Shown one piece after another: positions 1 to 64,000 of a stretch of DNA of 64,000 nucleotides (positions are counted from its first letter, which is position 1; each line of letters starts with the position of its first letter). The position numbers and the translations under genes were made by a program. The stretch comes from an uncultured Nitrospiraceae bacterium (lineage in GTDB: Bacteria; Nitrospirota; Thermodesulfovibrionia; Thermodesulfovibrionales; UBA6898). A model generated the notes under the pieces. The model was not told where the DNA came from and did no database searches. It worked only from the letters and a program-made list of their open reading frames with translations. The stretch spans positions 6,723 to 70,722 of the forward strand of contig CAYWRK010000012.1 in the NCBI GenBank assembly GCA_964461065.1. Reading direction: 5' to 3'.

Positions 1-1
1 G

Positions 2-2101
2 ACCATCAACGCGATCTTCAGGGCTGCGCATACCATTAAGGGATCCTCGCGCATGTTGAAGCTGACCGCCATAACCGATGTTGCTCACAAGCTGGAAGAT
101 GCCCTTGGGGCTTTGCGTGAAAAACGGATTATTCATACCCAGGAGCTTGCAGGCCTTTTGTTCAGGGGTGTTGACGCTGTATCCGCCATGATACAGAACG
201 TGTCTGCAGGAGAACAGATCACTCTGGACAATGTTTCCCTCTGCGAGTCACTTACTCAGGCGGCCGAGGGCGCAATCGCCCCTGGATCACCAGCAGCAGG
301 CATTGAGGCTCAGGAGAGAAATACCCCGTCTGTTTGCGCTGTTGCACCCACTACCCCAGCAGAGAGCGTTAAGCCGACTGCCCCTCAAAAGGCAAAGCCA
401 ACCGCCTCTGAGAGCATTCGGGTGAAATCCGAAAAGCTCGACGACCTGATACGGCTGATGGGCGAAGTCGTATCACATCAGAATAAGCTCAAGCAGCGCA
501 TCATAGATATCAGCGCTTTGGAGCGTGAAGCGAAGCGAACTCTGGACATCTGCTCCCGGGTCTGCGATGGTCCGTCTCTTATCAATGCCCGGTCTCTGCA
601 TCTGGGACTGAAACAGCTCCTGTCGGTGATGAGGCAGGACAAAACTCTGCAGGACATCCTTACAACTGAATTTCAGGAAAAGGCTCTTATGCTGAGGATG
701 GTACCCCTTTCTACGGCCTTCGACCCTCTGCACAGGCTGGTGCGGGACATTTCGAACTCTCTTGGCAAGGACGTGGACTTTGAGGTGGAAGGCGGCGGAA
801 TCGAGCTTGATAAAAAAATGGTCGAAAAATTGAGCGACCCTCTCGTGCATATGCTCAGAAATTCGATCGATCATGGGATTGAAGACCCGCAGGTTCGCCG
901 GGCAGCCGGTAAAGCACCAAGGGGAACGGTGCGGTTGTCTGCTGCTTATGACGCAGGAAACATCCTTATTGAACTATGCGACGACGGCTCAGGAATTTCG
1001 ACCACAAAAATAAAGGAAAAGGCTCTTTCAAAGAAGCTTTTTGATGAGGCCGCTCTCGACAGTATGCCGCAGGAGGCACTGCTCGACCTGATCTTCCTTC
1101 CCGGCTTCAGTACCAGCGGCATCATCACAGACATCTCGGGCAGGGGAGTTGGCATGGATGTGGTAAAAAGGAACATAGTCGAAGATCTGAAGGGAACGGT
1201 GCATATCAGCACCCAAGAGGGAGTTGGGAGCTCCTTCTTCATCAGACTTCCCATGTCTCTTGCAATCATGCGGATCCTGCTTATTTCCTGTCAGGGAATA
1301 GAGTTTGGCATCACCTCGCACTATGTGATTGAGATCATTAAAATAAAGGCAACCGAAATCATTGATGTAGTCGGCCGGAAGGCGCTGCGACTGCGTGAAG
1401 AGTTCATTCCGATTGCCGAAATGGACGGCGTTCTAAACATCGGGAACAACGGAATTAAAAAGCCGGAAACCCTGCTCATTCTGATTGTGCAGGTCGCTTC
1501 GGAGAAAATAGGCTTCATTGTCGATGCCATTTTAGACGAGGAGAACATGGTGATCAAGCCGCTGCCCGACCACCTGCAGAGAGTCCGGCTTGTTGCGGGA
1601 GTTACTATATCGGGGAAGAACGAAATCATCAACATCCTTAATGTGCCTGCGCTTATGGAGACTGCCAAGAATGCAGGCGTGGTTCGGCCGACAAGCCGTG
1701 AAGATGATGCTGCGGAGCAGGAGATCCATATCCTGGTCGTAGATGACTCCATCAATACACGGGAGATCGAGAAAAGCATCCTCGAGGCGTACGGTTACCG
1801 GGTGACCCTTGCAGGAGATGGTTTAGAGGCCCTTGAAAAAACAGAGCAGTCGAGATACGATCTGGTTATCACTGACGTGGAGATGCCGCGGCTTGATGGT
1901 TTTTCGCTCACCGAGCGACTGAGGGCAGATAATTCTTATAAGCACGTCCCTATCATTATTGTAACGTCGAGGGAAAAGGAAGAAGACAAGCGTCGCGGCA
2001 TCAGCGTTGGCGCAAATGCGTATATCATTAAAGGGTCATTTGATCAAAGCAACCTCGTTGACACGGTGCAGAACCTTATCGGGAAAGGAAAAAATATATG
2101 A
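2..2101 (+). CDS. cheA: CheA-type histidine kinase with C-terminal receiver domain (5' end cut by window edge)
   Basis: The frame is open from nt 2. TINAIFRAAHTIKGSSRMLKL is the HPt phospho-His motif. It is followed by a dimerisation region, HATPase (DHGIED, GRGVGMDVV), a CheW-like P5 region and REC (ILVVDDS...TDVEMPRLDG...AYIIKG). Confidence 0.9.
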   Translation, partial: TINAIFRAAHTIKGSSRMLKLTAITDVAHKLEDALGALREKRIIHTQELAGLLFRGVDAVSAMIQNVSAGEQITLDNVSLCESLTQAAEGAIAPGSPAAGIEAQERNTPSVCAVAPTTPAESVKPTAPQKAKPTASESIRVKSEKLDDLIRLMGEVVSHQNKLKQRIIDISALEREAKRTLDICSRVCDGPSLINARSLHLGLKQLLSVMRQDKTLQDILTTEFQEKALMLRMVPLSTAFDPLHRLVRDISNSLGKDVDFEVEGGGIELDKKMVEKLSDPLVHMLRNSIDHGIEDPQVRRAAGKAPRGTVRLSAAYDAGNILIELCDDGSGISTTKIKEKALSKKLFDEAALDSMPQEALLDLIFLPGFSTSGIITDISGRGVGMDVVKRNIVEDLKGTVHISTQEGVGSSFFIRLPMSLAIMRILLISCQGIEFGITSHYVIEIIKIKATEIIDVVGRKALRLREEFIPIAEMDGVLNIGNNGIKKPETLLILIVQVASEKIGFIVDAILDEENMVIKPLPDHLQRVRLVAGVTISGKNEIINILNVPALMETAKNAGVVRPTSREDDAAEQEIHILVVDDSINTREIEKSILEAYGYRVTLAGDGLEALEKTEQSRYDLVITDVEMPRLDGFSLTERLRADNSYKHVPIIIVTSREKEEDKRRGISVGANAYIIKGSFDQSNLVDTVQNLIGKGKNI

Positions 2102-3252
2102 AACCGAATACTGAAAATGTAACCATACTGGTGGCTGATGATGATCCGCTTGTGCGGGAGATGATTGCGATGATCCTGCAGGACGAGGGGTATTCTGTCG
2201 ACATGGCCGAAAATGGAGCTGAGGCTTTGAAAATATTCGGTTCCGGAGACGGTATCAGCCTCATTGTCTCGGACATGAACATGCCTGAGATGGATGGTCT
2301 GGGCCTGATCAAGGCCATCCGCAATACAGGACACGACGTGCCGATCATAATTCTGACCGGGAACAGTGAGGTTACAACCGCAATCCAGGCCATGAAAACA
2401 GGGGCCAGTGATTATATCCTTAAGGACGAAAATATCCAGGATACCATCGGCATATCAGTAGAAAAGGCGCTTGAAAAACACTTTCTCAAAAAGCAGAACC
2501 AGCAGCTTCTGGAGGAGCTCGCGCGCAGAAACGACAAACTCGAACATGAGAAGGCCCTTGCACAGAAGGTTCAGAAGAATATCCTGCCGCGGGATCTCCG
2601 GTTTCCCGGGTTCGAAGTGGAGTCGTTTTACCGGCCGTCAGACAAGATCGGCGGCGATTTTTTTGACGCCTGGGAGAACCGCGGCATAATACACTTTCTG
2701 ATCGGTGACGTGTCCGGCCACAGTACTTCATCAGCCTTGATCATGGCAGTGAGCAAGGGAATTCTCCAGTCGCTTGGCTATACGCTGAGTGATCCTCGGG
2801 AGATCGTCAGGACTGCAAACCGGATGATCTGCGATATTGTGAGTGACAGCGGCATGTTTCTGACACTGCTGTATGGCGTTTTCGACCGCGCTAAGGATGA
2901 ACTTCTCATTGTTTCGGCGGGCCATAATCCCGTCTTTCTCGTCAGGGGAGAGGATGTCACTCGAATTGACTCAACCGGATCAGTGCTTGGGTGGGATTCA
3001 GAAGACAGATGGGATGCGACTGTCTCAGTTTTTTCACCTGGCACAAGCCTCGTGCTGTATACCGATGGCCTTACAGAAGTGAAGAACCGTGCTGGTTTGG
3101 AATTCGGTGAAGAGGGTCTGGAATCCCTGCTGCGTGATGATCTTACCCCCGGAGCCACGATCAGTAAAATCGTACAGAATGTCGAGACGTTCTGCAGTAA
3201 TGAGTTTCCGGACGATCTGACCCTTTTCATCATAAAACGGATACCTATTTGA
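2098..3252 (+). CDS. Response-regulator receiver fused to PP2C/SpoIIE-type serine phosphatase (RsbU/HsbR-like)
   Basis: N-terminal REC (ILVADDD...SDMNMPEMDG). C-terminal PPM motifs GGDFFD, GDVSGHS and LYTDGLTE. ATGA overlap with the cheA stop. Confidence 0.9.
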   Translation: MKPNTENVTILVADDDPLVREMIAMILQDEGYSVDMAENGAEALKIFGSGDGISLIVSDMNMPEMDGLGLIKAIRNTGHDVPIIILTGNSEVTTAIQAMKTGASDYILKDENIQDTIGISVEKALEKHFLKKQNQQLLEELARRNDKLEHEKALAQKVQKNILPRDLRFPGFEVESFYRPSDKIGGDFFDAWENRGIIHFLIGDVSGHSTSSALIMAVSKGILQSLGYTLSDPREIVRTANRMICDIVSDSGMFLTLLYGVFDRAKDELLIVSAGHNPVFLVRGEDVTRIDSTGSVLGWDSEDRWDATVSVFSPGTSLVLYTDGLTEVKNRAGLEFGEEGLESLLRDDLTPGATISKIVQNVETFCSNEFPDDLTLFIIKRIPI

Positions 3253-3680
3253 TGGATCAGAGAATCATTTCTCTGAAATTTAAGCCCGTCTTCGAGAATG
3301 TTGACTCGGCTCGAATTGCCGTACATAATGCTTGCAGAGATCGGTATCTGCAGCCGGGATCAGAGTCGCTCATAGGCGAGCTCCTGCTGGCCGTCACAGA
3401 GGCGATGAATAATGCAGTAGAGCATTCAGGGGCTGAAGAGGTTGAAATCGAGGTAATTGCCGGATCGCAGAGCCTTGTTTTCCGCATGATGACGGCGGGA
3501 GAGAGATTTGACCCTACGGCTGGTGTTGCTTTTCCTGATCTCGATGATTCTGAAGAACTGCCTGAGGGCGGATTCGGCAGAGCGCTGATTGCGGAAATGG
3601 TGGACTCCGTAACATATGAATATCGTGAAGGCAGAAATATTCTGACACTCGAAAAAAACATGCAAACAAAGGAGGATTAG
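3252..3680 (+). CDS. Anti-sigma-type serine protein kinase (RsbW/SpoIIAB-like HATPase)
   Basis: About 140 aa with N-box LAVTEAMNNAVEHS and G-box PEGGFGRALI. The ATG overlaps the upstream TGA. A TTG at 3249 is also possible. Confidence 0.85.
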   Translation: MDQRIISLKFKPVFENVDSARIAVHNACRDRYLQPGSESLIGELLLAVTEAMNNAVEHSGAEEVEIEVIAGSQSLVFRMMTAGERFDPTAGVAFPDLDDSEELPEGGFGRALIAEMVDSVTYEYREGRNILTLEKNMQTKED

Positions 3681-3684
3681 ACAG

Positions 3685-4047
3685 ATGGAGATTAGTATCA
3701 GCATGGAGGGGGATTTCGTAGTAGCTGACGTAGCTGGTGATCTTGTAGCGAGTACAGCAGAGGAACTCAAGGCCCAGCTGGGAAAGCTGATCGAGAAGAA
3801 CTTTCTTTTCGTGATTCTCGAACTGAGCAAGATAAGCTTCATGGACAGTTCTGGCCTTGGTGCCTGCATGGCTGTTCATAAAGCATTCAATGAGAAAAAA
3901 GGGAGTCTTGTCTGCACAAAGCCGAGCGAGACCGTTGCCAAGGTCTTTCGTGTTACCCGCGCAGATCAGAAGCTGAACATGGCAAATACGCGCCTTGATG
4001 CCATTAAATTCCTGAAGAGTGCAGCGTTAAGCGGGAGGCAGTCATGA
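3685..4047 (+). CDS. STAS-domain anti-sigma-factor antagonist (RsbV/SpoIIAA-like)
   Basis: 120 aa with the conserved phosphorylatable motif FMDSSGLG. AAGGAGG lies 9 nt upstream of the ATG. Confidence 0.9.
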   Translation: MEISISMEGDFVVADVAGDLVASTAEELKAQLGKLIEKNFLFVILELSKISFMDSSGLGACMAVHKAFNEKKGSLVCTKPSETVAKVFRVTRADQKLNMANTRLDAIKFLKSAALSGRQS

Positions 4048-5795
4048 AGATGAACGAATCGACCAAGCTTGGCGAGATTCTGATAGAAAAGAAGATCATT
4101 ACTACTGCTCAGCTTGAGGAGGCTCAGAAGAAGATGCAGGCCCATTCTCTTCCTCTCGGTGAGATGCTGGTAAGGCTAAAATTCGTTTCTGAACATGTCA
4201 TGCTCGACACCCTCAGCAAGCATTTGGGTGTAGATTTTCTGAATATTGCAGAAAACGATTATCAAATCGTGGATCGTTCGTTATCAAGAGTTCTGCCTCT
4301 GGAAATATGCGAGAAACAGAAAGTTCTGCCGATCTATCAGATTATTGATGAAGATCTGCGAGAACTGACCCTGGCGATGGCCAATCCCTTTGATGAAGAT
4401 GTCATTAACGAGGTCGCATCCATAACGGAATGCCGCGTTAACCCGGTACTGGCAACCATCGCATCGATCGAAGGAGGCATTGCCAAGCTTTATGCGATCA
4501 AGACCGATGTCAAGATCGAGAAGTTCTCGATGCAGAAGGGTGATCCAACATCGCTTGTAAACGGGATGCTTCAGACTGCGGTGAGGCTTGGGGCAAGTGA
4601 TATCCATATTGATCCTCATCCGAAAGAGGTCTTTGTGCGGATGAGGGTTGACGGAATTCTGGAGGTTGTTTCTGTCTATCCGACGGAAATGCATTCATCC
4701 GTTTCCACAAGGATTAAGGTAATGGCAAGCGCTGCAAACTCGAACATGAGGATTGAAGAGCGTAGACTCCCGCAGGATGGGGCCATAGCCGGCACATTTG
4801 ACGGGCACCTTGTTGACTGCCGCGTATCTACGCTCCCATCGATATTTGGCGAGAAGATCGTCATGAGGATCTTCGACAAAGACAAGGCTGCCTATATTGG
4901 CCGCATCAGAGACCTCAAGATGTCTCCCCGGATGGAGTTGAAATACCGGCGCTGCGTAAGACATCCGAGCGGGATCAATATTGTTACGGGTCCGACCGGC
5001 AGCGGGAAGACGACAACATTGCACGCCGTGATCAATGAGATCAGCTCGGTTGGCATCAGCGTGGTTACCGTAGAGGATCCCGTCGAATACCAGGCAGGGG
5101 GATATATTAATCAGAGCTCCCTGATGCCCGCTGCCGGGTACAACTACACCCGGGCCCTGCGGGCAATCATGAGGCAAGATCCTGATGTCATTCTGATCGG
5201 TGAAGTAAGGGATCGTGAGACAGCCGAGATCGCAACGCAGGCAGCCTTGACAGGCCATCGCGTCTTCACAACCCTCCATACTGACAATGCAGCAAGCTCG
5301 TTTGCGCGACTGATCGATATCGGTGTCGAGCACTTTCTTGTCTCCTCCACAACGGTCTCATCCCTGAACCAGCGACTTATCCGCAAGGTCTGCACGAACT
5401 GCGCTGAAGAACATGTCCCGACAAAGGTTGAGCTGGCAGATATCGGCATTGACAGCCAGGTTATCAGCGAGATCTTGAATAATCCGCAGCAGTTCAGCAT
5501 GCGAAGGGGAAAGGGCTGTGATATGTGCCGCAAAACCGGTTATCGGGGAAGACAGGGTGTCTATGAACTAATAGCCGTCACCCCGGATATACGCGAGCTC
5601 ATTCATCGGAATCAATCAACTGATGTGATTGCTACAACGGCTAGGGAAAAAGACAATGTGAATATGATCTTCGAGGAGGGGTTGCGGCTTTTCCTGACAG
5701 GGGTTACCACGCTGGGCGAAATGCAGCACCTGCCTCGCGGTGATTATAAGATGAAATCGGTTGAAGAAATCCTGAAGGATTCTGAACTTTCATGA
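4044..5795 (+). CDS. GspE/PilB-family secretion or pilus-assembly ATPase
   Basis: Walker A GPTGSGKTTT, Walker B DPDVILIGEVRD, His box TGHRVFTTLHT and tetracysteine CTNC...CDMC. The N-terminus has T2SSE_N/MshEN-like tandem LGE repeats. ATGA overlap with the STAS gene. Confidence 0.9.
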   Translation: MKMNESTKLGEILIEKKIITTAQLEEAQKKMQAHSLPLGEMLVRLKFVSEHVMLDTLSKHLGVDFLNIAENDYQIVDRSLSRVLPLEICEKQKVLPIYQIIDEDLRELTLAMANPFDEDVINEVASITECRVNPVLATIASIEGGIAKLYAIKTDVKIEKFSMQKGDPTSLVNGMLQTAVRLGASDIHIDPHPKEVFVRMRVDGILEVVSVYPTEMHSSVSTRIKVMASAANSNMRIEERRLPQDGAIAGTFDGHLVDCRVSTLPSIFGEKIVMRIFDKDKAAYIGRIRDLKMSPRMELKYRRCVRHPSGINIVTGPTGSGKTTTLHAVINEISSVGISVVTVEDPVEYQAGGYINQSSLMPAAGYNYTRALRAIMRQDPDVILIGEVRDRETAEIATQAALTGHRVFTTLHTDNAASSFARLIDIGVEHFLVSSTTVSSLNQRLIRKVCTNCAEEHVPTKVELADIGIDSQVISEILNNPQQFSMRRGKGCDMCRKTGYRGRQGVYELIAVTPDIRELIHRNQSTDVIATTAREKDNVNMIFEEGLRLFLTGVTTLGEMQHLPRGDYKMKSVEEILKDSELS

Positions 5796-5831
5796 GCCAG
5801 GCTTCTTCAGCCCTTTAATGGCAGTAATGAT

Positions 5832-7502
5832 ATGACACATCCCAGTAGTGCGGTTCAGGAAAAGCTGAAGGGATTACGGAAGATTTTTTCCGATCAGCTG
5901 CCCGAAAAAATCCGGGAGATTGAAGAAGCTCTCGAAGGTCTGCTCAGGGACGAGTGGGATAAGACCCGGGCTGAAACTGTTGCACGCCTGATTCATACGA
6001 TGGCCGGCACTGCCGGCACCTTTGGCTTCTCTGCAATACGGTCCGCGGCGAAAAGTATTGAGGCACTGCTTCGAACAGCCACAAAGGACAGTGCTCTTCC
6101 GGCAGCCAATCTGCTGGCACAGATGAGAGAACAGTTAGAAACACTCAAGGGCGCCTGCGCAGATGCTGCAGTGACAATGGTCACTCCGGAGGTGATCGGG
6201 CAGGCACCCTTGCCTGTCTGCTCAGACAACGACACTGTTTTTGTTGTCGATAACGACCCCCTGTATACTGATAGCCTTGCTCTACAACTTCGCTGTTATG
6301 GATACAAGGTAGCCGCTTTCAGCACATTCGTTGATCTCATGGCGGCTTTGAGTGCTTCAACACCGCTGATTATTGTCATGGACCTGTCAATTCTCGAAGG
6401 TCAGCATGCCGGCGTAGACGCAGTTGCTGAGCTTCAGCAGAGATGCAGAACGGCAGTCCCCATTGTCTTCCTCTCTGACCGCTCTGATTTTAACGGTCGA
6501 CTGGAGGCAGCGCGCTCAGGCGGAGACGCCTATTTCGTAAAGCCAGTGAATGTTGGACGGCTGGTGGACAGGCTTGATGTTATGACTGCTCGCAGGCCCA
6601 GCACTCCCTTTCGCATCCTGATCGTAGACGACGACCCGCTCTTGGCGGACTTTCATGCAACCGTCTTGCAGCAGGCCGGTATGAGTACCGCAGTGGTCAC
6701 TGATCCTGAGCGGGCGCTGGAGAGCATGATCGACTTCAGGCCAGAGCTCATTTTAATGGATGTGTATATGCCGGGCTGCAGCGGCATGGAACTGGCCAAG
6801 TTGATACGTCAGGATGAGACGTACATTGATATCCCTATAGTATTCCTGTCCTCTGAAACTGACATAGACCGGCAGCTTGCTGCAATGGGCCGTGGAGGCG
6901 ACGATTTTCTAACCAAGCCGATACAGCCCGCCCGCCTGATTACGTCGGTTACGCTTCGTGCTGACCGGTACCGCACTCTGCGGTCCTTTATGCTGTATGA
7001 TGGGTTAACAGGACTTTTAAACCACACGAAGACAAAGGAGCAGTTAGACATCGAAGTCTCTCGCACCACGCGTCAAAAGAGTGAACTCTCCTTTGCCCTG
7101 ATCGATATAGACCTTTTTAAGTCTGTAAACGATACCTATGGCCATCCGGTCGGTGACCAGGTCCTCAAAAGTCTTTCCCGCCTGCTGAAGCAGAGGCTGA
7201 GAACAACGGATATTGTGGGTCGTTTCGGGGGAGAAGAGTTCGCAGTCATTCTCACTGATACCGACGGGCAGACGGCGCACAGGATATTGAACGAACTGAG
7301 GGAGGATTTCTCAAAGATCTGCCACACTCATATGGGTGTCACCTTTAATGTTACTTTTAGCTGCGGTATCGCCAACCCGGAATCGGGGATGACCGGCACT
7401 GCCCTGATCAACGAAGCGGACAAGGCCCTATACGAGGCCAAGCGGGCAGGACGAAACTGCGTGGTCTACGCGAGTGCAGGCGAAGCAGGTTCAGCTTGTT
7501 AG
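5832..7502 (+). CDS. HPt - REC - REC - GGDEF diguanylate cyclase
   Basis: HPt-like RLIHTMAGTAGTFG and two receiver domains (VFVVDND.., ILIVDDD...LMDVYMPGCSG). The GGDEF domain has an intact GGEEF A-site and an RTTD I-site 5 residues upstream. Confidence 0.9.
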   Translation: MTHPSSAVQEKLKGLRKIFSDQLPEKIREIEEALEGLLRDEWDKTRAETVARLIHTMAGTAGTFGFSAIRSAAKSIEALLRTATKDSALPAANLLAQMREQLETLKGACADAAVTMVTPEVIGQAPLPVCSDNDTVFVVDNDPLYTDSLALQLRCYGYKVAAFSTFVDLMAALSASTPLIIVMDLSILEGQHAGVDAVAELQQRCRTAVPIVFLSDRSDFNGRLEAARSGGDAYFVKPVNVGRLVDRLDVMTARRPSTPFRILIVDDDPLLADFHATVLQQAGMSTAVVTDPERALESMIDFRPELILMDVYMPGCSGMELAKLIRQDETYIDIPIVFLSSETDIDRQLAAMGRGGDDFLTKPIQPARLITSVTLRADRYRTLRSFMLYDGLTGLLNHTKTKEQLDIEVSRTTRQKSELSFALIDIDLFKSVNDTYGHPVGDQVLKSLSRLLKQRLRTTDIVGRFGGEEFAVILTDTDGQTAHRILNELREDFSKICHTHMGVTFNVTFSCGIANPESGMTGTALINEADKALYEAKRAGRNCVVYASAGEAGSAC

Positions 7503-7574
7503 TGCATAGCCGTAAAAGTTAGTTCGCTTTGGCTTATGGTAAGAAAAAAACTGTTTTGAAATGCTTATTGAATA

Positions 7575-8525
7575 TTAAAAGCTTAGGTCAACGCAATCAG
7601 GATTTTCTGCAAGCACTGCTTTTGCTTCGGCAATATCTTTGCTGATCTGAGTGATCAGCGCATCAGCGGAATCGAACTTCATTTCCTGCCGCAGTTTCTT
7701 AATGAAATAGATCGTCACTTCCTCGCCGTACAGGTCTTCATTAAAGTCAAAGACATGCACCTCGATCGCAAGAGACTTTGCATTAAACGTAGGTCTGAGG
7801 CCGATATTAACGACCCCGTCATAACAGGTATCCCTTGCAGAGAGTTTCACTGCGTACACACCATCTGCAGGTATGATTGCATGTTTTGAGGCAATGTTTG
7901 CTGTTGGAAAGCCGAGGGTTTTCCCCCTGCTATCACCCTTGATCACAATGCCGGTTATAGCATAAGGTCTGCCTAAAAGTCCTGCTGCATGCTCAACTTC
8001 TCCGGCTTTCAGCAACTGTCTGATCTTGGTGCTGCTGATCACTTCGCTTCTCAGAAAGATCTGCTCCACCTCGTTAACCTTAAAGCCGAATTCCTCACCC
8101 ATCTGCTTCAGGGTTTCTGTAGTGCCTTCCCTTCCCTTGCCAAAACGGTAGTTGCATCCTACAAAGATCTCCTTCGTGCCGAGGAGGTCACAAAGGATCT
8201 TCTTCACGAACGCTGGCGGCGACATTTCAGAGAAATGAAGGGTGAAGGGTATCTTGACCAGCACATCGATGCCTAACTTGCTTAACAGCTCTATCTTCTC
8301 TTCATAGATGCTGATGAGGGGTGGACATTTTTCCGGCGCAAGTACCTTGAGCGGGTGAGGTCTGAAGGTGACGACCATACTCTGGCCCTTAATCTCCTTA
8401 GCCCGTTTTATGACCATACGGACAAGCTCCTGGTGGCCAAGGTGTATGCCGTCAAAGTTGCCCAGCGTTATAACGCTGTTGGTAAAGGGACGGGTAATTT
8501 TGCTGAGATCAGTTATGAGCAGCAT
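7575..8525 (-). CDS. ribF: Bifunctional riboflavin kinase / FMN adenylyltransferase
   Basis: GNFDGIHLGHQ nucleotidyltransferase motif and a C-terminal riboflavin kinase region (GFPTANI, EVHVFDF). Confidence 0.95.
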   Translation of the reverse strand: MLLITDLSKITRPFTNSVITLGNFDGIHLGHQELVRMVIKRAKEIKGQSMVVTFRPHPLKVLAPEKCPPLISIYEEKIELLSKLGIDVLVKIPFTLHFSEMSPPAFVKKILCDLLGTKEIFVGCNYRFGKGREGTTETLKQMGEEFGFKVNEVEQIFLRSEVISSTKIRQLLKAGEVEHAAGLLGRPYAITGIVIKGDSRGKTLGFPTANIASKHAIIPADGVYAVKLSARDTCYDGVVNIGLRPTFNAKSLAIEVHVFDFNEDLYGEEVTIYFIKKLRQEMKFDSADALITQISKDIAEAKAVLAENPDCVDLSF

Positions 8526-8629
8526 AGATTTTCGTGCATTGCAAAGGATTTAAGCAATCTCATGTATAATTATAATGTTTTTCACTATTCTTTGGTTAGA
8601 TAAAAGCAGAAAGTGGTTTTAGAAATATC

Positions 8630-10198
8630 ATGTTTGACAGAAAACTGAAAATATATCAACAGATCATCGAACAGATGGCAGATGGGGTCTGTCTTATAAC
8701 ACTCGATGGCAAGATTGCGTATTGGAACAAAGGGGCAGAGGTCATAACCGGCTGGTCTGCTCTCGAACTGTTAGGGAAATCCTGTCATGATGAGGTGATC
8801 AGGTTTGAAGATGCAGAGGGGAACGCCCTCTGTGACCTTATCTCTTCCGTTGCTGCGACGGATGAGCCGCGCCGCATGAATATTTTTCTGAGGATCAGAA
8901 ATGGCAGCAGGGCCCTTATGGAAGGCACGATTTCTCGAATGTTCAGGGAGGGAAAGCCGGAGCGCAGTATTATCACCTTCAGGGACATTTCGCAGTTTGC
9001 AGCGCTCAGACCATTTCAGCTTAAGACTCAGAAACTCGATCGCCTGATCCCAATCTGCGGATGGTGCAAAAAGATTCGGCATGATGATCAAACGTGGGAG
9101 CAGCTTGAGGCCTATCTCACGGAGCAGGGCTTCGGTGATTTCACGCACTCTATCTGTCCTGTCTGCGCAGAGAAGATATTCTCGAAACGCATTTATCTTG
9201 AGAGCTACCAGAATATCTGCAAGGCGATCAGCACCAGTCTTTCGGTTGAGGAGGTGCTGAATCTCATTGTTACCCATGTTGTAAAGGTTATGAACATGAA
9301 GGCAAGTCTCGTGAGGCTTATTAACAGAGAAAAAAACCAACTCGAAATTGCTGCCCATTGCGGTTTGAGCGAAAGCTATGTAAATAAAGGCCCTGTTGAG
9401 TATGACCGGTCCATTGACGATGCCCTCGCAGGAAAGCCTGTCTCGATCTACGACATTACAGAAGACCGGTCATCAAAATACCGGCAGGAGGCGGAGAAGG
9501 AAGGCATTCGTACGATTCTTTCGATACCGCTCAGGTTCAAGGATGAAGTAATCGGCGTACTCAGAATGTACACTGCAGAACCTCTGGATTATTCTGAGGA
9601 AGACCTGAAGTTTCTTGCTGCAATTGCCGAGCAGGCTGCTATTGCGATCATGAATGCCCGCCATTTTGAAAAAAGCGTCTCTCGCGAGCGCGAATATCTC
9701 GATATCTTCAAAGCCGTAACGAAAACGATCAGTTCAACGCTTAATGTGAAAGAGGTCCTGTTCACGGTTGTCAGGATGATCCCTGCGGTCATGCGGCTGA
9801 AGGCAGCGACCATACGACTCCTTGACGACTCTGGCCAGAAACTGGTACTGGAGGCGTCTCACGGCCTGTCAGAGCAATATCTGAGAAGGGGGCCTGTTGA
9901 TACTGAGGAGAACATCCGGGAGGCATTAAACGAAAAGCCTGTTGCGATCTATGATGTTATGACTGACCAGCGGATTACCTATAAGAAAGAGACAGAGGCA
10001 GAGGGGATTAAGAGCGTCCTTGCACTTCCCATCATTGCCAAAGGAAAGGTGATCGGTGTACTCAGACTGCTTACCAATGTGCACAGGACCTTCAGTCAGG
10101 ACGAGATCGATTTTACAATGGCCCTTGCAGAGCAGTGTGGCATTGCTATCGAAAACGCACGGATGTATGAAAAACTCCATACTGCAAATATGCAGTAA
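8630..10198 (+). CDS. PAS - Cys/His-rich module - GAF - GAF sensory protein with no recognisable output domain
   Basis: N-terminal PAS (DGKIAYWNKGAEVITGW). CGWCKKIRHDD...HSICPVC motif. Two GAF-like repeats, each ending ...IGVLR(M/L)... Confidence 0.8.
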   Translation: MFDRKLKIYQQIIEQMADGVCLITLDGKIAYWNKGAEVITGWSALELLGKSCHDEVIRFEDAEGNALCDLISSVAATDEPRRMNIFLRIRNGSRALMEGTISRMFREGKPERSIITFRDISQFAALRPFQLKTQKLDRLIPICGWCKKIRHDDQTWEQLEAYLTEQGFGDFTHSICPVCAEKIFSKRIYLESYQNICKAISTSLSVEEVLNLIVTHVVKVMNMKASLVRLINREKNQLEIAAHCGLSESYVNKGPVEYDRSIDDALAGKPVSIYDITEDRSSKYRQEAEKEGIRTILSIPLRFKDEVIGVLRMYTAEPLDYSEEDLKFLAAIAEQAAIAIMNARHFEKSVSREREYLDIFKAVTKTISSTLNVKEVLFTVVRMIPAVMRLKAATIRLLDDSGQKLVLEASHGLSEQYLRRGPVDTEENIREALNEKPVAIYDVMTDQRITYKKETEAEGIKSVLALPIIAKGKVIGVLRLLTNVHRTFSQDEIDFTMALAEQCGIAIENARMYEKLHTANMQ

Positions 10199-10228
10199 CG
10201 TTGTCGCTAATCTCTCAGATTCAAAAAA

Positions 10229-12352
10229 CTACACCTTAACCTTCCAGACAGTACCTTCCTTCTTGTCTTCAAGTACCACCCCTTTATCTTCAAGCTCCCT
10301 GCGGATTGCATCAGCTGCAGCCCAATCCTTGCTGCCCCGGACTTTCTGCCGCTCCTCAATCTTTGATGCAATGAACTCCTCAGTCACATTCGGGCACTTG
10401 AACCGCATCAGCGCTTTGTTCCATTCTTCAGGTATGCGGCTGAAAATATTGAGAATACCTCCGGCCTCTTTAAGGAGTCCTTCGGTCCTTTTTACAAGAG
10501 CTGCTGCCCTTGAACCAGAGGGTTTGCCATCGAGATATTTATTCAGCATACGGATCAGTTCGAAGATATTTCCGATTGCAAGTGCAGTATTAAAGTCATC
10601 GTCCATCGCCTCTGTAAATCTATCCTTGAATTTATCCAACATCTCCTCGAATGCCTTCTCTTCTGAACCTGCCTTTTCCTTTGCATTATCCTGTACAAGA
10701 AAATCACGCACACGGAGAGCCGTGGTGTAGTAACGGTCAATGGATACCTCGGCCTCTTTCAGTTGTTCATCCGAAAACTCGATAGGGCTGCGGTAGTGGG
10801 TTGAAAGCAGAAAGAACCTCACCGGTTCCGCATCAAACTTTGAAAGAATTTCCTTAATGGTAAAGAAGTTGCCGAGAGACTTTGACATCTTCTCCTTATC
10901 TACGGTGATGAAGCCATTATGCACCCAGTATTTTGCAAAGGGTTTGCCGGTAAATGCCTCTGACTGGGCAATCTCATTTTCGTGATGCGGGAATGTCAGA
11001 TCAGCCCCTCCGCCGTGGATATCGAACGTATTGCCAAGATGCTTTCGTGACATGGCTGAACACTCGATATGCCAGCCTGGCCTGCCTGAGCCCCAGGGGC
11101 TGTCCCAGGAAGGCTCTCCTTCTTTTGATGCCTTCCATAGGGCGAAATCCATAGGATTTCGCTTGCGCTCATTAACATCAACCCGAGCACCTGCAATCAT
11201 GTCGTCAAGGTCACGTTTTGAAAGCTTTCCATAATCACTAAACGTATCGATCTGAAAATAGACATCTCCACCAACAGCATAGGCGTACCCTTTGTCCACA
11301 AGGCCCCTGGTAATGTCGATGATCTCCTGAATATGCTCGGTTGCCTTTGGCTCAATATCAGCCCTGTCCACACCGAGTTGATCCATGTCCTGATAATATT
11401 CAGCGATATATTTTTCTGCCACCTCGTTCCAGGCAATGCCCTCCTGTTTCGCCCTGTTGATAATCTTATCGTCGATATCCGTGAAATTCTTCACAAACGT
11501 AACATGGTATCCCCTGAACGCAAGATACCGGCGCATGATATCAAAAACGATGGAACTCCGCGCATGACCAATATGGCAATGGTCATAAACGGTTATACCA
11601 CAAACATACATTTTTACCTGTCCCGGCGCTACAGGAACAAAATCCTCTTTCTTGCCGCTCAGGGTATTATATAGCCTCATTCTGCCTCCTTTTTGCACAG
11701 CACTTTCAGGAGCCTCAATTTTTCTGGCAATCTCCGAGATACGCGCCTCAAGCTCCTTAATCTTTTCGTTCGTCGGGTCCGGGAAATAGTCCATCACCTC
11801 GACAAGCCCGTCTTCAGTCGTCATCCTTGTGATCTTCTTTCTTGTAATTCTGCCCGGTACTCCTACACATATGGCACTGTCAGGCACAGGCTTCAGAATC
11901 ACGGAGTTGGCGCCGATTACAGCGTTATTGCCGATTGTTATCGCGCCCAGTATCTTGGCTCCTGCGCCAATAGTCACATTATTGCCAAGTGTCGGATGAC
12001 GCTTGCCCTTTTCCTTGCCTGTGCCGCCAAGGGTCACTCCCTGGTAAAGAAGGCAGTCTTCTCCGATCTCTGAGGTTTCGCCTATTACGACACCCATGCC
12101 ATGGTCTATAAAAAACCCCATGCCTATCTTTGCTGCCGGGTGGATCTCTATCCCGGTGAGCATTCGCGCAGCATGAGAAAGAAGTCTGGGGAGGACTGGG
12201 ATGCCGGCGTTCCAGAGAATATGGTTAATCCTATGGATAACAATAGCATGGAATCCGGGATAGGCAACGATGACCTCGAGAGCGTTTCGCGCCGCAGGAT
12301 CTCTCTCGAAAACTGCCCTATAGTCCTGCTTTATTTCCCTCCAGAAGCCCAT
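10229..12352 (-). CDS. cysS: Serine O-acetyltransferase (CysE) fused in frame to cysteinyl-tRNA synthetase (CysS)
   Basis: Residues 1-175 are hexapeptide-repeat CysE (IHPAAKIGMGFFIDHGMGVVIGE). From M225 the protein is class I CysRS (MYVCGITVYDHCHIGHARS; KMSKSLGN). No stop codon separates the two parts. Confidence 0.85.
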   Translation of the reverse strand: MGFWREIKQDYRAVFERDPAARNALEVIVAYPGFHAIVIHRINHILWNAGIPVLPRLLSHAARMLTGIEIHPAAKIGMGFFIDHGMGVVIGETSEIGEDCLLYQGVTLGGTGKEKGKRHPTLGNNVTIGAGAKILGAITIGNNAVIGANSVILKPVPDSAICVGVPGRITRKKITRMTTEDGLVEVMDYFPDPTNEKIKELEARISEIARKIEAPESAVQKGGRMRLYNTLSGKKEDFVPVAPGQVKMYVCGITVYDHCHIGHARSSIVFDIMRRYLAFRGYHVTFVKNFTDIDDKIINRAKQEGIAWNEVAEKYIAEYYQDMDQLGVDRADIEPKATEHIQEIIDITRGLVDKGYAYAVGGDVYFQIDTFSDYGKLSKRDLDDMIAGARVDVNERKRNPMDFALWKASKEGEPSWDSPWGSGRPGWHIECSAMSRKHLGNTFDIHGGGADLTFPHHENEIAQSEAFTGKPFAKYWVHNGFITVDKEKMSKSLGNFFTIKEILSKFDAEPVRFFLLSTHYRSPIEFSDEQLKEAEVSIDRYYTTALRVRDFLVQDNAKEKAGSEEKAFEEMLDKFKDRFTEAMDDDFNTALAIGNIFELIRMLNKYLDGKPSGSRAAALVKRTEGLLKEAGGILNIFSRIPEEWNKALMRFKCPNVTEEFIASKIEERQKVRGSKDWAAADAIRRELEDKGVVLEDKKEGTVWKVKV

Positions 12353-12389
12353 GTTTAGAGCCTATTATACATAAAAAGCAGAACCAACT

Positions 12390-12803
12390 GTGCTATTATT
12401 CTTCATGCAGATCAGCCCACAATCAGACCTTCAGCAGATGATCGCAGATTATATGGAGAACGGGTTTTTAGACAACATCATTGATATGTTCAGGCATGAC
12501 AGCTCGCTTTATGATCTTATTGGCACATTGATACAAGATGAACGAGTCAGAGTAAGAATCGGCATTACCGCACTGATGGAAGAACTGAAGAGGCTTGATC
12601 CTGCCAATATCATTTGCGCCAAGAAAAACCTTCTGCCGCTTCTTGCTCACACCGATGCGGTTGTGCGGGGTGATGCAGCAAACCTTATCGGCATTATCGG
12701 CGACAGGGAATCGCTTCCTTTTCTTGAACCTTGCCTGCTGGATACGCATGAGGGCGTCAGGATCATTGCCCAGGAAGCTATTGCCCAGATGCGAACTCAA
12801 TAG
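12390..12803 (+). CDS. HEAT-repeat protein
   Basis: Repeated helical DxxVRxxAAxxLGxIG-like units (DAVVRGDAANLIGIIGD, HEGVRIIAQEAI). The start is uncertain: GTG at 12390 or ATG at 12405. Confidence 0.55.
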   Translation: MLLFFMQISPQSDLQQMIADYMENGFLDNIIDMFRHDSSLYDLIGTLIQDERVRVRIGITALMEELKRLDPANIICAKKNLLPLLAHTDAVVRGDAANLIGIIGDRESLPFLEPCLLDTHEGVRIIAQEAIAQMRTQ

Positions 12804-12827
12804 AAATTTCTTTGTTGCGGGGTAATT

Positions 12828-13406
12828 ATGAAACGTATAGCAAATTTTCTCTTTGAAGCCGGCATGCTCAAGCGCACACCAAGGACCGGTTTCCAGTTCC
12901 TGGGATCCGGCTCCGAGTCAGTTGCGGAACATATATTCAGGACTGCGTACATAGGCTTTGCTCTCGCCCATCTTGCAAAGGATGTGGACAATGATAAGCT
13001 GCTCAAGATGTGCCTGTTTCACGATCTACCTGAGGCCAGGACAGGGGATCTGAATTATGTGAACAAGAAATACGTGAAGGCTGACGAGGAAAAAGCTGTC
13101 AATGATCTTGCAGACACGCTTCCTTTTGGTGATGAGATCAGGGACTTGATATTCGAGTTCATGAAGGGCGAGAGCCTGGAAGCACAATTAGCCTATGACG
13201 CTGATCAGCTCGAAATGATAGTGGCCCTCAAGGAACATAAAGATCTCGGCAATACGTATGCAGATGAATGGCTCAACTTTGCTCTCAAAAGACTGAAAAC
13301 GGATATTGCCCGGGAACTTGCCAATACCATCCTCGAAACAGATTCGTCCCTCTGGTGGTTTTCGGATAAGAGCGACTGGTGGGTGAAGGGGAAGAAAGAA
13401 ACATAA
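12828..13406 (+). CDS. HD-domain phosphohydrolase (YfbR-like 5'-deoxynucleotidase family)
   Basis: ESVAEH...LFHDLPEARTGDL...D metal-binding signature. Confidence 0.8.
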   Translation: MKRIANFLFEAGMLKRTPRTGFQFLGSGSESVAEHIFRTAYIGFALAHLAKDVDNDKLLKMCLFHDLPEARTGDLNYVNKKYVKADEEKAVNDLADTLPFGDEIRDLIFEFMKGESLEAQLAYDADQLEMIVALKEHKDLGNTYADEWLNFALKRLKTDIARELANTILETDSSLWWFSDKSDWWVKGKKET

Positions 13407-13424
13407 GAACTTTTTGTCATATAC

Positions 13425-13904
13425 TTATCCCTTTCCCTCCTTCTCAAGCAGGCAGACGACATGCGCAGCAATACCTTCCCCCCGGCCGATAAATCCCATG
13501 CCCTCGTTAGTCTTTGCCTTGATATTGATCTGTCCTGCCGGGATACCGGTCAGGGATAATGCAGCCTTCATCCTTTCGATAAAGGGCGCGAGCTTCGGCT
13601 TTTCAGCAATAATAGTTGAGTCGATCCATGCAACAGCGTACCCACTCATTCTTGCCAGCTCAACGATAGTCTTCAGCAGTTCGATACTCACAGCATCTTT
13701 CCATTTTGGATCCGTGTCAGGGAAATGGGTCCCTATATCTCCGAGGCCAAGTGCACCGATGATTGCATCGGTAATAGCATGACAGAGCACATCAGCATCA
13801 GAATGGCCGACCAAACCCTTTTCATGAGGTATTTCGACTCCGCCGACGATAAGCTTCCTGCCTTCCGCAAAGCGGTGAGAGTCATATCCCGTGCCAATCC
13901 TCAT
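13425..13904 (-). CDS. ispF: 2-C-methyl-D-erythritol 2,4-cyclodiphosphate synthase
   Basis: MRIGTGYDSHRF...GHSDADV motifs and about 159 aa. 4-nt overlap with ispD. Confidence 0.95.
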   Translation of the reverse strand: MRIGTGYDSHRFAEGRKLIVGGVEIPHEKGLVGHSDADVLCHAITDAIIGALGLGDIGTHFPDTDPKWKDAVSIELLKTIVELARMSGYAVAWIDSTIIAEKPKLAPFIERMKAALSLTGIPAGQINIKAKTNEGMGFIGRGEGIAAHVVCLLEKEGKG

Positions 13905-14599
13905 TGGTGCTCAGTCCGCATTTTGAGAAATGCTTCAGCGATCACGAGGTCTTCTGGTGTTGTAATCTTGATATTCGTATATTCCCCTATTATCACTCGT
14001 ATACGGCCACCATTTTTCTCAACGAGAGCAGCATCATCAGTTGCATAAAAAGATTCCTTCATTGCCCTTTCATAGGCAGCAAGGAGCGGTTGATAGAAAA
14101 AAATCTGGGGGGTCTGTATCGCAATGAGCGTATCCCGATTCAATGTCTTTCGTATCAATGCTCCTTCGACCTCTTTTATCGTATCTTTTGGTGGCACACC
14201 GATTACGACACCGTCATATCCTGATAGTGCCTTCAGAGCTCTTCTTGCGGTCTTGGGTTCAAGGAAAGGTCTTGCCCCATCATGGATAAGGACAATTGAG
14301 CCTTCGTCTTTTATGAAATGAAGTCCGTTAAAAACAGAATCCTGCCGTTCCTTTCCTCCCGGCACTATGCGCTTCACCTTCGTGATCTTATAGTGTTTAA
14401 AGAGTTCTGTACCTGCCTGCATGTCAGTCTCCTTAAGCACAGGGATGATCTCAGAGATTTCAGACATCTTCTCAAGGGTTTCGAGGGCCCATATCAAAAC
14501 CGGCTTGTTGCCCAAGGTTTCAAAGGGCTTGTTTCTGTTCTCCCCGAACCTTCTTCCTAGTCCTGCAGAAGGAACAATAGCCACTACGTTATGCTGCAC
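13901..14599 (-). CDS. ispD: 2-C-methyl-D-erythritol 4-phosphate cytidylyltransferase
   Basis: N-terminal AIVPSAGLGRRFG motif. Operonic with ispF. Confidence 0.95.
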   Translation of the reverse strand: MQHNVVAIVPSAGLGRRFGENRNKPFETLGNKPVLIWALETLEKMSEISEIIPVLKETDMQAGTELFKHYKITKVKRIVPGGKERQDSVFNGLHFIKDEGSIVLIHDGARPFLEPKTARRALKALSGYDGVVIGVPPKDTIKEVEGALIRKTLNRDTLIAIQTPQIFFYQPLLAAYERAMKESFYATDDAALVEKNGGRIRVIIGEYTNIKITTPEDLVIAEAFLKMRTEHQ

Positions 14600-14635
14600 G
14601 GATTCACCTATTACCCTATTCTCTATTTTTCTGTC

Positions 14636-16105
14636 TTAAGAGGATTTGATCGTCACGTAGTACTTTTTCCCGCCCCTGTTGACGAAAAGGAGGGCTGCAT
14701 CTCCCGGTTTCACGCTGGACACAGCCTTATTGTAGTCGCTCAGTCCTTCGATACGCTTTCTGTCAATCTCCTGAATTACATCTCCTTTGCGAATGCCTGC
14801 CTCTTCAGCAGGACTTCCTGCTTCAACCCGAACAACAACAACACCTTTCTCATCCTTATGGAGGCCAAGCTGCCGGGCAATCTCCCTGGTGAGATCCATG
14901 GCGGTCAGTCCTGAGAGCCCTTCTAACACTGAATCTTCAGGTGCGTTTCCCGGAGTTGTCTCAACAATATCTTTTGGCAGTTCTATAATCACTACCTTAA
15001 CGGCATATTCCTTGCCACCCCGCAGGATAGTGATTGGTATTTCGCTGCCGACCTTGCTCTGGGCGACCATATTCCGGAGAGTCCCCACATCAGATATCTT
15101 TTTGCCGTTATATTCAAGGATGATGTCGCCCCTTTTCATGCCAGATTTTTCAGCAGGGCTTCCTTTGGCAACATCTCCTACAAGTGCACCCTTCTCGCTC
15201 TTTAAGCCGAACTTCTGTGAAAGCTCAGGCGTCAGTTCCTGGATCGTCACACCGAGCCAACCCCGCGTAACCTTCCCCTTATCAACAAGCTGGTTCATCA
15301 CAAGACGGGTCATGTTGCTCGGCACGGCAAATCCAATGCCCTGGTACCCGCCGGATCGAGAAAAAATTGCCGTATTGACACCGATGAGTTCACCCTTGAT
15401 ATTCACAAGCGGGCCGCCTGAATTTCCAGGGTTGATGGCCGCATCCGTCTGGATAAAGTCCTCATAATCGGCTATCCCGACATTGGCCCTTCCCACCGCA
15501 CTTATGATTCCCATAGTAACCGTATGGCTCAGACCATAGGGATTTCCGATTGCAAGCACGAATTCACCCACCTGCAGTTTGTCCGAGTCTCCCCATTGCG
15601 CAGCCCTGAGATTGTCTGCCTCGATCTTCACGATAGCGATGTCCGTCTTCGTGTCCGCGCCGATAATCCTTGCCTTGAATGAACGCTTGTCAAAAAGCGT
15701 TACCCTGATCTCGTCTGCCTGCTCAACAACATGATTATTGGTGATAATATAACCGTCTGTGCTTACGATAACCCCTGATCCCAGGCTCTGCTCTTTCCAT
15801 TTTTTTGGCATCTTAAAATTGCGGAAGGGGTTCAAAAGGTCAAAAAAGGGATCTTCAGCCGATGGACCTGCCTCTCTCTTCATAACCTTTGTCGTAGATA
15901 TGTTTACGACAGAAGGTGAAATAGAACCCGCAATCTCTGAAAATGCCTTGCTCGTGTCGATGATCTGACGCGGCACATTCGGCGTGGTAAAGGAAGCGTA
16001 TCCCTTGTGAGTGCCAGTTACTTTCTCAAGGAAATAGAATGAAACTCCACCGATAAGAATGCCGATGAGCAGGAAAAGAACTATGACGCCTATTTTATTC
16101 TTCAT
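14636..16105 (-). CDS. htrA: Periplasmic serine endoprotease DegP/HtrA with two PDZ domains
   Basis: Signal anchor. Catalytic triad contexts TNNHVV, DIAIVK and GNSGGPL. Two PDZ-like repeats. Confidence 0.95.
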   Translation of the reverse strand: MKNKIGVIVLFLLIGILIGGVSFYFLEKVTGTHKGYASFTTPNVPRQIIDTSKAFSEIAGSISPSVVNISTTKVMKREAGPSAEDPFFDLLNPFRNFKMPKKWKEQSLGSGVIVSTDGYIITNNHVVEQADEIRVTLFDKRSFKARIIGADTKTDIAIVKIEADNLRAAQWGDSDKLQVGEFVLAIGNPYGLSHTVTMGIISAVGRANVGIADYEDFIQTDAAINPGNSGGPLVNIKGELIGVNTAIFSRSGGYQGIGFAVPSNMTRLVMNQLVDKGKVTRGWLGVTIQELTPELSQKFGLKSEKGALVGDVAKGSPAEKSGMKRGDIILEYNGKKISDVGTLRNMVAQSKVGSEIPITILRGGKEYAVKVVIIELPKDIVETTPGNAPEDSVLEGLSGLTAMDLTREIARQLGLHKDEKGVVVVRVEAGSPAEEAGIRKGDVIQEIDRKRIEGLSDYNKAVSSVKPGDAALLFVNRGGKKYYVTIKSS

Positions 16106-16292
16106 GGTTCATTAATTATAATAGTCTGCATGCATGATGTAAAGTGTCCATTCTTGACAAAAACCCTATTCTAATGCTAACTTTTAAAGCTCATAATACT
16201 TGGGAATCCAGGGGTTTGGATTACTTTTTGTCTTCTTTTCTGCCTGTTTCAGTCCCAAAATATATCCCTGTAGTTTACATTGGAGGTCTCTT

Positions 16293-17432
16293 ATGATGAA
16301 ACGCTACCTTTTGGCGCCGGGTCCAACGCCGGTTCCTCCGGAGGCCTTATTGGCCATGGCAATGCCGATTATTCATCACCGCGCCCCTGATTTCGTGCCG
16401 GTCCTCGAGTCAGCAAAAAAAGGGCTGCAGTGGCTTTACCAGACCAAAAATGACGTTCTGATTATCTGTTCAACCGGTACTGGCGGCATGGTAGGGTCGG
16501 TAAACAACTTCTTCACCCCCGGGGACAAGGCACTCGTTATCAATGCCGGAAATTTCGGGGAGCGCTGGACCAAGATCTGCAAGGCGTACAATCTTTCGGT
16601 AGAAGAGATCAAGATAGACTGGGGCTATACTGTAAAACCTGAAGATATTGAGGCCGCCCTGAAAAAAGACCCTTCAATAAAAGGTGTTTTTGTGCAGGCA
16701 TCTGAGACCTCCACCGGCGTGTATCATGACATTCAGGCTATAGCATCGGTGGTCAGGAAATATGACAACACTATCCTGGTTGTTGACGCCATCTCTGCGC
16801 TCGTTGCCCATGATCTGAAGATGGACGAATGGGGTATTGATGTGCTTATCGGCGGCTCCCAGAAGGGCCTCATGCTTCCGCCGGGCCTTGCTTTTGTCGG
16901 CGTCAGTGAAAAGGCTTGGAAGTTCGCAGAGACCTCAAAATCTCCAAAATTCTATTTTAATTTCACGGCCGAGCGGAAGAAGCTCAAAGACAACCAGACG
17001 AATTTCACTTCTCCGGTCTCTTTGATCATCGGCCTGAACGAATGCCTCAGACTGCTCCAGGCCGAAGGGCTTGAGAATGCGTTTAACCGTCATGCAAAGC
17101 TTGCCCATGCTACGCGTGAAGCAGTAAAGGCGATCGGCCTTGAGATGTACACCAAGGAGTCACCCAGCAATGCTGTCACCGCTATCTGCGCTCCCAAGGA
17201 CATTGACGGCCAGGAGATATACAAGAATCTGAGGGTTAAATATGGTATAACTGCAGCAGGCGGCCAGGGACAGGCAAAGGGCAAGATATTCAGGATTGCC
17301 CATCTCGGCTATGCAGGCACCTTTGATACTATCATCGCCATTGCAGGCGTCGAGATGGTGCTCAAAGGCATGGGATATCCCTTGAAACTCGGCACTGGGG
17401 TTGCAGTCGCCCAAGAATTATTAATGGTATAG
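16293..17432 (+). CDS. Class V aminotransferase (AGXT/SgaA type), probably phosphoserine aminotransferase by context
   Basis: LLAPGPTPVP N-terminus and PLP-Lys context GGSQKGLMLPPG. GGAGG lies 6 nt upstream of the ATG at 16293. It sits immediately upstream of serA. Confidence 0.85.
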   Translation: MMKRYLLAPGPTPVPPEALLAMAMPIIHHRAPDFVPVLESAKKGLQWLYQTKNDVLIICSTGTGGMVGSVNNFFTPGDKALVINAGNFGERWTKICKAYNLSVEEIKIDWGYTVKPEDIEAALKKDPSIKGVFVQASETSTGVYHDIQAIASVVRKYDNTILVVDAISALVAHDLKMDEWGIDVLIGGSQKGLMLPPGLAFVGVSEKAWKFAETSKSPKFYFNFTAERKKLKDNQTNFTSPVSLIIGLNECLRLLQAEGLENAFNRHAKLAHATREAVKAIGLEMYTKESPSNAVTAICAPKDIDGQEIYKNLRVKYGITAAGGQGQAKGKIFRIAHLGYAGTFDTIIAIAGVEMVLKGMGYPLKLGTGVAVAQELLMV

Positions 17433-17446
17433 GAGAGAAAACTCTA

Positions 17447-20888
<3,442 letters not shown>

Positions 20889-21700
20889 TTTCCGGTCTTG
20901 TTAATTTCGTATTTCCTTCTACATGTCCATCATGCAGCAAACCCACAGACAGCCTTGCGCATGCGCCATTCTGCGACCAATGCTGGGACAGCATAGAGCA
21001 ATATTCCGGACCGTCATGCCGGATCTGCGGCGTACACCTTGTTTCAGTGCATGCTGACCGATGTCAGACTTGTCTCGAATATCCTCCAGCATACACAAGG
21101 GCCCACGCGTTCACCCATTATGAAGGCCTCATTGCTTCCGCAATTCATCACTTCAAGTTTCTGGGTATCCGAAGACTTTCAAAGCCGCTTGCTGAGTTAT
21201 TGCTCTTTTATGATACTAAGGACATGGATGCAGTAGTCCCTGTGCCGCTCAGTCCGAGTGGTCTGAAAAGCAGAGGCTTCAACCAGGCTGTTCTCCTTGC
21301 CAGCCACGTGGCAAAGCAGAAGAAGCTTCCGTTGCTCATGGATGAGTTGAAAAAGATTGTGGATACGCCCCCGCAGGTAGGCCTCTCTGCAAAAGAGCGT
21401 GCTGTCAATGTGAAGAAGGCATTTTCCTGCAGAGGAACGGTTATGGGCATGAATCTGGTGCTGATCGACGATGTCATGACGACCGGCGCTACGGTCAACG
21501 CCTGCTCCAGGGAGCTCATCAGGGCGGGGGCGAAAAGCGTATCAGTGCTCACCCTTGCAAGGGCAGGGATGATATAAAGCCGTGAGGAGTCACGCACTTC
21601 AGCAGGTGCCTTAGCTTGAGCTTCTGGACAGAGTGGCAAAGGCTCTGAACCGCAAACTCGTTATTTCACTTCAACGGCAATAAATGCTTGCCAAGGGTGT

Positions 21701-21730
21701 TTGACCGGATGATGGGACTTCCTTTAGAAT
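21701..21730 (+). promoter_or_regulatory. Sigma70-like promoter candidate for tRNA-Leu
   Basis: TTGACC (21701-21706), an 18-nt spacer and TAGAAT (21725-21730). The -10 element ends 17 nt before the mature tRNA 5' end. Confidence 0.4.
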
Positions 21731-21747
21731 TAATACCTGCACACCGT

Positions 21748-21834
21748 GCCGGTGTGGTGGAACTGGCAGACGCGCCGGACTCAAAATCCGGTTCCCGCAA
21801 GGGAGTGGGAGTTCGATTCTCCCCACCGGCACCA
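21748..21834 (+). tRNA. tRNA-Leu (anticodon CAA), CCA encoded
   Basis: 87 nt. Acceptor stem GCCGGTG/CACCGGC. Anticodon stem CCGGA/TCCGG with loop CTCAAAA. Long variable arm TCCC-GCAA-GGGA. T arm GGGAG-TTCGATT-CTCCC. Discriminator A plus CCA. Confidence 0.97.
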
Positions 21835-21987
21835 ATGATCCCTATCTGATAATATCCGCAGTAAAGGTGTAAAGCTTCGAATTGATGAAATCCTACCACA
21901 GCTGCACCGTTCGACTCACCAGTTGGCTCATCGGGGACTGCCTTGATTTGGCATCAGAAACAGCGTAGAATCTCCGGAGAAAGGAGA

Positions 21988-22635
21988 ATGTCCATGGAAA
22001 CGGTCACAAAAAAACAGTTCACTGACGCCTTCCCCCTCTTTGCAAAAGCAACGGACAAGCTGACCGCTGACCTGCTTTCTGCTGCGCGCTTCCAGAAATT
22101 CCCTAAAGACCTGCAGGTATACCGGGATGGCGATGCCTGCGCTGCAATTGCCTTTCTGCTGTCCGGTGATATCAGAGTTTACAAGACTGGCGAGGGCGGA
22201 AGAGAGATAACACTCTATGAGATAGGAAGGGGTGAGACCTGTATTCTTAACGCATCCTGCATCCTTTCGAACCTTTCCTACCCTGCCGAGGCGGTTGCTA
22301 TGGAAGCGGGCGAAATGCTCCTTATCCCCTCGAATGACTTCAGGAGGCTGGTTGCGGATTACGAGGAGATGAGAAACTTTGTTTTCAATATCCTGAGTCA
22401 GAGGCTTGCTGAGGTGATGGCCCTTGTCGAAGAGATCGCGTTCGGCCGCATGGACCGCAGGCTGATGGATTATATTGTTGAGAAATCCGGAGATAACAGG
22501 CTGGCTGCAACGCATCAGAAGATCGCCGATGACCTCGGCACGTCCCGGGAAGTTGTGAGCAGGCTTCTTAAGGACTTTGAGCGCAAGGGCAGGATAACGC
22601 TTTCAAGGAACCTCATAGAGCTCAAAAGCTTTTAG
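21988..22635 (+). CDS. Crp/Fnr-family transcriptional regulator
   Basis: cNMP-binding-like beta-barrel and a C-terminal HTH (THQKIADDLGTSREVVSRLLKDFERKG). AAGGAGA lies just upstream of the ATG at 21988. There is no N-terminal Fnr-type Cys cluster. Confidence 0.85.
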   Translation: MSMETVTKKQFTDAFPLFAKATDKLTADLLSAARFQKFPKDLQVYRDGDACAAIAFLLSGDIRVYKTGEGGREITLYEIGRGETCILNASCILSNLSYPAEAVAMEAGEMLLIPSNDFRRLVADYEEMRNFVFNILSQRLAEVMALVEEIAFGRMDRRLMDYIVEKSGDNRLAATHQKIADDLGTSREVVSRLLKDFERKGRITLSRNLIELKSF

Positions 22636-22703
22636 TCCTCATAGAGTGATCACGCTGGTTCCTGTTTTCCCGCTATCCTGAAAAATGTTACAGTACGAAC
22701 ATT

Positions 22704-23048
22704 ATGTCCGCAAAAATTCTTGTCATTGACGATGAGTTGCTCATCCTGAACACGGTCGAAAAAGCGCTTACAAGGGTCGGGTATTCTGTTGCCAGGGCTC
22801 AGAACATGGAGGAACTCAGCACAGCGCTCAGGGAAGCGCCCTTTGATCTTATGATCACGGACCTCCATATGGAAGAAGACACTGCAGAGAATATCATCGA
22901 GAGGGTGAAGCAGACCTCGCCCAGGATCAAGGTAATGATCATGAGCGGAGGCACATACAAGACCGATGCTGACAATTTTATTGAAAAGCCCTTTAAGCTG
23001 GATGAACTGCGGGAAAAAGTCAGGACCTATCTGAATGCATCTCCCTGA
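22704..23048 (+). CDS. Single-domain response regulator (CheY-like receiver)
   Basis: ILVIDDE...LMITDLHMEE...IEKPF. 114 aa. The end overlaps the start of the next gene by 14 nt. Confidence 0.85.
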   Translation: MSAKILVIDDELLILNTVEKALTRVGYSVARAQNMEELSTALREAPFDLMITDLHMEEDTAENIIERVKQTSPRIKVMIMSGGTYKTDADNFIEKPFKLDELREKVRTYLNASP

Positions 23049-25065
23049 TATTGATACAGCGCTCTTCTCATTCATAAACCAGAATCTGCAGAATCCTTTT
23101 TTCGACAGGGTAATGCCCTTTGTTACAACCCAGACATTTTTTGTATTTCTCCCTTTCGTGCTGCTCCTTTGCTTCAGGGAGAAGAAGCATGCTCTGCCGG
23201 CGCTGCTTGTCGGGCTTTTTGCCATTGCTTTTGCTGATGCAGGCGGGCACCTATTAAAGGAAATGGTGATGCGGCAGCGGCCCTGCAACGCTCTTGACAA
23301 CGTCCACCTCCTTGTCGGCTGCAGCAAGTCATATTCAATGCCTTCCAACCATGCATCAAATGCCTTTGCTTTTGCCATGACCACATGGTTCATGCTGAGA
23401 AGCAGGCTGAGCTTTTTTTTTATTGCAGCCGCAGCACTGATTAGTTTTTCAAGAATCTCAGTCGGTGTCCACTACCCGTCTGATGTGGCCGCAGGTGCAG
23501 TTGTCGGGATAGCTGCGGCGTACGGCGCAGTGATGCTTTACCGCTGGACAGAGAAGATAGTAATAAAACGCTCCTATGGTCAGGCTCTGTTTCTTGCCCT
23601 CGCGATGACGAGCATAGTTAGAGTCTTCTATATCATGACAGGCCCCTTTGACCTTGTGGCTGATGAAGCGCATTATTGGGAATGGTCCCGCCGTCTTGAC
23701 TGGAGCTATTATTCAAAAGGGCCTGTGATAGCCTGGCTCATCCGGAGCAGCACCTTCTTTTTCGGCAACACAGTCCTGGGAATCCGGTTTTTTGCAGTCC
23801 TTCTTTCAGCCCTCAGCAGTATCCTGCTCTTCAGGCTCGGCAAGGAACTCTATGATGAGAGGACAGGCCTTGCCTCGGCTCTTCTCCTGCAGGTTGTGCC
23901 GCTTTTTTCTGTTTTTGGAATGCTCTTGACCATAGATGCTCCGTTTATTTTTTTCTGGATACTCTCTCTCTATCTTTTTCATCGCATCATCAGGCAGGAG
24001 TCGTCTTCAGCAGAAGGTCCCGCCCCGTCACTATTATGGATACTGTTAGGTATATCAGCAGGGTTTGGTCTGCTCACAAAATATACCATGGCCTTTTTTC
24101 TGCTTTCTGCGTTTCTCTATCTTCTTTTCCAAAAGGATGCACGAAGGCTCCTGAAGACTCCCGGCCCTTATCTGGCCTTTTTTATCAGCATGCTTGTTTT
24201 TAGTCCGGTGATATTCTGGAACGCTGCTCGCGGCTGGGTGACGCTGAAGCATACTGCAGGACAGGCGCATATTAAGGAAGGGCTTGTGTTTACGGTCCGG
24301 TCTTTCGCTGAATTCCTCGGCTCACAGTTTGGGGTTCTGACGCCGCTGCTTTTTGTGATGATCATCGTTGCAATTTTGAAATTGCGCAAGACGGAAAAAG
24401 GAGCCTTCCTCTTCTGGTTCTCTCTGCCAACAATCGCTTTTTTCCTTGCCAAGAGCATTCAGGGGAAGGTGCAGGCAAACTGGGCTTTGACGGGATACAT
24501 CTCCGGCATAGTTGCCTTTTCAGCTTATTATTTGAGTCGGTGGGAAGAGTTCAGAAAGCCTCTTCGCATGACCGTGGCGTTTGCCATCGCCCTTGCCATG
24601 TTGACCACGCTCTTTGCCCATGCCCCATCCCTGCTCAGGCTGCCGGACAAACTTGATCCTTCCATCAGACTTATGGGCTGGAAAGAGCTGGGTGAGGAGG
24701 CGTCAGTTCTTTACAAAAACATGTCTGTGCAGGGGCCGGTCTTTATTTTTTCGGACAGCTATCAGGTGGCGAGTGAACTGGCTTTTTACATGAAAGATAA
24801 TCCGGTTACGTACTGCGTGAATCTCGGCAGGAGAATGAACCAGTATGACCTGTGGCCCGGCTTTGAAAAGCTCAAGGGTCAGAATGCCATCTTTGTCAGG
24901 GCACGGGGGAAAGAGGATGTTCCCGAAGAGGTCTCTCGAGCCTTCAGTTCGTGCGATCAGAGCATGATCGAGGTAAAGACGCGGAGCAAGAAAACCCTGA
25001 AATTTAGCGTATCAGCGTGTTATGATTTTAAAGGTTTTGAAACACAGCAGCCGGAGACCTATTGA
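23035..25065 (+). CDS. PAP2 lipid phosphatase fused to GT-C (ArnT/PMT_2-like) glycosyltransferase
   Basis: All three acid-phosphatase motifs are present: KEMVMRQRP, PSNH and SRISVGVHYPSD. From about residue 200 there is a multi-TM ArnT-like domain (DEAHYWEWSRRLDWSYYSKGPVIAWL). Confidence 0.85.
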   Translation: MHLPDIDTALFSFINQNLQNPFFDRVMPFVTTQTFFVFLPFVLLLCFREKKHALPALLVGLFAIAFADAGGHLLKEMVMRQRPCNALDNVHLLVGCSKSYSMPSNHASNAFAFAMTTWFMLRSRLSFFFIAAAALISFSRISVGVHYPSDVAAGAVVGIAAAYGAVMLYRWTEKIVIKRSYGQALFLALAMTSIVRVFYIMTGPFDLVADEAHYWEWSRRLDWSYYSKGPVIAWLIRSSTFFFGNTVLGIRFFAVLLSALSSILLFRLGKELYDERTGLASALLLQVVPLFSVFGMLLTIDAPFIFFWILSLYLFHRIIRQESSSAEGPAPSLLWILLGISAGFGLLTKYTMAFFLLSAFLYLLFQKDARRLLKTPGPYLAFFISMLVFSPVIFWNAARGWVTLKHTAGQAHIKEGLVFTVRSFAEFLGSQFGVLTPLLFVMIIVAILKLRKTEKGAFLFWFSLPTIAFFLAKSIQGKVQANWALTGYISGIVAFSAYYLSRWEEFRKPLRMTVAFAIALAMLTTLFAHAPSLLRLPDKLDPSIRLMGWKELGEEASVLYKNMSVQGPVFIFSDSYQVASELAFYMKDNPVTYCVNLGRRMNQYDLWPGFEKLKGQNAIFVRARGKEDVPEEVSRAFSSCDQSMIEVKTRSKKTLKFSVSACYDFKGFETQQPETY

Positions 25066-26012
25066 TGACCATATCTGTTGTAATACCACTTTATAATGAA
25101 GAAGAAAATGTTCAGGAGCTTCACAGTCGCCTGAAGACCGTGCTGGACAAGCTTGGGACTGACTATGAGATTCTCTTTATAGATGACGGAAGCACCGACA
25201 AGACCCTGCAATTTCTGCAGGAGATCCAGGCAGGGGACGGCAAGGTCATTGTTCTGAGTCTCAGGAGAAACTTTGGACAGACAGCGGCTTTTGCAGCCGG
25301 GTTCGACTATTCGCGGGGCGACATTATTGTCACTATGGACGGGGACCTTCAGAACGATCCGAATGACATCCCCAAGCTCATTGAACAGATGAAAGACAAT
25401 GACCTTGTGAGCGGATGGAGAAAAAAAAGAAAAGATCCATTCCTCTCACGCAGGCTGCCCTCGATCATGGCGAACTGGCTTATCAGCAAAGTTACCGGCG
25501 TAAATCTTCATGATTATGGCTGCTCGCTCAAGGCATATAAGCGGGATGTAATAAAAAACCTCAAGCTCTATGGCGAGATGCACCGGTTCATCCCTGCAGT
25601 TGCAAGCTGGTATGGCGTGCGCATTGCAGAGGTCGAGACAGAACATCATCCAAGGGTGCGCGGCAAGTCAAAATACGGCATTTCGCGGACCATGAAGGTT
25701 GTGCTTGATCTGATCACCGTCAAGTTTCTCCAGAGTTTTTCAACAAAGCCCCTGCAGTTTTTCGGTCCCATAGGTCTGGCGAGCGGCATGTTAGGCTTTC
25801 TGATCTCAGTGTATCTCACGATAGAGAAGCTTATTGCGGGCAAGGATATTGGCGGCAGGCCTCTGCTTCTGTTAGGTTCGCTGCTGATCATCGTCGGCAT
25901 CCAGTTCATCGGCATGGGTCTTCTTGGCGAAATGATGGTGCGTGTGTATCACGAGACCCAGAAAAAACCAATTTACGTCATTAAGAAGGTTATCGGTCCT
26001 GGCAATAAATAA
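25065..26012 (+). CDS. GT2 polyprenyl-phosphate sugar transferase (ArnC/GtrB/DPM1-like)
   Basis: VVIPLYNEEEN, DDGSTDKT and DGDLQNDP motifs plus two C-terminal TM helices. The ATG overlaps the upstream TGA. Confidence 0.9.
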   Translation: MTISVVIPLYNEEENVQELHSRLKTVLDKLGTDYEILFIDDGSTDKTLQFLQEIQAGDGKVIVLSLRRNFGQTAAFAAGFDYSRGDIIVTMDGDLQNDPNDIPKLIEQMKDNDLVSGWRKKRKDPFLSRRLPSIMANWLISKVTGVNLHDYGCSLKAYKRDVIKNLKLYGEMHRFIPAVASWYGVRIAEVETEHHPRVRGKSKYGISRTMKVVLDLITVKFLQSFSTKPLQFFGPIGLASGMLGFLISVYLTIEKLIAGKDIGGRPLLLLGSLLIIVGIQFIGMGLLGEMMVRVYHETQKKPIYVIKKVIGPGNK

Positions 26013-26907
26013 GAAACTCCTCATTCTCATCCTCAAGCTTGCTGTCAGCTTCTTCTCGTTTTATCTGATTTCCCGAAAAGCTGATATGGTTCAGGTGCTC
26101 CATATCCTGAAAGGTCTTGGACTTTTTACGTTTCTGAGCGCATCAGCACTCTATATCCTGTCCCAGGTTCTTTCTACCATGCGGTGGCAGCTTCTTCTGC
26201 CTGACAACTATCCACTGAAGAGACTTTTTTCATTGTATATGATCGGTGCTTTTTTCAGCAGTTTTCTGCCCGGCGTTGTGGGTGGCGATGCTGTCAGGGC
26301 CTATTATCTGAACAAGGATGCCAAGAAGATCAGTATTACGCTTGCTGCTGTATTCATGGACCGGTACCTTGGCTTTGTCACGCTCATGCTGATCGGCATG
26401 GCTGCCTTTCCGTTCAGCCTTAAGGTCTTTGGGAGCTCACCGCACCGATGGCTTATGCCGGGGTTTTTTATATCCTTTGTCATCGGCAGCATCCTGTTTT
26501 TTGGGCTTCGCCTTGGCAAAAGATTCAAGATTATGACCGGCATTTATGAATATATATCGGCAATAAAAGATCAAAAGGCTGTCATTGTAAAGACGCTTTT
26601 TCTGTCAGTCGGTGTCCAGCTGCTGAATTTCTTGAGTGTTGTCATCCTTGCTTCGAAGATGGGCGAGCATATTTCTCTGCTCCTGCTTTGTGTTTTTCTG
26701 CCGATTGTTACAACGATCGTTGCTCTGCCTGTCTCTATATCAGGCCTTGGCGTTCGTGAAGGAACGTTTGTCATTCTTCTCGGCCTTATCGGTATTTCGC
26801 CGGAGGCTGCCACCTCCCTCTCTCTTGCATGGTTCTTCTCCACATTTGTCGGCAGCCTTCCCGGACTCGTCTTCTACTTTTTTCATGACCGGCAGAAAGG
26901 GGCATAA
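25942..26907 (+). CDS. Flippase-like / lysylphosphatidylglycerol-synthase TM-region family (UPF0104) membrane protein
   Basis: Polytopic membrane protein with a GGDAVRAYYL motif. The GTG start overlaps the upstream gene by 71 nt. No better start was seen. Confidence 0.7.
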   Translation: MCITRPRKNQFTSLRRLSVLAINKKLLILILKLAVSFFSFYLISRKADMVQVLHILKGLGLFTFLSASALYILSQVLSTMRWQLLLPDNYPLKRLFSLYMIGAFFSSFLPGVVGGDAVRAYYLNKDAKKISITLAAVFMDRYLGFVTLMLIGMAAFPFSLKVFGSSPHRWLMPGFFISFVIGSILFFGLRLGKRFKIMTGIYEYISAIKDQKAVIVKTLFLSVGVQLLNFLSVVILASKMGEHISLLLLCVFLPIVTTIVALPVSISGLGVREGTFVILLGLIGISPEAATSLSLAWFFSTFVGSLPGLVFYFFHDRQKGA

Positions 26908-26912
26908 CATAC

Positions 26913-28325
26913 ATGGGGCTTCAGGAAGATAACAGGCATCTCGAAGATGCTGACAGAAAGCACATCTGGCATCCCTTTACGCAGATGAAGGAGTGGGAAG
27001 AGGGCACGCCTCTCATTATTACCGAAGGCCGCGACTCTTTTGTTAAAGACAGCTATGGCAGATGGTATCTCGACGGGGTTTCATCTCTTTGGGTCAATAT
27101 TTTCGGCCACAGGAAAAAAGAGATCGATGATGCCATAAAGGCGCAGGTCGACAGAATAAGTCACAGCACGCTGCTCGGCCTCAGCAATGAGCCTGCTATC
27201 CGATTGGCCGAAAAACTGGTCGGTTTAGTGAAGGGGGCAAGGGGTGAAGGGCAGGCGGCAGATGAAAATGCTTTGGCACTCAGCCGTGTCTTTTATTCAG
27301 ACAACGGTTCAACTGCGGTTGAGGTTGCCCTTAAAATGGCATTCCAGTACTGGCAGCACCGGGGAGAAAAGCAGAAAACATCGTTCCTGTCCCTTAATAA
27401 TGCATATCATGGCGACACGCTCGGTGCAGTGAGTGTGGGTGGGGTAGCTATATTCCACGAGGCATTCGGCCCGCTCCTTTTCCCGACCTATAAAGCACCG
27501 TCGCCTTACTGCTATCGCTGTGAGCTTGACAGGGAATATCCTGATTGCAGCCTTTTTTGCGCTGATAAGCTGGAGGATCTGATGAAAGACCATCACCATG
27601 CGCTGGCAGGCCTGATCATAGAACCCCTGGTCCAGGCAGCAGGCGGGATGATCGTTTCACCTCCCGGATATCTGAAGCGCGTCCGCGAGCTCTGCACAAC
27701 ATACAACATTCTCTTTATCGCTGATGAGGTCGCAACAGGCTTCGGAAGAACAGGCAGGATGTTTGCCTGTGAACATGAGAACGTCATGCCCGACATTATC
27801 TGCCTTTCCAAGGGCATCACCGGCGGGTACATGCCCCTTGCAGCAACCCTTGCAACAGAAGAAATCTACCGGGCATTTCTTGGCGAGTTCAGGGAGCTCA
27901 AGACATTTTTCCATGGTCATTCCTACACAGGCAATCCCCTTGCATGCGCAGCTGCAGTTGCCTGTCTTGATATATTCAGCAGGGAAGAGACCATAAATAA
28001 TATGGCACCGAAGATCGAGCTTCTTGATGATTGGCTCAAGGATATGCGTACACTCCCCCATGTGGGTGATGTCCGGAGCAGGGGGCTGATGGCAGGCGTC
28101 GAGCTTGTCCTGGACAAGAAGACCAAACAGCCCTATGCCTGGGAAGAGAAGATGGGATGGAAGGTTGCATATCATGCGCGCGACAACGGTGTCATCATCA
28201 GGCCGCTCGGCAATATTATAGTGATCATGCCACCACTGAATATCAGCATCGAAAACCTTGGCCAGATGCTCAAGGTCCTCGGGGATGCTATAATCTCTGT
28301 AACTACTCTGGTGGATAGTCTGTAG
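26913..28325 (+). CDS. bioA: Adenosylmethionine-8-amino-7-oxononanoate aminotransferase
   Basis: Class III aminotransferase with HIWHPFTQ, YHGDT, ADEVATGFGRTG and SKGITGGY (PLP Lys). Confidence 0.9.
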   Translation: MGLQEDNRHLEDADRKHIWHPFTQMKEWEEGTPLIITEGRDSFVKDSYGRWYLDGVSSLWVNIFGHRKKEIDDAIKAQVDRISHSTLLGLSNEPAIRLAEKLVGLVKGARGEGQAADENALALSRVFYSDNGSTAVEVALKMAFQYWQHRGEKQKTSFLSLNNAYHGDTLGAVSVGGVAIFHEAFGPLLFPTYKAPSPYCYRCELDREYPDCSLFCADKLEDLMKDHHHALAGLIIEPLVQAAGGMIVSPPGYLKRVRELCTTYNILFIADEVATGFGRTGRMFACEHENVMPDIICLSKGITGGYMPLAATLATEEIYRAFLGEFRELKTFFHGHSYTGNPLACAAAVACLDIFSREETINNMAPKIELLDDWLKDMRTLPHVGDVRSRGLMAGVELVLDKKTKQPYAWEEKMGWKVAYHARDNGVIIRPLGNIIVIMPPLNISIENLGQMLKVLGDAIISVTTLVDSL

Positions 28326-28344
28326 GTGTATAGTGGGAATAACC

Positions 28345-28476
28345 ATGCGAGATCACACAAAGCTCAGGACATTTGAACTGGCCAAGGTGTTAAGGTCCTT
28401 GATTCGTTCTTTGCGTAGTCCTAACAGACTACAGTCTAAACAACCTGAGCACTTACTAATCCCAGTAACGTCATGA
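28345..28476 (+). pseudogene. Internally deleted relic of a four-helix-bundle (23S rRNA IVS-type) protein gene
   Basis: The 43-codon ORF is MRDHTKLRTFELAK-VLRSLIRSLRS.... From memory, the N-terminal and C-terminal signatures of that family are joined with the about 90-aa core missing. Confidence 0.3.
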
Positions 28477-28925
28477 GCAGAAAAGCGATCATATCCCTCG
28501 TTATCATAATCATATCTCCGGTCATTATCTATGCGCTCTGGCCCTCGGACGAGAGCAGGATAAAGAAACTCTTCAGAGAGGGTGTAAATGCCATTGAACA
28601 GGAGAAGATCGACGAGGTCATGGCAAAGGTATCGTTCAATTATACGGATGAATACGGGCTAACCTATCTTTTCATCAAGGAAGGCATGACCAGGCTTTTC
28701 CAGAACATGGACAACATCAAGGTCGAGTATGAGATCACCCGTATTGAGATAAAGGATAAAACCGCCGCTGCTGAGCTTGATGTCCGGGTATTGGCGACCC
28801 GTGGCAGTGACACAGGCTATATTGCCGGAGATATCTCAAAGCCTTTTCATATGAAGTTTTCCCTTGAAAAAGAGCGCACCACTTGGCTGGTTACAAAGAC
28901 CGAGGGCCTGCCTCTCGCTTTCTGA
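28473..28925 (+). CDS. Hypothetical membrane-anchored protein (possibly NTF2-like fold)
   Basis: N-terminal TM helix (ISLVIIIISPVIIYALW) and a 150-aa ORF with coding-like composition. No diagnostic motif was seen. Confidence 0.6.
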   Translation: MSRKAIISLVIIIISPVIIYALWPSDESRIKKLFREGVNAIEQEKIDEVMAKVSFNYTDEYGLTYLFIKEGMTRLFQNMDNIKVEYEITRIEIKDKTAAAELDVRVLATRGSDTGYIAGDISKPFHMKFSLEKERTTWLVTKTEGLPLAF

Positions 28926-29000
28926 CAAGGGGGCTCTCCAAACGCTAATTACAAAGGCTTCATTGCGATCTTGGATGCAACTCTGCGAAAATTCTTTTTA

Positions 29001-29027
29001 ACATCTGGTATTTGACATCTGGTATTT
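29001..29027. repeat. Tandem direct repeat 2 x ACATCTGGTATTT (1-nt spacer)
   Basis: Exact 13-mers at 29001-29013 and 29015-29027, about 33 nt upstream of the ATG at 29060. Confidence 0.9.
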
Positions 29028-29059
29028 CATTTGTGAGGCAAGATGTGGTAAAGTATTAC

Positions 29060-29821
29060 ATGCGCAAGATATTGACATTGATAGTTATTCTTTTTGCACT
29101 CATCTCTATGAGGCCTGAAGCCGTTGCCTCTGCAAAGGGAGATATCCTCAGCAATGAAGAAGCAAAAACTGTTCTGAATGAGCTCATGCCTGATGTAAAG
29201 ATTATCCATGTAAAGCAAAGCCCCCTGGCCGGACTCTGGGAAATCGGCGTAGATATGAAAGGGAAAAAGGCAATCGTTTACCTTGATCATACAAAGAAAT
29301 ATGTTATCTCCCCGATAACGCGCGGCGAGATCTTTGATATCAAGGCCAAGACCAGCCTTACCCAGGAAAGTTTCCAGAAGATCAATAAGGTTGATGTTTC
29401 AAAAATCCCGCTCAAGGATGCCCTTGTCCTCGGTGACAAGACAGCCAAGAATAAGGTCATTGTATTTTCAGACCCGGATTGACCATACTGCGGAAAACTT
29501 CATCTGGAGATGAAGAAGGTCATAAAGGACAGGAAAGATATAGCCTTCTATACCATCCTCTTCCCCCTGCCGATGCACAAAGAGGCATACGGTAAATCAA
29601 AGGCCATTATTTGTGAGCAATCGCTTGATCTGCTTGATGCTGCCTTTGAGAAGAAGCCGCTGCCGGCACCGAGCTGCGAGACAACAGTAATCGATCAGAA
29701 TATCAAGCTCGCAGAGAAACTCGGTATCAGCGGAACGCCTGCGGTCATCTTCCCCAATGGGACGAATATCCCAGGAGCTATTGATGCTGCTGAGATCATA
29801 AAACAGGTCGACAAAAAGTAA
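29060..29821 (+). CDS. DsbC/DsbG-like thiol:disulfide interchange protein, predicted selenoprotein (UGA at 29480-29482 read as Sec; U-P-Y-C motif)
   Basis: Signal peptide. ORFs 29012-29482 and 29510-29821 are in the same frame. The TGA aligns with the first Cys of CPYC in the downstream paralogue (FSDPD-TGA-PYCGKL vs FTDPDCPYCAKV). Homology continues after the TGA (DIAFY..PLPMH, GISGTPA). Confidence 0.75.
29498..29515 (+). promoter_or_regulatory. Candidate bacterial SECIS hairpin
   Basis: CTTCATC-TGGA-GATGAAG is a perfect 7-bp stem with a 4-nt G-containing loop. It starts 15 nt after the in-frame TGA. Confidence 0.55.
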
Positions 29822-30011
29822 TTTCGGCTTCAGCCCTTCTTTTGCCCTTTTCCACAGCGCTCTTTTAGTAAGTCCTCATAGGCTTGTTTTCCCTCCTTTC
29901 CTTTGCGAAATAATACGGATTGTGATATAAAAAGAGAGATGCCACGGCGGAAAGTCTAAACAGCCTGAGCAGTTAGAAATAAACATATTGATCAAGGAGA
30001 AGAAAGATTAT

Positions 30012-30818
30012 ATGAAAAAGATTCTGATTATTGGTTTTTTTATCGCATTGCTTGTGCCGGCGAGGGCCTTTGCTTTTGGCGGGTGTGAGGAGGACTGCAT
30101 GAAGTGTCATTCTATGAACACTCAGGATGTCCAGCAAATACTCACGAAGTTAGGCGCAGCCGAGGCAAAACCCCTGGACATCAAGCTCAGCCCGGTGAAA
30201 GGGCTCTGGGAAGTCATTATAGAGGACAAGGGCACCAGAGGCGTCATGTATATCGGTTTTTCGAAACGGCATGTTGTTGCCGGCCCTATTTTTGAGGTTG
30301 ATACCGGGACGAACAAGACGCAGGAGACCTTTGAGAAGGTTAACAGGGGGTTGGTCAGATATGTTGATTATGCGAAGATCCCGCTCGATAAGTCCCTGAT
30401 CATCGGCGAGAAGAATGCCAAATACAGGGTGGCGGTCTTTACTGATCCGGACTGTCCGTACTGTGCAAAGGTCCATGACGAGATAAAAAAAGTTGTTGCT
30501 GAGAGAAAAGATATTGCTTTTTATCTCAAGCTGATACCTCTGCCAATGCATCCCGATGCCTTCTGGAAATCCCAGAGCATTCTCTGCAAGAATTCGGTCC
30601 AGTTGCTTGAGGATAATTTCGCAAAAAAAGAGATGCCCAAGCCTGACTGTGACAACAAGCAGGAGGTTGAGGCGAATATGATGCTTGCCACTGAACTCGG
30701 CATCACCGGAACACCAACCATGGTTTTACCTGACGGCATGGTCGTGATCGGCGGCAAGGATGCAAAGGCGATCATAGACCTTGTGACCAATCCTCCTGTG
30801 AAGAAGGAGAGCAAATAA
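30012..30818 (+). CDS. DsbC/DsbG-like thiol:disulfide interchange protein (Cys form, CPYC)
   Basis: Signal peptide (FFIALLVPARAFA), an N-terminal dimerisation-like domain and a thioredoxin fold with CPYC. It is a paralogue of the preceding gene. It also carries an extra N-terminal CEEDCMKCH. Confidence 0.85.
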   Translation: MKKILIIGFFIALLVPARAFAFGGCEEDCMKCHSMNTQDVQQILTKLGAAEAKPLDIKLSPVKGLWEVIIEDKGTRGVMYIGFSKRHVVAGPIFEVDTGTNKTQETFEKVNRGLVRYVDYAKIPLDKSLIIGEKNAKYRVAVFTDPDCPYCAKVHDEIKKVVAERKDIAFYLKLIPLPMHPDAFWKSQSILCKNSVQLLEDNFAKKEMPKPDCDNKQEVEANMMLATELGITGTPTMVLPDGMVVIGGKDAKAIIDLVTNPPVKKESK

Positions 30819-30883
30819 TTTAATCTGGTCGCATTGCAGGATGGGGCTAACAGTGATAGAAAGCTTGGCAGGGAGGCGCAAGA

Positions 30884-31207
30884 ATGGGCCATACAATAGA
30901 AGTTGATGATCAAATATATGAAGCACTGATCTCTTCAGTCGGGAAAGAACACCTGGAAAAGAGATTAGGGGAATTATTACTTGCGTCAATTGCGGGCATG
31001 CTTGAGGATTACACAAGGAAAATACTCAGTTTTGAAGAGAAGTATGGCATTGCATTCCCCGAGTTTGATGATCTATGGGACAGGGGGGCATATACAGACA
31101 AGCATGCCTACGAAATGGAATCCGATTACATTGACTGGGAAATGATAGAGATGGAAAAGAAAGAGCTTCTTGCAACCCTTGTTAATTTAAGAAGAATAAG
31201 AGATTAG
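30884..31207 (+). CDS. Hypothetical small acidic protein (possible antitoxin-like partner)
   Basis: 107 aa, 2 nt before the next ORF. No diagnostic motif was seen. Confidence 0.5.
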   Translation: MGHTIEVDDQIYEALISSVGKEHLEKRLGELLLASIAGMLEDYTRKILSFEEKYGIAFPEFDDLWDRGAYTDKHAYEMESDYIDWEMIEMEKKELLATLVNLRRIRD

Positions 31208-31209
31208 TC

Positions 31210-31566
31210 TTGCGGGAGGTGGAGGCTTTTCTTGCTGAGCTGAACGCAGTTATGAATAAACATTTCCCCGGCTCTGATATTACGTATCAGTTGAAGACCT
31301 CGCAATCATTGAAGATCAGTATCCCGCTGAAGGTTGATCTCTTTATCTCTGTCAGATATAACGCAAGAAATGGAAGAAAAGATTATGCCTTGATCTCTGG
31401 CGGGCAAAGAGTTTTTGGGTGTGACAATCTGAAAACATGGCATGTCCATCCTTTTGGTTCCTCCGAAATGCATCTGTCTTGTGTTGAGCCTTTACTCGAG
31501 CAGATTTTTATTGAAATAAAGGATATCTGTGCGAGAATTGAAAAAAGAGAAGGAATACAACCATGA
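31210..31566 (+). CDS. Hypothetical protein, weakly reminiscent of DUF6516/TumE-like toxin family
   Basis: 118 aa with a TTG start. The FGCDNLKTWHVHPFG segment resembles the RYDN..H.H core recalled for that family. The assignment is tentative. Confidence 0.45.
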   Translation: MREVEAFLAELNAVMNKHFPGSDITYQLKTSQSLKISIPLKVDLFISVRYNARNGRKDYALISGGQRVFGCDNLKTWHVHPFGSSEMHLSCVEPLLEQIFIEIKDICARIEKREGIQP

Positions 31567-32213
31567 AAAAGGAATATCTCATAGGCGGATTGTTAGGCGC
31601 AGTCCTCTGCGGACTGATCGCATATGCAGTCATGGCCTTCATAGGAATGCAAGACAATGAGACCGGCCGGCAGTTAGCGCAACAGTTGCCGGCCCAGCCC
31701 GTGCCCTTGGAGGTTACTGCTCCTGAGGCCCAGCTGCAGGCGAAAGACCCGCTGTCTGGTCAGGGTAGAGCTGAGAACAGTATACCGGCTTCAGGCCTGT
31801 CAGACAGCCGCAAGACAGATGAACGGAAAGCTGCTGCTGAGACTCAGCTGACTGCAGGCACTGCTCCGGAAACCGATAAAAAAGACGAGGGTGGCAAGAC
31901 TGCTGCCGGCACACCTGCACAACCGGAGGACGGAAAACTCCTCAAGGGTCTAACGCCTGATCAGATAAAACGGCTTGATGAGATCAATGAACGAAAGGCA
32001 GTAATGAAGCCTGAGCGGGAAAGACTGATCAAGGAACGTGAGCAGCTGCATGAGGATGTAAAAAATGCCGGAGTTGTCCGTTTCCAGGAGCAGATCGATG
32101 CGATTGCAAAGCGCATAACTGACCTTGAAGCAAGAATTAATGGTTTTAATGAAGAGGTGAAAAAGCTGAACGAGGAAGAAAAGGCGATGATAGATTCGTC
32201 TGCAGCAAAGTAA
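31563..32213 (+). CDS. Membrane-anchored Pro/Ala-rich coiled-coil protein
   Basis: N-terminal TM helix, a low-complexity PA-rich linker and a C-terminal heptad-like region. The 3' 154 nt are duplicated at 32984-33134. Confidence 0.65.
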   Translation: MKKEYLIGGLLGAVLCGLIAYAVMAFIGMQDNETGRQLAQQLPAQPVPLEVTAPEAQLQAKDPLSGQGRAENSIPASGLSDSRKTDERKAAAETQLTAGTAPETDKKDEGGKTAAGTPAQPEDGKLLKGLTPDQIKRLDEINERKAVMKPERERLIKEREQLHEDVKNAGVVRFQEQIDAIAKRITDLEARINGFNEEVKKLNEEEKAMIDSSAAK

Positions 32214-32231
32214 ATGGATAACGAGAAGTCT

Positions 32232-32666
32232 TCATCTGACTAAAGGATTTTTCGCTCTGACTTCAGGGAATCTGCTGAAATCCCTGTCAGCGGTCCATAG
32301 CTCAGTTACGCCATGCAGCACGCATAATGCCGCCACCCTTGCATCGTGAACCATAGGGCCAGATATCCGGCTATTCATCAGCATAGGTTTTAGCACCGTC
32401 CAGTAGTCTTCTGACTCTGCAAGCAGAACAAGACTTGGGGATTCCAGCCATGCTTCAACTTGCTCTATTGCCTTGTCAATCGGCGTTGGAGGAGAATAGA
32501 TTTTCGGGTGAGTTGCAATTGCAATGAATTCGTGAATACATGGCCATGGGATTGCCCACATCCCCTGTCCTTCAGCCAATCCTGCTATGCAACAATATGC
32601 GGCATCATGCCATTCAGCGTCTTCGCGGTGTGCATACACCAGAAGATTCGTATCTACTGCAATCAA
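32232..32666 (-). CDS. vapC: PIN-domain ribonuclease toxin VapC
   Basis: MIAVDTNLLVYA N-terminal acidic motif and further conserved acidic residues. 4-nt overlap with the upstream antitoxin gene. Confidence 0.85.
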   Translation of the reverse strand: MIAVDTNLLVYAHREDAEWHDAAYCCIAGLAEGQGMWAIPWPCIHEFIAIATHPKIYSPPTPIDKAIEQVEAWLESPSLVLLAESEDYWTVLKPMLMNSRISGPMVHDARVAALCVLHGVTELWTADRDFSRFPEVRAKNPLVR

Positions 32667-32920
32667 CTGCCGCGTCCTTCATAGCTGATATCACGGATAC
32701 GCTCCCAGTTTGCCCCTTCCATATTGGACTGAAGACCATTTCCCTTGAATATGGCGCTACGGAGCTTGAAACTGCCGCGTTGCCTGTGTTCAGCAATAAT
32801 TTTGCGAAGTCCTTCCTCCATGAGTGCCTTCAGAGTTGTCTGCTCCTCATTTGCAAGTTTGCGTGCCTCGTTAAAAAGGCTATCAGGTATCTGTATGGTT
32901 GTCTTCATATGGCTAACCAT
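32663..32920 (-). CDS. vapB: VapB-type antitoxin
   Basis: 85 aa with N-terminal MKTTIQIPDSLFNEARKLA. Translationally coupled to vapC. Confidence 0.8.
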   Translation of the reverse strand: MVSHMKTTIQIPDSLFNEARKLANEEQTTLKALMEEGLRKIIAEHRQRGSFKLRSAIFKGNGLQSNMEGANWERIRDISYEGRGS

Positions 32921-32983
32921 ATCACTTTATATGGCTGCCTGTCAATATTTTATTGCAAAGCTTATCATGTTTCGCCTGGATGG

Positions 32984-33134
32984 AAAAAATGCCGGAGTTG
33001 TCCGTTTCCAGGAGCAGATCGATGCGATTGCAAAGCGCATATCTGACCTTGAAGGAAGAATAAACGGCTTTAATGAAGAAGTGAAGAGACTGAATGAAGA
33101 GGAAAAGAAACTTATATCTTCGGCTACGCCCTAA
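32984..33134 (+). pseudogene. Orphan duplicate of the 3' end of gene 31563-32213
   Basis: It encodes KNAGVVRFQEQIDAIAKRISDLEGRINGFNEEVKRLNEEEKKLISSATP plus a stop. The first 58 nt are identical to 32060-32117 and the rest is diverged. Confidence 0.8.
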
Positions 33135-33394
33135 TCTGGCCTTCATGCAGGACTGCTTCAATGTTTCCAAATCATCAGGAAGACAGGAATTCCGAGAGAT
33201 TCTGACAATGTGCCAGATCTGCTATCATCTTTCAGAGATGAGCCCCTTCAATAAACAAGCTCGTTTCCCGGGCAGTCATGTAGTGCATTACATACCTATG
33301 TAATGAGTTACCCAATTCAGGCACATGCAATTCCAGAAATAGTGATAAGCATATGATTTTAAACGACAATAATATTTTCTGAGAGTATGTGTTC

Positions 33395-33410
33395 TGGCTT
33401 CTTTCTTGCA
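33395..33410 (+). promoter_or_regulatory. Sigma54 (RpoN) -24/-12 promoter candidate
   Basis: TGGCTT-CTTTC-TTGCA matches TGGCAC-N5-TTGCW with correct GG/GC spacing. It lies 83 nt upstream of the ATG at 33493, the first gene of the pilus operon. Confidence 0.5.
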
Positions 33411-33492
33411 CATATGCCTGCATGGCAGAGTTAATGGCTATCAAGTTCTATCGCCCCGGTCTTTCTATGGGGCATCTGTTCAGGAGGGTTAT

Positions 33493-33897
33493 ATGAAAAA
33501 AACGGTGTTTTCACATTATCTTTCACTTCAGGGGATATTCAGCAAAAGGGCTGTTCTGTTTCTATTTTTCGTCTTTCTGACCGCAGGAGCGGCTTTAGCC
33601 TATGACCGCGGCCATACCTATATGAACAACGTTGTTATTGAGGAAATAGGCGAGACCGAAACTGTTCTTGTCGGACAGGGTGAAAATTCAAGGCCAGAAA
33701 CAGTCAAAACACTGAGGATTGACGGTCAGACCTATTTTGTTGATCCAAAATGCGAGGTTGTAATACATCACAAGAGCGGTGATTCGATAATCATGAAGAA
33801 TGGCAGGTTTTATGACGTGCGGAGAGGGAATACAGTGCATATCAAGAGGACTGGTATGGTAATCCAGGAAATTTCGATAGAGGAGTGGAAAAGATGA
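33493..33897 (+). CDS. Small secreted or membrane-anchored hypothetical protein, first gene of the pilus tip operon
   Basis: AGGAGGG lies 4 nt upstream of the ATG. There is a hydrophobic N-terminal segment. Its stop overlaps the pilY1-like ATG (ATGA). Confidence 0.65.
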   Translation: MKKTVFSHYLSLQGIFSKRAVLFLFFVFLTAGAALAYDRGHTYMNNVVIEEIGETETVLVGQGENSRPETVKTLRIDGQTYFVDPKCEVVIHHKSGDSIIMKNGRFYDVRRGNTVHIKRTGMVIQEISIEEWKR

Positions 33898-36800
33898 GAA
33901 GCATAAACTTACATAAAGATACTTTCCTCGTCATATTTTTGGTTCTTCTGCTTTCTTTTTCTGCGTTTCGGCCGGCTGAAGCTGCTACCATGAGCGACTA
34001 TTGTGTGTCTCCGCCTTTTGTGACTCAGGCGGTCCCGCCCCTTGTGCTGCTTACCATGGGCAGAGATCATAAGTTCTGGTATACAGCATATAACGATGCA
34101 TATGATCTGGATGGGGACGGACTGATAGATGTGGGGTATAAACATTCCATAGACTATTATGGTTACTTTGATTCAAACCGCTGTTATACGTATCAAAGTG
34201 CAGGCAGCCCCAAGGGATTTATCCCGGTGACCGCCTCGGTAGCTACGAATAAATTCTGCGCAGCAGGCCAGTGGTCCGGCAATATTCTGAACTATCTCAC
34301 CATGTCAAAGATGGATGCAGTCAGAAAGATCTTCTACGGTGGCAACAGGGTCTCTGCATCATCCACTGTTCTTGAAAGGGCCTATATCCCTCAGGATGCA
34401 CACAGCTGGGGCAAAGAATTCACCGGCAGGCTCTGCATGGGCACAGGACTTTCATGTATAAATGGCTCCGGGGTCGCGACCAATTCAGGCTGTTCAGCTG
34501 ACTCTGATTGTCCGACCGGCTCAACCTGCGGCAGCACAACCCTGTACACGAACCAGTGTGAAAGCGACATCAACTGTGACACAGCCAATGGATTCAGCTG
34601 TGTTGATCAGTCTATTAATCTAATCGGCATTGCGGCCGCAACACCTGGCTCAGATTGCTTTCCCAATGCTGTTTCTAAGGTCTGCTCTGTTGCCGGGACA
34701 GCATGCACAGGAGATACGGATTGCCCTGGGGAGCAGTGCGTCTATACCAGAACAGGTCAGATCCTGCTTCTTACGTATCCTCATGCATCATCCAAGACAT
34801 CAGCAGCCAATGCGAACAATCATGCGAACCTTGTTGCCTCTTATGAGCCGAATCTTATGGTAGCGTCTCCTCAGTATGTGAGCACCATGTCCGTTACTAC
34901 GGCAGCATTAGATCCGCGCGTGGACCATGGGGCTGACTATAACTATTATCTGATTACTCAGTTCGAGGTTACTCCTGGCAATGCAGGCACCTGGACCTTT
35001 GGCCTTGACGCAAACGAGGCTGCAGAGGTCGAGATAGACGGCACGGTCGTAGTTACCAGGTTTGGGGCAAATGTCAGCTGTGCCGCCGCCTGCACTCCGC
35101 CGCCTGCAACAGGGACAATAGTTCTTACGCCTGGCTGGCATACCTTTATAGTTCGTCATTTTGAGCAGAACAACTCCGGCTCTGCAGCAGCAAGGCAGGA
35201 TGGTGTGAGAGTCTGGTTTGACCTGCCCGCAGCTCCGGTCACCTGGACCTATTTTAATTCTACGGCTCTTAATCTGCGGGCGCCGGATATAGATCCCCTG
35301 GCATCGGGCAATTACTGCAGCGTAAAGACTAATAACTTTATTGCAACGGGAATCCCTGAAACATCGCCTTACACTGTTGCGTCTCCCAAGCGCCATCTCT
35401 TCTGCAATACTTCACTCGGTGACGGTCCGAACTTTCCTCCCCTCCTGCGGCTGGTAACTGACCGAGCAGAGCGGATATGGCTCTGGTCTGCAAAGGAAAG
35501 GCCTGTCTGCAACAGTTCCGGTACAGCGGGATATCCATTTACTGCCCCCGCAGCTACGCCTACAGACTATGAGGTCAGGGTGCAGACCTGCACAGCAGCA
35601 GAGGCAGCAGCAAAGACCGAGTATTTCAAGAACTACTGCAAAGACTATCCTACAAATTCGAATGCCGGCTGGATGCCTGTCGGACTTCTTCAGAAGTATT
35701 CCGAGGGTGATGGCACCAGCGTCTGTTCAAAGCAGTTCACCAAGGCCTGCAATAATAACGCTGACTGCACCCTTGCCACAGAGGGTGAGTGTGTTGCAAA
35801 GTCCAAGATGCTGTTCGGTCTGATGACCGGCTCCTATACCAATAACCTGCAGGGCGGTGTGTTAAGGAAGAACATCGGATCCATTCTCGATGAAGTGAAC
35901 TCCCTTACCGGGTCTATACAAAAATCAGAGAATGCCCGCGGCAATGTTGCAATGTCGATTGATAATATGAGGACAGTCGGCTTTTCGTATTCTTCTTATG
36001 CGTATGACACATCTGCCAATGGCGGCACCTGCGGATGGTTAGCAAACGGTCCGATAACCAACGGCCAGTGCCGCAACTGGGGCAATCCGATTGGTGAGAT
36101 GATGTACGAGGCTAATCGCTATTTCGCCGGCAAGCAGTTGGTGACCACAGAATTTATGTACACGACGAACGATGACGCCGGGCTGACACTCTCAAAACAG
36201 GGCTGTACTTCATCCGGATGCCCTAAGCCCTGGATACAGCCTTACAGCCTGTATCCGTCATGTGCCCGCCCCTTTATCCTGACCTTTAGTGATATCAGCC
36301 CGAGTTTTGACTCGGACACGATCCCGGGCACCAGTTTTGGTGCTGGTATCAGCACAGATCTTCCCGGGCTGAATGTATCGACACTCGCGGACCAGATCGG
36401 CACTGCAGAGGGTCTTGCCAGCACCAGCAAATTTATTGGGCAGAACGGAACTGCTGCAACAGATACTGACTTTCTCTGCACTTCAAAGACAATCGGTAAT
36501 CTCGGTTCTGTGCGGGGAATATGCCCGGAAGAACCGAACAAGCAGGGCACGTTCTATTCAGCGGCAATGGCATATTATGGTAAAGATAAATTGAAATACT
36601 GCACGAATAGCCCGAATACAACCTGTCTGGCTGACACTGACTGCCTATTACCTGCTCCGGCTGGTACCTGTACCAGCAGAAATATCAACACATACAGCAT
36701 TGCCCTGTCCTCACCGGTGCCGGATATTACGCTGAAGATTGGCGGCAAGTCAGTCACATTCATACCGACCGGGAAGAGTGTAGGCGGCTGTTTTAATCTG

Positions 36801-39800
36801 GATAACACTGCTGCACAGACGCCGAAGGGGTGTGCATGCACCTTCACCACTGATGCAAACGGACTCCATATGTCCAACTGCCAGGGCTTCTGTCCAACCG
36901 CACAGATTGTTGCCTTTTTTATCGACAAGATTAATTACGACTCGAGTGGCAACCTTACCTATGCAAAGTTCAGGGTTAATTTTGAGGACGTGGAGCAGGG
37001 CGCTGACCATGATATGGATGCGATTGTTACCTATGAAATTGCCCCGCACCCACTTGACCCTACGAACAGGCTGCGGGTCAATATAACATCTGACTATTCT
37101 TCAACCTGCGTTGCAATGGCATTTGGGTTTATTGTAAAGGGAACGACTGAAGATAACGCGTATCTTCCGGTCAAGCTGCTCGGCTCTACAAATGCCAAGG
37201 TCAATGCCCTGCCGCTAAACTGGACCAAGACGTTTACCGTGCTTGGAACATCAACACAGACGCTAAAAGACCCTCTCTGGTACGCAGCCAAATGGGGTGG
37301 GTTTGAGGATTCCAATGGCAGCCATACGCCTGATCTTGCATCAGAGTGGGACAAGGATGGAGACGGCAATCCGGATAATTACTTCCTTGTCGTCAATCCG
37401 CTCAAAATGGAGAAGCAGATCGAAGAATCTTTCCTGAGCATACTGAGAAGGGCCTCCTCAGGTACTGCTGCGTCGGTGCTTGCATCAGGCGAAGGCAGCG
37501 GCGCAAACCTTGTGCAGGCGATCTTCTATCCCAAGCGGTTGTTCGACAGGGAGATAGATTGGACTGGCACGCTTAAGAATCTCTGGTATTATCTTGATCC
37601 GCGGCTTGGCAACAGCACAATCCGTGAAGATACGGATCTTGATGCGGAGTTGGAACTGGACCGCGACTACATTATCAACATGTTCTTTGACACGGACGAG
37701 CAGCGGACCAAGGCGAGCCGCTGGGCAAGCGATGCTGCCGGCGTACCGGGTGCAGCGCAGCCAACCGTATATCTGGAGGAACTCAAGTATCTTTGGGAGT
37801 CAGGCAGCCAGCTCCATGCCCGTGCGACTGCCAGGGATATCCGTACAAATTTCCCTGACAACACACTCGCCAGTTTTACTACCGGCCTTGCTGGAGATGC
37901 GACATTCAGGACACTTATTCAGGCAGCTGATGCGACTGCCGCTACCAATATTATTAATTATGTGAGGGGCGACAGTGACGGCACCGGCAACAGAAACAGG
38001 ACTGTTACCGACAGCGCTACCGGCACCACAGGGATCTGGAAGCTGGGCGATATCGTGAACTCAACCCCGAAGATCGTCTCCTGGATACCGATGAACAAAT
38101 ACGACGAGACCTATGCTGATAAAACCTATACTGAGTTTCTGAAATCGAGCACCTATCAGAACAGGGGCACTGTATTTACCGGTGCAAATGACGGCATGCT
38201 TCATGCCTTCAAGCTCGGCACCCTCGGCATAGTCAAGGACGGCACCTCCAAGAAGGCTACCCTGACAGGAACAGATCTTGGCAGCGAACAGTGGGCATTC
38301 ATACCGAAAAACGCACTGCCCTATCTGAAATACCTGATGGACCCTGCGTACTGCCATCTCTATTATATTGATCTGACACCGTCTATCTTTGATGCAAGCA
38401 TTGAGGCGCCCGGTGTGCATGCAGGCGATTATTGGACACAGAGCAAGGCATCAAGCTCCTGGAGGACAGTCCTGATCGGCGGCATGAAGCTCGGAGGCGC
38501 ATGCAAGAATGCAAACTACACAGCAGCATTCGCAGCAGATCCATTTGTGAAGACCCCAATAACCACTGCAGGATATACAGAGGTCGGCTATTCTTCGTAC
38601 TTTGCAATGGATATCACTGATCCTGCGTCGCCGCAGCTCATGTGGGAGTTCGCAAACCCGAGCCTTGGGTTTGCCACGACCGGGCCTTCTATCATGCGGA
38701 TCAATGCACGGGAGGTTACTGGTTCCACCAGCGTACCCAATAAGAATCTCAATGGTAAATGGTTTGTTGTCCTGGCATCAGGCCCCACAGGCTCTATAGG
38801 TACAGACAGAATGTTTAAGGGGTACTCTGACCAGCCTCTCAGCCTTTTCATCCTTGATGCCAAGACCGGTGCTCTTTTAAGGACCATAAACACGGGCGCC
38901 GCAGCAGTCGCCGGTGACAGAATCAACTATGCCTTTGGCGGGTCTCTGAACAATGCAAATATTGACTATGATTTTGATTATCAGGACGATGCGCTCTATC
39001 TCGGGTACACCAAGTCAGAGCACGCTATCCCGGATGCAACAACGCGCTGGACGAATGGGGGCGTAATCAGACTGGTAACGCGGGAGGACCTGAACGGAAC
39101 CAATCTTACAACCACAGGCAATACTGCCCTGAACCCTGACAACTGGGCCTGGAGCCATGTGATCAAGGATACCGGACCAGTAACGGCCTCAGTAGGCCAC
39201 CTGGCACATTACCGGCCTGGCTCGACAAAGCCGGATATTGGATGGCTGTACCTCGGCACAGGCCGGTTCTTTTATCGGGGTGATGATGATAATGCAAGAA
39301 ATATCGCCGGAGTCAAGGATCTCTGCCTAAGAGATGCGAGCGCCGCTATTCTGCCGATAGGTCTGACCGTTGATTCTGCTTCCCAGTTCTATGCAGAGTG
39401 CACAGATGGCACGACCACGCCTCCTGCAAATGCCCAGGTCGCACCAGGTGACCTTGTGGATAAGACCTGCAGCGGATTGACTGGGGCTACGTTAGCCGCC
39501 TGTTTTGCCCAGCCATGCGTATCAGGTACGCCGATGGTCGGCAGCAACCTCATTCAGTGCCTGAGCAACCGTACTTATAAAGGCTGGCACATCAGGCTTG
39601 ACAGTCCGCCGGCCGAGAGGATGATAACAGATCCTCTGGCAACCCCTACGGGAGCGGTTTTCTTCACCACCTTTGCACCGAGCCCTGATGCCTGCAAGTT
39701 CGGGGGTTCAAGTTATCTCTGGGCAGTGAACTACGAGACAGGAGGCAGTGTCGGGGACGTTCTGCAGGGGAAGGCTCTGCTGCAGGTTTCGACCGGTGCA

Positions 39801-39950
39801 ATTGAAGAGGTTGACCTGAAGACAAAATTCGTTGAGGAGGGTGGACGAAGGAGCGAGGCAATCGACGGCGTTCCTCCTACCGGACAAGGCCTTGCCATTG
39901 TGGTACCACCCAAACCGATCGGTAAGATCATGCATATCAGGAAAGAGTAA
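33894..39950 (+). CDS. pilY1: Giant PilY1/PilC-family type IV pilus tip-associated protein with PA14-like insert
   Basis: Signal peptide. PilY1 signatures WKLGDIVNSTPKIV and GANDGMLHAF in the C-terminal third. PA14-like segment (GTWTFGLDANEAAEVEIDG...GWHTFIVRHFE). Followed by four minor-pilin genes. Confidence 0.8.
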   Translation: MRSINLHKDTFLVIFLVLLLSFSAFRPAEAATMSDYCVSPPFVTQAVPPLVLLTMGRDHKFWYTAYNDAYDLDGDGLIDVGYKHSIDYYGYFDSNRCYTYQSAGSPKGFIPVTASVATNKFCAAGQWSGNILNYLTMSKMDAVRKIFYGGNRVSASSTVLERAYIPQDAHSWGKEFTGRLCMGTGLSCINGSGVATNSGCSADSDCPTGSTCGSTTLYTNQCESDINCDTANGFSCVDQSINLIGIAAATPGSDCFPNAVSKVCSVAGTACTGDTDCPGEQCVYTRTGQILLLTYPHASSKTSAANANNHANLVASYEPNLMVASPQYVSTMSVTTAALDPRVDHGADYNYYLITQFEVTPGNAGTWTFGLDANEAAEVEIDGTVVVTRFGANVSCAAACTPPPATGTIVLTPGWHTFIVRHFEQNNSGSAAARQDGVRVWFDLPAAPVTWTYFNSTALNLRAPDIDPLASGNYCSVKTNNFIATGIPETSPYTVASPKRHLFCNTSLGDGPNFPPLLRLVTDRAERIWLWSAKERPVCNSSGTAGYPFTAPAATPTDYEVRVQTCTAAEAAAKTEYFKNYCKDYPTNSNAGWMPVGLLQKYSEGDGTSVCSKQFTKACNNNADCTLATEGECVAKSKMLFGLMTGSYTNNLQGGVLRKNIGSILDEVNSLTGSIQKSENARGNVAMSIDNMRTVGFSYSSYAYDTSANGGTCGWLANGPITNGQCRNWGNPIGEMMYEANRYFAGKQLVTTEFMYTTNDDAGLTLSKQGCTSSGCPKPWIQPYSLYPSCARPFILTFSDISPSFDSDTIPGTSFGAGISTDLPGLNVSTLADQIGTAEGLASTSKFIGQNGTAATDTDFLCTSKTIGNLGSVRGICPEEPNKQGTFYSAAMAYYGKDKLKYCTNSPNTTCLADTDCLLPAPAGTCTSRNINTYSIALSSPVPDITLKIGGKSVTFIPTGKSVGGCFNLDNTAAQTPKGCACTFTTDANGLHMSNCQGFCPTAQIVAFFIDKINYDSSGNLTYAKFRVNFEDVEQGADHDMDAIVTYEIAPHPLDPTNRLRVNITSDYSSTCVAMAFGFIVKGTTEDNAYLPVKLLGSTNAKVNALPLNWTKTFTVLGTSTQTLKDPLWYAAKWGGFEDSNGSHTPDLASEWDKDGDGNPDNYFLVVNPLKMEKQIEESFLSILRRASSGTAASVLASGEGSGANLVQAIFYPKRLFDREIDWTGTLKNLWYYLDPRLGNSTIREDTDLDAELELDRDYIINMFFDTDEQRTKASRWASDAAGVPGAAQPTVYLEELKYLWESGSQLHARATARDIRTNFPDNTLASFTTGLAGDATFRTLIQAADATAATNIINYVRGDSDGTGNRNRTVTDSATGTTGIWKLGDIVNSTPKIVSWIPMNKYDETYADKTYTEFLKSSTYQNRGTVFTGANDGMLHAFKLGTLGIVKDGTSKKATLTGTDLGSEQWAFIPKNALPYLKYLMDPAYCHLYYIDLTPSIFDASIEAPGVHAGDYWTQSKASSSWRTVLIGGMKLGGACKNANYTAAFAADPFVKTPITTAGYTEVGYSSYFAMDITDPASPQLMWEFANPSLGFATTGPSIMRINAREVTGSTSVPNKNLNGKWFVVLASGPTGSIGTDRMFKGYSDQPLSLFILDAKTGALLRTINTGAAAVAGDRINYAFGGSLNNANIDYDFDYQDDALYLGYTKSEHAIPDATTRWTNGGVIRLVTREDLNGTNLTTTGNTALNPDNWAWSHVIKDTGPVTASVGHLAHYRPGSTKPDIGWLYLGTGRFFYRGDDDNARNIAGVKDLCLRDASAAILPIGLTVDSASQFYAECTDGTTTPPANAQVAPGDLVDKTCSGLTGATLAACFAQPCVSGTPMVGSNLIQCLSNRTYKGWHIRLDSPPAERMITDPLATPTGAVFFTTFAPSPDACKFGGSSYLWAVNYETGGSVGDVLQGKALLQVSTGAIEEVDLKTKFVEEGGRRSEAIDGVPPTGQGLAIVVPPKPIGKIMHIRKE

Positions 39951-39957
39951 TGCTGCT

Positions 39958-40578
39958 ATGAGACGATCAGGACATAGGAATACTATAATGATGCATATTA
40001 TGCAAACAGAGAGTTGCAACAAGCCCTTCTGCAGAAATCAGAAGGGCTTTACCCTGACCGAACTGATGATCGTGGTCGCAATAGTCGCGGTTCTAACGGT
40101 TGCCCTTGCGTTTTCGTACCAGGGCTGGATGGGCAGATATAAAGTAGAGAAGACAACAAAAGATCTGTATTCTGACCTGATGACCGCCCGGGTCAGTGCA
40201 ATGACGAGGCAGCGGATGTTCTTTATCGATTTTCCGACTGCAACAACTTACCGGATGATAGAGGATGCCAATGACAACAATGCCTCGAATCCTGGTGCTG
40301 GCGACACGGTGCCCCTGACTTTCCCCAAGAATGTCGAGTATACTATCACAAGTACGGGCGGAGTTCTTTCCTTTGATAAACGCGGTATTATAAATGCGAG
40401 TGCCATTGTTCTGTCGCCTACGAATCAGGGATTCATATGTGTAACCGCTGGTTCAGCTGCATCCGATCCAGATTACGACTGCATTGTTGTTGAGCAGACG
40501 CGTATTAAGACAGGAAAACTTACAACACAGATCATTGCTGGAGGTGCGTGCGATGCACTTAACTGCGTGGCAAGGTAA
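39958..40578 (+). CDS. Type IV minor pilin, FimT/GspH-like
   Basis: Prepilin motif KG-FTLTELMIVVAIVAVL. The leader length is uncertain, with alternative ATGs at 39988 and 40000. Confidence 0.8.
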   Translation: MRRSGHRNTIMMHIMQTESCNKPFCRNQKGFTLTELMIVVAIVAVLTVALAFSYQGWMGRYKVEKTTKDLYSDLMTARVSAMTRQRMFFIDFPTATTYRMIEDANDNNASNPGAGDTVPLTFPKNVEYTITSTGGVLSFDKRGIINASAIVLSPTNQGFICVTAGSAASDPDYDCIVVEQTRIKTGKLTTQIIAGGACDALNCVAR

Positions 40579-40996
40579 GCGCGGCGTCAGTCTCATAGAG
40601 GTTCTTATTGCGCTCACGATCCTCCTGATCGTATTTATGGGATTGATACAGGCATCTATTCTTTCGATCCAGAGCAACATGAGAAACCAGCTGAGGGATG
40701 AGGCGGTAACAATAGCTTCAGAACAGATCTCACGTCTCAGGTCAGCCAACTATGATGACATGAATAATGATACCGTGACTGACGGTGTTACACTTATTGC
40801 CACTGACTTTACTGCAGCACGCGGGTGGCCGCCGACAATTGCCAGGACGTATAGGTCTGCTGCTTCAGTAACGTTCAATATTGCCAGGGTGGTAAATAAC
40901 CTTGATGCCAATAACAAGCAGATCACGGTCACGCTGACCTGGACTTGGCAGGGTGAGAATTTTCAGCACCAGATAATGACCACGAGGCAGAGATGA
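40553..40996 (+). CDS. pilV: Type IV minor pilin PilV-like
   Basis: Prepilin motif RG-VSLIEVLIALTILLIV. GGAGGTG lies upstream of the ATG at 40553. Confidence 0.8.
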   Translation: MHLTAWQGKRGVSLIEVLIALTILLIVFMGLIQASILSIQSNMRNQLRDEAVTIASEQISRLRSANYDDMNNDTVTDGVTLIATDFTAARGWPPTIARTYRSAASVTFNIARVVNNLDANNKQITVTLTWTWQGENFQHQIMTTRQR

Positions 40997-42204
40997 AGAT
41001 ACTACGCAAGCAGACAGGACTTACTCTGGTAGAGCTGATGGTCACCATGATCATCTTTGTGCTGGTCATCGTGGCAGCGTCAAATATATTTATCGGCATT
41101 CTCGGACAGTACAAGCAGCAGTCCAAGATTGCTGAGACCAGCATAGAGGGACTTGTCGGCCTGCAGATGCTGCGATCTGATATTGAGCAGGCAGGGTACG
41201 GCCTGCCCTATGACATCGGCACGGCCAATTATCTTGAGGCTGCGAACGACGCTGCAACAACGCAGGACGACACCTCATTTAACGACGAGGCCGGAGCCAC
41301 AGATGCCCCTCCCCGTGCAGTCCTGACCGGCACGGTTGCTGCAGGAGGAAACGGGCTGCCCAATACCTATATTTCTGATGTCCTGGTGCTCAAGGCAACA
41401 AATATCGTGATGAATGACACGGTAAAAAAATGGGCGTCTGTCAGCAATACTGGTCCGAACAACGTGATTGCCACCTGGACGAATACTGTCACAGGAGGTT
41501 CCCTTACAGAGGAGAATCTTTGTTATAATTCTGTGGCGCCCTGCAATGGCTCTGACAATGTGACGGTTATCAGACCTGCTGCCGGCACGCTTCAGAGAGT
41601 GCTCGTTAATGATGCCGGTGCGTTTTACCGAACCTTTCTTAATCCTGCGGGAGCAATTCCGACAAGCGGATTTTTCCCTACAGTCGAGAGCTATGAAACA
41701 TACATTATGTATGGGTTAACTCCCAACGGCACTGTTCCGAGAATGCCTTTTAACCGGGCTGACTTTTATGTGAAAAGACCGGCGACTATGCCAGCGCACT
41801 GTGCTCCACAGACCGGCATTCTCTACAAGGCAGCATTGAACCATGCAGACGGGCTTCATACCGAGTATCCGCTCCTTGACTGTGTGGCAGCCATGAAGAT
41901 CGTGCTTATGGCAGATACTGACACTAATCCTGCTACGGCGATGGTCGCAGGAACCGCTGGTGCATGGCCAGTGCTTACAGGGGTTAATGCAACTTCTGCG
42001 GCTGATATCAGGAGTCAGCTCAAGGAAGTGCGAATATATGTTGTAACCCATGAGGGCCAGCGGGATACCAGCTTCACATTTCCAACGGCAAACCTTACTG
42101 TTACTGACCCTGATGCCGGGCTGCTGCTCACCTATCCGCTGCCTGACCGCAACTACCGGTGGAAGACTTATACAATGGTGCTGAAGCCATATAATCTGAG
42201 GTAA
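40993..42204 (+). CDS. pilW: Type IV minor pilin PilW-like
   Basis: Prepilin motif TG-LTLVELMVTMIIFVLV. About 400 aa. ATGA overlap with the upstream gene. Confidence 0.8.
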   Translation: MKILRKQTGLTLVELMVTMIIFVLVIVAASNIFIGILGQYKQQSKIAETSIEGLVGLQMLRSDIEQAGYGLPYDIGTANYLEAANDAATTQDDTSFNDEAGATDAPPRAVLTGTVAAGGNGLPNTYISDVLVLKATNIVMNDTVKKWASVSNTGPNNVIATWTNTVTGGSLTEENLCYNSVAPCNGSDNVTVIRPAAGTLQRVLVNDAGAFYRTFLNPAGAIPTSGFFPTVESYETYIMYGLTPNGTVPRMPFNRADFYVKRPATMPAHCAPQTGILYKAALNHADGLHTEYPLLDCVAAMKIVLMADTDTNPATAMVAGTAGAWPVLTGVNATSAADIRSQLKEVRIYVVTHEGQRDTSFTFPTANLTVTDPDAGLLLTYPLPDRNYRWKTYTMVLKPYNLR

Positions 42205-42207
42205 TGA

Positions 42208-42894
42208 ATGAAAATGAAACAGATAAAGAATGAAAGAGGAATAGCGCTTGTTTTGGTATTAATCCTTGCCCTGATCGGTCTTGGCATGGTCTCATCGCTC
42301 CTGTTCATGCTCACTCAGGGCACACAATTTTCCGGCTCTCAGAAGTTTTACCGGACTGCCGAAGAAGCAGGCTTTGGCGGTGTTGAGCTTACGACCCAAT
42401 ACCTTGCCAGCAGGGGAGCGCTTGATATTGTCAGCCCCGGACTTACGGGATTAAGCTTCACTTCAGGGTGCAACTGTAATGATCCGTATACCTATACTGA
42501 CAATATTGATCTGATGACCGGTGCGGCTTCCAACCGCTGCGACAAGCTCTGCAATCCGACTGCCAGCTGGCCTGCAGCGCTCGATGAGAATGCTGCTGCC
42601 GGCATACAGGTGTCCCTCAATCCCAAAGTAAATGCTGACATGACGTATGTCCTGCCCGGCCTGCTGCCGGTTACTTATACGGTTTATTCGAAATTGGTTG
42701 ATACAGTGCAGGGCAATTCAGATGTTGGTGGTCTTGTTCTGAGCGGAGAATTAGGCGGAGCCGGTGTTGTTGCTTCGAACAGCGGCCTTGTGTCTCCTCC
42801 CCATAATCCATATATCTACCGGCTTGAGGTGCAGGCAGAGGCAACGAACAATCCCCGTGAACACTCCAGGATGTCGGTGCTTTATCTGTATTGA
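42208..42894 (+). CDS. pilX: PilX-like minor pilin / pilus assembly protein
   Basis: N-terminal NERGIALVLVLILALIGLGMV hydrophobic segment, typical of PilX. Its position follows pilW. Confidence 0.7.
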   Translation: MKMKQIKNERGIALVLVLILALIGLGMVSSLLFMLTQGTQFSGSQKFYRTAEEAGFGGVELTTQYLASRGALDIVSPGLTGLSFTSGCNCNDPYTYTDNIDLMTGAASNRCDKLCNPTASWPAALDENAAAGIQVSLNPKVNADMTYVLPGLLPVTYTVYSKLVDTVQGNSDVGGLVLSGELGGAGVVASNSGLVSPPHNPYIYRLEVQAEATNNPREHSRMSVLYLY

Positions 42895-42974
42895 CCTTCC
42901 GCTCCGAAGGTCAATACAGTCCGGAAAAGACGTTGGTCACGGCTTTGTGCAGACGAAGGATTACAAACCTGCCA

Positions 42975-43646
42975 TTATACGCCACGCTTCTTTCTTGCTG
43001 CCTCAAGGTCGAACACAAATTGTTTTACGTGCGTCCGAAAAAAATACCTGACATCTTCCCAGTTTAGCTCCATCCCTTTTCTATAAGCCGGTTCGGGATT
43101 AGTGTCAGCGTCCGCAAAATATACGAGCGATTTGCCCATCTGAACAGGGTTGACCCGCTCTATTCCAAACCGCTTTATCATATGCCCCGCGAGTTTGTGA
43201 AAAGGGGTCTCCTGCAGAATAGCGTAAAGGTCTACGAAATCCCTTTTTGCCCCACGCTGCATTAGAGCGATCACTTTCATCGCGGCTATATCGAGTATCC
43301 CGGCCATGCGTGTCTGATCGAGCTCAACGATACTGTCGAGAAAAGGATATTCATATCTAAAAAAAGACGCTTTGACTCCCTCAATCTCCATGGTTAGGCT
43401 GCCCTCTTCCTCGGCCAATATCCGAAAATCCAATGCTGCTTTTTTGATCTCTGAAATGAGCTTATCATTCCTGAAACTGCGCAGAGTGAAAAAGTCGAGG
43501 TCGTAAGATATCCGATGCCCTTTTTGCAGGGATAATGCTGTGCCCCCAGCCAGCAAAAATTGATTGGCCTGGATGATACCCCACAATGAAGTCAGGACCC
43601 TCCAGCCATTATCGGGAAGGCAGGCTTTATATATTTTCAAAGCCAA
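42975..43646 (-). CDS. Nucleotidyltransferase AbiEii/AbiGii-family toxin
   Basis: LLAGGTALSLQKGHRISYDLDFF motif, typical of the family. Overlaps the upstream small gene. Confidence 0.8.
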   Translation of the reverse strand: MALKIYKACLPDNGWRVLTSLWGIIQANQFLLAGGTALSLQKGHRISYDLDFFTLRSFRNDKLISEIKKAALDFRILAEEEGSLTMEIEGVKASFFRYEYPFLDSIVELDQTRMAGILDIAAMKVIALMQRGAKRDFVDLYAILQETPFHKLAGHMIKRFGIERVNPVQMGKSLVYFADADTNPEPAYRKGMELNWEDVRYFFRTHVKQFVFDLEAARKKRGV

Positions 43647-44028
43647 ACCATAAACTCCAGAAAGTCCTTGATTTACGACTGAGCCCTCTGCTGTCAGCGA
43701 GGACTTCCTTTATCTTTTGAAGGGTAACTATCCCCTGGAGCCAGTTCACCGCATCCAGACTGCCCAACTCGAGGACCCTTTCTATTATGTAACGGGAGTT
43801 TCTCTTTACGTGGATATCCTCAAGCCGTGCATCCCAGAACAGGGAACAAAACCTTTCCGGTACCGAGGTTGTCTCGCGGAGGGCCGACATTATTTTTTCG
43901 ACTCTGGGGTCACCAATTGGTCCTATATATCTGTGTTTCACTTTTCCACCCTCACGAGCGGAAAGATATACATAGGATCTCCGGCCGACTACTTTGGTTA
44001 TCAATGCCATGTCTCTATTATACCACAC
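43627..44028 (-). CDS. Putative cognate antitoxin of the AbiEii-like toxin
   Basis: 133 aa with a 20-nt overlap with the toxin gene. The call rests on position only. Confidence 0.55.
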   Translation of the reverse strand: MWYNRDMALITKVVGRRSYVYLSAREGGKVKHRYIGPIGDPRVEKIMSALRETTSVPERFCSLFWDARLEDIHVKRNSRYIIERVLELGSLDAVNWLQGIVTLQKIKEVLADSRGLSRKSRTFWSLWFGFENI

Positions 44029-44360
44029 AATGTGTGATATAAATGCTGTATATCTCTTGAGGCTTGAAGCGTTGATTGTGTTTTTTGAAATGATGGCTGC
44101 TGTTGAAAACTGAGGGTCTTTCCCCTGCTGTCTCCCCTGATCACAATCAGAGAACGAAAGCAGAAGTAAAAGGTGCCAAAAGATATCAGAGTATGATTAG
44201 GGAAAATAGTGCTTGAAAACAGGATTCCTCGTCAGTAAAATACGAAACGAGGGGGCACGTTGCCTTAGTATTCAACGGAACGGGTTTATTGGAGATCCTG
44301 CTATCAGCAAATAGGTTGTTCCTCCTCGTTTATCCATGTCAGTTACAGGGGTTACATATT

Positions 44361-44370
44361 GGGGGGGGGG
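44361..44370 (+). repeat. Homopolymeric G10 tract
   Basis: Ten consecutive G residues ending 3 nt before the ATG at 44374. Confidence 0.98.
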
Positions 44371-44373
44371 AAC

Positions 44374-44868
44374 ATGAACAACAGCCGGGGCGTAACATTG
44401 GTCGAGCTTCTGATCGTATTCACAATCATAGGCATACTTTGCAGTTCGCTTGCCTATGCCTATTCAGGATGGATGGGCAGATATAAAGTTGAAAAGCAGA
44501 CAAAAGATATCTATTCCGATATGATGGCTGCACGACTGATGGCTATGGAAAGAAACCGGGTATATTTCTTGGATTTCACAGGCGCTACAACATACAGGAT
44601 CGTAGAAGATACAAATGACAATAGTGCCATAAATGTAGGGGCCGGAGATACCGTTCTTCCGGCGTTCCCCAAGACCGTTGAGCACGAAAACATTGCTAAT
44701 GGCTATGGCATTCCGGTCACCTTCAAGTTCAGCCGCAGGGGAACTATTTCGCCGCTGAGGACAATACGGATTGCTCATACCACAGACCCTGATTATGACT
44801 GTATCACTATTTCTTCAACGCGGATCAATATGGGCCAGATGTCGGGAGATTCATGCGTTCAAAAATAG
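44374..44868 (+). CDS. Type IV minor pilin, FimT/GspH-like (paralogue of 39958-40578)
   Basis: Prepilin motif MNNSRG-VTLVELLIVFTIIGIL. It shares GWMGRYKVEK.TKD.YSD and DPDYDCI with the first FimT-like gene. Confidence 0.8.
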   Translation: MNNSRGVTLVELLIVFTIIGILCSSLAYAYSGWMGRYKVEKQTKDIYSDMMAARLMAMERNRVYFLDFTGATTYRIVEDTNDNSAINVGAGDTVLPAFPKTVEHENIANGYGIPVTFKFSRRGTISPLRTIRIAHTTDPDYDCITISSTRINMGQMSGDSCVQK

Positions 44869-44907
44869 TCTGAGACTGCACCGATGGTGGCGAACCAGCA
44901 AAGTCAA

Positions 44908-45876
44908 CTACGGTGCGTCAATGGGGTCGATTGCTCTGCCGTAGACCTCTGCAAGTATCTTGTCCGCGCCCTTTGAAAGCAGCTTCTCGCCAAGGGTTAT
45001 GCCAAGCGTCTCGGCATCTTCTATCTTGCCCTCAAGATGCTCCTTGATGATCCTGTCACCGGTAACACTGCCAACCAGCCCATCCATGATCAGCCTGCCG
45101 TCTTTGATCGTGGCATACGCAGCGATCGGCACCTGACAGCCGCCCTGGAGCCTTTTCAGCAAAGCCCGTTCAGCCCTGACACAGATCCATGTTTCTTTAT
45201 GGTTCAGGGGAGCAATAAGCTGATTGATGAACTCGTCGTTTATCCTGCATTCGATCCCGACCGCACCCTGACCTATTGCCGGAAGACTTGTTTCCGGCTC
45301 TATCACCTCAGTAATCCGCTGCTGCCAGCCAAGCCTTTTGACGCCTGCAGTCGCAAGGATCATGGCATCAAACTGTCCTTCATCGAGCTTTCTAAACCGC
45401 GTCTCGAGATTTCCCCTAAGCTGGGCAATCTTCAGATCGGGCCTTTTGCTCAATAGCTGGCATGACCGCCTCAGGCTGCTTGTACCAATGGTTGCTCCCT
45501 GAGGCAGGTCCTTAAGGCTCTTTGCTCCCTGCTCTTTGCTCTGGGCTATAAACGCATCCCGCGGATCCTCTCTTTCGCAGATCACCGCCAGATAAAGACT
45601 CTCAGGAAATTCAGTAGGCACGTCCTTCATGCTATGCACTGCTAAGTCAGCCTCTCCCTTGAGAAGGGCCTCTTCAATCTCCTTAACAAAAAGACCCTTG
45701 CCCCCGACCTTTGCAAGCGGCACATCAAGTATCTTGTCACCGGTCGTCTTGATCTTGTTCAGCCCGATCTCCAGTCCAGGATTCAGGCGCTGCAGCTCAG
45801 CCTTCACCCATTCTGCCTGCCAGAGCGCAAGCCTGGAGCCGCGTGTGCCGATTACCACTTTATTTTTTTTCATCAT
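44908..45876 (-). CDS. hemC: Hydroxymethylbilane synthase (porphobilinogen deaminase)
   Basis: IGTRGSRLALWQA N-terminus and a C-terminal cofactor-Cys region (LQGGCQVPI). Confidence 0.95.
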   Translation of the reverse strand: MMKKNKVVIGTRGSRLALWQAEWVKAELQRLNPGLEIGLNKIKTTGDKILDVPLAKVGGKGLFVKEIEEALLKGEADLAVHSMKDVPTEFPESLYLAVICEREDPRDAFIAQSKEQGAKSLKDLPQGATIGTSSLRRSCQLLSKRPDLKIAQLRGNLETRFRKLDEGQFDAMILATAGVKRLGWQQRITEVIEPETSLPAIGQGAVGIECRINDEFINQLIAPLNHKETWICVRAERALLKRLQGGCQVPIAAYATIKDGRLIMDGLVGSVTGDRIIKEHLEGKIEDAETLGITLGEKLLSKGADKILAEVYGRAIDPIDAP

Positions 45877-47137
45877 CTTCTCCGTTCAGACCATAGAGTC
45901 TCTTGATCACTGCTATCATTACGTCCTTGTCTTCAGCATCATCCTTCAGCGCTATGGTTGGCCCATGGATAAGTTTGTTCATGATGGCGCTCGACAGACC
46001 CTCTATCGCCTTTCGTTCCTTATCTCCCAGATCAGGGAAACGGTTCAAAAACCGATCGAGCTCTTCTTTTCTGATCGTCTCCGCCTTTTCACGAAGAGCA
46101 ACGACTGCAGGCACAGAATCAAGCGTGGACAACCATTTCTTGAAGGTCTCGATCTCTTCCTCGACGATTTCCTCTGCCTTCTCCGCCTCTTTCTGGCGCT
46201 CCTGCTTGTTTGTATCCACGACATCATTTAAATCATCGACATTATACAGGTACACATTATCCATATCATTAATAGCAGGATCGATATTCCGGGGCACGGA
46301 TATATCGATAAGAAAAACAGGTTTCTGTTTTCTTGCCTTCATGGCCTTCTGCATATGCTCCTTTAGCAGAACGTATGAAGGAGCTCCAGTGGAGCATATC
46401 AGGATATCCGTATCGACCAGTTTCTCAGGAAATTCCTCGAACTTTATAGCCTTGCCATTGAATTCATGCGCAAGTTCGCAGCCGCGGACATAGGTCCTGT
46501 TGGCTACAGCAATCTCCTGAATGCCGTTGTTCATCATATGCTTTGCAGCCAGCTCTGCCATCTCGCCGGCGCCAAGGAGCATAAACGATTTGCCTGAAAG
46601 ATCAGTGAATATCTTCTTGGCAAGCTCAACTGCTGCAAAGCTGATCGAAACTGCGCTTGATGCAATCCTCGTTTCTGTCCTGACCCGTTTGGCAACGGAT
46701 ATTGATTTTTTGAGTAGTCGGTTCAGGAGTGCACCCGTTGTTTTCTTCTCCAGTGCAAAATCAAAGGCATCTTTCAGCTGGCCGAGAATCTGGGGCTCGC
46801 CCAGCACCATGGAATCGAGGCTCGAGGCAACCCTGAAGATATGTTTCACTGCCAGCATCTCCTCATGGAGGTACAGGGCGATATCCAGCGAATCGCGTTT
46901 GAGATCAAAGAACTGCACAAGAAAATCTTTGAGCGAGGCAAATGCCTGCTGCAGGTCAGCAACTGTCAGATATATTTCTACCCTGTTGCAGGTCGAAAGT
47001 ATTGCTGCCTCTTTTATGCCCGCAAGAGCCTTTATGCGAAGGAGTCCCTCCTCAAGCTTTGGGCCGCTAAAGGCAAGCTTTTCCCTGAGTTCAACGTCAG
47101 CTGTTTTGTGGTTCAGTCCGATAACTGCAATTTTCAT
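45860..47137 (-). CDS. hemA: Glutamyl-tRNA reductase
   Basis: ILSTCNRVEIY active-site Cys motif and NADPH-binding LLGAGEMAE. Confidence 0.95.
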   Translation of the reverse strand: MKIAVIGLNHKTADVELREKLAFSGPKLEEGLLRIKALAGIKEAAILSTCNRVEIYLTVADLQQAFASLKDFLVQFFDLKRDSLDIALYLHEEMLAVKHIFRVASSLDSMVLGEPQILGQLKDAFDFALEKKTTGALLNRLLKKSISVAKRVRTETRIASSAVSISFAAVELAKKIFTDLSGKSFMLLGAGEMAELAAKHMMNNGIQEIAVANRTYVRGCELAHEFNGKAIKFEEFPEKLVDTDILICSTGAPSYVLLKEHMQKAMKARKQKPVFLIDISVPRNIDPAINDMDNVYLYNVDDLNDVVDTNKQERQKEAEKAEEIVEEEIETFKKWLSTLDSVPAVVALREKAETIRKEELDRFLNRFPDLGDKERKAIEGLSSAIMNKLIHGPTIALKDDAEDKDVMIAVIKRLYGLNGEDDEKK

Positions 47138-47949
47138 CAGAATGCGTGGTATCCCTTAAGAAGCAGATTAACCCCGAAGAATGTGAAGAGGACAACAGAG
47201 AAGCCGATAATCGAAATAATGGCTGCTTTCTTCCCCCTCCATCCTTTTGTAAGCCTGAGATGGAGTACGCCGGCATAGATAAACCAGGTAATGAGGGACC
47301 ATACCTCTTTGGGATCCCATCTCCAAAATCTGCCGAGACTGCTTTCTGCCCAGAGCGCTCCGGTGATGATCGCCAGCGTCAGGAACGGGAAGCCGATCGT
47401 GATCAGGCGATAATTCATTTCATCGAGGATCTGAAGGCTCGGCAGTCTTTTGAAGAGACCTCCAAGATGCTTGGACTTGACGTAATGCTCCTGCACCAGA
47501 TACATGATGCCAACACCGAATGCCATGGCAAAGGCAGCATCGCCGATAAATGCAAACGCCGTATGGATGAAGAGCCAGGAACTCTGAAGAAGCGGGCTCA
47601 GGTTCTCGATCTTCCGCGGCAGCATAGAGGAAGCGAGCATAAGGACAAATACCACAGGCATGATAAATGAGCCGAGAAGTCCGACCCGATACCGGTATTC
47701 AAGGAAGAAGAAGAGCAGCACAATGCACCAGGAGAAGAAAGAAGAGGCCTCGTGGAGGCTTGCTGTGGGCATGTGACCAGAGATGAAATACCGCGCAAGG
47801 ATATTGATGGTATGGAGGACAAATCCGGCAACCACAAGCCCGAACATGATGCGCGACGTGGTCTTGGTGCCCTTGAACAGTTCAAGGCCGCATGCTATAG
47901 TCGCTGCAAAATAACAGGTAAGCGCGAACTCAAAGAGAAGCGTTTCCAT
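47137..47949 (-). CDS. CcsA/HemX-family cytochrome c assembly (haem-handling) membrane protein
   Basis: Polytopic membrane protein with the W-rich motif WAESSLGRFWRWDPKEVW. 1-nt overlap with hemA. Confidence 0.85.
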   Translation of the reverse strand: METLLFEFALTCYFAATIACGLELFKGTKTTSRIMFGLVVAGFVLHTINILARYFISGHMPTASLHEASSFFSWCIVLLFFFLEYRYRVGLLGSFIMPVVFVLMLASSMLPRKIENLSPLLQSSWLFIHTAFAFIGDAAFAMAFGVGIMYLVQEHYVKSKHLGGLFKRLPSLQILDEMNYRLITIGFPFLTLAIITGALWAESSLGRFWRWDPKEVWSLITWFIYAGVLHLRLTKGWRGKKAAIISIIGFSVVLFTFFGVNLLLKGYHAF

Positions 47950-48119
47950 CAGAAGCAGCCTAACTCGCAGCCCTTGATCCTGATGCCGAGGTCATTGGCA
48001 GCATCACCAACATCCTTATATGGGAGCTTCAGGTCTTCTGCGATCTTTCTGGCAACGGAACAGGGCAGTTTCCCGTCAGCAGCCTTTTCCATCATTGCTT
48101 TCTTCAACTCGTCATTCAT
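47949..48119 (-). CDS. Small conserved-looking ORF (56 aa), below the ORF-track cutoff
   Basis: MNDELKKAMMEKAADGKLPCSVARKIAEDLKLPYKDVGDAANDLGIRIKGCELGCF. Its TGA overlaps the ATG of the CcsA-like gene (TGATG). Confidence 0.5.
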   Translation of the reverse strand: MNDELKKAMMEKAADGKLPCSVARKIAEDLKLPYKDVGDAANDLGIRIKGCELGCF

Positions 48120-48349
48120 CTAATTGTCCGGTTAATCTCTCACTAATAATCTTATGTCCCGCGCCTGAAAGGCTTCGGGGGAAAAGTTTAATGGCCAGAG
48201 AATCTGCAGGGAGCTTGTCTTCGGAATCATTCAGGATACTATCAGCTCCGGCTCTGAGCTCTATACGACATCAGGCTTCCAGCGTTTTTTCCCTTGCCAA
48301 CTATAAATATTACCGTATCGGGCTTTAAAAACTCAATTGCGCACGGTCT

Positions 48350-48473
48350 TCACCTAAGAGGTGAGGGAGGAGGAGAGCAACAGAACACCGCATATACGAG
48401 AATGGCCGCAGCAAGGGTCGTCTTGCCAGAGCCGCTGTGCGGGCGCCGATGCGAAAAAAATCGCGTGTTTCAT
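48350..48473 (-). pseudogene. Possible remnant of a P-loop NTPase gene
   Basis: ATG at 48473, then a T7 run (A7 on the + strand, 48454-48460). One frame over reads HSGSGKTTLAAAILVY (Walker A) and terminates after about 40 codons. Confidence 0.25.
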
Positions 48474-48524
48474 CAGATCCACTGCCTTGTACTATTTCAG
48501 CGTATGAACGACGACAGACTCGCC

Positions 48525-50792
48525 TCAGCTTGCTGAGGCAGAATCGTTATCTTCTTTATTGACCTCAGCCTTGTGGCCGCATTCCTTGTTAGTGCAGATC
48601 TGGGTCACATTGCCGGCCTTGTCCCACTTTTCTGTCAAAAAGGCTGCACCGCACTTGGGGCATGGCACAGGAACCGGCTTATACCAGGAGACAAAGGTGC
48701 AGTTGGGATAATTGCCGCATCCCCAGAACTTGCCTCTTTTTGATCTTCGCTCCACAATATCTCCGCCATCAAGCGGGCATTTCATGCCCGTGGAGACCGG
48801 CTTTGTTGTCTTGCATTCAGGATATTTTGAGCAGGCTATGAATTTCCCGAACCTGCCTGACCTAATGACCATAGGTGATTCGCACTTCGGGCATTTTTCG
48901 TCAGTTGTTTCAGGCTCCCCGGCAGCCTGGCCTTCACCTTCAAGCGGCTTGGTTGTCTTGCATTCGGGAAATCCTGTGCAGGCGTAGAATCTTCCATGTC
49001 TTCCCCAGCGGATCACCATGGGCTTGCCGCAGTTCTCGCAGGTCTGCTCAGTCGCAATGTCCTCGGGCTTCACCTTGCCCTTAACCGCTGCAGCCTCGTT
49101 CAATTTTGCATGAAAGGGCTTGTAAAAGTCCTTGACGATCTTTGCCCACTTCTTTTTGCCGTCCTCAATATGGTCAAGGTTCTCTTCCATGTTGGCGGTA
49201 AAACTGATATCCATCAGTTCACTGAACCGTTCAACGAGAAAGTCGTTCACGACTGTGCCGAGCTCAGTGGGAGAGAACTTGCCCTCTGCCTTCTGCACAT
49301 ATTTTCTGTCCTGTATGGTCGAAAGAATAGCAGCATAGGTGCTCGGCCGGCCAATACCTTTTTCCTCAAGTGTCTTGACAAGCGTTGCCTCGGTATACCG
49401 TGGTGGCGGTTGGGTAAAATGCTGCTTCGGCTGAAGTTCAAGAAGTGCGAGTGCTTCGCCCTGATTGAGCAGAGGAAGGAGTGCTTCGCCTTCATCCATT
49501 ACTTCATCCGTACCTTCTGTGTACAGCGCCATGAACCCCTGGAATTTTACAACACTGCCTGAGGCCCTGAGCACAGGCTCACCCTTGCACGGTTCAGCAG
49601 CGCAGGAGATCTCAAAGGTCGTCTGTTCAAGTTCTGCAGGAGACATCTGGCTGGCAATGAAACGGTTCCATATGAGCTTGTACAACGCAAGCTGGTCTTT
49701 GGACAGGTACTGCTTTATTGCTTCAGGAACATTGGTCAGATAGGTTGGCCGAACCGCCTCATGGGCATCCTGGGCAGATGCCTTGCTCTTGTAAAAAGGC
49801 GGTTTTTCCGGAACAAAATCCTTGCCATAGGTCGCTGAGATATATTCTCTGGCTGCCTGTTGAGCCTCAGCAGAGACCCTGAGGGAATCTGTCCTCATAT
49901 AAGTAATGAGTCCTACTTCCCCTTCTTCCCCAATTTCAATGCCTTCATAAAGCTGCTGGGCCATCATCATGGTCTTCTTGGCAGTGAAGCGAAGTTTCCG
50001 TGAGGCCTCCTGCTGGAGTGTGCTTGTTATAAAAGGCGGGGCCGGGTTCCTCTTCTTTTTCTTCTTGTCTATCTTTGAGAGAACAAACCTGCTGTTCCTG
50101 ATATCACTGGCAGCAGCCTCGGCCTGTTCTGCATTTCTGATCTCTACTTTCTCTCCGCAATATTTTACGAGCTTTGACCAGAATGTCGGTTTATTCGAGC
50201 CTTCGAACTCTGCGTTTATAGACCAGTATTCTTCCTGCTTGAAGGCCTCAATCTCACGCTCCCGGTCAACGATCAGCCTGACCGCTACAGACTGGACTCT
50301 GCCCGCACTTAAACCTCTCCGCACTTTTCTCCAGAGCAGAGGACTGAGTTCATATCCGACAAGCCTGTCGAGGATCCGGCGTGCCTGCTGAGCATCAACT
50401 TTCTGAAGATTGATCTCGGTCGGGTGATTCATCGCCTCGCGGACTGCAGTCTTGGTTATTTCATTAAAGGTGACACGAAAAACTTTCTTTGCCTTGCCCT
50501 TGATCTCCTCAGCAATATGCCAGGCGATCGCCTCACCTTCGCGGTCAGGGTCAGGCGCAAGATATACGGTATCAGCCTCTTTGGCAGCCTTCTTCAGGTC
50601 CTTGATCACCGTCTCCTTGCCCGGAATGATGATATACTTGGGAGCAAAGCCGTTCTCTATGTCAATGCCCATCTCCTTGGCAGGAAGGTCTCTGACGTGG
50701 CCGACTGAGGCCTTGACCGTAAAATCTTTGCCAAGGATCTTGCTGATCGTCTTGGCCTTTGCCGGCGACTCTACTATAACAAGCGATTTCAT
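48525..50792 (-). CDS. topA: DNA topoisomerase I
   Basis: Toprim VESPAKAKTI, active-site Tyr context TYMRTDS and several C-terminal C4 zinc ribbons (CENCGKP..., CPKCESP..., CPKCGAA). Confidence 0.97.
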   Translation of the reverse strand: MKSLVIVESPAKAKTISKILGKDFTVKASVGHVRDLPAKEMGIDIENGFAPKYIIIPGKETVIKDLKKAAKEADTVYLAPDPDREGEAIAWHIAEEIKGKAKKVFRVTFNEITKTAVREAMNHPTEINLQKVDAQQARRILDRLVGYELSPLLWRKVRRGLSAGRVQSVAVRLIVDREREIEAFKQEEYWSINAEFEGSNKPTFWSKLVKYCGEKVEIRNAEQAEAAASDIRNSRFVLSKIDKKKKKRNPAPPFITSTLQQEASRKLRFTAKKTMMMAQQLYEGIEIGEEGEVGLITYMRTDSLRVSAEAQQAAREYISATYGKDFVPEKPPFYKSKASAQDAHEAVRPTYLTNVPEAIKQYLSKDQLALYKLIWNRFIASQMSPAELEQTTFEISCAAEPCKGEPVLRASGSVVKFQGFMALYTEGTDEVMDEGEALLPLLNQGEALALLELQPKQHFTQPPPRYTEATLVKTLEEKGIGRPSTYAAILSTIQDRKYVQKAEGKFSPTELGTVVNDFLVERFSELMDISFTANMEENLDHIEDGKKKWAKIVKDFYKPFHAKLNEAAAVKGKVKPEDIATEQTCENCGKPMVIRWGRHGRFYACTGFPECKTTKPLEGEGQAAGEPETTDEKCPKCESPMVIRSGRFGKFIACSKYPECKTTKPVSTGMKCPLDGGDIVERRSKRGKFWGCGNYPNCTFVSWYKPVPVPCPKCGAAFLTEKWDKAGNVTQICTNKECGHKAEVNKEDNDSASAS

Positions 50793-50823
50793 TTATTCCT
50801 CCAGATACATTCAGACAAACTTA

Positions 50824-51144
50824 TCAACTCCACAGGATCCTTCTGCCGTTGCCGAAGATAAAGGAGAATATGTCCTCTTTCTCGTAGGAACTGTCCCGTA
50901 TCAATATATAAACAAGAAGTGCTTTCAAAATGTCAAGCTCAACCTCGTCAACCTGCTCCGTGGCTTCAAGTTCATCGAGCTCTTCCCATATCTCGGCAAG
51001 GTCCTCTTCTTCATAGTCAACAGACTCGAGAAGCTTCTCTGAATCGATCTCGATATCGTCCCTGTCCGTGGATATCATGCGCAGTATCCTCAGCAGCTTC
51101 TGGGTCAGCGTTTCTGTTTCATGCAAGATAGAACCTCTTTCCAT
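50824..51144 (-). CDS. Small acidic protein, possibly Smg/DUF494-like
   Basis: 106 aa, highly acidic. It lies between dprA and topA, the position smg occupies next to smf in E. coli. Sequence resemblance is weak. Confidence 0.4.
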   Translation of the reverse strand: MERGSILHETETLTQKLLRILRMISTDRDDIEIDSEKLLESVDYEEEDLAEIWEELDELEATEQVDEVELDILKALLVYILIRDSSYEKEDIFSFIFGNGRRILWS

Positions 51145-52204
51145 CTGACTGTCTTACAACCCCCTTTAACTCCAGGGAAAGGAGTATATCAAGAATCCTG
51201 TGAACTGGCAACCTGCTTTCCCTGGATATGACGTCAATATGCTGCGGTTCGCACGTCAAACAAGCACAGAGACCCTTTTCCTCAGCAGAGAGTTCAACCG
51301 CTTGCCTTGTCCCGCTCCTGATGAAGCCCTTAAGCACGGGAGCCAGTTCCTCAATAATATCATCCGCCCGGGTCACCATCCGGGCGCCCTGCTTTATCAG
51401 CACGTTCGTGCCGGCAGAGGTGGCTGACGTGATATTGCCGGGTACAGCAAAAACTTCCCTGTTCTGTTCAAGTGCGATGGATGCCGTGATGAGCGAACCG
51501 CTGCCCTCTGCTGCCTCGATCACCAGCACGCCCATCGAAAGACCGCTTATGAGCCTGTTCCGCCGCGGGAAATTCTCCCTGTTCGGCGCTGTTCCAAGGG
51601 GGAACTCGGTCATGACACAGCCAGATGCCGCAATCTTTTCCATGAGCCCCTTGTTCTCTGGCGGATAGAAGACATCAAGCCCTGAGCCTAACACGGCAAT
51701 AGTTCTGCCCCCCGCGGCCAGAGAGCTCCGGTGAGCAAACGTGTCAATGCCCCGTGCCATGCCGCTGATGACCGTGAACCCTGCAGAGGCAAGTTCTCCG
51801 GAGATCTTATGCGTTACTGCCTCGCCATACGGGGAATACTTTCTGGAGCCAACCACGCCAATGCCATACCTGTCTTCAGCCTGATACGTTCCTTTTACGT
51901 AAAGAACAATAGGCGCATCGGGTATCTCTTTCAGCGCTGCAGGATATGCCTGATCACCATAACAGACAGCAGAGAGCCCTCTTTTCTCCAGACCTCTCAC
52001 CTGCTCTTCCACTTCGTCCCAAAGCGAAAATGTTCTGATACTCTCTGCCCGGGCTTTGGCCATGCCATGCATTGAAAGAAGGTCATGCATATCCATTCTG
52101 AAGATATGCTCAGGATCCCCTGCATGCGCGATAAGCTGCCTTGCTGTTATCGGTCCGATGTCTGGAACGAGAGAAAGGCCGATCCAGTATCTGATGTCAG
52201 ACAC
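51119..52204 (-). CDS. dprA: DNA processing protein DprA (Smf)
   Basis: Rossmann-like core with GMARGIDTFAHR and a C-terminal winged-helix-like domain. Confidence 0.92.
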   Translation of the reverse strand: MSDIRYWIGLSLVPDIGPITARQLIAHAGDPEHIFRMDMHDLLSMHGMAKARAESIRTFSLWDEVEEQVRGLEKRGLSAVCYGDQAYPAALKEIPDAPIVLYVKGTYQAEDRYGIGVVGSRKYSPYGEAVTHKISGELASAGFTVISGMARGIDTFAHRSSLAAGGRTIAVLGSGLDVFYPPENKGLMEKIAASGCVMTEFPLGTAPNRENFPRRNRLISGLSMGVLVIEAAEGSGSLITASIALEQNREVFAVPGNITSATSAGTNVLIKQGARMVTRADDIIEELAPVLKGFIRSGTRQAVELSAEEKGLCACLTCEPQHIDVISRESRLPVHRILDILLSLELKGVVRQSDGKRFYLA

Positions 52205-53400
52205 TACCTGGACCTGAGTGACCTGTTCGCCTTAAGTCTCAATGCATTGAGTTTAATGAACCCTTCAGCATCCTTCTGGTTATACACATCCTCAGCCTCA
52301 AAGGTCGCAAGCTTCACATTATATAATGACTTCGGTGCCTTCCTGCCTGCAACAACGCAGTTGCCTTTGTAGAGTTTGATCCGGGCAGTGCCGGTGACAA
52401 CCTTCTGGGCCTCGTCGATCATGCCCTGAAGTGCCATCCGTTCAGGTGCAAACCAGTATCCGTAGTACACCATCTCCGCATACTTTGGCATGAGAGAATC
52501 AAGGAGATGAGTGACCTCACGGTCGAGGGTGATTGACTGCACAGCCCTGCGCGCTGCATGGAGAATGGTTCCTCCGGGGGTCTCGTAAACACCCCGCGAC
52601 TTGATCCCGACATACCTGTTCTCGACAATATCGACTCTGCCGACGCCATGCCTGCCACCGATCTCGTTCAGTTTTTCGAGGAGTTTGGCAGGCGAAAGTC
52701 TTTTGTTATTCACGCTCACCGGGTCTCCCTGCTCGAAGCCGATCTCAACATACTCCGGCTTTGCAGGAGCCTCTTCGATCGGTACGGCCAGAGTGTACAT
52801 ATCCCGGGTAGACTCAAGCCACGGGTCCTCAAGAACCCCGCCCTCATAGCTTATATGAAGGATATTCCTGTCCGTGCTGTATGGCTTGGCTTTTGTGGCT
52901 GTGACCGGTATCTTGTGCTTGCCCGCATAATCGATAAGAGATTCCCGCGAGTTGAATGACCATTCCCTCCAGGGAGCGATCACCTTGATATCCGGCTTAA
53001 GCGCGTAGTAGGTAAGCTCAAATCGTATCTGGTCATTGCCTTTGCCTGTTGAGCCATGAGCAACGGCATCAGCTTTTTCCTTTATCGCTATCTCTATCTG
53101 TTTTTTTGCGATCAGCGGACGCGCAATGGATGTGCCGAGCAGATAGAACCCTTCATACACGGCATTGCCGCGAAGCATCGGGAAGATATAGTCCTTGACG
53201 AACTCTTCGCGCAGATCCTCTACATAGACCTTGGAAGCGCCTGTCCTGAGCGCCTTCTGCTTTACGGTCTTCAGCTCTTCCTTCTGGCCAAGGTCAGCGC
53301 AGAACGCTATGACCTCTGCGTTATAGGTCTCTTTCAGCCATGCTATGGCAACCGAAGTGTCCAGGCCTCCGGAATATGCAAGCACGATCTTCTTAACCAT
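52204..53400 (-). CDS. argG: Argininosuccinate synthase
   Basis: [12 protein letters not shown]-binding motif and [13 protein letters not shown]. Confidence 0.97.
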
Positions 53401-53597
53401 GGTATGCCTCCGTGATATTAGGGAATTAATGGTAATGAAACTGCAGGGTCAAATTGACCTTATCTAAGAGGATTAAACATAGCATAACAACTGAATATTT
53501 GCAAAATATGGGCTCGAAACAGGGGCATTCCGGGAAGCAGACTCAACCGCCCTTCTTCCAATTGCAACTTAATCTCAATTTCAGTTATACTTCTGCT

Positions 53598-54029
53598 ATG
53601 GAAAGCAGAACCTTTCAGGACTTCCTTGTTGGCCGCGGACTGAAACTGACCAAGGAGCGCATGGCAGTGGTTGGCGAGATCTTTTCCACGCACGGCCATT
53701 TTGAACCTGAGCACCTCTACTTTAAGATCAGGGGGGGAGGCATCAAGGCCTCGCGCGCGTCAGTTTACAGGACTCTGAACCTGCTTGTCGAAAGCGGGCT
53801 GGTGGAGCGTATTTCGCGTACCGACAAGGGCAATGTCTATGAACTCACCTTCGGCCACAAGCACCATGACCATATGGTCTGCACTGATTGCGGCGAAGTT
53901 ATCGAGTTCTATTCCGAAAACCTGGAAGCTATCCAGAACGATATATGCACAAAATACAGTTTCGAAGGAACGAGCCACACTCTCGAGATACGGGGCCAGT
54001 GTAAAACATGCAGAAAAAGAAAAAAATAA
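53598..54029 (+). CDS. fur: Fur-family metalloregulator
   Basis: RASVYRTLNLL HTH, HHDH and CTDCG...C..C metal sites. The start is taken at M49 of the track ORF. The end overlaps feoB by 22 nt. Confidence 0.85.
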   Translation: MESRTFQDFLVGRGLKLTKERMAVVGEIFSTHGHFEPEHLYFKIRGGGIKASRASVYRTLNLLVESGLVERISRTDKGNVYELTFGHKHHDHMVCTDCGEVIEFYSENLEAIQNDICTKYSFEGTSHTLEIRGQCKTCRKRKK

Positions 54030-55972
54030 GAGACGACAGGCACTCATACAGCAGGATCATTCTGGTCGGAAACCCGAATGTCGGCAAAAGCGTCATCTTC
54101 GGACTACTGACCGGCAAATACGTCACGGTATCGAACTATCCCGGCACCACGGTCGAGGTTACATCAGGCAACCTGACGCTCAATGACGAAAAGTTCCTCC
54201 TTATTGACTCTCCCGGCGTCAACAGCTTCACGCCAATGAGCGAAGACGAGCGGGTAACGCGGGACATTCTCCTTGCTGAACGCTCCAATAATGTGGTGCT
54301 TGTTGCTGACTCAAAGAACCTTAAGCGCACGCTCATGCTTCTCATCCAGCTTGCTGAAATGGCTTTGCCCTGCATCCTTGTTTTGAACATGGAAGATGAG
54401 GCAAAGGCACGCGGCATTGACATAGACTACCGCAGGCTGGAAGAGATACTGGGCGTCAAGGTCATCGGCACGGTCGCTCCGCAGCGCAAAGGTATTGGCA
54501 AGCTCAGGGAATCACTGCTCATGCCGCAGAATTCCATAATCTCCACAGACTATGGCCGGATCATCGAGAAATATATTGAGGCTATTTCATTGCTGCTGCC
54601 TGAAGCGCATATCTCGCGGCGTGCTCTCAGTCTTATGATCCTGGCCGGAGATGAAAGCCTGAAAACCTGGTGCATTGCTCACCTCGATCCTGAAACCATC
54701 GACAAGGTCGAGGATTTGAGATACAAGGCAGAGACAGAGGCAAAAGAACCGCTCTCTTCCATGATCTCCCGTGCACGCATCGAGGCTGCAGAGAAGGTAG
54801 TGCTTGAAGTCCAGACCCGGTATGAACCTGAATCCGGACATATTGCCCGGTGGTTGGGTAAATGGACCATGCATCCTTTTGTTGGCTTATTCTTTGTCTT
54901 GTTCGTGCTCTTCTGCTTTTATGAATTTGTCGGCAAGTTTGGGGCCGGTACACTGGTGGACTTTTTTCAGAGCGTGATCTTTCAGGAATATCTGAACCCT
55001 GCGATCGAAAAGACCGTCAAAACGCTGATACCATCGCCCTTTATACAAGACTTTTTTGTGGGCCAGTATGGTCTCTTCACCATGGCCCTCACCTATGCAG
55101 TGGCCATCATCCTGCCGATCACCGCTACCTTCTTTATTGCCTTTGGCTTTCTCGAAGACAGCGGGTATCTGCCGCGGATTGCTGTTCTTACAAACGGCGC
55201 CTTTTCAAAAATAGGCCTTAACGGCAAGGCGGTTCTGCCGATGGTTCTGGGGCTCGGCTGCGGCACCATGGCTACCATGACCACGCGCATACTCGAAACT
55301 AAGCGTGAACGGCTCATAGCGACCTTCCTTATTGCATTGGCCATCCCCTGCTCTGCGCAGCTGGGCGTGATCCTCGGCATGCTTGGTCCCTATTCCATTA
55401 AGGTTCCTCTCTGGTGGATAGGCACGCTGCTTGTTGTAATCCTCCTTGCAGGAACCATAACGTCCAGGGTGCTGCCCGGAAACAAGGCGGATTTCTTTCT
55501 TGAAATACCTCCCATGCGGATGCCCCGCATGGGGAATATTTTCATGAAGACCATCGGCAGGATAGAATGGTACCTGAAAGAGGCAGTGCCTCTTTTTATC
55601 CTGGGAACTCTCATCCTTTTCGTGCTCGACAAGACGCATATGCTGAAATGGATAGAGGAAGCAGCTTCGCCTCTTGTGGTCAGATTTCTCGGTCTTCCCC
55701 AGGAAGCGACTGCTGTATTCATCCTGGGATTTCTGAGAAGGGATTATGGAGCAGCAGGCCTCTTCGAGCTTTCAAAACAGGGCCTGATGAACGAACATCA
55801 GGTGATCGTGAGCATCATAACCCTGTCACTCTTCGTACCCTGCCTTGCAAGTTTCTTTATGATCATCAAGGAGCGCGGCATGAAAACATCGCTGCTGATG
55901 TTTTCGCTCATCACGGTCTTTGCCCTGCTCGTCGGCGGCGGAATAAATCTGATATTGTCCCTTCTGTCCTGA
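54008..55972 (+). CDS. feoB: Ferrous iron transporter FeoB
   Basis: N-terminal G-domain (GNPNVGKS, DSPG) followed by a polytopic gate domain. Confidence 0.95.
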   Translation: MQKKKKIRDDRHSYSRIILVGNPNVGKSVIFGLLTGKYVTVSNYPGTTVEVTSGNLTLNDEKFLLIDSPGVNSFTPMSEDERVTRDILLAERSNNVVLVADSKNLKRTLMLLIQLAEMALPCILVLNMEDEAKARGIDIDYRRLEEILGVKVIGTVAPQRKGIGKLRESLLMPQNSIISTDYGRIIEKYIEAISLLLPEAHISRRALSLMILAGDESLKTWCIAHLDPETIDKVEDLRYKAETEAKEPLSSMISRARIEAAEKVVLEVQTRYEPESGHIARWLGKWTMHPFVGLFFVLFVLFCFYEFVGKFGAGTLVDFFQSVIFQEYLNPAIEKTVKTLIPSPFIQDFFVGQYGLFTMALTYAVAIILPITATFFIAFGFLEDSGYLPRIAVLTNGAFSKIGLNGKAVLPMVLGLGCGTMATMTTRILETKRERLIATFLIALAIPCSAQLGVILGMLGPYSIKVPLWWIGTLLVVILLAGTITSRVLPGNKADFFLEIPPMRMPRMGNIFMKTIGRIEWYLKEAVPLFILGTLILFVLDKTHMLKWIEEAASPLVVRFLGLPQEATAVFILGFLRRDYGAAGLFELSKQGLMNEHQVIVSIITLSLFVPCLASFFMIIKERGMKTSLLMFSLITVFALLVGGGINLILSLLS

Positions 55973-56030
55973 TCCCTCTTTTGTCGGTCCTTTACAGTCG
56001 TTTCATCAGGCGGGTATAATTTACGCTACC

Positions 56031-58331
56031 GTGAAACCAAAGCTCATTATTATTTTTATCCTGTCTTCCATTCTTATCGGCGGTATTGCAGGTGGCTATG
56101 CCGCAATAGCCAAGGGCATTCCCTCCATCGACGAACTCAAGAATTATCAGGCTGGCGGCGGCACGAAGATCTATGCTGATGACGATGTCATGATCGGTGA
56201 ACTCAAGGCAGAAAAAGGCATCTTTCTTTCAATCAATAACATCCCCAAACAGATGACCAATGCAATAATTGCGGTTGAAGACTCACGCTTTCTCAAGCAC
56301 AAGGGCATAGATTATATTGCTATTGTGCGGGCGATTGTGAAGGACATCATTCATGTAAGCCTGAAGGAGGGAGGAAGTACCATCACCCAGCAACTTGCCA
56401 AGGTTGTATTTCTGTCTTCCGAAAAGACAGCAAAGCGCAAACTTCTCGAAGCGGCACTGGCATTCAAGATAGAAAAAAGTCTGAGCAAGCAGGAGATCCT
56501 TGAACTGTATCTTAATAAGGTATATTTTGGGCACGGGGCGTATGGCGTGGAGATGGCTGCGCGCACGTATTTTGGAAAGTCTGCACGGCAGCTTACCCTC
56601 TCAGAAGCGGCCATGCTTGCAGGCCTGGTGAAGGCTCCTACCACGTATTCCCCCTTTAATGATCTTACGCGGGCCAAAGAACGGCAAAACATTGTTCTGA
56701 GCAGGATGGAAGACGAAGGGTATATCACTAAACAGGAACGGGAAAGCGCTTTCAATCAGCCTCTGTATCTCTCGAGCCTGAAAAAAGGCATTGAGGCAAA
56801 CAGCTATTTTGTTGAATATATCAGAAAGTATCTTGAAGAGAAATATGGGGAAGCTGCTGTATACAAAACAGGACTCAAGGCCTATACCACGCTGAACAGG
56901 GCCATGCAGCTTTCTGCTGTCAATGCCATGCAGAACGGCTTGAGGGAAGTTGACAAGCGCAGAGGATGGCGTGGCGCGATCGAAACGAAGAAGGGTATTG
57001 ATATAGAGAAGGAGCTTAAAACCCGCGATATGGGAACAACGGTTATGAACAACCCCGGCGATATCTACACCGGCCTTGTGCTGAAAGTCGGTGCTCAGGA
57101 GGCAACGATAAAAACCCGGGGACTGTTAGGCAAACTCTCGATCAAGGACGCGCTCTGGGCATCGAGAACACTCAGTAAGTCAGGCAGTGTCAAGGTCTTG
57201 AAGGACTTTGGCCTCAATCAGATTCTCAATCCTGGCGATGTTGTCAGGGTCAGCATTAAGAGCATACAGAAAGGCAGTGTCCTGCTTGCGCTTGAGCAGG
57301 AACCGGAAGTTGAAGGTGCGCTCGCTGCGGTTGAACCGTATACCGGTTTTATCAGGGCAATGGTTGGCGGGTATGATTTTTCCAGGAGTGACTTTAATCG
57401 TGCGGTTATGGCAAAACGCCAGCCTGGGTCATCTTTCAAACCGATCATTTATGCTGCTGCAATGGACCATGGATTCACGCCGGCAAGCCTTGTGGTGGAC
57501 GAGCCGGTCACCTATTCAGGCGGCCCGAAAGGTGAGTGGACCCCTGAGAACTATGATCACAAGTATTACGGTCCTACGCGCCTGAGAGAAGCGCTGACTT
57601 TTTCGCGAAATGTTGTGACGGTCCGGCTTGTGGATACCATGGGAATTGACGCACTTATGAACTTTACAAGGACCATCGGGGTTACCGCAGAGATGCCGAG
57701 AAACCTGAGCATTGCGCTTGGTTCATTCAGTATCACGCCTCTTGAGATGGCAATGGCTTACAATGTTTTTGCGAGCAATGGCATGAGGTCAAAACCACTT
57801 GCTCTAAAGTATCTGACTGACAGCAAGGGCAGAATTCTCGAGACAAATGAACCTGAACCTGAGCAGGCGATCAGTCCTCAGACAGCATTTCTCATCACCT
57901 CCATGATGGAGGATGTAGTAAAATACGGCACAGGCTGGCGGGCCAAGGCTTTGGGAAGACCGGTTGCAGCAAAGACCGGGACAACAAACGATTACAAAGA
58001 TGCATGGTTCGTCGGGTACGCGTCAAACCTTGTAACATCAGTATGGGTTGGATTTGATAATGCAAAAACCCTGGGGGCGCAGGAGACCGGCGGAAAGGCT
58101 GCTGCACCGATCTGGACCATGTTCATGAGCAGCGCAGTTAAAGGAGAATCTGAAGGATTTCAGCAGCCTGAAGGCATTGTTAGCCTCTTTATAGACCCCA
58201 AGACCGGGCTTCTTTCCCGAGACGAATCGGGTCTAAAAGAATACTTCAGGGAAGGAACGCAGCCAAAGCAGTATTCACCATCCAGATCCATCTGGGAAAT
58301 AAAAGATCCGACCCAATTCAATTTTGATTAA
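56031..58331 (+). CDS. Bifunctional class A penicillin-binding protein (PBP1A type)
   Basis: Glycosyltransferase motifs EDSRF and GGSTITQQL. Transpeptidase motifs SSFKP, SRN and KTGTT. GTG start. Confidence 0.95.
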   Translation: MKPKLIIIFILSSILIGGIAGGYAAIAKGIPSIDELKNYQAGGGTKIYADDDVMIGELKAEKGIFLSINNIPKQMTNAIIAVEDSRFLKHKGIDYIAIVRAIVKDIIHVSLKEGGSTITQQLAKVVFLSSEKTAKRKLLEAALAFKIEKSLSKQEILELYLNKVYFGHGAYGVEMAARTYFGKSARQLTLSEAAMLAGLVKAPTTYSPFNDLTRAKERQNIVLSRMEDEGYITKQERESAFNQPLYLSSLKKGIEANSYFVEYIRKYLEEKYGEAAVYKTGLKAYTTLNRAMQLSAVNAMQNGLREVDKRRGWRGAIETKKGIDIEKELKTRDMGTTVMNNPGDIYTGLVLKVGAQEATIKTRGLLGKLSIKDALWASRTLSKSGSVKVLKDFGLNQILNPGDVVRVSIKSIQKGSVLLALEQEPEVEGALAAVEPYTGFIRAMVGGYDFSRSDFNRAVMAKRQPGSSFKPIIYAAAMDHGFTPASLVVDEPVTYSGGPKGEWTPENYDHKYYGPTRLREALTFSRNVVTVRLVDTMGIDALMNFTRTIGVTAEMPRNLSIALGSFSITPLEMAMAYNVFASNGMRSKPLALKYLTDSKGRILETNEPEPEQAISPQTAFLITSMMEDVVKYGTGWRAKALGRPVAAKTGTTNDYKDAWFVGYASNLVTSVWVGFDNAKTLGAQETGGKAAAPIWTMFMSSAVKGESEGFQQPEGIVSLFIDPKTGLLSRDESGLKEYFREGTQPKQYSPSRSIWEIKDPTQFNFD

Positions 58332-58341
58332 GGAAGAAACC

Positions 58342-58641
58342 ATGAAAAAGACTTTCAGTATTATCCTCGTGACCCTTTGCCTTTTTGTCTTTAGCGGATT
58401 TGCTTCAGCAGACTATGCTGCAGGATTGGTTGCGTATAACAAACATCAATACAGGGAATGTATCACTCAATTGGAGGCATATACGAATAGAACACCGGAC
58501 ACGGGTGCATACTACCTTATGGGATATGCAAGCTATAAACTAAGAAATTACAGTGAGGCAAAAGAATACTTCAGAAAAGCGTATCTTCTGGATCCGAACT
58601 TCAGACCTGCTTCACTTGGACTGAAGCAGCCGAGACAATAA
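58342..58641 (+). CDS. Small secreted TPR-like protein
   Basis: Signal peptide (LVTLCLFVFSGFASA) and TPR-like helices (YYLMGYASYKLRNYSEAKEYFRKAYLLDP). Confidence 0.65.
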   Translation: MKKTFSIILVTLCLFVFSGFASADYAAGLVAYNKHQYRECITQLEAYTNRTPDTGAYYLMGYASYKLRNYSEAKEYFRKAYLLDPNFRPASLGLKQPRQ

Positions 58642-58651
58642 ACCTTAGATT

Positions 58652-59092
58652 TTATTTCTTTCTTGCAGTCTGCTTGGCAATAAAAACAACGCAGTCTTCG
58701 CAGATTCGTCCTGATTCCGTATTGCAGATCATCCGGTTCAGTTCCCAGCAGGGCTTGGTCTTGTCGATATAAGCAGAGCACTTACCCTTCCGCTCGTCAG
58801 GGCAGCTGGTGATTTCCCAGCAGGGGGCGTAATCAAGAAGCTTTTTGATGCCTTCAATGCTGATTTTCTGATTATGGATAAGGTCCCTGAGGCACCGAAG
58901 CCACTTGATGTTATTCTCTGAATAAAACCTATTTTTGTTCCTGCGTGCCGGTTTGATGAGGCCATGCTTCTCATAGAGCCTGAGCGTCTGATCGGTTGTC
59001 CCGATCAACTCAGCAACAATACCGATCGGATAAAGAGGAAGGCTCTGTTTCTCTTCATCACTGAGATCTCTCTTTACTTTATCTTTTGCCAT
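58652..59092 (-). CDS. MerR-family regulator with C-terminal Cys-rich (two-CW-like) domain
   Basis: MerR HTH (YPIGIVAELIGTTDQTLRLYEKHGL). The C-terminus is CWEITSCPDERKGKCSAYIDKTKPCWEL...C...C..C. Confidence 0.8.
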   Translation of the reverse strand: MAKDKVKRDLSDEEKQSLPLYPIGIVAELIGTTDQTLRLYEKHGLIKPARRNKNRFYSENNIKWLRCLRDLIHNQKISIEGIKKLLDYAPCWEITSCPDERKGKCSAYIDKTKPCWELNRMICNTESGRICEDCVVFIAKQTARKK

Positions 59093-59225
59093 TAATATTC
59101 CTATTGTCCGTGAAGTTGGAAGGTATTCTGTTAATCACAATTATTAATACACTTTTGAAATAAAAAATGCAAGATTTTTACTTGCATTGTCATTTTTTAT
59201 GGACTTATTAAACAGTTGCAAATCC

Positions 59226-59255
59226 TTGACTTCTCCCATTTTCCTTAGGTAATAT
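59226..59255 (+). promoter_or_regulatory. Sigma70-like promoter candidate for atpBE
   Basis: TTGACT (59226-59231), an 18-nt spacer and TAATAT (59250-59255). AGGAG lies 9 nt upstream of the atpB ATG. Confidence 0.4.
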
Positions 59256-59286
59256 TACCCTACTTTTCTCCTAAGGAGATTTCTCA

Positions 59287-59973
59287 ATGCACGAAGAAAA
59301 ACTGTTGTCCGATATTTTTATAAATGTTCACGCTGTTCCTCACTATGTTTCGTATGCCTTCCTTGCATCTCTCATTCTGATAGCCACTGCTTTCCTTGTC
59401 AACAGATCCATGAAACTTGTTCCGACCGGTCTGCAGAACTTTATGGAGACAATTGCGGAAGGTGTGCTCAGTCTCTGCGAGGAGAATATTGGCCATCACT
59501 GGGCAAAGCATTTCTTTCCCCTCATAGGCACGGTTGCCCTCTATGTTGCTGTCTGCAATTTCATGGGCCTTATTCCAGGGTTCTATTCTCCGACCAGCAA
59601 TATCAATAACAATGTTGCCCTGGCTATCCCGATCTTTCTTGCAACCCATGTGTATGGTCTCAGGGTTCACGGCATCGGCTATTTCAAGCACTTCCTTGGG
59701 CCTATCCGGTCGCTCCCGGCGCTGCCGCTCATGATGCTCATATTCATTATCGAACTGATCGGCCATTTGGTCAGGCCGGTCACCCTTTCAGTCAGGCTCT
59801 TCGGCAACATGGTGGCAAAGCATATCATTCTGCTCGTGCTTGCAGGTCTTTCACCCTGGCTGGTTCCGACGCTTATCCTGGCGCTCGGCACGCTTGTCAG
59901 CGTTATCCAGGCCTTTGTTTTCACGCTGCTTACGACATTATATCTCGCTGGTGCCGTTGAAGAGGCACATTAA
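59287..59973 (+). CDS. atpB: F-type ATP synthase subunit a
   Basis: Polytopic protein with the essential Arg motif LSVRLFGNM. Confidence 0.95.
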   Translation: MHEEKLLSDIFINVHAVPHYVSYAFLASLILIATAFLVNRSMKLVPTGLQNFMETIAEGVLSLCEENIGHHWAKHFFPLIGTVALYVAVCNFMGLIPGFYSPTSNINNNVALAIPIFLATHVYGLRVHGIGYFKHFLGPIRSLPALPLMMLIFIIELIGHLVRPVTLSVRLFGNMVAKHIILLVLAGLSPWLVPTLILALGTLVSVIQAFVFTLLTTLYLAGAVEEAH

Positions 59974-60006
59974 ATCAAAGTCTTTAAGAAAGGAGGAAAG
60001 AACAAC

Positions 60007-60366
60007 ATGAAGAAAATTCTTTCTCTCGCACTGCTCACATTCGCTGTTATCTGTCTGCTCGCTCCTGTAGCTGTTTTTGCTACAGAAGCTGCTGCTCCGG
60101 CTGTTGCTCCGGCTGCAGATTCCGGTTCAGGCAAGGGGATGGCCGCACTTGCTGCAGGCATTGCGATCGGCATTGCTGCTCTCGGCACAGGCATTGGCCA
60201 GGGTATGGGTCTGAAGGGTGCTACTGAGGGTATCGCAAGAAACCCCGGAGCTTCCGGCAAGATCACCACGACTCTGATCATCGGTCTTGCCATGATCGAG
60301 TCTCTTGCGATCTATGCGCTGCTTGTCGCGCTCGGCATCCTGATCAACCAGAAGATGTTCTTTTAA
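60007..60366 (+). CDS. atpE: F-type ATP synthase subunit c with N-terminal signal-peptide-like extension
   Basis: Hairpin core GIGQGMG...ARNP...[13 protein letters not shown], preceded by about 40 extra residues ([25 protein letters not shown]...). Confidence 0.92.
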
Positions 60367-60392
60367 GAGAATCGTTACGCATCATAAATAAA

Positions 60393-60424
60393 GGCCCCGA
60401 TCGTATCGGGGCCCTTATTATTTG
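60393..60424 (+). terminator. Rho-independent terminator after atpE
   Basis: GGCCCCGA-TCGTA-TCGGGGCC is an 8-bp GC-rich stem, followed by the T-rich tail CTTATTATTTG. Confidence 0.75.
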
Positions 60425-60607
60425 TGACCGCCCCAAACTTTGTGGTAGTTTACAATATGCCCGGCAAGATGATCTCTCTTCTTATCGACGAAATGAACGG
60501 CGCTTGGAAGATCCTGCAAATGACCCCGGCAGGATGGTGAGTCTCCTTTTTTATAGGAATGCTGTACCCCCCGCTCGAATTCTGAAGTGCTGCCCTGTTT
60601 TTAATGT

Positions 60608-61666
60608 ATGAAATCAATCTGCATCATAGGCATTGCCGGGTATTCGGGATCAGGCAAGACAACACTTATTCGAAAGATTCTTCCTGAATTAAAGCGGCTG
60701 GGGCTTGCTGTCGGTATCCTCAAGCATATCCACCATAAACTAAATGTTGATAGCAAGGGAAAGGACACGGATTGTTTTTATCGTGCAGGTGCTGATTTTG
60801 TCTCTGCGCATGATGATGTCCAGGGCTTTACGCGGTACCGAAGCGTTGATATAACTTTGGCTCAACAGATCAGGAGATTTCCTGCTGCACTGGACCTGAT
60901 AATTGTCGAGGGGTATAAGGATCTCAACATGCCCGGCATCTGGCTGGAGACGAAACCCTCCGGAGGAAAACTCAAGAGATCATCGTCTGGAAACAGAGTA
61001 ACAATATTCCGAGATGATCCTGAATATTATCTCAAAGTCCTTTTTCATATACAGCGGGCGCTTGAGAGCTTCCATTCGCAACGGTCTGTTAACGCCGGAT
61101 TGCTCATCGGCGGGAAAAGCGTGCGCATGGGGGCGCCAAAATCACTTCTGAAGATGAAAGGCAGAACACTGTCAGCAAAGTCTTTTGACATGCTTTCTGC
61201 AGTTTCAGAAAAAACTGTTTTGCTCGGCTCCGGACAGATCCCGGTGAGTCTGTATGGAGCCGATCGCCTTGCCGATCTGCCTGATGTGCGCGGTCCGCTT
61301 TCCGGTATGCTCAGCGCCTTCAGATGGGTACCTGACAGTGCATGGATCATATCCTCTGTTGATATGCCGCTCATGAATAAAGAGGCGTGGAAATGGCTCC
61401 TGAGTCAGAGAAAGCCTGGTGTTTGGGCTGTGCTTCCGAAGATAAAAGGGGGCAGGGGAGTGGAGACAACGGGCTCTGTTTATGAGCCGATGATATTTGA
61501 GCATGTAGAGACCCTGGCGGCTCAGGGCATAGCGTCACTCCAGGAAATAGCAAAGCACGGGAAAGTTATTACGCCGATGGTTCCTGAAGCCCTCTGCCGT
61601 GCCTGGACCAATGTAAATACCCCAGGAGAATGGGAAGAGATCCTTTGTTCGGCAGCAGAGCCCTGA
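60608..61666 (+). CDS. MobB - MobA fusion (molybdopterin-guanine dinucleotide biosynthesis)
   Basis: N-terminal MobB Walker A (IAGYSGSGKTTL). C-terminal MobA (LLIGGKSVRMGAPKSLL, SVDMPLM). Confidence 0.85.
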   Translation: MKSICIIGIAGYSGSGKTTLIRKILPELKRLGLAVGILKHIHHKLNVDSKGKDTDCFYRAGADFVSAHDDVQGFTRYRSVDITLAQQIRRFPAALDLIIVEGYKDLNMPGIWLETKPSGGKLKRSSSGNRVTIFRDDPEYYLKVLFHIQRALESFHSQRSVNAGLLIGGKSVRMGAPKSLLKMKGRTLSAKSFDMLSAVSEKTVLLGSGQIPVSLYGADRLADLPDVRGPLSGMLSAFRWVPDSAWIISSVDMPLMNKEAWKWLLSQRKPGVWAVLPKIKGGRGVETTGSVYEPMIFEHVETLAAQGIASLQEIAKHGKVITPMVPEALCRAWTNVNTPGEWEEILCSAAEP

Positions 61667-61756
61667 TGTAATGCAAAATACTATATTATGCCCTGATAGC
61701 AAGTGCCCGCAGGTCACCTAAGGCAAATATCCTCAGCAGGAGCATTAATACTGTAT

Positions 61757-62221
61757 TTATTTCTTGTTCTCTTCTTTGTCAATATCGCGCAGCAGATCAA
61801 GGTAGTTTTTCAATATCAGCGCACGCTGTTTCACGATATCCAGCCGCTCACCGACACGCATCGTAATATACATCGTTCCCTGGAGCTTTGAATAAACCGC
61901 ATCGATCACCTTGTATTCATTGTCCCGAAACTCAAGCCATTTCTTCTGGGACGACTTCAGAACTTCTTTTTCTTCGGGATCCAGTTCTTTCATTAAGGCA
62001 TTGTAGTTTTTGTTCAGCTCCTTGTCCCACGAGTCTTGCGCTTTATAGGTACAATTCTTCATGCCTGCCGTTGACCAGTCCTTCTCGATACACTCTCCGA
62101 GCGCCCTGTCAATCGGATGCTTCTGGTTTTTGTCTGCCGACTGGCGCTCGGTCTTATCTGCTGCAGCGGCAAAAGGCTGCAACAGGAAAAGCATGATTAT
62201 TAAAATAGATACTCTTTTCAC
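61757..62221 (-). CDS. Secreted DUF1311 / LprI-like (lysozyme inhibitor family) protein
   Basis: Signal peptide. C..C...ELNKNYNALM...QKKWLEFRD pattern, typical of DUF1311. Confidence 0.7.
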   Translation of the reverse strand: MKRVSILIIMLFLLQPFAAAADKTERQSADKNQKHPIDRALGECIEKDWSTAGMKNCTYKAQDSWDKELNKNYNALMKELDPEEKEVLKSSQKKWLEFRDNEYKVIDAVYSKLQGTMYITMRVGERLDIVKQRALILKNYLDLLRDIDKEENKK

Positions 62222-62261
62222 TTCACACCTCCGGAATTTGATATCGCCATCACAATTGTCC

Positions 62262-62828
62262 TTAGCCAGGACACCAGCCGCAGCCCAGAAGAAATCTGCC
62301 TTTCGAAAGAGGAGTGAGCGCGATGGTCCTGGGACAGAGTTCCTCTACTTCACCCCGCTCGAACCGCTTCGGGTCAACTGGAAGCGGATTAACATATTTG
62401 CCGATAATAACTGCGGATTTTACTCCGGACGCAACGTCCTGCAGCCTTAGCTCACGAATGACCTGCCCGGCATCACCCTCGAATTCGGCATACACAAAAC
62501 CGTTGAAGCCTTCGGCAGGAGATGAAAATGACATCATCACAGCGGCTGCCTTTGCACCGGCGATAGAGATACCGCCTTCGACAATAATAACCCCCTGCTC
62601 ATCTATTCCCCCACCCCACCAACCCCACGAGTATGCAGCAATTCCCTGCGAAAAACCTTTATTGCCTATGCGCAGAGTTTCTCTGAATGTTTTTATCGGA
62701 TCACCTTTGCACTGGAGTGCAGACGCAAGGTTCTTCTTAACTGATTCATTGTCAAGAGCTGCGCAGGGGGACGCGTAGATTGAGACGAAAACGGCAACTA
62801 CGAGTAACGTCTTTATCAGCACGATCAA
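62262..62828 (-). CDS. Hypothetical secreted protein
   Basis: Signal peptide-like N-terminus. 4-nt overlap with the upstream gene. No motif was recognised. Confidence 0.55.
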   Translation of the reverse strand: MIVLIKTLLVVAVFVSIYASPCAALDNESVKKNLASALQCKGDPIKTFRETLRIGNKGFSQGIAAYSWGWWGGGIDEQGVIIVEGGISIAGAKAAAVMMSFSSPAEGFNGFVYAEFEGDAGQVIRELRLQDVASGVKSAVIIGKYVNPLPVDPKRFERGEVEELCPRTIALTPLSKGRFLLGCGWCPG

Positions 62829-63265
62829 AAACCTCCCGAGGATCCGCCTCCGCCGAAACTCCCGCCTCCACCCTTTGTGCCGCTGCCTGAGGAACTGCTT
62901 CTATTGTCAGAGGAACCGCCTCCCAGAATTGCATCAACCGCCATCTCAGCCGCGGCCTTGCCAATATCTTTTGCGACCTCTGTCGCGATTTCACCGCCTG
63001 AACGCTTTGAGGCAATTCCTTTCAGTATCTTATCGACTACGAATATGTAGATTAACAGAGGCAGCAGAATTCCAAAGATCGAGGCGAAGAATATCGGGTC
63101 AGTGCTGTCGCCGGCCTGAAGCGGGAACCTGCCGTCTGACTTCCGGAAGATCAGCATAAAAATCCCGCATGCAAGCGGAAGCATCGCAAGAATGGAGATA
63201 ATTCTCCATGAGAATGGAAGCCTGACTTTATCGAGTGATCTGCGCCTTTTCTTATTCTCAGTCAT
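62825..63265 (-). CDS. Hypothetical membrane protein with Gly/Ser-rich C-terminus
   Basis: Two TM helices. The C-terminal tail is GGGGSFGGGGSSGGF. Confidence 0.55.
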   Translation of the reverse strand: MTENKKRRRSLDKVRLPFSWRIISILAMLPLACGIFMLIFRKSDGRFPLQAGDSTDPIFFASIFGILLPLLIYIFVVDKILKGIASKRSGGEIATEVAKDIGKAAAEMAVDAILGGGSSDNRSSSSGSGTKGGGGSFGGGGSSGGF

Positions 63266-63368
63266 TCTTTCCTCCTTGCGTATTCCATTAATTTATATTT
63301 TATACCGCAGACTTTATTCTTTAAAACAGTATCACTGCTGTCTCTTAACCGGACAGCAGTGGCCAGAT

Positions 63369-64000
63369 CTATTTTCCTGTGCCGTGTAGCCATCGGGATT
63401 TGTTTGAGTAATCGTCAAGACCAAGTTCCATCTTGAAAGCCTCTCCTACATCACAATACTTCTGTCTGGATTTGAAAGTTTTAATGAGTTCATAGTAGTA
63501 GAGCGGATGGCCCGTCTCACCCTCCTTGTTTACGCGAAGAACATATGCGGAAAAGGTGACGATGTCTGTGGCCGCATAACCTTCACCCAGAGGACGTTCT
63601 GCAACGATGAGTCGCAGAGGCTGCTTATTGGAATCTCTCAGGAGTCTGAAATCATGAGTAAAGCAGTCTGCACCGCCGACGATAGTCAATTGAAGACGCT
63701 CTCTATCACCCGCGAACACCGGAACTATGCTCCATATCGGTTTGTTGCTTTCGCGATCGGTTGTTTTTATATACAGTGAGAGCACATTAAAACCATGGGC
63801 ATTGAAGTTCTCACGATTCGCCAGGATTGCCATGCCTTCTGATTGCTTACCGGTAATATCAATTCGCGTAATCCCATTCGAAAGATGAACAACTTTACCG
63901 GATTCTACGGCCAATTGCCCTGCAGACACATGAGCAAGCGGCATAACCTCAATACAGATGACAATACATATTGTTATCCCTCGATAGAGAAGTTTTATTC
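63369..64000 (-). CDS. Hypothetical secreted protein (5' end beyond window)
   Basis: The frame stays open upstream of the track start to the window edge (..KLLYRGITICIVICIEVMPLAHVSA, signal-peptide-like). The true start therefore probably lies outside the window. Confidence 0.55.
   Translation of the reverse strand, partial: IKLLYRGITICIVICIEVMPLAHVSAGQLAVESGKVVHLSNGITRIDITGKQSEGMAILANRENFNAHGFNVLSLYIKTTDRESNKPIWSIVPVFAGDRERLQLTIVGGADCFTHDFRLLRDSNKQPLRLIVAERPLGEGYAATDIVTFSAYVLRVNKEGETGHPLYYYELIKTFKSRQKYCDVGEAFKMELGLDDYSNKSRWLHGTGK

Follow-up and report, generated by a model that had tools for sequence, protein, structure and literature searches.

A sigma-less partner switch linked to a PilB/GspE-type motor ATPase in a bacterial signalling operon

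Six plus-strand genes at the start of the window, that is, of the whole 64 kb stretch of DNA analysed here, appear on balance to form a signalling operon in which a terminal PilB/GspE-type ATPase is controlled by a sigma-less partner switch, the phosphorylation state of a STAS protein gating the ATPase directly. A partner switch linked to a PilB/GspE-type ATPase is found in ~25 related loci from several bacterial lineages. Because these independent loci repeat the arrangement and purifying selection acts on each of the six genes (dN/dS 0.02–0.18), the arrangement is more than chance. Partner switches based on serine phosphorylation normally control sigma factors, and our literature search found no description of one wired to a PilB/GspE-type ATPase.

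An ORF check of the window reproduced all six co-directional, tightly packed open reading frames of the initial annotation together with their junctions, which are overlaps or gaps of at most 36 nt, and Pfam assignments, each above its curated cut-off, match the domain order claimed there. The gene of the CheA-REC hybrid histidine kinase (2–2101), which the window edge truncates at the 5′ end by ~38 codons (the orthologue on L001, a 97%-identical contig, has 737 aa), encodes Hpt, H-kinase_dim, HATPase_c, CheW (P5-like) and Response_reg domains, with the P1/HPt motif HTIKGS at residue 10 of the cut translation. Its stop at 2101 overlaps by 4 nt the start, at 2098, of a SpoIIE-family REC-PP2C serine phosphatase response regulator (2098–3252; Response_reg 102.8 bits, SpoIIE 142 bits). 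An RsbW/SpoIIAB-like protein, the presumed STAS serine kinase (3252–3680; HATPase_c_2 62.9 bits), starts either at ATG 3252, overlapping the phosphatase stop at 3252 by 1 nt, or at TTG 3249. Its stop at 3680 is followed at 3685 by a single-domain STAS protein of the anti-sigma-antagonist family (3685–4047; STAS 55.6 bits; NCBIfam ant_ant_sig 63.1 bits against a cut-off of 53.45), and the STAS stop at 4047 overlaps by 4 nt the start, at 4044, of a hexameric motor ATPase of the PilB/GspE/MshE (T2SSE) family (4044–5795; T2SSE 349.6 bits, MshEN 48.3 bits). A 36-nt gap separates the ATPase stop at 5795 from the start at 5832 of an HPt-REC-REC-GGDEF diguanylate cyclase response regulator (5832–7502; Hpt 48.8 bits, Response_reg 140.2 bits in two stretches, GGDEF 146.1 bits).

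By sequence, the window ATPase is a member of a distinct clade of the PilB/GspE/MshE family. Identity is at least 51% inside this clade and falls sharply to ~42% outside it, the clade is monophyletic on a long stem in our tree, and the window protein scores below the NCBIfam equivalog cut-offs for both GspE (431 against 630) and PilB (430 against 676). The architecture comprises an N-terminal MshEN-fold domain, an N2 domain and a catalytic C-terminal domain with a tetracysteine site. The Walker A and B motifs, the Asp and His boxes, the four cysteines and the Arg residues are invariant in 64 sequences, and no other gene of the operon is under such strong constraint as that of the ATPase (dN/dS 0.017–0.027); the invariant catalytic motifs and this constraint mark it as a real enzyme.

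The case for this enzyme as the probable output of the switch comes from the persistence of its linkage to STAS. A STAS gene lies directly upstream of the ATPase gene in 21 of 22 clade loci, across ATPase identities of 52–97%; the one clade member that has no STAS nearby is L165. The stop/start overlap between the two genes measures 4 nt in 15 of the 20 loci measured. RsbW and REC-PP2C genes usually accompany the pair, and two deep branches (L093 and L168) carry the STAS-ATPase pair alone, with no kinase or phosphatase in cis, which suggests that the partner closest to the ATPase is STAS and not RsbW. Among control loci of ordinary PilB/GspE type from outside Planctomycetota, none had a STAS neighbour (0/69 and 0/54). 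For the reverse test, the most divergent four of the STAS homologues located on long contigs were taken; each is followed by a T2SSE ATPase gene and has REC-PP2C and RsbW genes upstream. Three of these four ATPases come from a second lineage (~31% identity), indicating that the switch retains its type of partner while the ATPase changes. The association has recurred independently in Planctomycetota, where 24 loci show STAS-PilB-PilC(-PilM) operons with no adjacent RsbW or PP2C. Homologous neighbourhoods thus retain the linkage of ATPase and partner switch, and the 21 of 22 clade loci and the four reverse-test loci support the initial proposal that the ATPase is the regulated output, although adjacency and translational coupling are also compatible with mere co-expression and no binding.

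The input around this conserved core is of five kinds: Wsp-like Che clusters, a CheD-type Che cluster, a dCache hybrid histidine kinase, a plain histidine kinase and REC-GGDEF. For the window lineage, the MCP, CheW, CheB and CheR genes sought upstream of position 1 are all present on L001, where two CheW genes, an MCP, CheB and CheR-TPR lie upstream of CheA-REC (dN/dS 0.12–0.18) and where the upstream genes include neither a sigma factor nor any pilus or T2SS apparatus. The Wsp system (WspA–F, WspR) consists of an MCP, two CheW proteins, a CheR with TPR, CheB, a CheA-REC hybrid and a response-regulator output. Judged by composition, the L001 set resembles this system (alternative-cellular-function, ACF, class), its output being a response regulator rather than a flagellar CheY, and the window lineage likewise has a GGDEF response regulator. 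However, the order of genes is not the same, and the first output regulator here is a REC-PP2C leading into a partner switch instead of a REC-GGDEF. The variety of inputs bears on a reading in which the genes are merely co-located, the ATPase being co-transcribed within a surface-behaviour regulon while the switch acts elsewhere, on a sigma factor, an anti-sigma factor such as FlgM or a cyclase. HsbA does act on the distal FlgM (PMC5085249), and for many STAS outputs the target is distal or not known (PMC8256260). We nevertheless hold this reading to be quite unlikely, as the linkage outlives replacement of the input and of the ATPase lineage as well as reduction to the bare pair, has recurred in Planctomycetota and is absent from the ordinary control loci. 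Nor was a sigma factor found in any of the ~25 loci or, like a T2SSF/PilC platform or a secretin, among the larger ORFs scanned across the window; this agrees with the initial observation that none of the three is adjacent to the operon.

The proteins of the switch retain most of the expected motifs. Translation of the REC-PP2C gene, present in 14 clade loci, gives the metal-binding motifs GGDFFD, GDVSGH, YTDG and DDLT and a receiver Asp within LIVSDMNMP, and the protein is presumed to be the receiver of the CheA signal. The STAS translation (dN/dS 0.08–0.10) contains the annotated DSSGL phospho-site as FMDSSGLG, in which the acceptor is Ser55, a motif invariant in orthologues. The RsbW-like protein aligns weakly to RsbW 6m36, and its N-box (EAMNNAVEH) and G2 box (PEGGFG) are conserved as initially described, but the Asp of the G1 box, which in GHKL ATPases contacts adenine, is atypically replaced by Thr, Ser or Asn across the clade, so that a phosphorylation cycle is not assured. 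This degenerate box could also mean a shift from catalysis to binding, and with it a different wiring, in which the RsbW-like protein would sequester or inhibit the motor as an ‘anti-ATPase’ and be captured by dephosphorylated STAS, with no contact between STAS and the ATPase. Such a scheme follows the textbook design in which RsbW sequesters sigma-B; 18 clade loci have an adjacent RsbW-like gene, and fusions of the RsbW-like kinase to a second STAS domain in L166 and L167 show that both proteins pair. We regard it as unlikely, given the deep-branch loci and all 24 Planctomycetota pilus operons in which RsbW is missing next to the pair, the translational coupling of STAS, not RsbW, to the ATPase, and the conserved phospho-Ser and intact PP2C, which argue for an active kinase.

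The description of the ATPase as an orphan stands locally: no platform gene (PilC/GspF) is linked in any of 19 clade loci. It does not extend to the window, in which a type IV pilus minor-pilin/PilY1 cluster lies at 33885–44868, ~28 kb downstream; in L088 an MSHA-like cluster follows the module. An ATPase with no platform in cis could conceivably act as a sensor, with STAS reading its nucleotide state or its load, such as pilus activity at a surface, and passing this to the switch and a c-di-GMP branch; in Myxococcus xanthus, PilB is reported to act as an intermediary in signalling to the exopolysaccharide (EPS) pathway, upstream of which it lies (PMC5544727). This reverse direction seems highly improbable, since the ATPase is the last conserved gene after a full sensory array with adaptation enzymes, the usual output position, and its catalytic machinery is under extreme constraint.

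With MshE, PilB and PilF the window ATPase shares family, domain order and an N-terminal MshEN/GSPII four-helix module of two 24-residue motifs with a 5-residue spacer (PMC5013675). Its tandem motifs (4065–4223, + strand; residues 8–31 and 37–60) were aligned with PilB (3jc8, 5tsg), PilF (6f8l) and MshE (5htl). They read KLG..K..L..Q..M and PLG..K..M..L..H, a K/K/M and P/K/H signature in place of the canonical R/G/Q. The canonical Arg, turn Gly and Gln are thus absent from both motifs (KLGKLQM and PLGKMLH against RLGGLLQ and RLGGLLQ), and conservation tables bear out the earlier caveat about these substitutions. Further differences from MshE, PilB and PilF are the scores below the PilB and GspE equivalogs, the lack of a platform, pilin or secretin in cis, and the attached STAS gene. 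The downstream cyclase (dN/dS 0.146) has the intact GGEEF active site and the RTTD I-site initially reported (RTTD-x5-GGEEF). Its HPt-REC-REC-GGDEF form is confined to the window, L001 and L005, while L004, L169 and L170 have GGDEF regulators of other kinds. Of the combination of STAS, GspE-family ATPase and GGDEF, the last is missing from most clade loci, so that the proposed wiring with a cyclase applies to this lineage alone. The GGDEF regulator is a recurrent accessory, in its present form a lineage-specific output, and does not belong to the core.

These data also weigh on whether c-di-GMP is the real regulator, the local cyclase product binding MshEN as in MshE or PilB while the switch tunes the cyclase in the manner of HsbA or SiaC. 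The N-terminus exceeds the cut-off of NCBIfam NF053729, a curated model of the MshE-related c-di-GMP motif (52.1 against 38 bits). It also keeps the L-G and most Leu positions, through which the mainly hydrophobic binding occurs (PMC5013675). Four independent arrangements include GGDEF regulators, and control of a cyclase by STAS has precedents in HsbA and SiaC. Yet the window ATPase has the most degenerate motifs of the clade, although its lineage has a cyclase, minor deviations eliminate c-di-GMP binding in PilF GSPII-A (PMC12002112), and a receiver-regulated cyclase needs no STAS. Together with the loss of the signature residues and the rarity of the GGDEF gene, this makes regulation through c-di-GMP very unlikely.

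The Pseudomonas aeruginosa HptB-HsbR-HsbA-HsbD/FlgM route, to which the operon was initially compared, offers the same logic. There, a His-Asp phosphorelay controls a REC-linked PP2C that sets the phospho-state of STAS (Ser56, against Ser55 here). STAS, as the output, binds partners other than sigma factors, a role it would share here, and the pathway involves both a diguanylate cyclase and pilus or motility behaviour (PMC5085249). The analogy does not amount to membership. In composition the Che cluster comes nearer to Wsp, and the input is a CheA-class array instead of hybrid sensor kinases and a free Hpt. HsbR joins REC, PP2C and kinase in one protein, but here the phosphatase and the kinase are two proteins; the HPt-REC-REC-GGDEF cyclase answers to its own receiver domains, and most loci do without it; and the partner conserved here, a T2SSE ATPase, has no counterpart in the Hsb system. 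The Hmp system of Nostoc punctiforme (HmpU/HmpW/HmpV) is likewise a sigma-less PP2C/kinase/STAS switch with dephosphorylated STAS as output, which acts beside a chemotaxis-like system and is needed for type IV pilus-driven motility (PMC8256260, PMC6495340). In the portions consulted, these reports mention no linked or targeted ATPase gene and do not describe the phosphatase as REC-fused, unlike the REC-PP2C here; the present loci put forward PilB-type ATPases as a specific class of candidate target. SiaABCD of P. aeruginosa and BtrU/BtrW/BtrV of Bordetella also combine a PP2C, an HATPase-type kinase and a STAS-like switch with a non-sigma output. Their outputs are a cyclase and type III secretion (the latter for BtrUWV; PMC8256260), and neither has a chemosensory input or a T2SSE ATPase partner.

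Direct gating of the ATPase by STAS, the reading we prefer, would proceed as follows. A Wsp-like chemosensory array, whose components are seen as genes, would sense a signal and set CheA autophosphorylation; CheA~P, if phosphotransfer follows operon logic, would phosphorylate the REC-PP2C receiver and alter phosphatase activity. The phosphatase and the RsbW-like kinase would then set phosphorylation of STAS Ser55, as their conserved catalytic and acceptor motifs suggest. One phospho-form of STAS would bind the ATPase, the key inference of the scheme, and gate either the activity of the hexamer or its docking on a platform, of a pilus or a secretion system, whose genes lie elsewhere in the genome. 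Direct STAS outputs have precedents: HsbA~P binds HsbD (PMC5085249), the STAS-like SiaC acts on the cyclase SiaD (PMC9239204), and HmpV controls pilus-driven motility through a target not identified in those studies (PMC8256260, PMC6495340). In the window lineage, phosphate may also pass from the CheA receiver to the HPt domain in HPt-REC-REC-GGDEF, giving a parallel c-di-GMP output, which might or might not act back on the degenerate MshEN domain of the ATPase. The motor, most likely driving type IV pilus extension, would thereby respond to the signal at the post-translational level, and the wiring points to an undescribed way of turning pilus or secretion motors on and off.

Six + strand open reading frames occupy the first 7.5 kb of the window, with the boundaries proposed in the initial annotation: a CheA-REC hybrid (2-2101), a REC-PP2C phosphatase (2098-3252), an RsbW-like kinase (3252-3680), a STAS protein (3685-4047), a PilB/GspE-type ATPase (4044-5795) and an HPt-REC-REC-GGDEF cyclase (5832-7502). 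The CheA/PP2C and STAS/ATPase junctions are 4-nt overlaps (2101/2098 and 4047/4044), and the PP2C/kinase junction is a 1-nt overlap with an ATG start (3252/3252) or a 4-nt overlap with a TTG start at 3249. Gaps of 4 nt (3680/3685) and 36 nt (5795/5832) precede the STAS and cyclase genes, respectively. Pfam scores, every one above its curated cut-off, confirm the domain assignments of all six genes: Hpt, H-kinase_dim, HATPase_c, CheW and Response_reg in gene 1; Response_reg and SpoIIE in gene 2; HATPase_c_2 in gene 3; STAS in gene 4; MshEN and T2SSE in gene 5; and Hpt, two Response_reg and GGDEF in gene 6. Gene 1 is open at the window edge, its HPt motif HTIKGS lying at residue 10 of the readable frame. 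The motifs previously quoted are all found, namely GGDFFD in the phosphatase, FMDSSGLG in the STAS protein and, in the cyclase, RTTD five residues ahead of GGEEF. Purifying selection acts on each of the six: comparison with two close relatives gives dN/dS values of 0.017-0.027 (ATPase), 0.08-0.10 (STAS gene) and 0.08-0.18 (other operon genes). Promoter and terminator scans returned counts within shuffle expectation and were uninformative.

The phosphatase matches Pfam SpoIIE with 142 bits and, as read from its translation, retains intact metal-binding Asp motifs (GGDFFD, GDVSGH, YTDG and DDLT). The kinase (HATPase_c_2, 62.9 bits) has the conserved N-box (EAMNNAVEH) and G2 box (PEGGFG) expected from the earlier reading, but the Asp of its G1 box is replaced by Thr. 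This position, within kinase residues about 85-95, is Thr, Ser or Asn throughout the orthologues and aligns opposite the Asp of ADEGDSFD in Bacillus subtilis RsbW (6m36) in an alignment that is itself weak (E = 0.07). The nucleotide pocket appears atypical for a STAS kinase. The STAS protein scores 55.6 bits with Pfam STAS and 63.1 bits with TIGR00377 (cut-off 53.45), and FMDSSGLG, with its phosphorylatable Ser, is invariant among STAS orthologues. In one subclade of comparison loci from other genomes, a second STAS paralogue with a FIDSTGLN motif lies between phosphatase and kinase as a separate gene (L002, 8838-9185; L088, 6684-7052; L089, 8817-9185), and the comparison locus L172 has two tandem STAS genes ahead of the ATPase.

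The window ATPase belongs to a distinct clade of PilB/GspE-type enzymes. Its clade homologues (P0001-P0067) are at least 51% identical to it, followed by a sharp fall to about 42% and below, where ordinary PilB and GspE proteins begin; members with a named source come from Nitrospirae/Thermodesulfovibrionales, Syntrophales, Desulfobacterales and Desulfobulbaceae. The window ATPase scores 349.6 bits with Pfam T2SSE; with NCBIfam it matches GspE and PilB equally well and falls below the cut-offs for both GspE (TIGR02533; 431.5 bits versus 630.25) and PilB (TIGR02538; 430.2 bits versus 675.65). Neighbour-joining of 160 sequences, a plain distance method giving no support values, places the clade on a long stem as a monophyletic group separate from those with PGAP-named GspE and PilB. 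A search of representative sequences with an N-domain profile was swamped by multi-tandem GSPII repeat proteins and shows no more than that few single-stretch representatives exceed 200 bits. Among 64 clade sequences, Walker A, Walker B, Asp box, His box, all four Cys of the tetracysteine site and the Arg residues show complete or almost complete conservation, which indicates that the clade ATPase is a working motor enzyme.

Clade loci were gathered by homologue look-up, by a reference-genome scan and by scanning metagenomes with an N-domain alignment specific to the clade, and window proteins and HMMs were searched against the six-frame ORFs of their neighbourhoods. In 21 of 22 clade loci, the gene immediately 5' of the ATPase encodes a STAS protein on the same strand, the lone exception, L165, being the deepest-branching member; the linkage of ATPase and partner switch seen in the window is thus conserved. 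STAS stop and ATPase start overlap by 4 nt in 15 of the 20 loci measured, mostly with a sole candidate start. An RsbW-like gene is seen in 18 clade loci, in two of which it is fused to a second STAS domain as a STAS::HATPase_c_2 protein of about 252 aa (L166, 7850-8608; L167, 7849-8613), and REC-PP2C is seen in 14, several further contigs ending before that position. No gene downstream of the ATPase is conserved across clade loci. Among ordinary PilB/GspE-like loci of the metagenome scan, none of 69 has a STAS, RsbW or PP2C neighbour. The reference-genome scan with the full ATPase gave at least two clade loci, and its 78 other listed matches served as controls; among these listed loci, STAS is found only in 24, all from Planctomycetota.

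What feeds the switch varies from locus to locus. CheA, accompanied by MCP, CheB and CheR, is seen in 12 clade loci; two loci, L093 and L168, keep only the STAS-ATPase pair, and a fused REC-PAS-SpoIIE-HATPase_c_2 protein is found only near L168.

Several loci carry flanking genes of separate interest. In L088 (10194-18297), and in this one locus only, the clade module is followed at once by an MSHA-like pilus biogenesis cluster, which encodes a PilM-like protein, PilO, a secretin, an AAA_22 MshM/ExeA-like protein and an additional MshEN-T2SSE ATPase of the ordinary type. In L002 (12235-21746), a DGR-like region immediately 3' of the ATPase on the opposite strand encodes an RVT_1 reverse transcriptase and a bAvd accessory protein, together with large unannotated and tape-measure-like genes. 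A set of TusA, FlpD and FAD-ferredoxin oxidoreductase (HdrA-like) genes lies upstream in the near-identical contig L001 (1-1016) and downstream in L167 (10978-13624), whose ATPases are 97% and 64% identical to that of the window; this flank could be a coincidence or a conserved neighbourhood.

The content beyond the window edge can be read from L001, a Nitrospirae MAG contig (GCA_016214855.1) whose ATPase is the 97%-identical one and which has the same genes downstream. Upstream of CheA it encodes CheW, CheW, MCP, CheB and CheR with TPR repeats, preceded by unrelated redox genes; neither a sigma factor nor a pilus or type II secretion apparatus lies upstream. The same Wsp-like set (CheA-REC hybrid, CheR-TPR, two CheW, CheB and MCP) occurs in L001, L002, L166, L167 and L172. 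In L006, RsbW-STAS-ATPase is joined to a Che cluster of another class, which includes CheD and whose CheA lacks a receiver, and in L004 the upstream input is only a REC-GGDEF. No sigma factor was found in the 64 kb window, either in the operon or among the larger ORFs scanned, and the 10 kb upstream in L001 and about 25 related loci gave the same result. The Pfam scan of these window ORFs likewise detected no T2SSF/PilC or secretin, in agreement with phmmer searches of the window with PilC, PilM and secretin queries, and PilC or PilM homologues are present in none of 19 clade loci. Partner switch and ATPase could be co-located without direct regulation of one by the other, and a possible distal sigma factor would favour that explanation; against it stand the absence of a sigma gene from the regions searched and the recurrence of the pairing in ATPases of other lineages.

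This recurrence emerged from a reverse test with the STAS protein as query. Many of its matches lie on contigs that agree in length with those of ATPase matches; the test was made on long contigs lacking such agreement, with the four homologues that diverge most (42-50% identity). In all four, REC-PP2C and RsbW precede the STAS gene and an MshEN+T2SSE ATPase follows it. In L169 the STAS gene is followed by a clade ATPase, 60% identical to that of the window, and directly in tandem by a second ATPase of 633 aa (9141-11042). In L170 (7449-9374), L171 (7418-9343) and L172 (7738-9663) it is followed by a 641-aa type, about 31%, 30% and 32% identical to the window ATPase, respectively. Together these 633-641-aa proteins form a second ATPase lineage, about 30-33% identical to the window ATPase and distinguished by an extra N-terminal MshEN-like repeat, which in L170-L172 is served by the same REC-PP2C/RsbW/STAS switch. 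The switch is therefore the constant element, paired with at least two ATPase lineages.

Planctomycetota show an independent pairing: in 24 loci a bona fide STAS gene, some 350 nt ahead of the ATPase match, adjoins the gene for a PilB-type ATPase (L012, L013, L017-L019, L023-L025, L030-L032, L035, L036, L047, L049, L052, L057, L060, L061, L065, L069, L075, L079 and L084). The STAS protein of L012 scores 68 bits in Pfam, and the Ser of DSxGL is kept in Planctomycetota STAS proteins. The number of 4-nt overlaps in these loci is an upper bound, as the start picker favoured the -4 position where several starts were possible. PilC lies 3' of the ATPase in all 24 STAS-linked loci and PilM in 20 of 24; in L012, PilN, PilO and a prepilin follow too. 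No RsbW or PP2C was detected adjoining these STAS-PilB pairs. Their ATPases form a lineage of their own in the tree; a sister-group relationship to the window clade is not supported by the neighbour-joining tree, which carries no support values and shows separate-looking lineages. No description of a Planctomycetota-wide STAS-PilB-PilC(-PilM-PilN-PilO) operon was found in the literature searched. These operons bear on which switch component would touch the motor. The RsbW-like protein, present in most clade loci, could act as an 'anti-ATPase'; the Planctomycetota recurrence, together with the bare pairs of L093 and L168, is the main reason for favouring the STAS protein over the kinase as the ATPase contact.

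An alignment of 150 residues relates the N-terminus of the window ATPase to the corresponding domains of PilB, PilF and MshE, and its MshEN module scores 52.1 bits with NF053729, an MshE-related motif model (cut-off 38), and 48.3 bits with Pfam MshEN. Two 24-residue motifs span residues 8-31 and 37-60, separated by the 5-residue spacer QAHSL. As the initial annotation had cautioned, the Arg, Gly and Gln signature positions are substituted and neither motif is canonical: the signature RLGGLLQ, canonical for both motifs, reads KLGKLQM in motif 1 and PLGKMLH in motif 2. In 56 of 64 clade members the Arg of motif 2 is replaced by Pro, and its Gln is usually His. MshEN binds c-di-GMP mainly through Leu clusters and Gly backbone amides; the Gln residues make the sole side-chain polar contacts and the second Gly is required for helix turns (PMC5013675). 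In the PilF GSPII-A module, the fold can persist without binding and small deviations can abolish binding (PMC12002112). Canonical high-affinity c-di-GMP binding by the window ATPase is, on its motif residues, doubtful. This bears on a competing explanation in which c-di-GMP is the real regulator: the module itself is recognizable and the window operon encodes a cyclase, while the residues of both motifs deviate as described. We also considered whether the degenerate module makes room for STAS docking, an idea not supported by the near-canonical motifs of Planctomycetota STAS-linked PilBs (RLGGLLQ and LLGGMLQ in L012) and the canonical motif 1 of L165 (RLGGLLQ, with PLGGVLH as motif 2). Degeneracy of MshEN is no prerequisite for STAS linkage.

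The cyclase had been drawn as part of the wiring. This stands for the window, L001 and L005, where HPt-REC-REC-GGDEF is encoded downstream, but most clade loci lack a GGDEF response regulator. Such regulators recur in three further arrangements, making four: REC-GGDEF upstream (L004), HPt-REC-GGDEF between CheA and phosphatase (L169) and REC-GGDEF downstream of the 641-type ATPase (L170). Such a distribution fits an accessory, parallel output. The HPt domain of the window cyclase would be a natural acceptor for phosphate from the CheA receiver.

Among known systems, the Pseudomonas aeruginosa HptB-HsbR-HsbA-HsbD pathway is closest in logic, and to that extent the analogy drawn initially is sound. 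It does not extend to the components. The HptB pathway has a stand-alone Hpt fed by hybrid sensor kinases, whereas HPt domains occur in the window locus only as CheA P1 and at the N-terminus of the GGDEF protein; HsbR is a REC-PP2C-kinase fusion, whereas phosphatase and kinase are here separate genes; and the Hsb cyclase is receiver-less and is bound and activated by the phosphorylated STAS protein, whereas the window cyclase has an HPt and two receivers. HsbA binds a cyclase when phosphorylated and FlgM when dephosphorylated (PMC5085249). Canonical Rsb/SpoIIA partner switches have a cognate sigma factor as client, which the window locus lacks, and PilB/GspE genes are typically linked to those of a PilC/GspF platform and alignment proteins, a linkage without counterpart in the clade loci. 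The Che genes match Wsp in composition; the first output of the window/L001 system is a phosphatase, unlike in Wsp, and there is no CheY-to-flagellar output, as in Wsp-like/ACF systems. The locus thus represents a partner switch whose client appears not to be a sigma factor, and a chemosensory output of the non-flagellar kind. The sigma-less Hmp switch of Nostoc, which has a STAS output and is needed for pilus-driven motility, acts on a target that is unknown in Nostoc; the clade loci offer a candidate answer. In the full-text literature searched, which covers few subscription journals, no paper was found that connects ATPases of the PilB/GspE family with a STAS protein or a partner switch, the apparent matches being author names.

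The description of the ATPase as an orphan holds locally and is to be qualified for the window as a whole, where a type IV pilus minor-pilin and tip-protein cluster (33885-44868) lies about 28 kb downstream of the operon. It encodes a 2021-aa protein with a PilY1 beta-propeller match (33885-39950), GspH/FimT-like (39832-40578), PilV-like (40484-40996) and PilW-like (40993-42204) prepilins, a PilX-like ORF (42208-42894) and another GspH-like prepilin (44359-44868); an AbiEii toxin gene lies inside the cluster on the minus strand (42975-43646). The GspH/FimT-, PilV- and PilW-like prepilins carry G(F/V/L)(T/S)L(T/I/V)E leader motifs. The cluster indicates that the host organism makes pili. The window also holds two DNA-uptake-associated genes, a ComF-like gene (double zinc ribbon and phosphoribosyltransferase; 20858-21577) and dprA (51119-52204). 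Just after the operon and divergent from ribF lies a gene for a PAS-GAF-GAF protein (8630-10198; domains from Pfam matches of the 522-aa L001 orthologue); Cys-rich CGWCKK...CPVC motifs separate its PAS domain from its first GAF domain. A 707-aa ORF on the minus strand (10229-12352) resembles a fusion of CysE (serine acetyltransferase, hexapeptide repeats) and CysS (cysteinyl-tRNA synthetase), and its orthologue in L001 has SATase_N/Hexapep and tRNA-synt_1e matches.

The central claim of the interpretation first offered for the locus finds support, while details of it are corrected. CheA~P would set the activity of the REC-PP2C phosphatase; phosphatase and kinase would together set the phosphorylation of STAS Ser55; and one form of the STAS protein would bind the ATPase directly and so gate either its activity or the way it engages a pilus or secretion platform whose genes lie elsewhere. 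A His-Asp-His-Asp branch particular to this lineage may drive c-di-GMP synthesis in parallel. The ATPase might conceivably be the input of the system rather than its output. A broader reading, which we offer tentatively and hold to be rather less probable than its negation, is that STAS proteins are general phosphorylation-gated direct regulators of PilB/GspE/MshE-type ATPases in at least three lineages (the Nitrospirota/Desulfobacterota 580-aa clade, the 641-aa type and the Planctomycetota pilus operons) and several phyla, with chemosensory capture in the window clade and PilB as the target of HmpV.

Type IV pili, type II secretion and DNA uptake all run on PilB/GspE-type ATPases, which are known to be regulated by c-di-GMP, by adaptors of the PilZ/FimX type and by polar targeting factors. 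A Ser-phosphorylation partner switch acting on such a motor would be new, and would be fast, reversible and transcription-independent. Sigma-less partner switches are common and their targets mostly unknown; the conserved STAS-ATPase pairing names a concrete target class for orphan STAS outputs, and makes the binding partner of HmpV-like outputs directly testable. To c-di-GMP synthesis, the known output of non-flagellar, Wsp-like arrays, the module adds a phosphatase/kinase/STAS relay. The host organisms are uncultured anaerobes of sediments and groundwater, where pili serve attachment, DNA uptake and possibly electron transfer. If the broader reading is true, these organisms would exert chemotaxis-style adaptive control over a pilus or secretion motor without a transcription step, and the same principle would name PilB as the long-sought target of cyanobacterial HmpV.

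Follow-up and report, generated by a model that had tools for sequence, protein, structure and literature searches.

Organization of the locus

The window, a stretch of 64,000 nucleotides from an uncultured Nitrospiraceae bacterium, carries two mechanically called open reading frames, 29012-29482 and 29510-29821, which share a common frame, as the original prediction had reported. The letters at 29471-29491 read GAC CCG GAT TGA CCA TAC TGC, corresponding to D-P-D-[TGA]-P-Y-C, and we predict that they belong to one complete selenoprotein gene at 29060..29821, made of 252 sense codons, a selenocysteine (Sec) codon at position 141 and a TAA stop. This gene, like all the features described below, lies on the forward strand. 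The first of these frames opens at the TTG of 29012; the gene begins instead at ATG 29060, as in all orthologues, which use the corresponding ATG and the same stop. When the TGA is read as Cys, the product is 253 amino acids long. It almost certainly represents a DsbC-like thiol:disulfide oxidoreductase/isomerase, synthesized as a single polypeptide across the TGA.

The predicted protein starts with a probable Sec-type signal peptide (29060..29128; MRKILTLIVILFALISMRPEAVA, followed by S), recognized by reading the sequence for its basic N-terminus, hydrophobic core and A-x-A site, which would imply a periplasmic protein. Next come an N-terminal DsbC_N dimerisation domain (29156..29365; PF10411, residues 33-102, 34.6 bits for a cut-off of 25, E=1.4e-08) and a thioredoxin-fold catalytic domain that contains the TGA (29438..29803; PF13098 Thioredoxin_2, residues 127-248, 66.6 bits, E=2.9e-18). 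Both matches exceed their Pfam cut-offs, and a partial match to PF13462 was also obtained. The in-frame TGA (29480..29482), predicted to encode Sec (U141), occupies the N-terminal attacking position of a U-P-Y-C redox motif, the remainder of which, P-Y-C, spans 29483..29491 and includes the resolving Cys144 (29489-29491).

The protein matched the structure of Escherichia coli DsbC (PDB 1EEJ; residues 50-246, E=8e-13), with U-P-Y-C aligned on C-G-Y-C, and its membership of the DsbC fold is assigned from these Pfam and PDB sequence matches. The two proteins share the DsbC_N domain and thioredoxin fold, the position of the active site and a second conserved Cys pair; they differ in the active site itself, CGYC in DsbC and UPYC here, with Sec predicted in place of the attacking Cys. 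The residues of the second pair, Cys185 (29612..29614) and Cys206 (29675..29677), are invariant in our alignment (A1) and fall on a Cys of E. coli DsbC and its partner Cys, respectively; we take this pair to be the Cys141-Cys163 structural disulfide of DsbC. The window protein is a better match to DsbC (70.5 bits) than to DsbG (44 bits), the former being its score against the NCBIfam DsbC equivalog NF008129, whose cut-off is 215 bits. On the basis of these scores, we regard it as DsbC-like and not as an equivalog of E. coli DsbC.

Immediately downstream, at 30012..30818, lies a Cys-containing DsbC-like paralogue with a CPYC active site, an N-terminal CxxCH motif and both the DsbC_N and Thioredoxin_2 domains. 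The TGA-as-Cys product aligns with it at 40% identity over 262 columns (E=1e-69), DPD-U-PYC falling on DPD-C-PYC. This alignment bears out the earlier claim that the TGA coincides with the first Cys of the paralogue CPYC; it also reaches the C-terminus, in line with the similarity originally described for about 112 codons past the TGA. The Sec gene and the Cys paralogue occur in tandem wherever a close orthologous locus extends over both. The original prediction described a tandem Sec/Cys pair. The tandem arrangement stands, but in a neighbour-joining tree the paralogue is placed in a distant all-Cys clade and is not the Cys counterpart of the Sec gene, closer Cys homologues (up to 62% identity) being found in other genomes.

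Directly upstream of the Sec gene, at 28473..28925, a gene encodes a 150-aa hypothetical protein with an N-terminal hydrophobic segment and no match in Pfam. A 150-aa gene likewise precedes the Sec gene in the orthologous loci L001 and L003-L009 and in the JGI locus, and the two are possibly co-transcribed. In close relatives, the gene order is aminotransferase, 150-aa hypothetical, Sec-DsbC, Cys-DsbC, variable toxin-antitoxin genes, then minor pilins and the gene for a giant protein resembling PilY1. The window copy of this last gene encodes 2021 aa from its GTG, not 2018 aa as previously given, with 53 Cys (2.6%). The link to the pilus that had been suggested from this proximity is drawn from synteny seen in close relatives only, where variable toxin-antitoxin genes lie in between, and several distant Sec forms adjoin tRNA-Leu genes, which leaves a specific pilus role unsupported.

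Conservation of the TGA and of the frame beyond it

To the question of which residue homologues carry at this column, the sequences gave a clear answer: a TGA is found at the codon 141 position in 30 distinct relatives, with identity down to about 45%, and it lines up with the first Cys of the CxxC motif, both of E. coli DsbC and of the 59 relatives that are Cys forms, the residue found in homologues at the TGA column being always Cys. A protein search returned eleven matches at 72-100% identity, every one of which ended at about 140 aa, and the full-length matches of the same search shared at most 62% identity and had Cys at the site. At the DNA level, the nine orthologous loci that were fetched all have TGA at the codon 141 position, and the seven of sufficient length all keep 112 open codons past it and a common stop. 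A wider search of species-representative contigs (one genome per species) returned 80 loci, 22 of which have TGA at the site, again down to about 45% identity; the titles of these 22 are nearly all Nitrospirota or Thermodesulfovibrionales. Judging from record titles, the family with TGA belongs mostly to the Nitrospirota, class Thermodesulfovibrionia.

The frame downstream of the TGA is under strong purifying selection. In every complete Sec form, 111-127 open codons follow the TGA, and none of the 27 complete Sec forms analysed has a frameshift or an extra stop. In comparisons with the window gene, dN/dS past the hairpin described below is 0.04-0.10 at dS 0.8-1.2, and the part upstream of the TGA gives equal values. 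Within the P-Y-C that follows the TGA, the residues are kept among 27 Sec forms while their codons vary synonymously (CCA, CCC or CCT for Pro; TGC or TGT for Cys). Such conservation of P-[Y/F/H]-C with synonymous variation indicates that the codons from the TGA up to the following ATG are translated.

One pair of relatives, L051 with TGA and L058 with TGC, shares 92.6% nucleotide identity and has the hairpin intact in both members, which we interpret from the sequences as a recent Sec-to-Cys change. Sec and Cys forms are likewise intermixed in the neighbour-joining tree. Since a single invariant hairpin is found among relatives whose synonymous sites are saturated, with Sec and Cys forms interspersed, the data suggest an ancestral Sec form that was repeatedly replaced by Cys, which is the general pattern for bacterial selenoproteins (PMC1794560).

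The hairpin downstream of the TGA

The predicted core of a bacterial SECIS element (bSECIS) occupies 29495..29515 and consists of AAA followed by a 7-bp stem, in which 29498-29504 pairs with 29509-29515, closed by the loop TGGA at 29505-29508. The hairpin, CTTCATC/TGGA/GATGAAG, is perfectly paired and begins 15 nt past the TGA, letters and spacing being those given in the original prediction, and the second and third positions of its loop are G. Its minimum free energy (MFE) is -10.8 kcal/mol, and the spacing from the UGA to the loop is 22 nt. The published bSECIS model asks for a loop of 3-9 nt, a stem of 4-16 bp, a G in the first two loop positions, a spacing of 16-37 nt and an MFE of -7.5 kcal/mol or lower (PMC13188914). 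The window hairpin agrees with all four published bSECIS criteria, and it fits the consensus of Zhang and Gladyshev (summarised in PMC13188914, Fig. 2A), with its loop of 4 nt, stem of 7 bp, G at loop position 2 followed by another G and spacing of 22 nt. The position and form attributed to it at the outset, those of a bacterial SECIS, are thus in line with the published criteria.

Taken alone, the fold of the window sequence is unremarkable (z = -0.93; 35 of 200 shuffles fold equally well), and, in this window, about 1% of codons would by chance be followed at SECIS spacing by a 7-bp stem free of mismatches with a suitable loop. The significance of the hairpin therefore comes from comparative data. 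Among the 28 distinct TGA forms long enough for hairpin scoring, all have an identical stem, CTTCATC-NGGN-GATGAAG, with AGGA, TGGA, AGGC or GGGT as the loop, versus 2 of the 59 Cys forms (Fisher p=9e-21). The structure, whose conservation had been proposed as a test, is therefore invariant with TGA and decayed with Cys. Predicted MFE ranges from -8.1 to -16.4 kcal/mol across the Sec forms and is at or below -7.5 kcal/mol in 28/28.

The hairpin overlaps a conserved K-L-H-x-E-M-K segment directly past the active site. Eight Cys forms encode the same peptide, LHxEMK, and the stem is broken by synonymous changes in seven of them and kept in one. In the Sec forms, codons +5, +6, +7, +9 and +11 are each represented by a single codon throughout, a state found in none of the 76 comparable conserved degenerate columns elsewhere in the gene, such freezing of synonymous sites being seen nowhere but in codons +5 to +11. 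Because the stem never varies, there is no compensatory covariation; the frozen synonymous sites and the association with the TGA argue for an RNA structure.

This association also holds in the reverse direction. When the hairpin alone was searched against JGI metagenome contigs, 109 of the 119 usable matches had a TGA exactly 15 nt upstream, 98 of them in the strict context DP[D/E/N]-U-P-[Y/F/W]-C and 11 in near variants. The other 10 of the 119 were unrelated genes, and TGY (TGT or TGC) was found 15 nt upstream of the hairpin in 0/119. A search of Rfam around the hairpin with permissive thresholds gave chance-level matches only and no matching family; to our knowledge, Rfam holds no general bacterial SECIS model.

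Proposed decoding of the TGA and place among selenoproteins

The TGA is conserved, the frame beyond it is under selection, and a constraint at the RNA level, linked to the TGA, is located exactly at the hairpin. Together, TGA conservation, downstream selection and the hairpin-TGA association support the selenoprotein that was originally predicted, with Sec at the position of the attacking Cys. We consider it very probable, from the sequences compared here, that 29060-29821 encodes a single secreted DsbC-type oxidoreductase/isomerase in which UGA-141 is read as Sec, giving a U-P-Y-C active site. Assuming the standard bacterial pathway, the mRNA hairpin AAA-CUUCAUC-UGGA-GAUGAAG, 15 nt past the UGA, would act as a bacterial SECIS, binding SelB, GTP and Sec-tRNASec and thereby delivering Sec to the UGA, and translation would then proceed through the remaining 112 codons. 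In the periplasm, the selenolate, standing in the place of the DsbC attacking Cys, would attack substrate disulfides, and the result would be isomerisation when a substrate thiol resolves the selenenylsulfide intermediate, or reduction when Cys144 does so, with the enzyme recycled by a reductant of the DsbD/CcdA type. We infer Sec as the inserted residue, as well as the dependence on SelB, the periplasmic location, the dimerisation and the nature of the substrates.

The genes for Sec decoding were searched for in the window and in related loci fetched for comparison, about 1.18 Mb in all, with no selA, selB, selC or selD found. In particular, no tRNA-Sec was detected by ARAGORN or Rfam in the window, nor by ARAGORN in 209 loci (1.12 Mb); tblastn with E. 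coli SelA, SelB and SelD returned 0 matches in the window and all fetched loci, and Pfam revealed no Sec machinery among approximately 50 window genes. A Sec trait for the source genome is suggested by the literature, at the level of the lineage: complete sets of selA, selB, selC and selD are present in Thermodesulfovibrio genomes (PMC5389517), the MccSep homologues that contain Sec come mainly from Desulfobacterota and Nitrospirota, within the second phylum mostly from Thermodesulfovibrionia (PMC13510729), and a selC overlapping selB has been reported in Nitrospirae (PMC9312934, PMC13188914).

Decoding through selC*-type tRNACys has been proposed for some anaerobes, and since a tRNASec-like tRNACys can read UGA as Cys (PMC5389517), there is a small chance that hairpin-aided decoding inserts Cys at this site, or a mixture of Sec and Cys set by selenium supply, by means of a tRNASec-like tRNACys(UCA) (selC*) and possibly a second SelB. 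Such selC* tRNACys, with GCA or UCA anticodons, have been reported for Thermodesulfovibrio and for contigs of probable Nitrospirae origin, an opal codon was read as Cys in E. coli by a UCA-type selC* (PMC5389517), and Cys is evidently functional at the site, as many relatives have it. However, the dedicated selB*, cysS* and UCA anticodon were described in Deltaproteobacteria, not in Nitrospirota, the fetched DNA yielded no selC*-type tRNA, and every selC*-containing genome reported there also had the full Sec apparatus. Moreover, if Cys alone were inserted, a change from TGA to TGY would be neutral, so that a costly hairpin would not be expected to remain invariant across more than 100 sequences. 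Termination at the TGA followed by re-initiation at ATG 29510 is very unlikely, even though this ATG lies 27 nt past the TGA and gene callers give exactly these two open reading frames in every assembly. It would yield two polypeptides, a dimerisation module of 140 aa (DsbC_N) and a fragment of the thioredoxin fold, 103 aa long and devoid of CxxC. Across the nine codons that separate the TGA from ATG 29510, P-[Y/F/H]-C and K-L-H are maintained while the Pro and Cys codons vary synonymously, and these codons are therefore translated; ATG 29510 itself belongs to the hairpin stem, the 103-aa fragment would have neither redox residue and would miss the opening strand and helix of the fold, and closely related TGC forms are single open reading frames.

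That the TGA is a true premature stop, in a pseudogene or through a sequencing or assembly error, is extremely improbable. This reading could draw on the 3 of 88 complete metagenome copies that have a further early stop past the TGA, and on MBI5076074.1, the one named public record that was read, in which the orthologous first half appears as the 140-aa 'hypothetical protein HZB62_13025'. Yet over 100 sequences, assembled independently and from many samples, share the TGA, dN/dS downstream remains low with dS near saturation, and the 27 complete Sec forms retain an uninterrupted frame. On the pseudogene test attached to the original prediction, the comparative data thus speak against that reading. 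UGA-reassigned codes occur in other lineages, and a genome-wide reassignment, for example to Trp or Gly, would make the TGA an ordinary sense codon; we regard its probability as close to nil. A TGA is the stop of 13 of the 32 well-supported window genes, at positions that match full-length Pfam domains, which indicates a standard genetic code; a screen of all fetched DNA for further conserved in-frame TGAs returned this DsbC-like family only, and the aligned residue in homologues is Cys throughout. Within the window, 4044-5795 and 5832-7502, which share one frame with a TGA between them, were examined as a possible split gene and proved to encode an unrelated T2SSE ATPase and an Hpt-REC-GGDEF protein; the remaining split-ORF candidates are antisense or out-of-frame shadows.

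The reading of UGA-141 as Sec would place the protein close to selenoproteins that have already been catalogued, and its sort of selenoprotein is thus known; the original prediction was right that the class has precedents, UxxC thioredoxin-fold thiol:disulfide interchange proteins being among them. Two Dsb-type families of predicted selenoproteins appear in the literature (PMC1088965, PMC1794560, PMC9312934, PMC13188914). The 'Thiol:disulfide interchange protein' family (PF13098 Thioredoxin_2, UxxC, exemplar WP_011366075.1) was predicted by Kryukov and Gladyshev and is known from Geobacter metallireducens, G. uraniumreducens and Syntrophus aciditrophicus (PMC1794560, PMC9312934, PMC13188914). 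It shares with the window protein the PF13098 domain, a UxxC motif with Sec first and anaerobe hosts, and both are computational predictions, the likeness being drawn from domain and motif. The reviews mention neither a DsbC_N domain nor Nitrospirota members for that family, whereas the window protein has DsbC_N and its relatives are mostly Nitrospirota. The 'DsbG-like' family (COG1651 / PF13462 / NCBIfam NF041057, UxxC; PMC1088965, PMC13188914) has in common with the window protein a periplasmic Dsb-type thioredoxin fold and UxxC; NF041057 gave no match to the window protein among the NCBIfam matches at E<=0.001.

Most members of the window family have an extra N-terminal CxxCH motif. We raise tentatively, and with considerable doubt, the possibility that they form a separate family, distinct from both catalogued Dsb-type selenoprotein families, which would join DsbC_N to a thioredoxin fold bearing UP[Y/F/H]C, in many cases along with the N-terminal CxxCH, and would be centred on Thermodesulfovibrionia, ancestrally Sec-containing and equipped with an ultraconserved 18-nt SECIS that decays repeatedly after Sec-to-Cys changes. 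Less likely still is the addition to this proposal that selC*-type tRNAs let the UGA be read as Sec or as Cys according to the supply of selenium.

The evidence supports well a selenoprotein gene that is missing from public annotation, in a widespread and mainly Nitrospirota clade of DsbC-type UxxC oxidoreductases; several of the 140-aa fragments are labelled DsbC by JGI. As gene callers cut the gene in two, a periplasmic redox enzyme would be overlooked when the metabolism of Nitrospirota from groundwater, sediment and wetlands is reconstructed, and the selenium dependence of these organisms would be under-counted. The general picture is unchanged, UxxC thioredoxin-fold proteins being the commonest predicted type of bacterial selenoprotein. 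Comprising over 100 Sec forms, numerous Cys forms interleaved with them and a TGA/TGC pair in which the hairpin is intact, the family offers a natural data set that could be used to study how a SECIS is maintained or lost, and why Sec is found at the attacking position of a disulfide isomerase.

Active-site variants and the hairpin in cysteine forms

Variation at the active site was found among the metagenome members of the family. A U-P-H-C active site, which resembles the DsbA motif, occurs in the Sec forms (members with TGA at the attacking position) at loci L123, L136, L189, L195 and L199, and one further member (L162) carries U-P-F-S, with a serine in place of the resolving cysteine. Early stops located 22-65 codons downstream of the TGA were encountered in three of the 88 complete metagenome copies.

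The hairpin that follows the TGA in Sec forms is also present in some Cys forms, which have a cysteine codon at this position. The perfect SECIS hairpin persists in L058 (L058:2028), a TGC form from a MAG labelled Nitrospinota, which shares 92.6% nucleotide identity with the TGA form L051 (L051:838). Given such a high identity, the difference between the two loci is a very recent Sec-to-Cys change. In the Cys form L079 (L079:3460), from a Deltaproteobacteria MAG, a seven-pair hairpin is found with both arms altered (CTCCATT / GATGGAG).

Repeated motifs and neighbouring genes

A 23-nt motif, AGTCTAAACA[A/G]CCTGAGCA[C/G]TTA, has exactly two copies in the 64-kb window, where none would be expected by chance. 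One copy (28433-28455) lies just upstream of the 150-aa gene preceding the Sec gene, the other (29953-29975) upstream of the Cys paralogue, and the motif recurs in the orthologous loci L001, L003/L004, L006, L011 and L012 at one or both corresponding positions. It may be a promoter or regulator site shared by the two positions. A separate tandem direct repeat, two units of TTT[A/G]ACATCTGGTA at 28997-29024, is located about 35 nt upstream of the ATG of the Sec gene.

Insertions of toxin-antitoxin pairs, VapBC (PIN/VapB; 32232-32920, minus strand) and AbiEii/DUF6922 (42975-44028, minus strand), separate the dsbC genes from the pilin genes and also follow the latter; the same places in orthologous loci hold other toxin-antitoxin genes, such as BrnT and AAA_14/PIN.

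Elsewhere in the window, a 707-aa cysteinyl-tRNA synthetase (10229-12352, minus strand) is extended at its N-terminus by about 230 residues. Within this extension, residues 119-153 match a hexapeptide repeat of the acyltransferase type; the CysRS catalytic domain follows at 238-534, and the protein may be a fusion. At 4044-7502 (plus strand), two long ORFs share one frame and are separated by a TGA (5793-5795) and 12 codons, hence the appearance of a split gene; this reading was rejected, the two being unrelated genes, one encoding a T2SSE/MshEN ATPase and the other an Hpt-REC-GGDEF protein.

The N-terminal CxxCH motif

CxxCH is the c-type haem-binding signature. In the family alignment, 59 of the 83 full-length members carry it near the N-terminus, most commonly as D-C-x-K-C-H. 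Of the 56 Cys forms 48 have it, as do 11 of the 27 Sec forms, where it precedes the active site by about 108 residues. The motif has been lost from the window's Sec gene (29060-29821) and its close orthologues and is present in the neighbouring paralogue (C29-M-K-C32-H33, 30096-30110). Its candidate roles are haem binding, a second redox pair or mimicry of an apocytochrome substrate.
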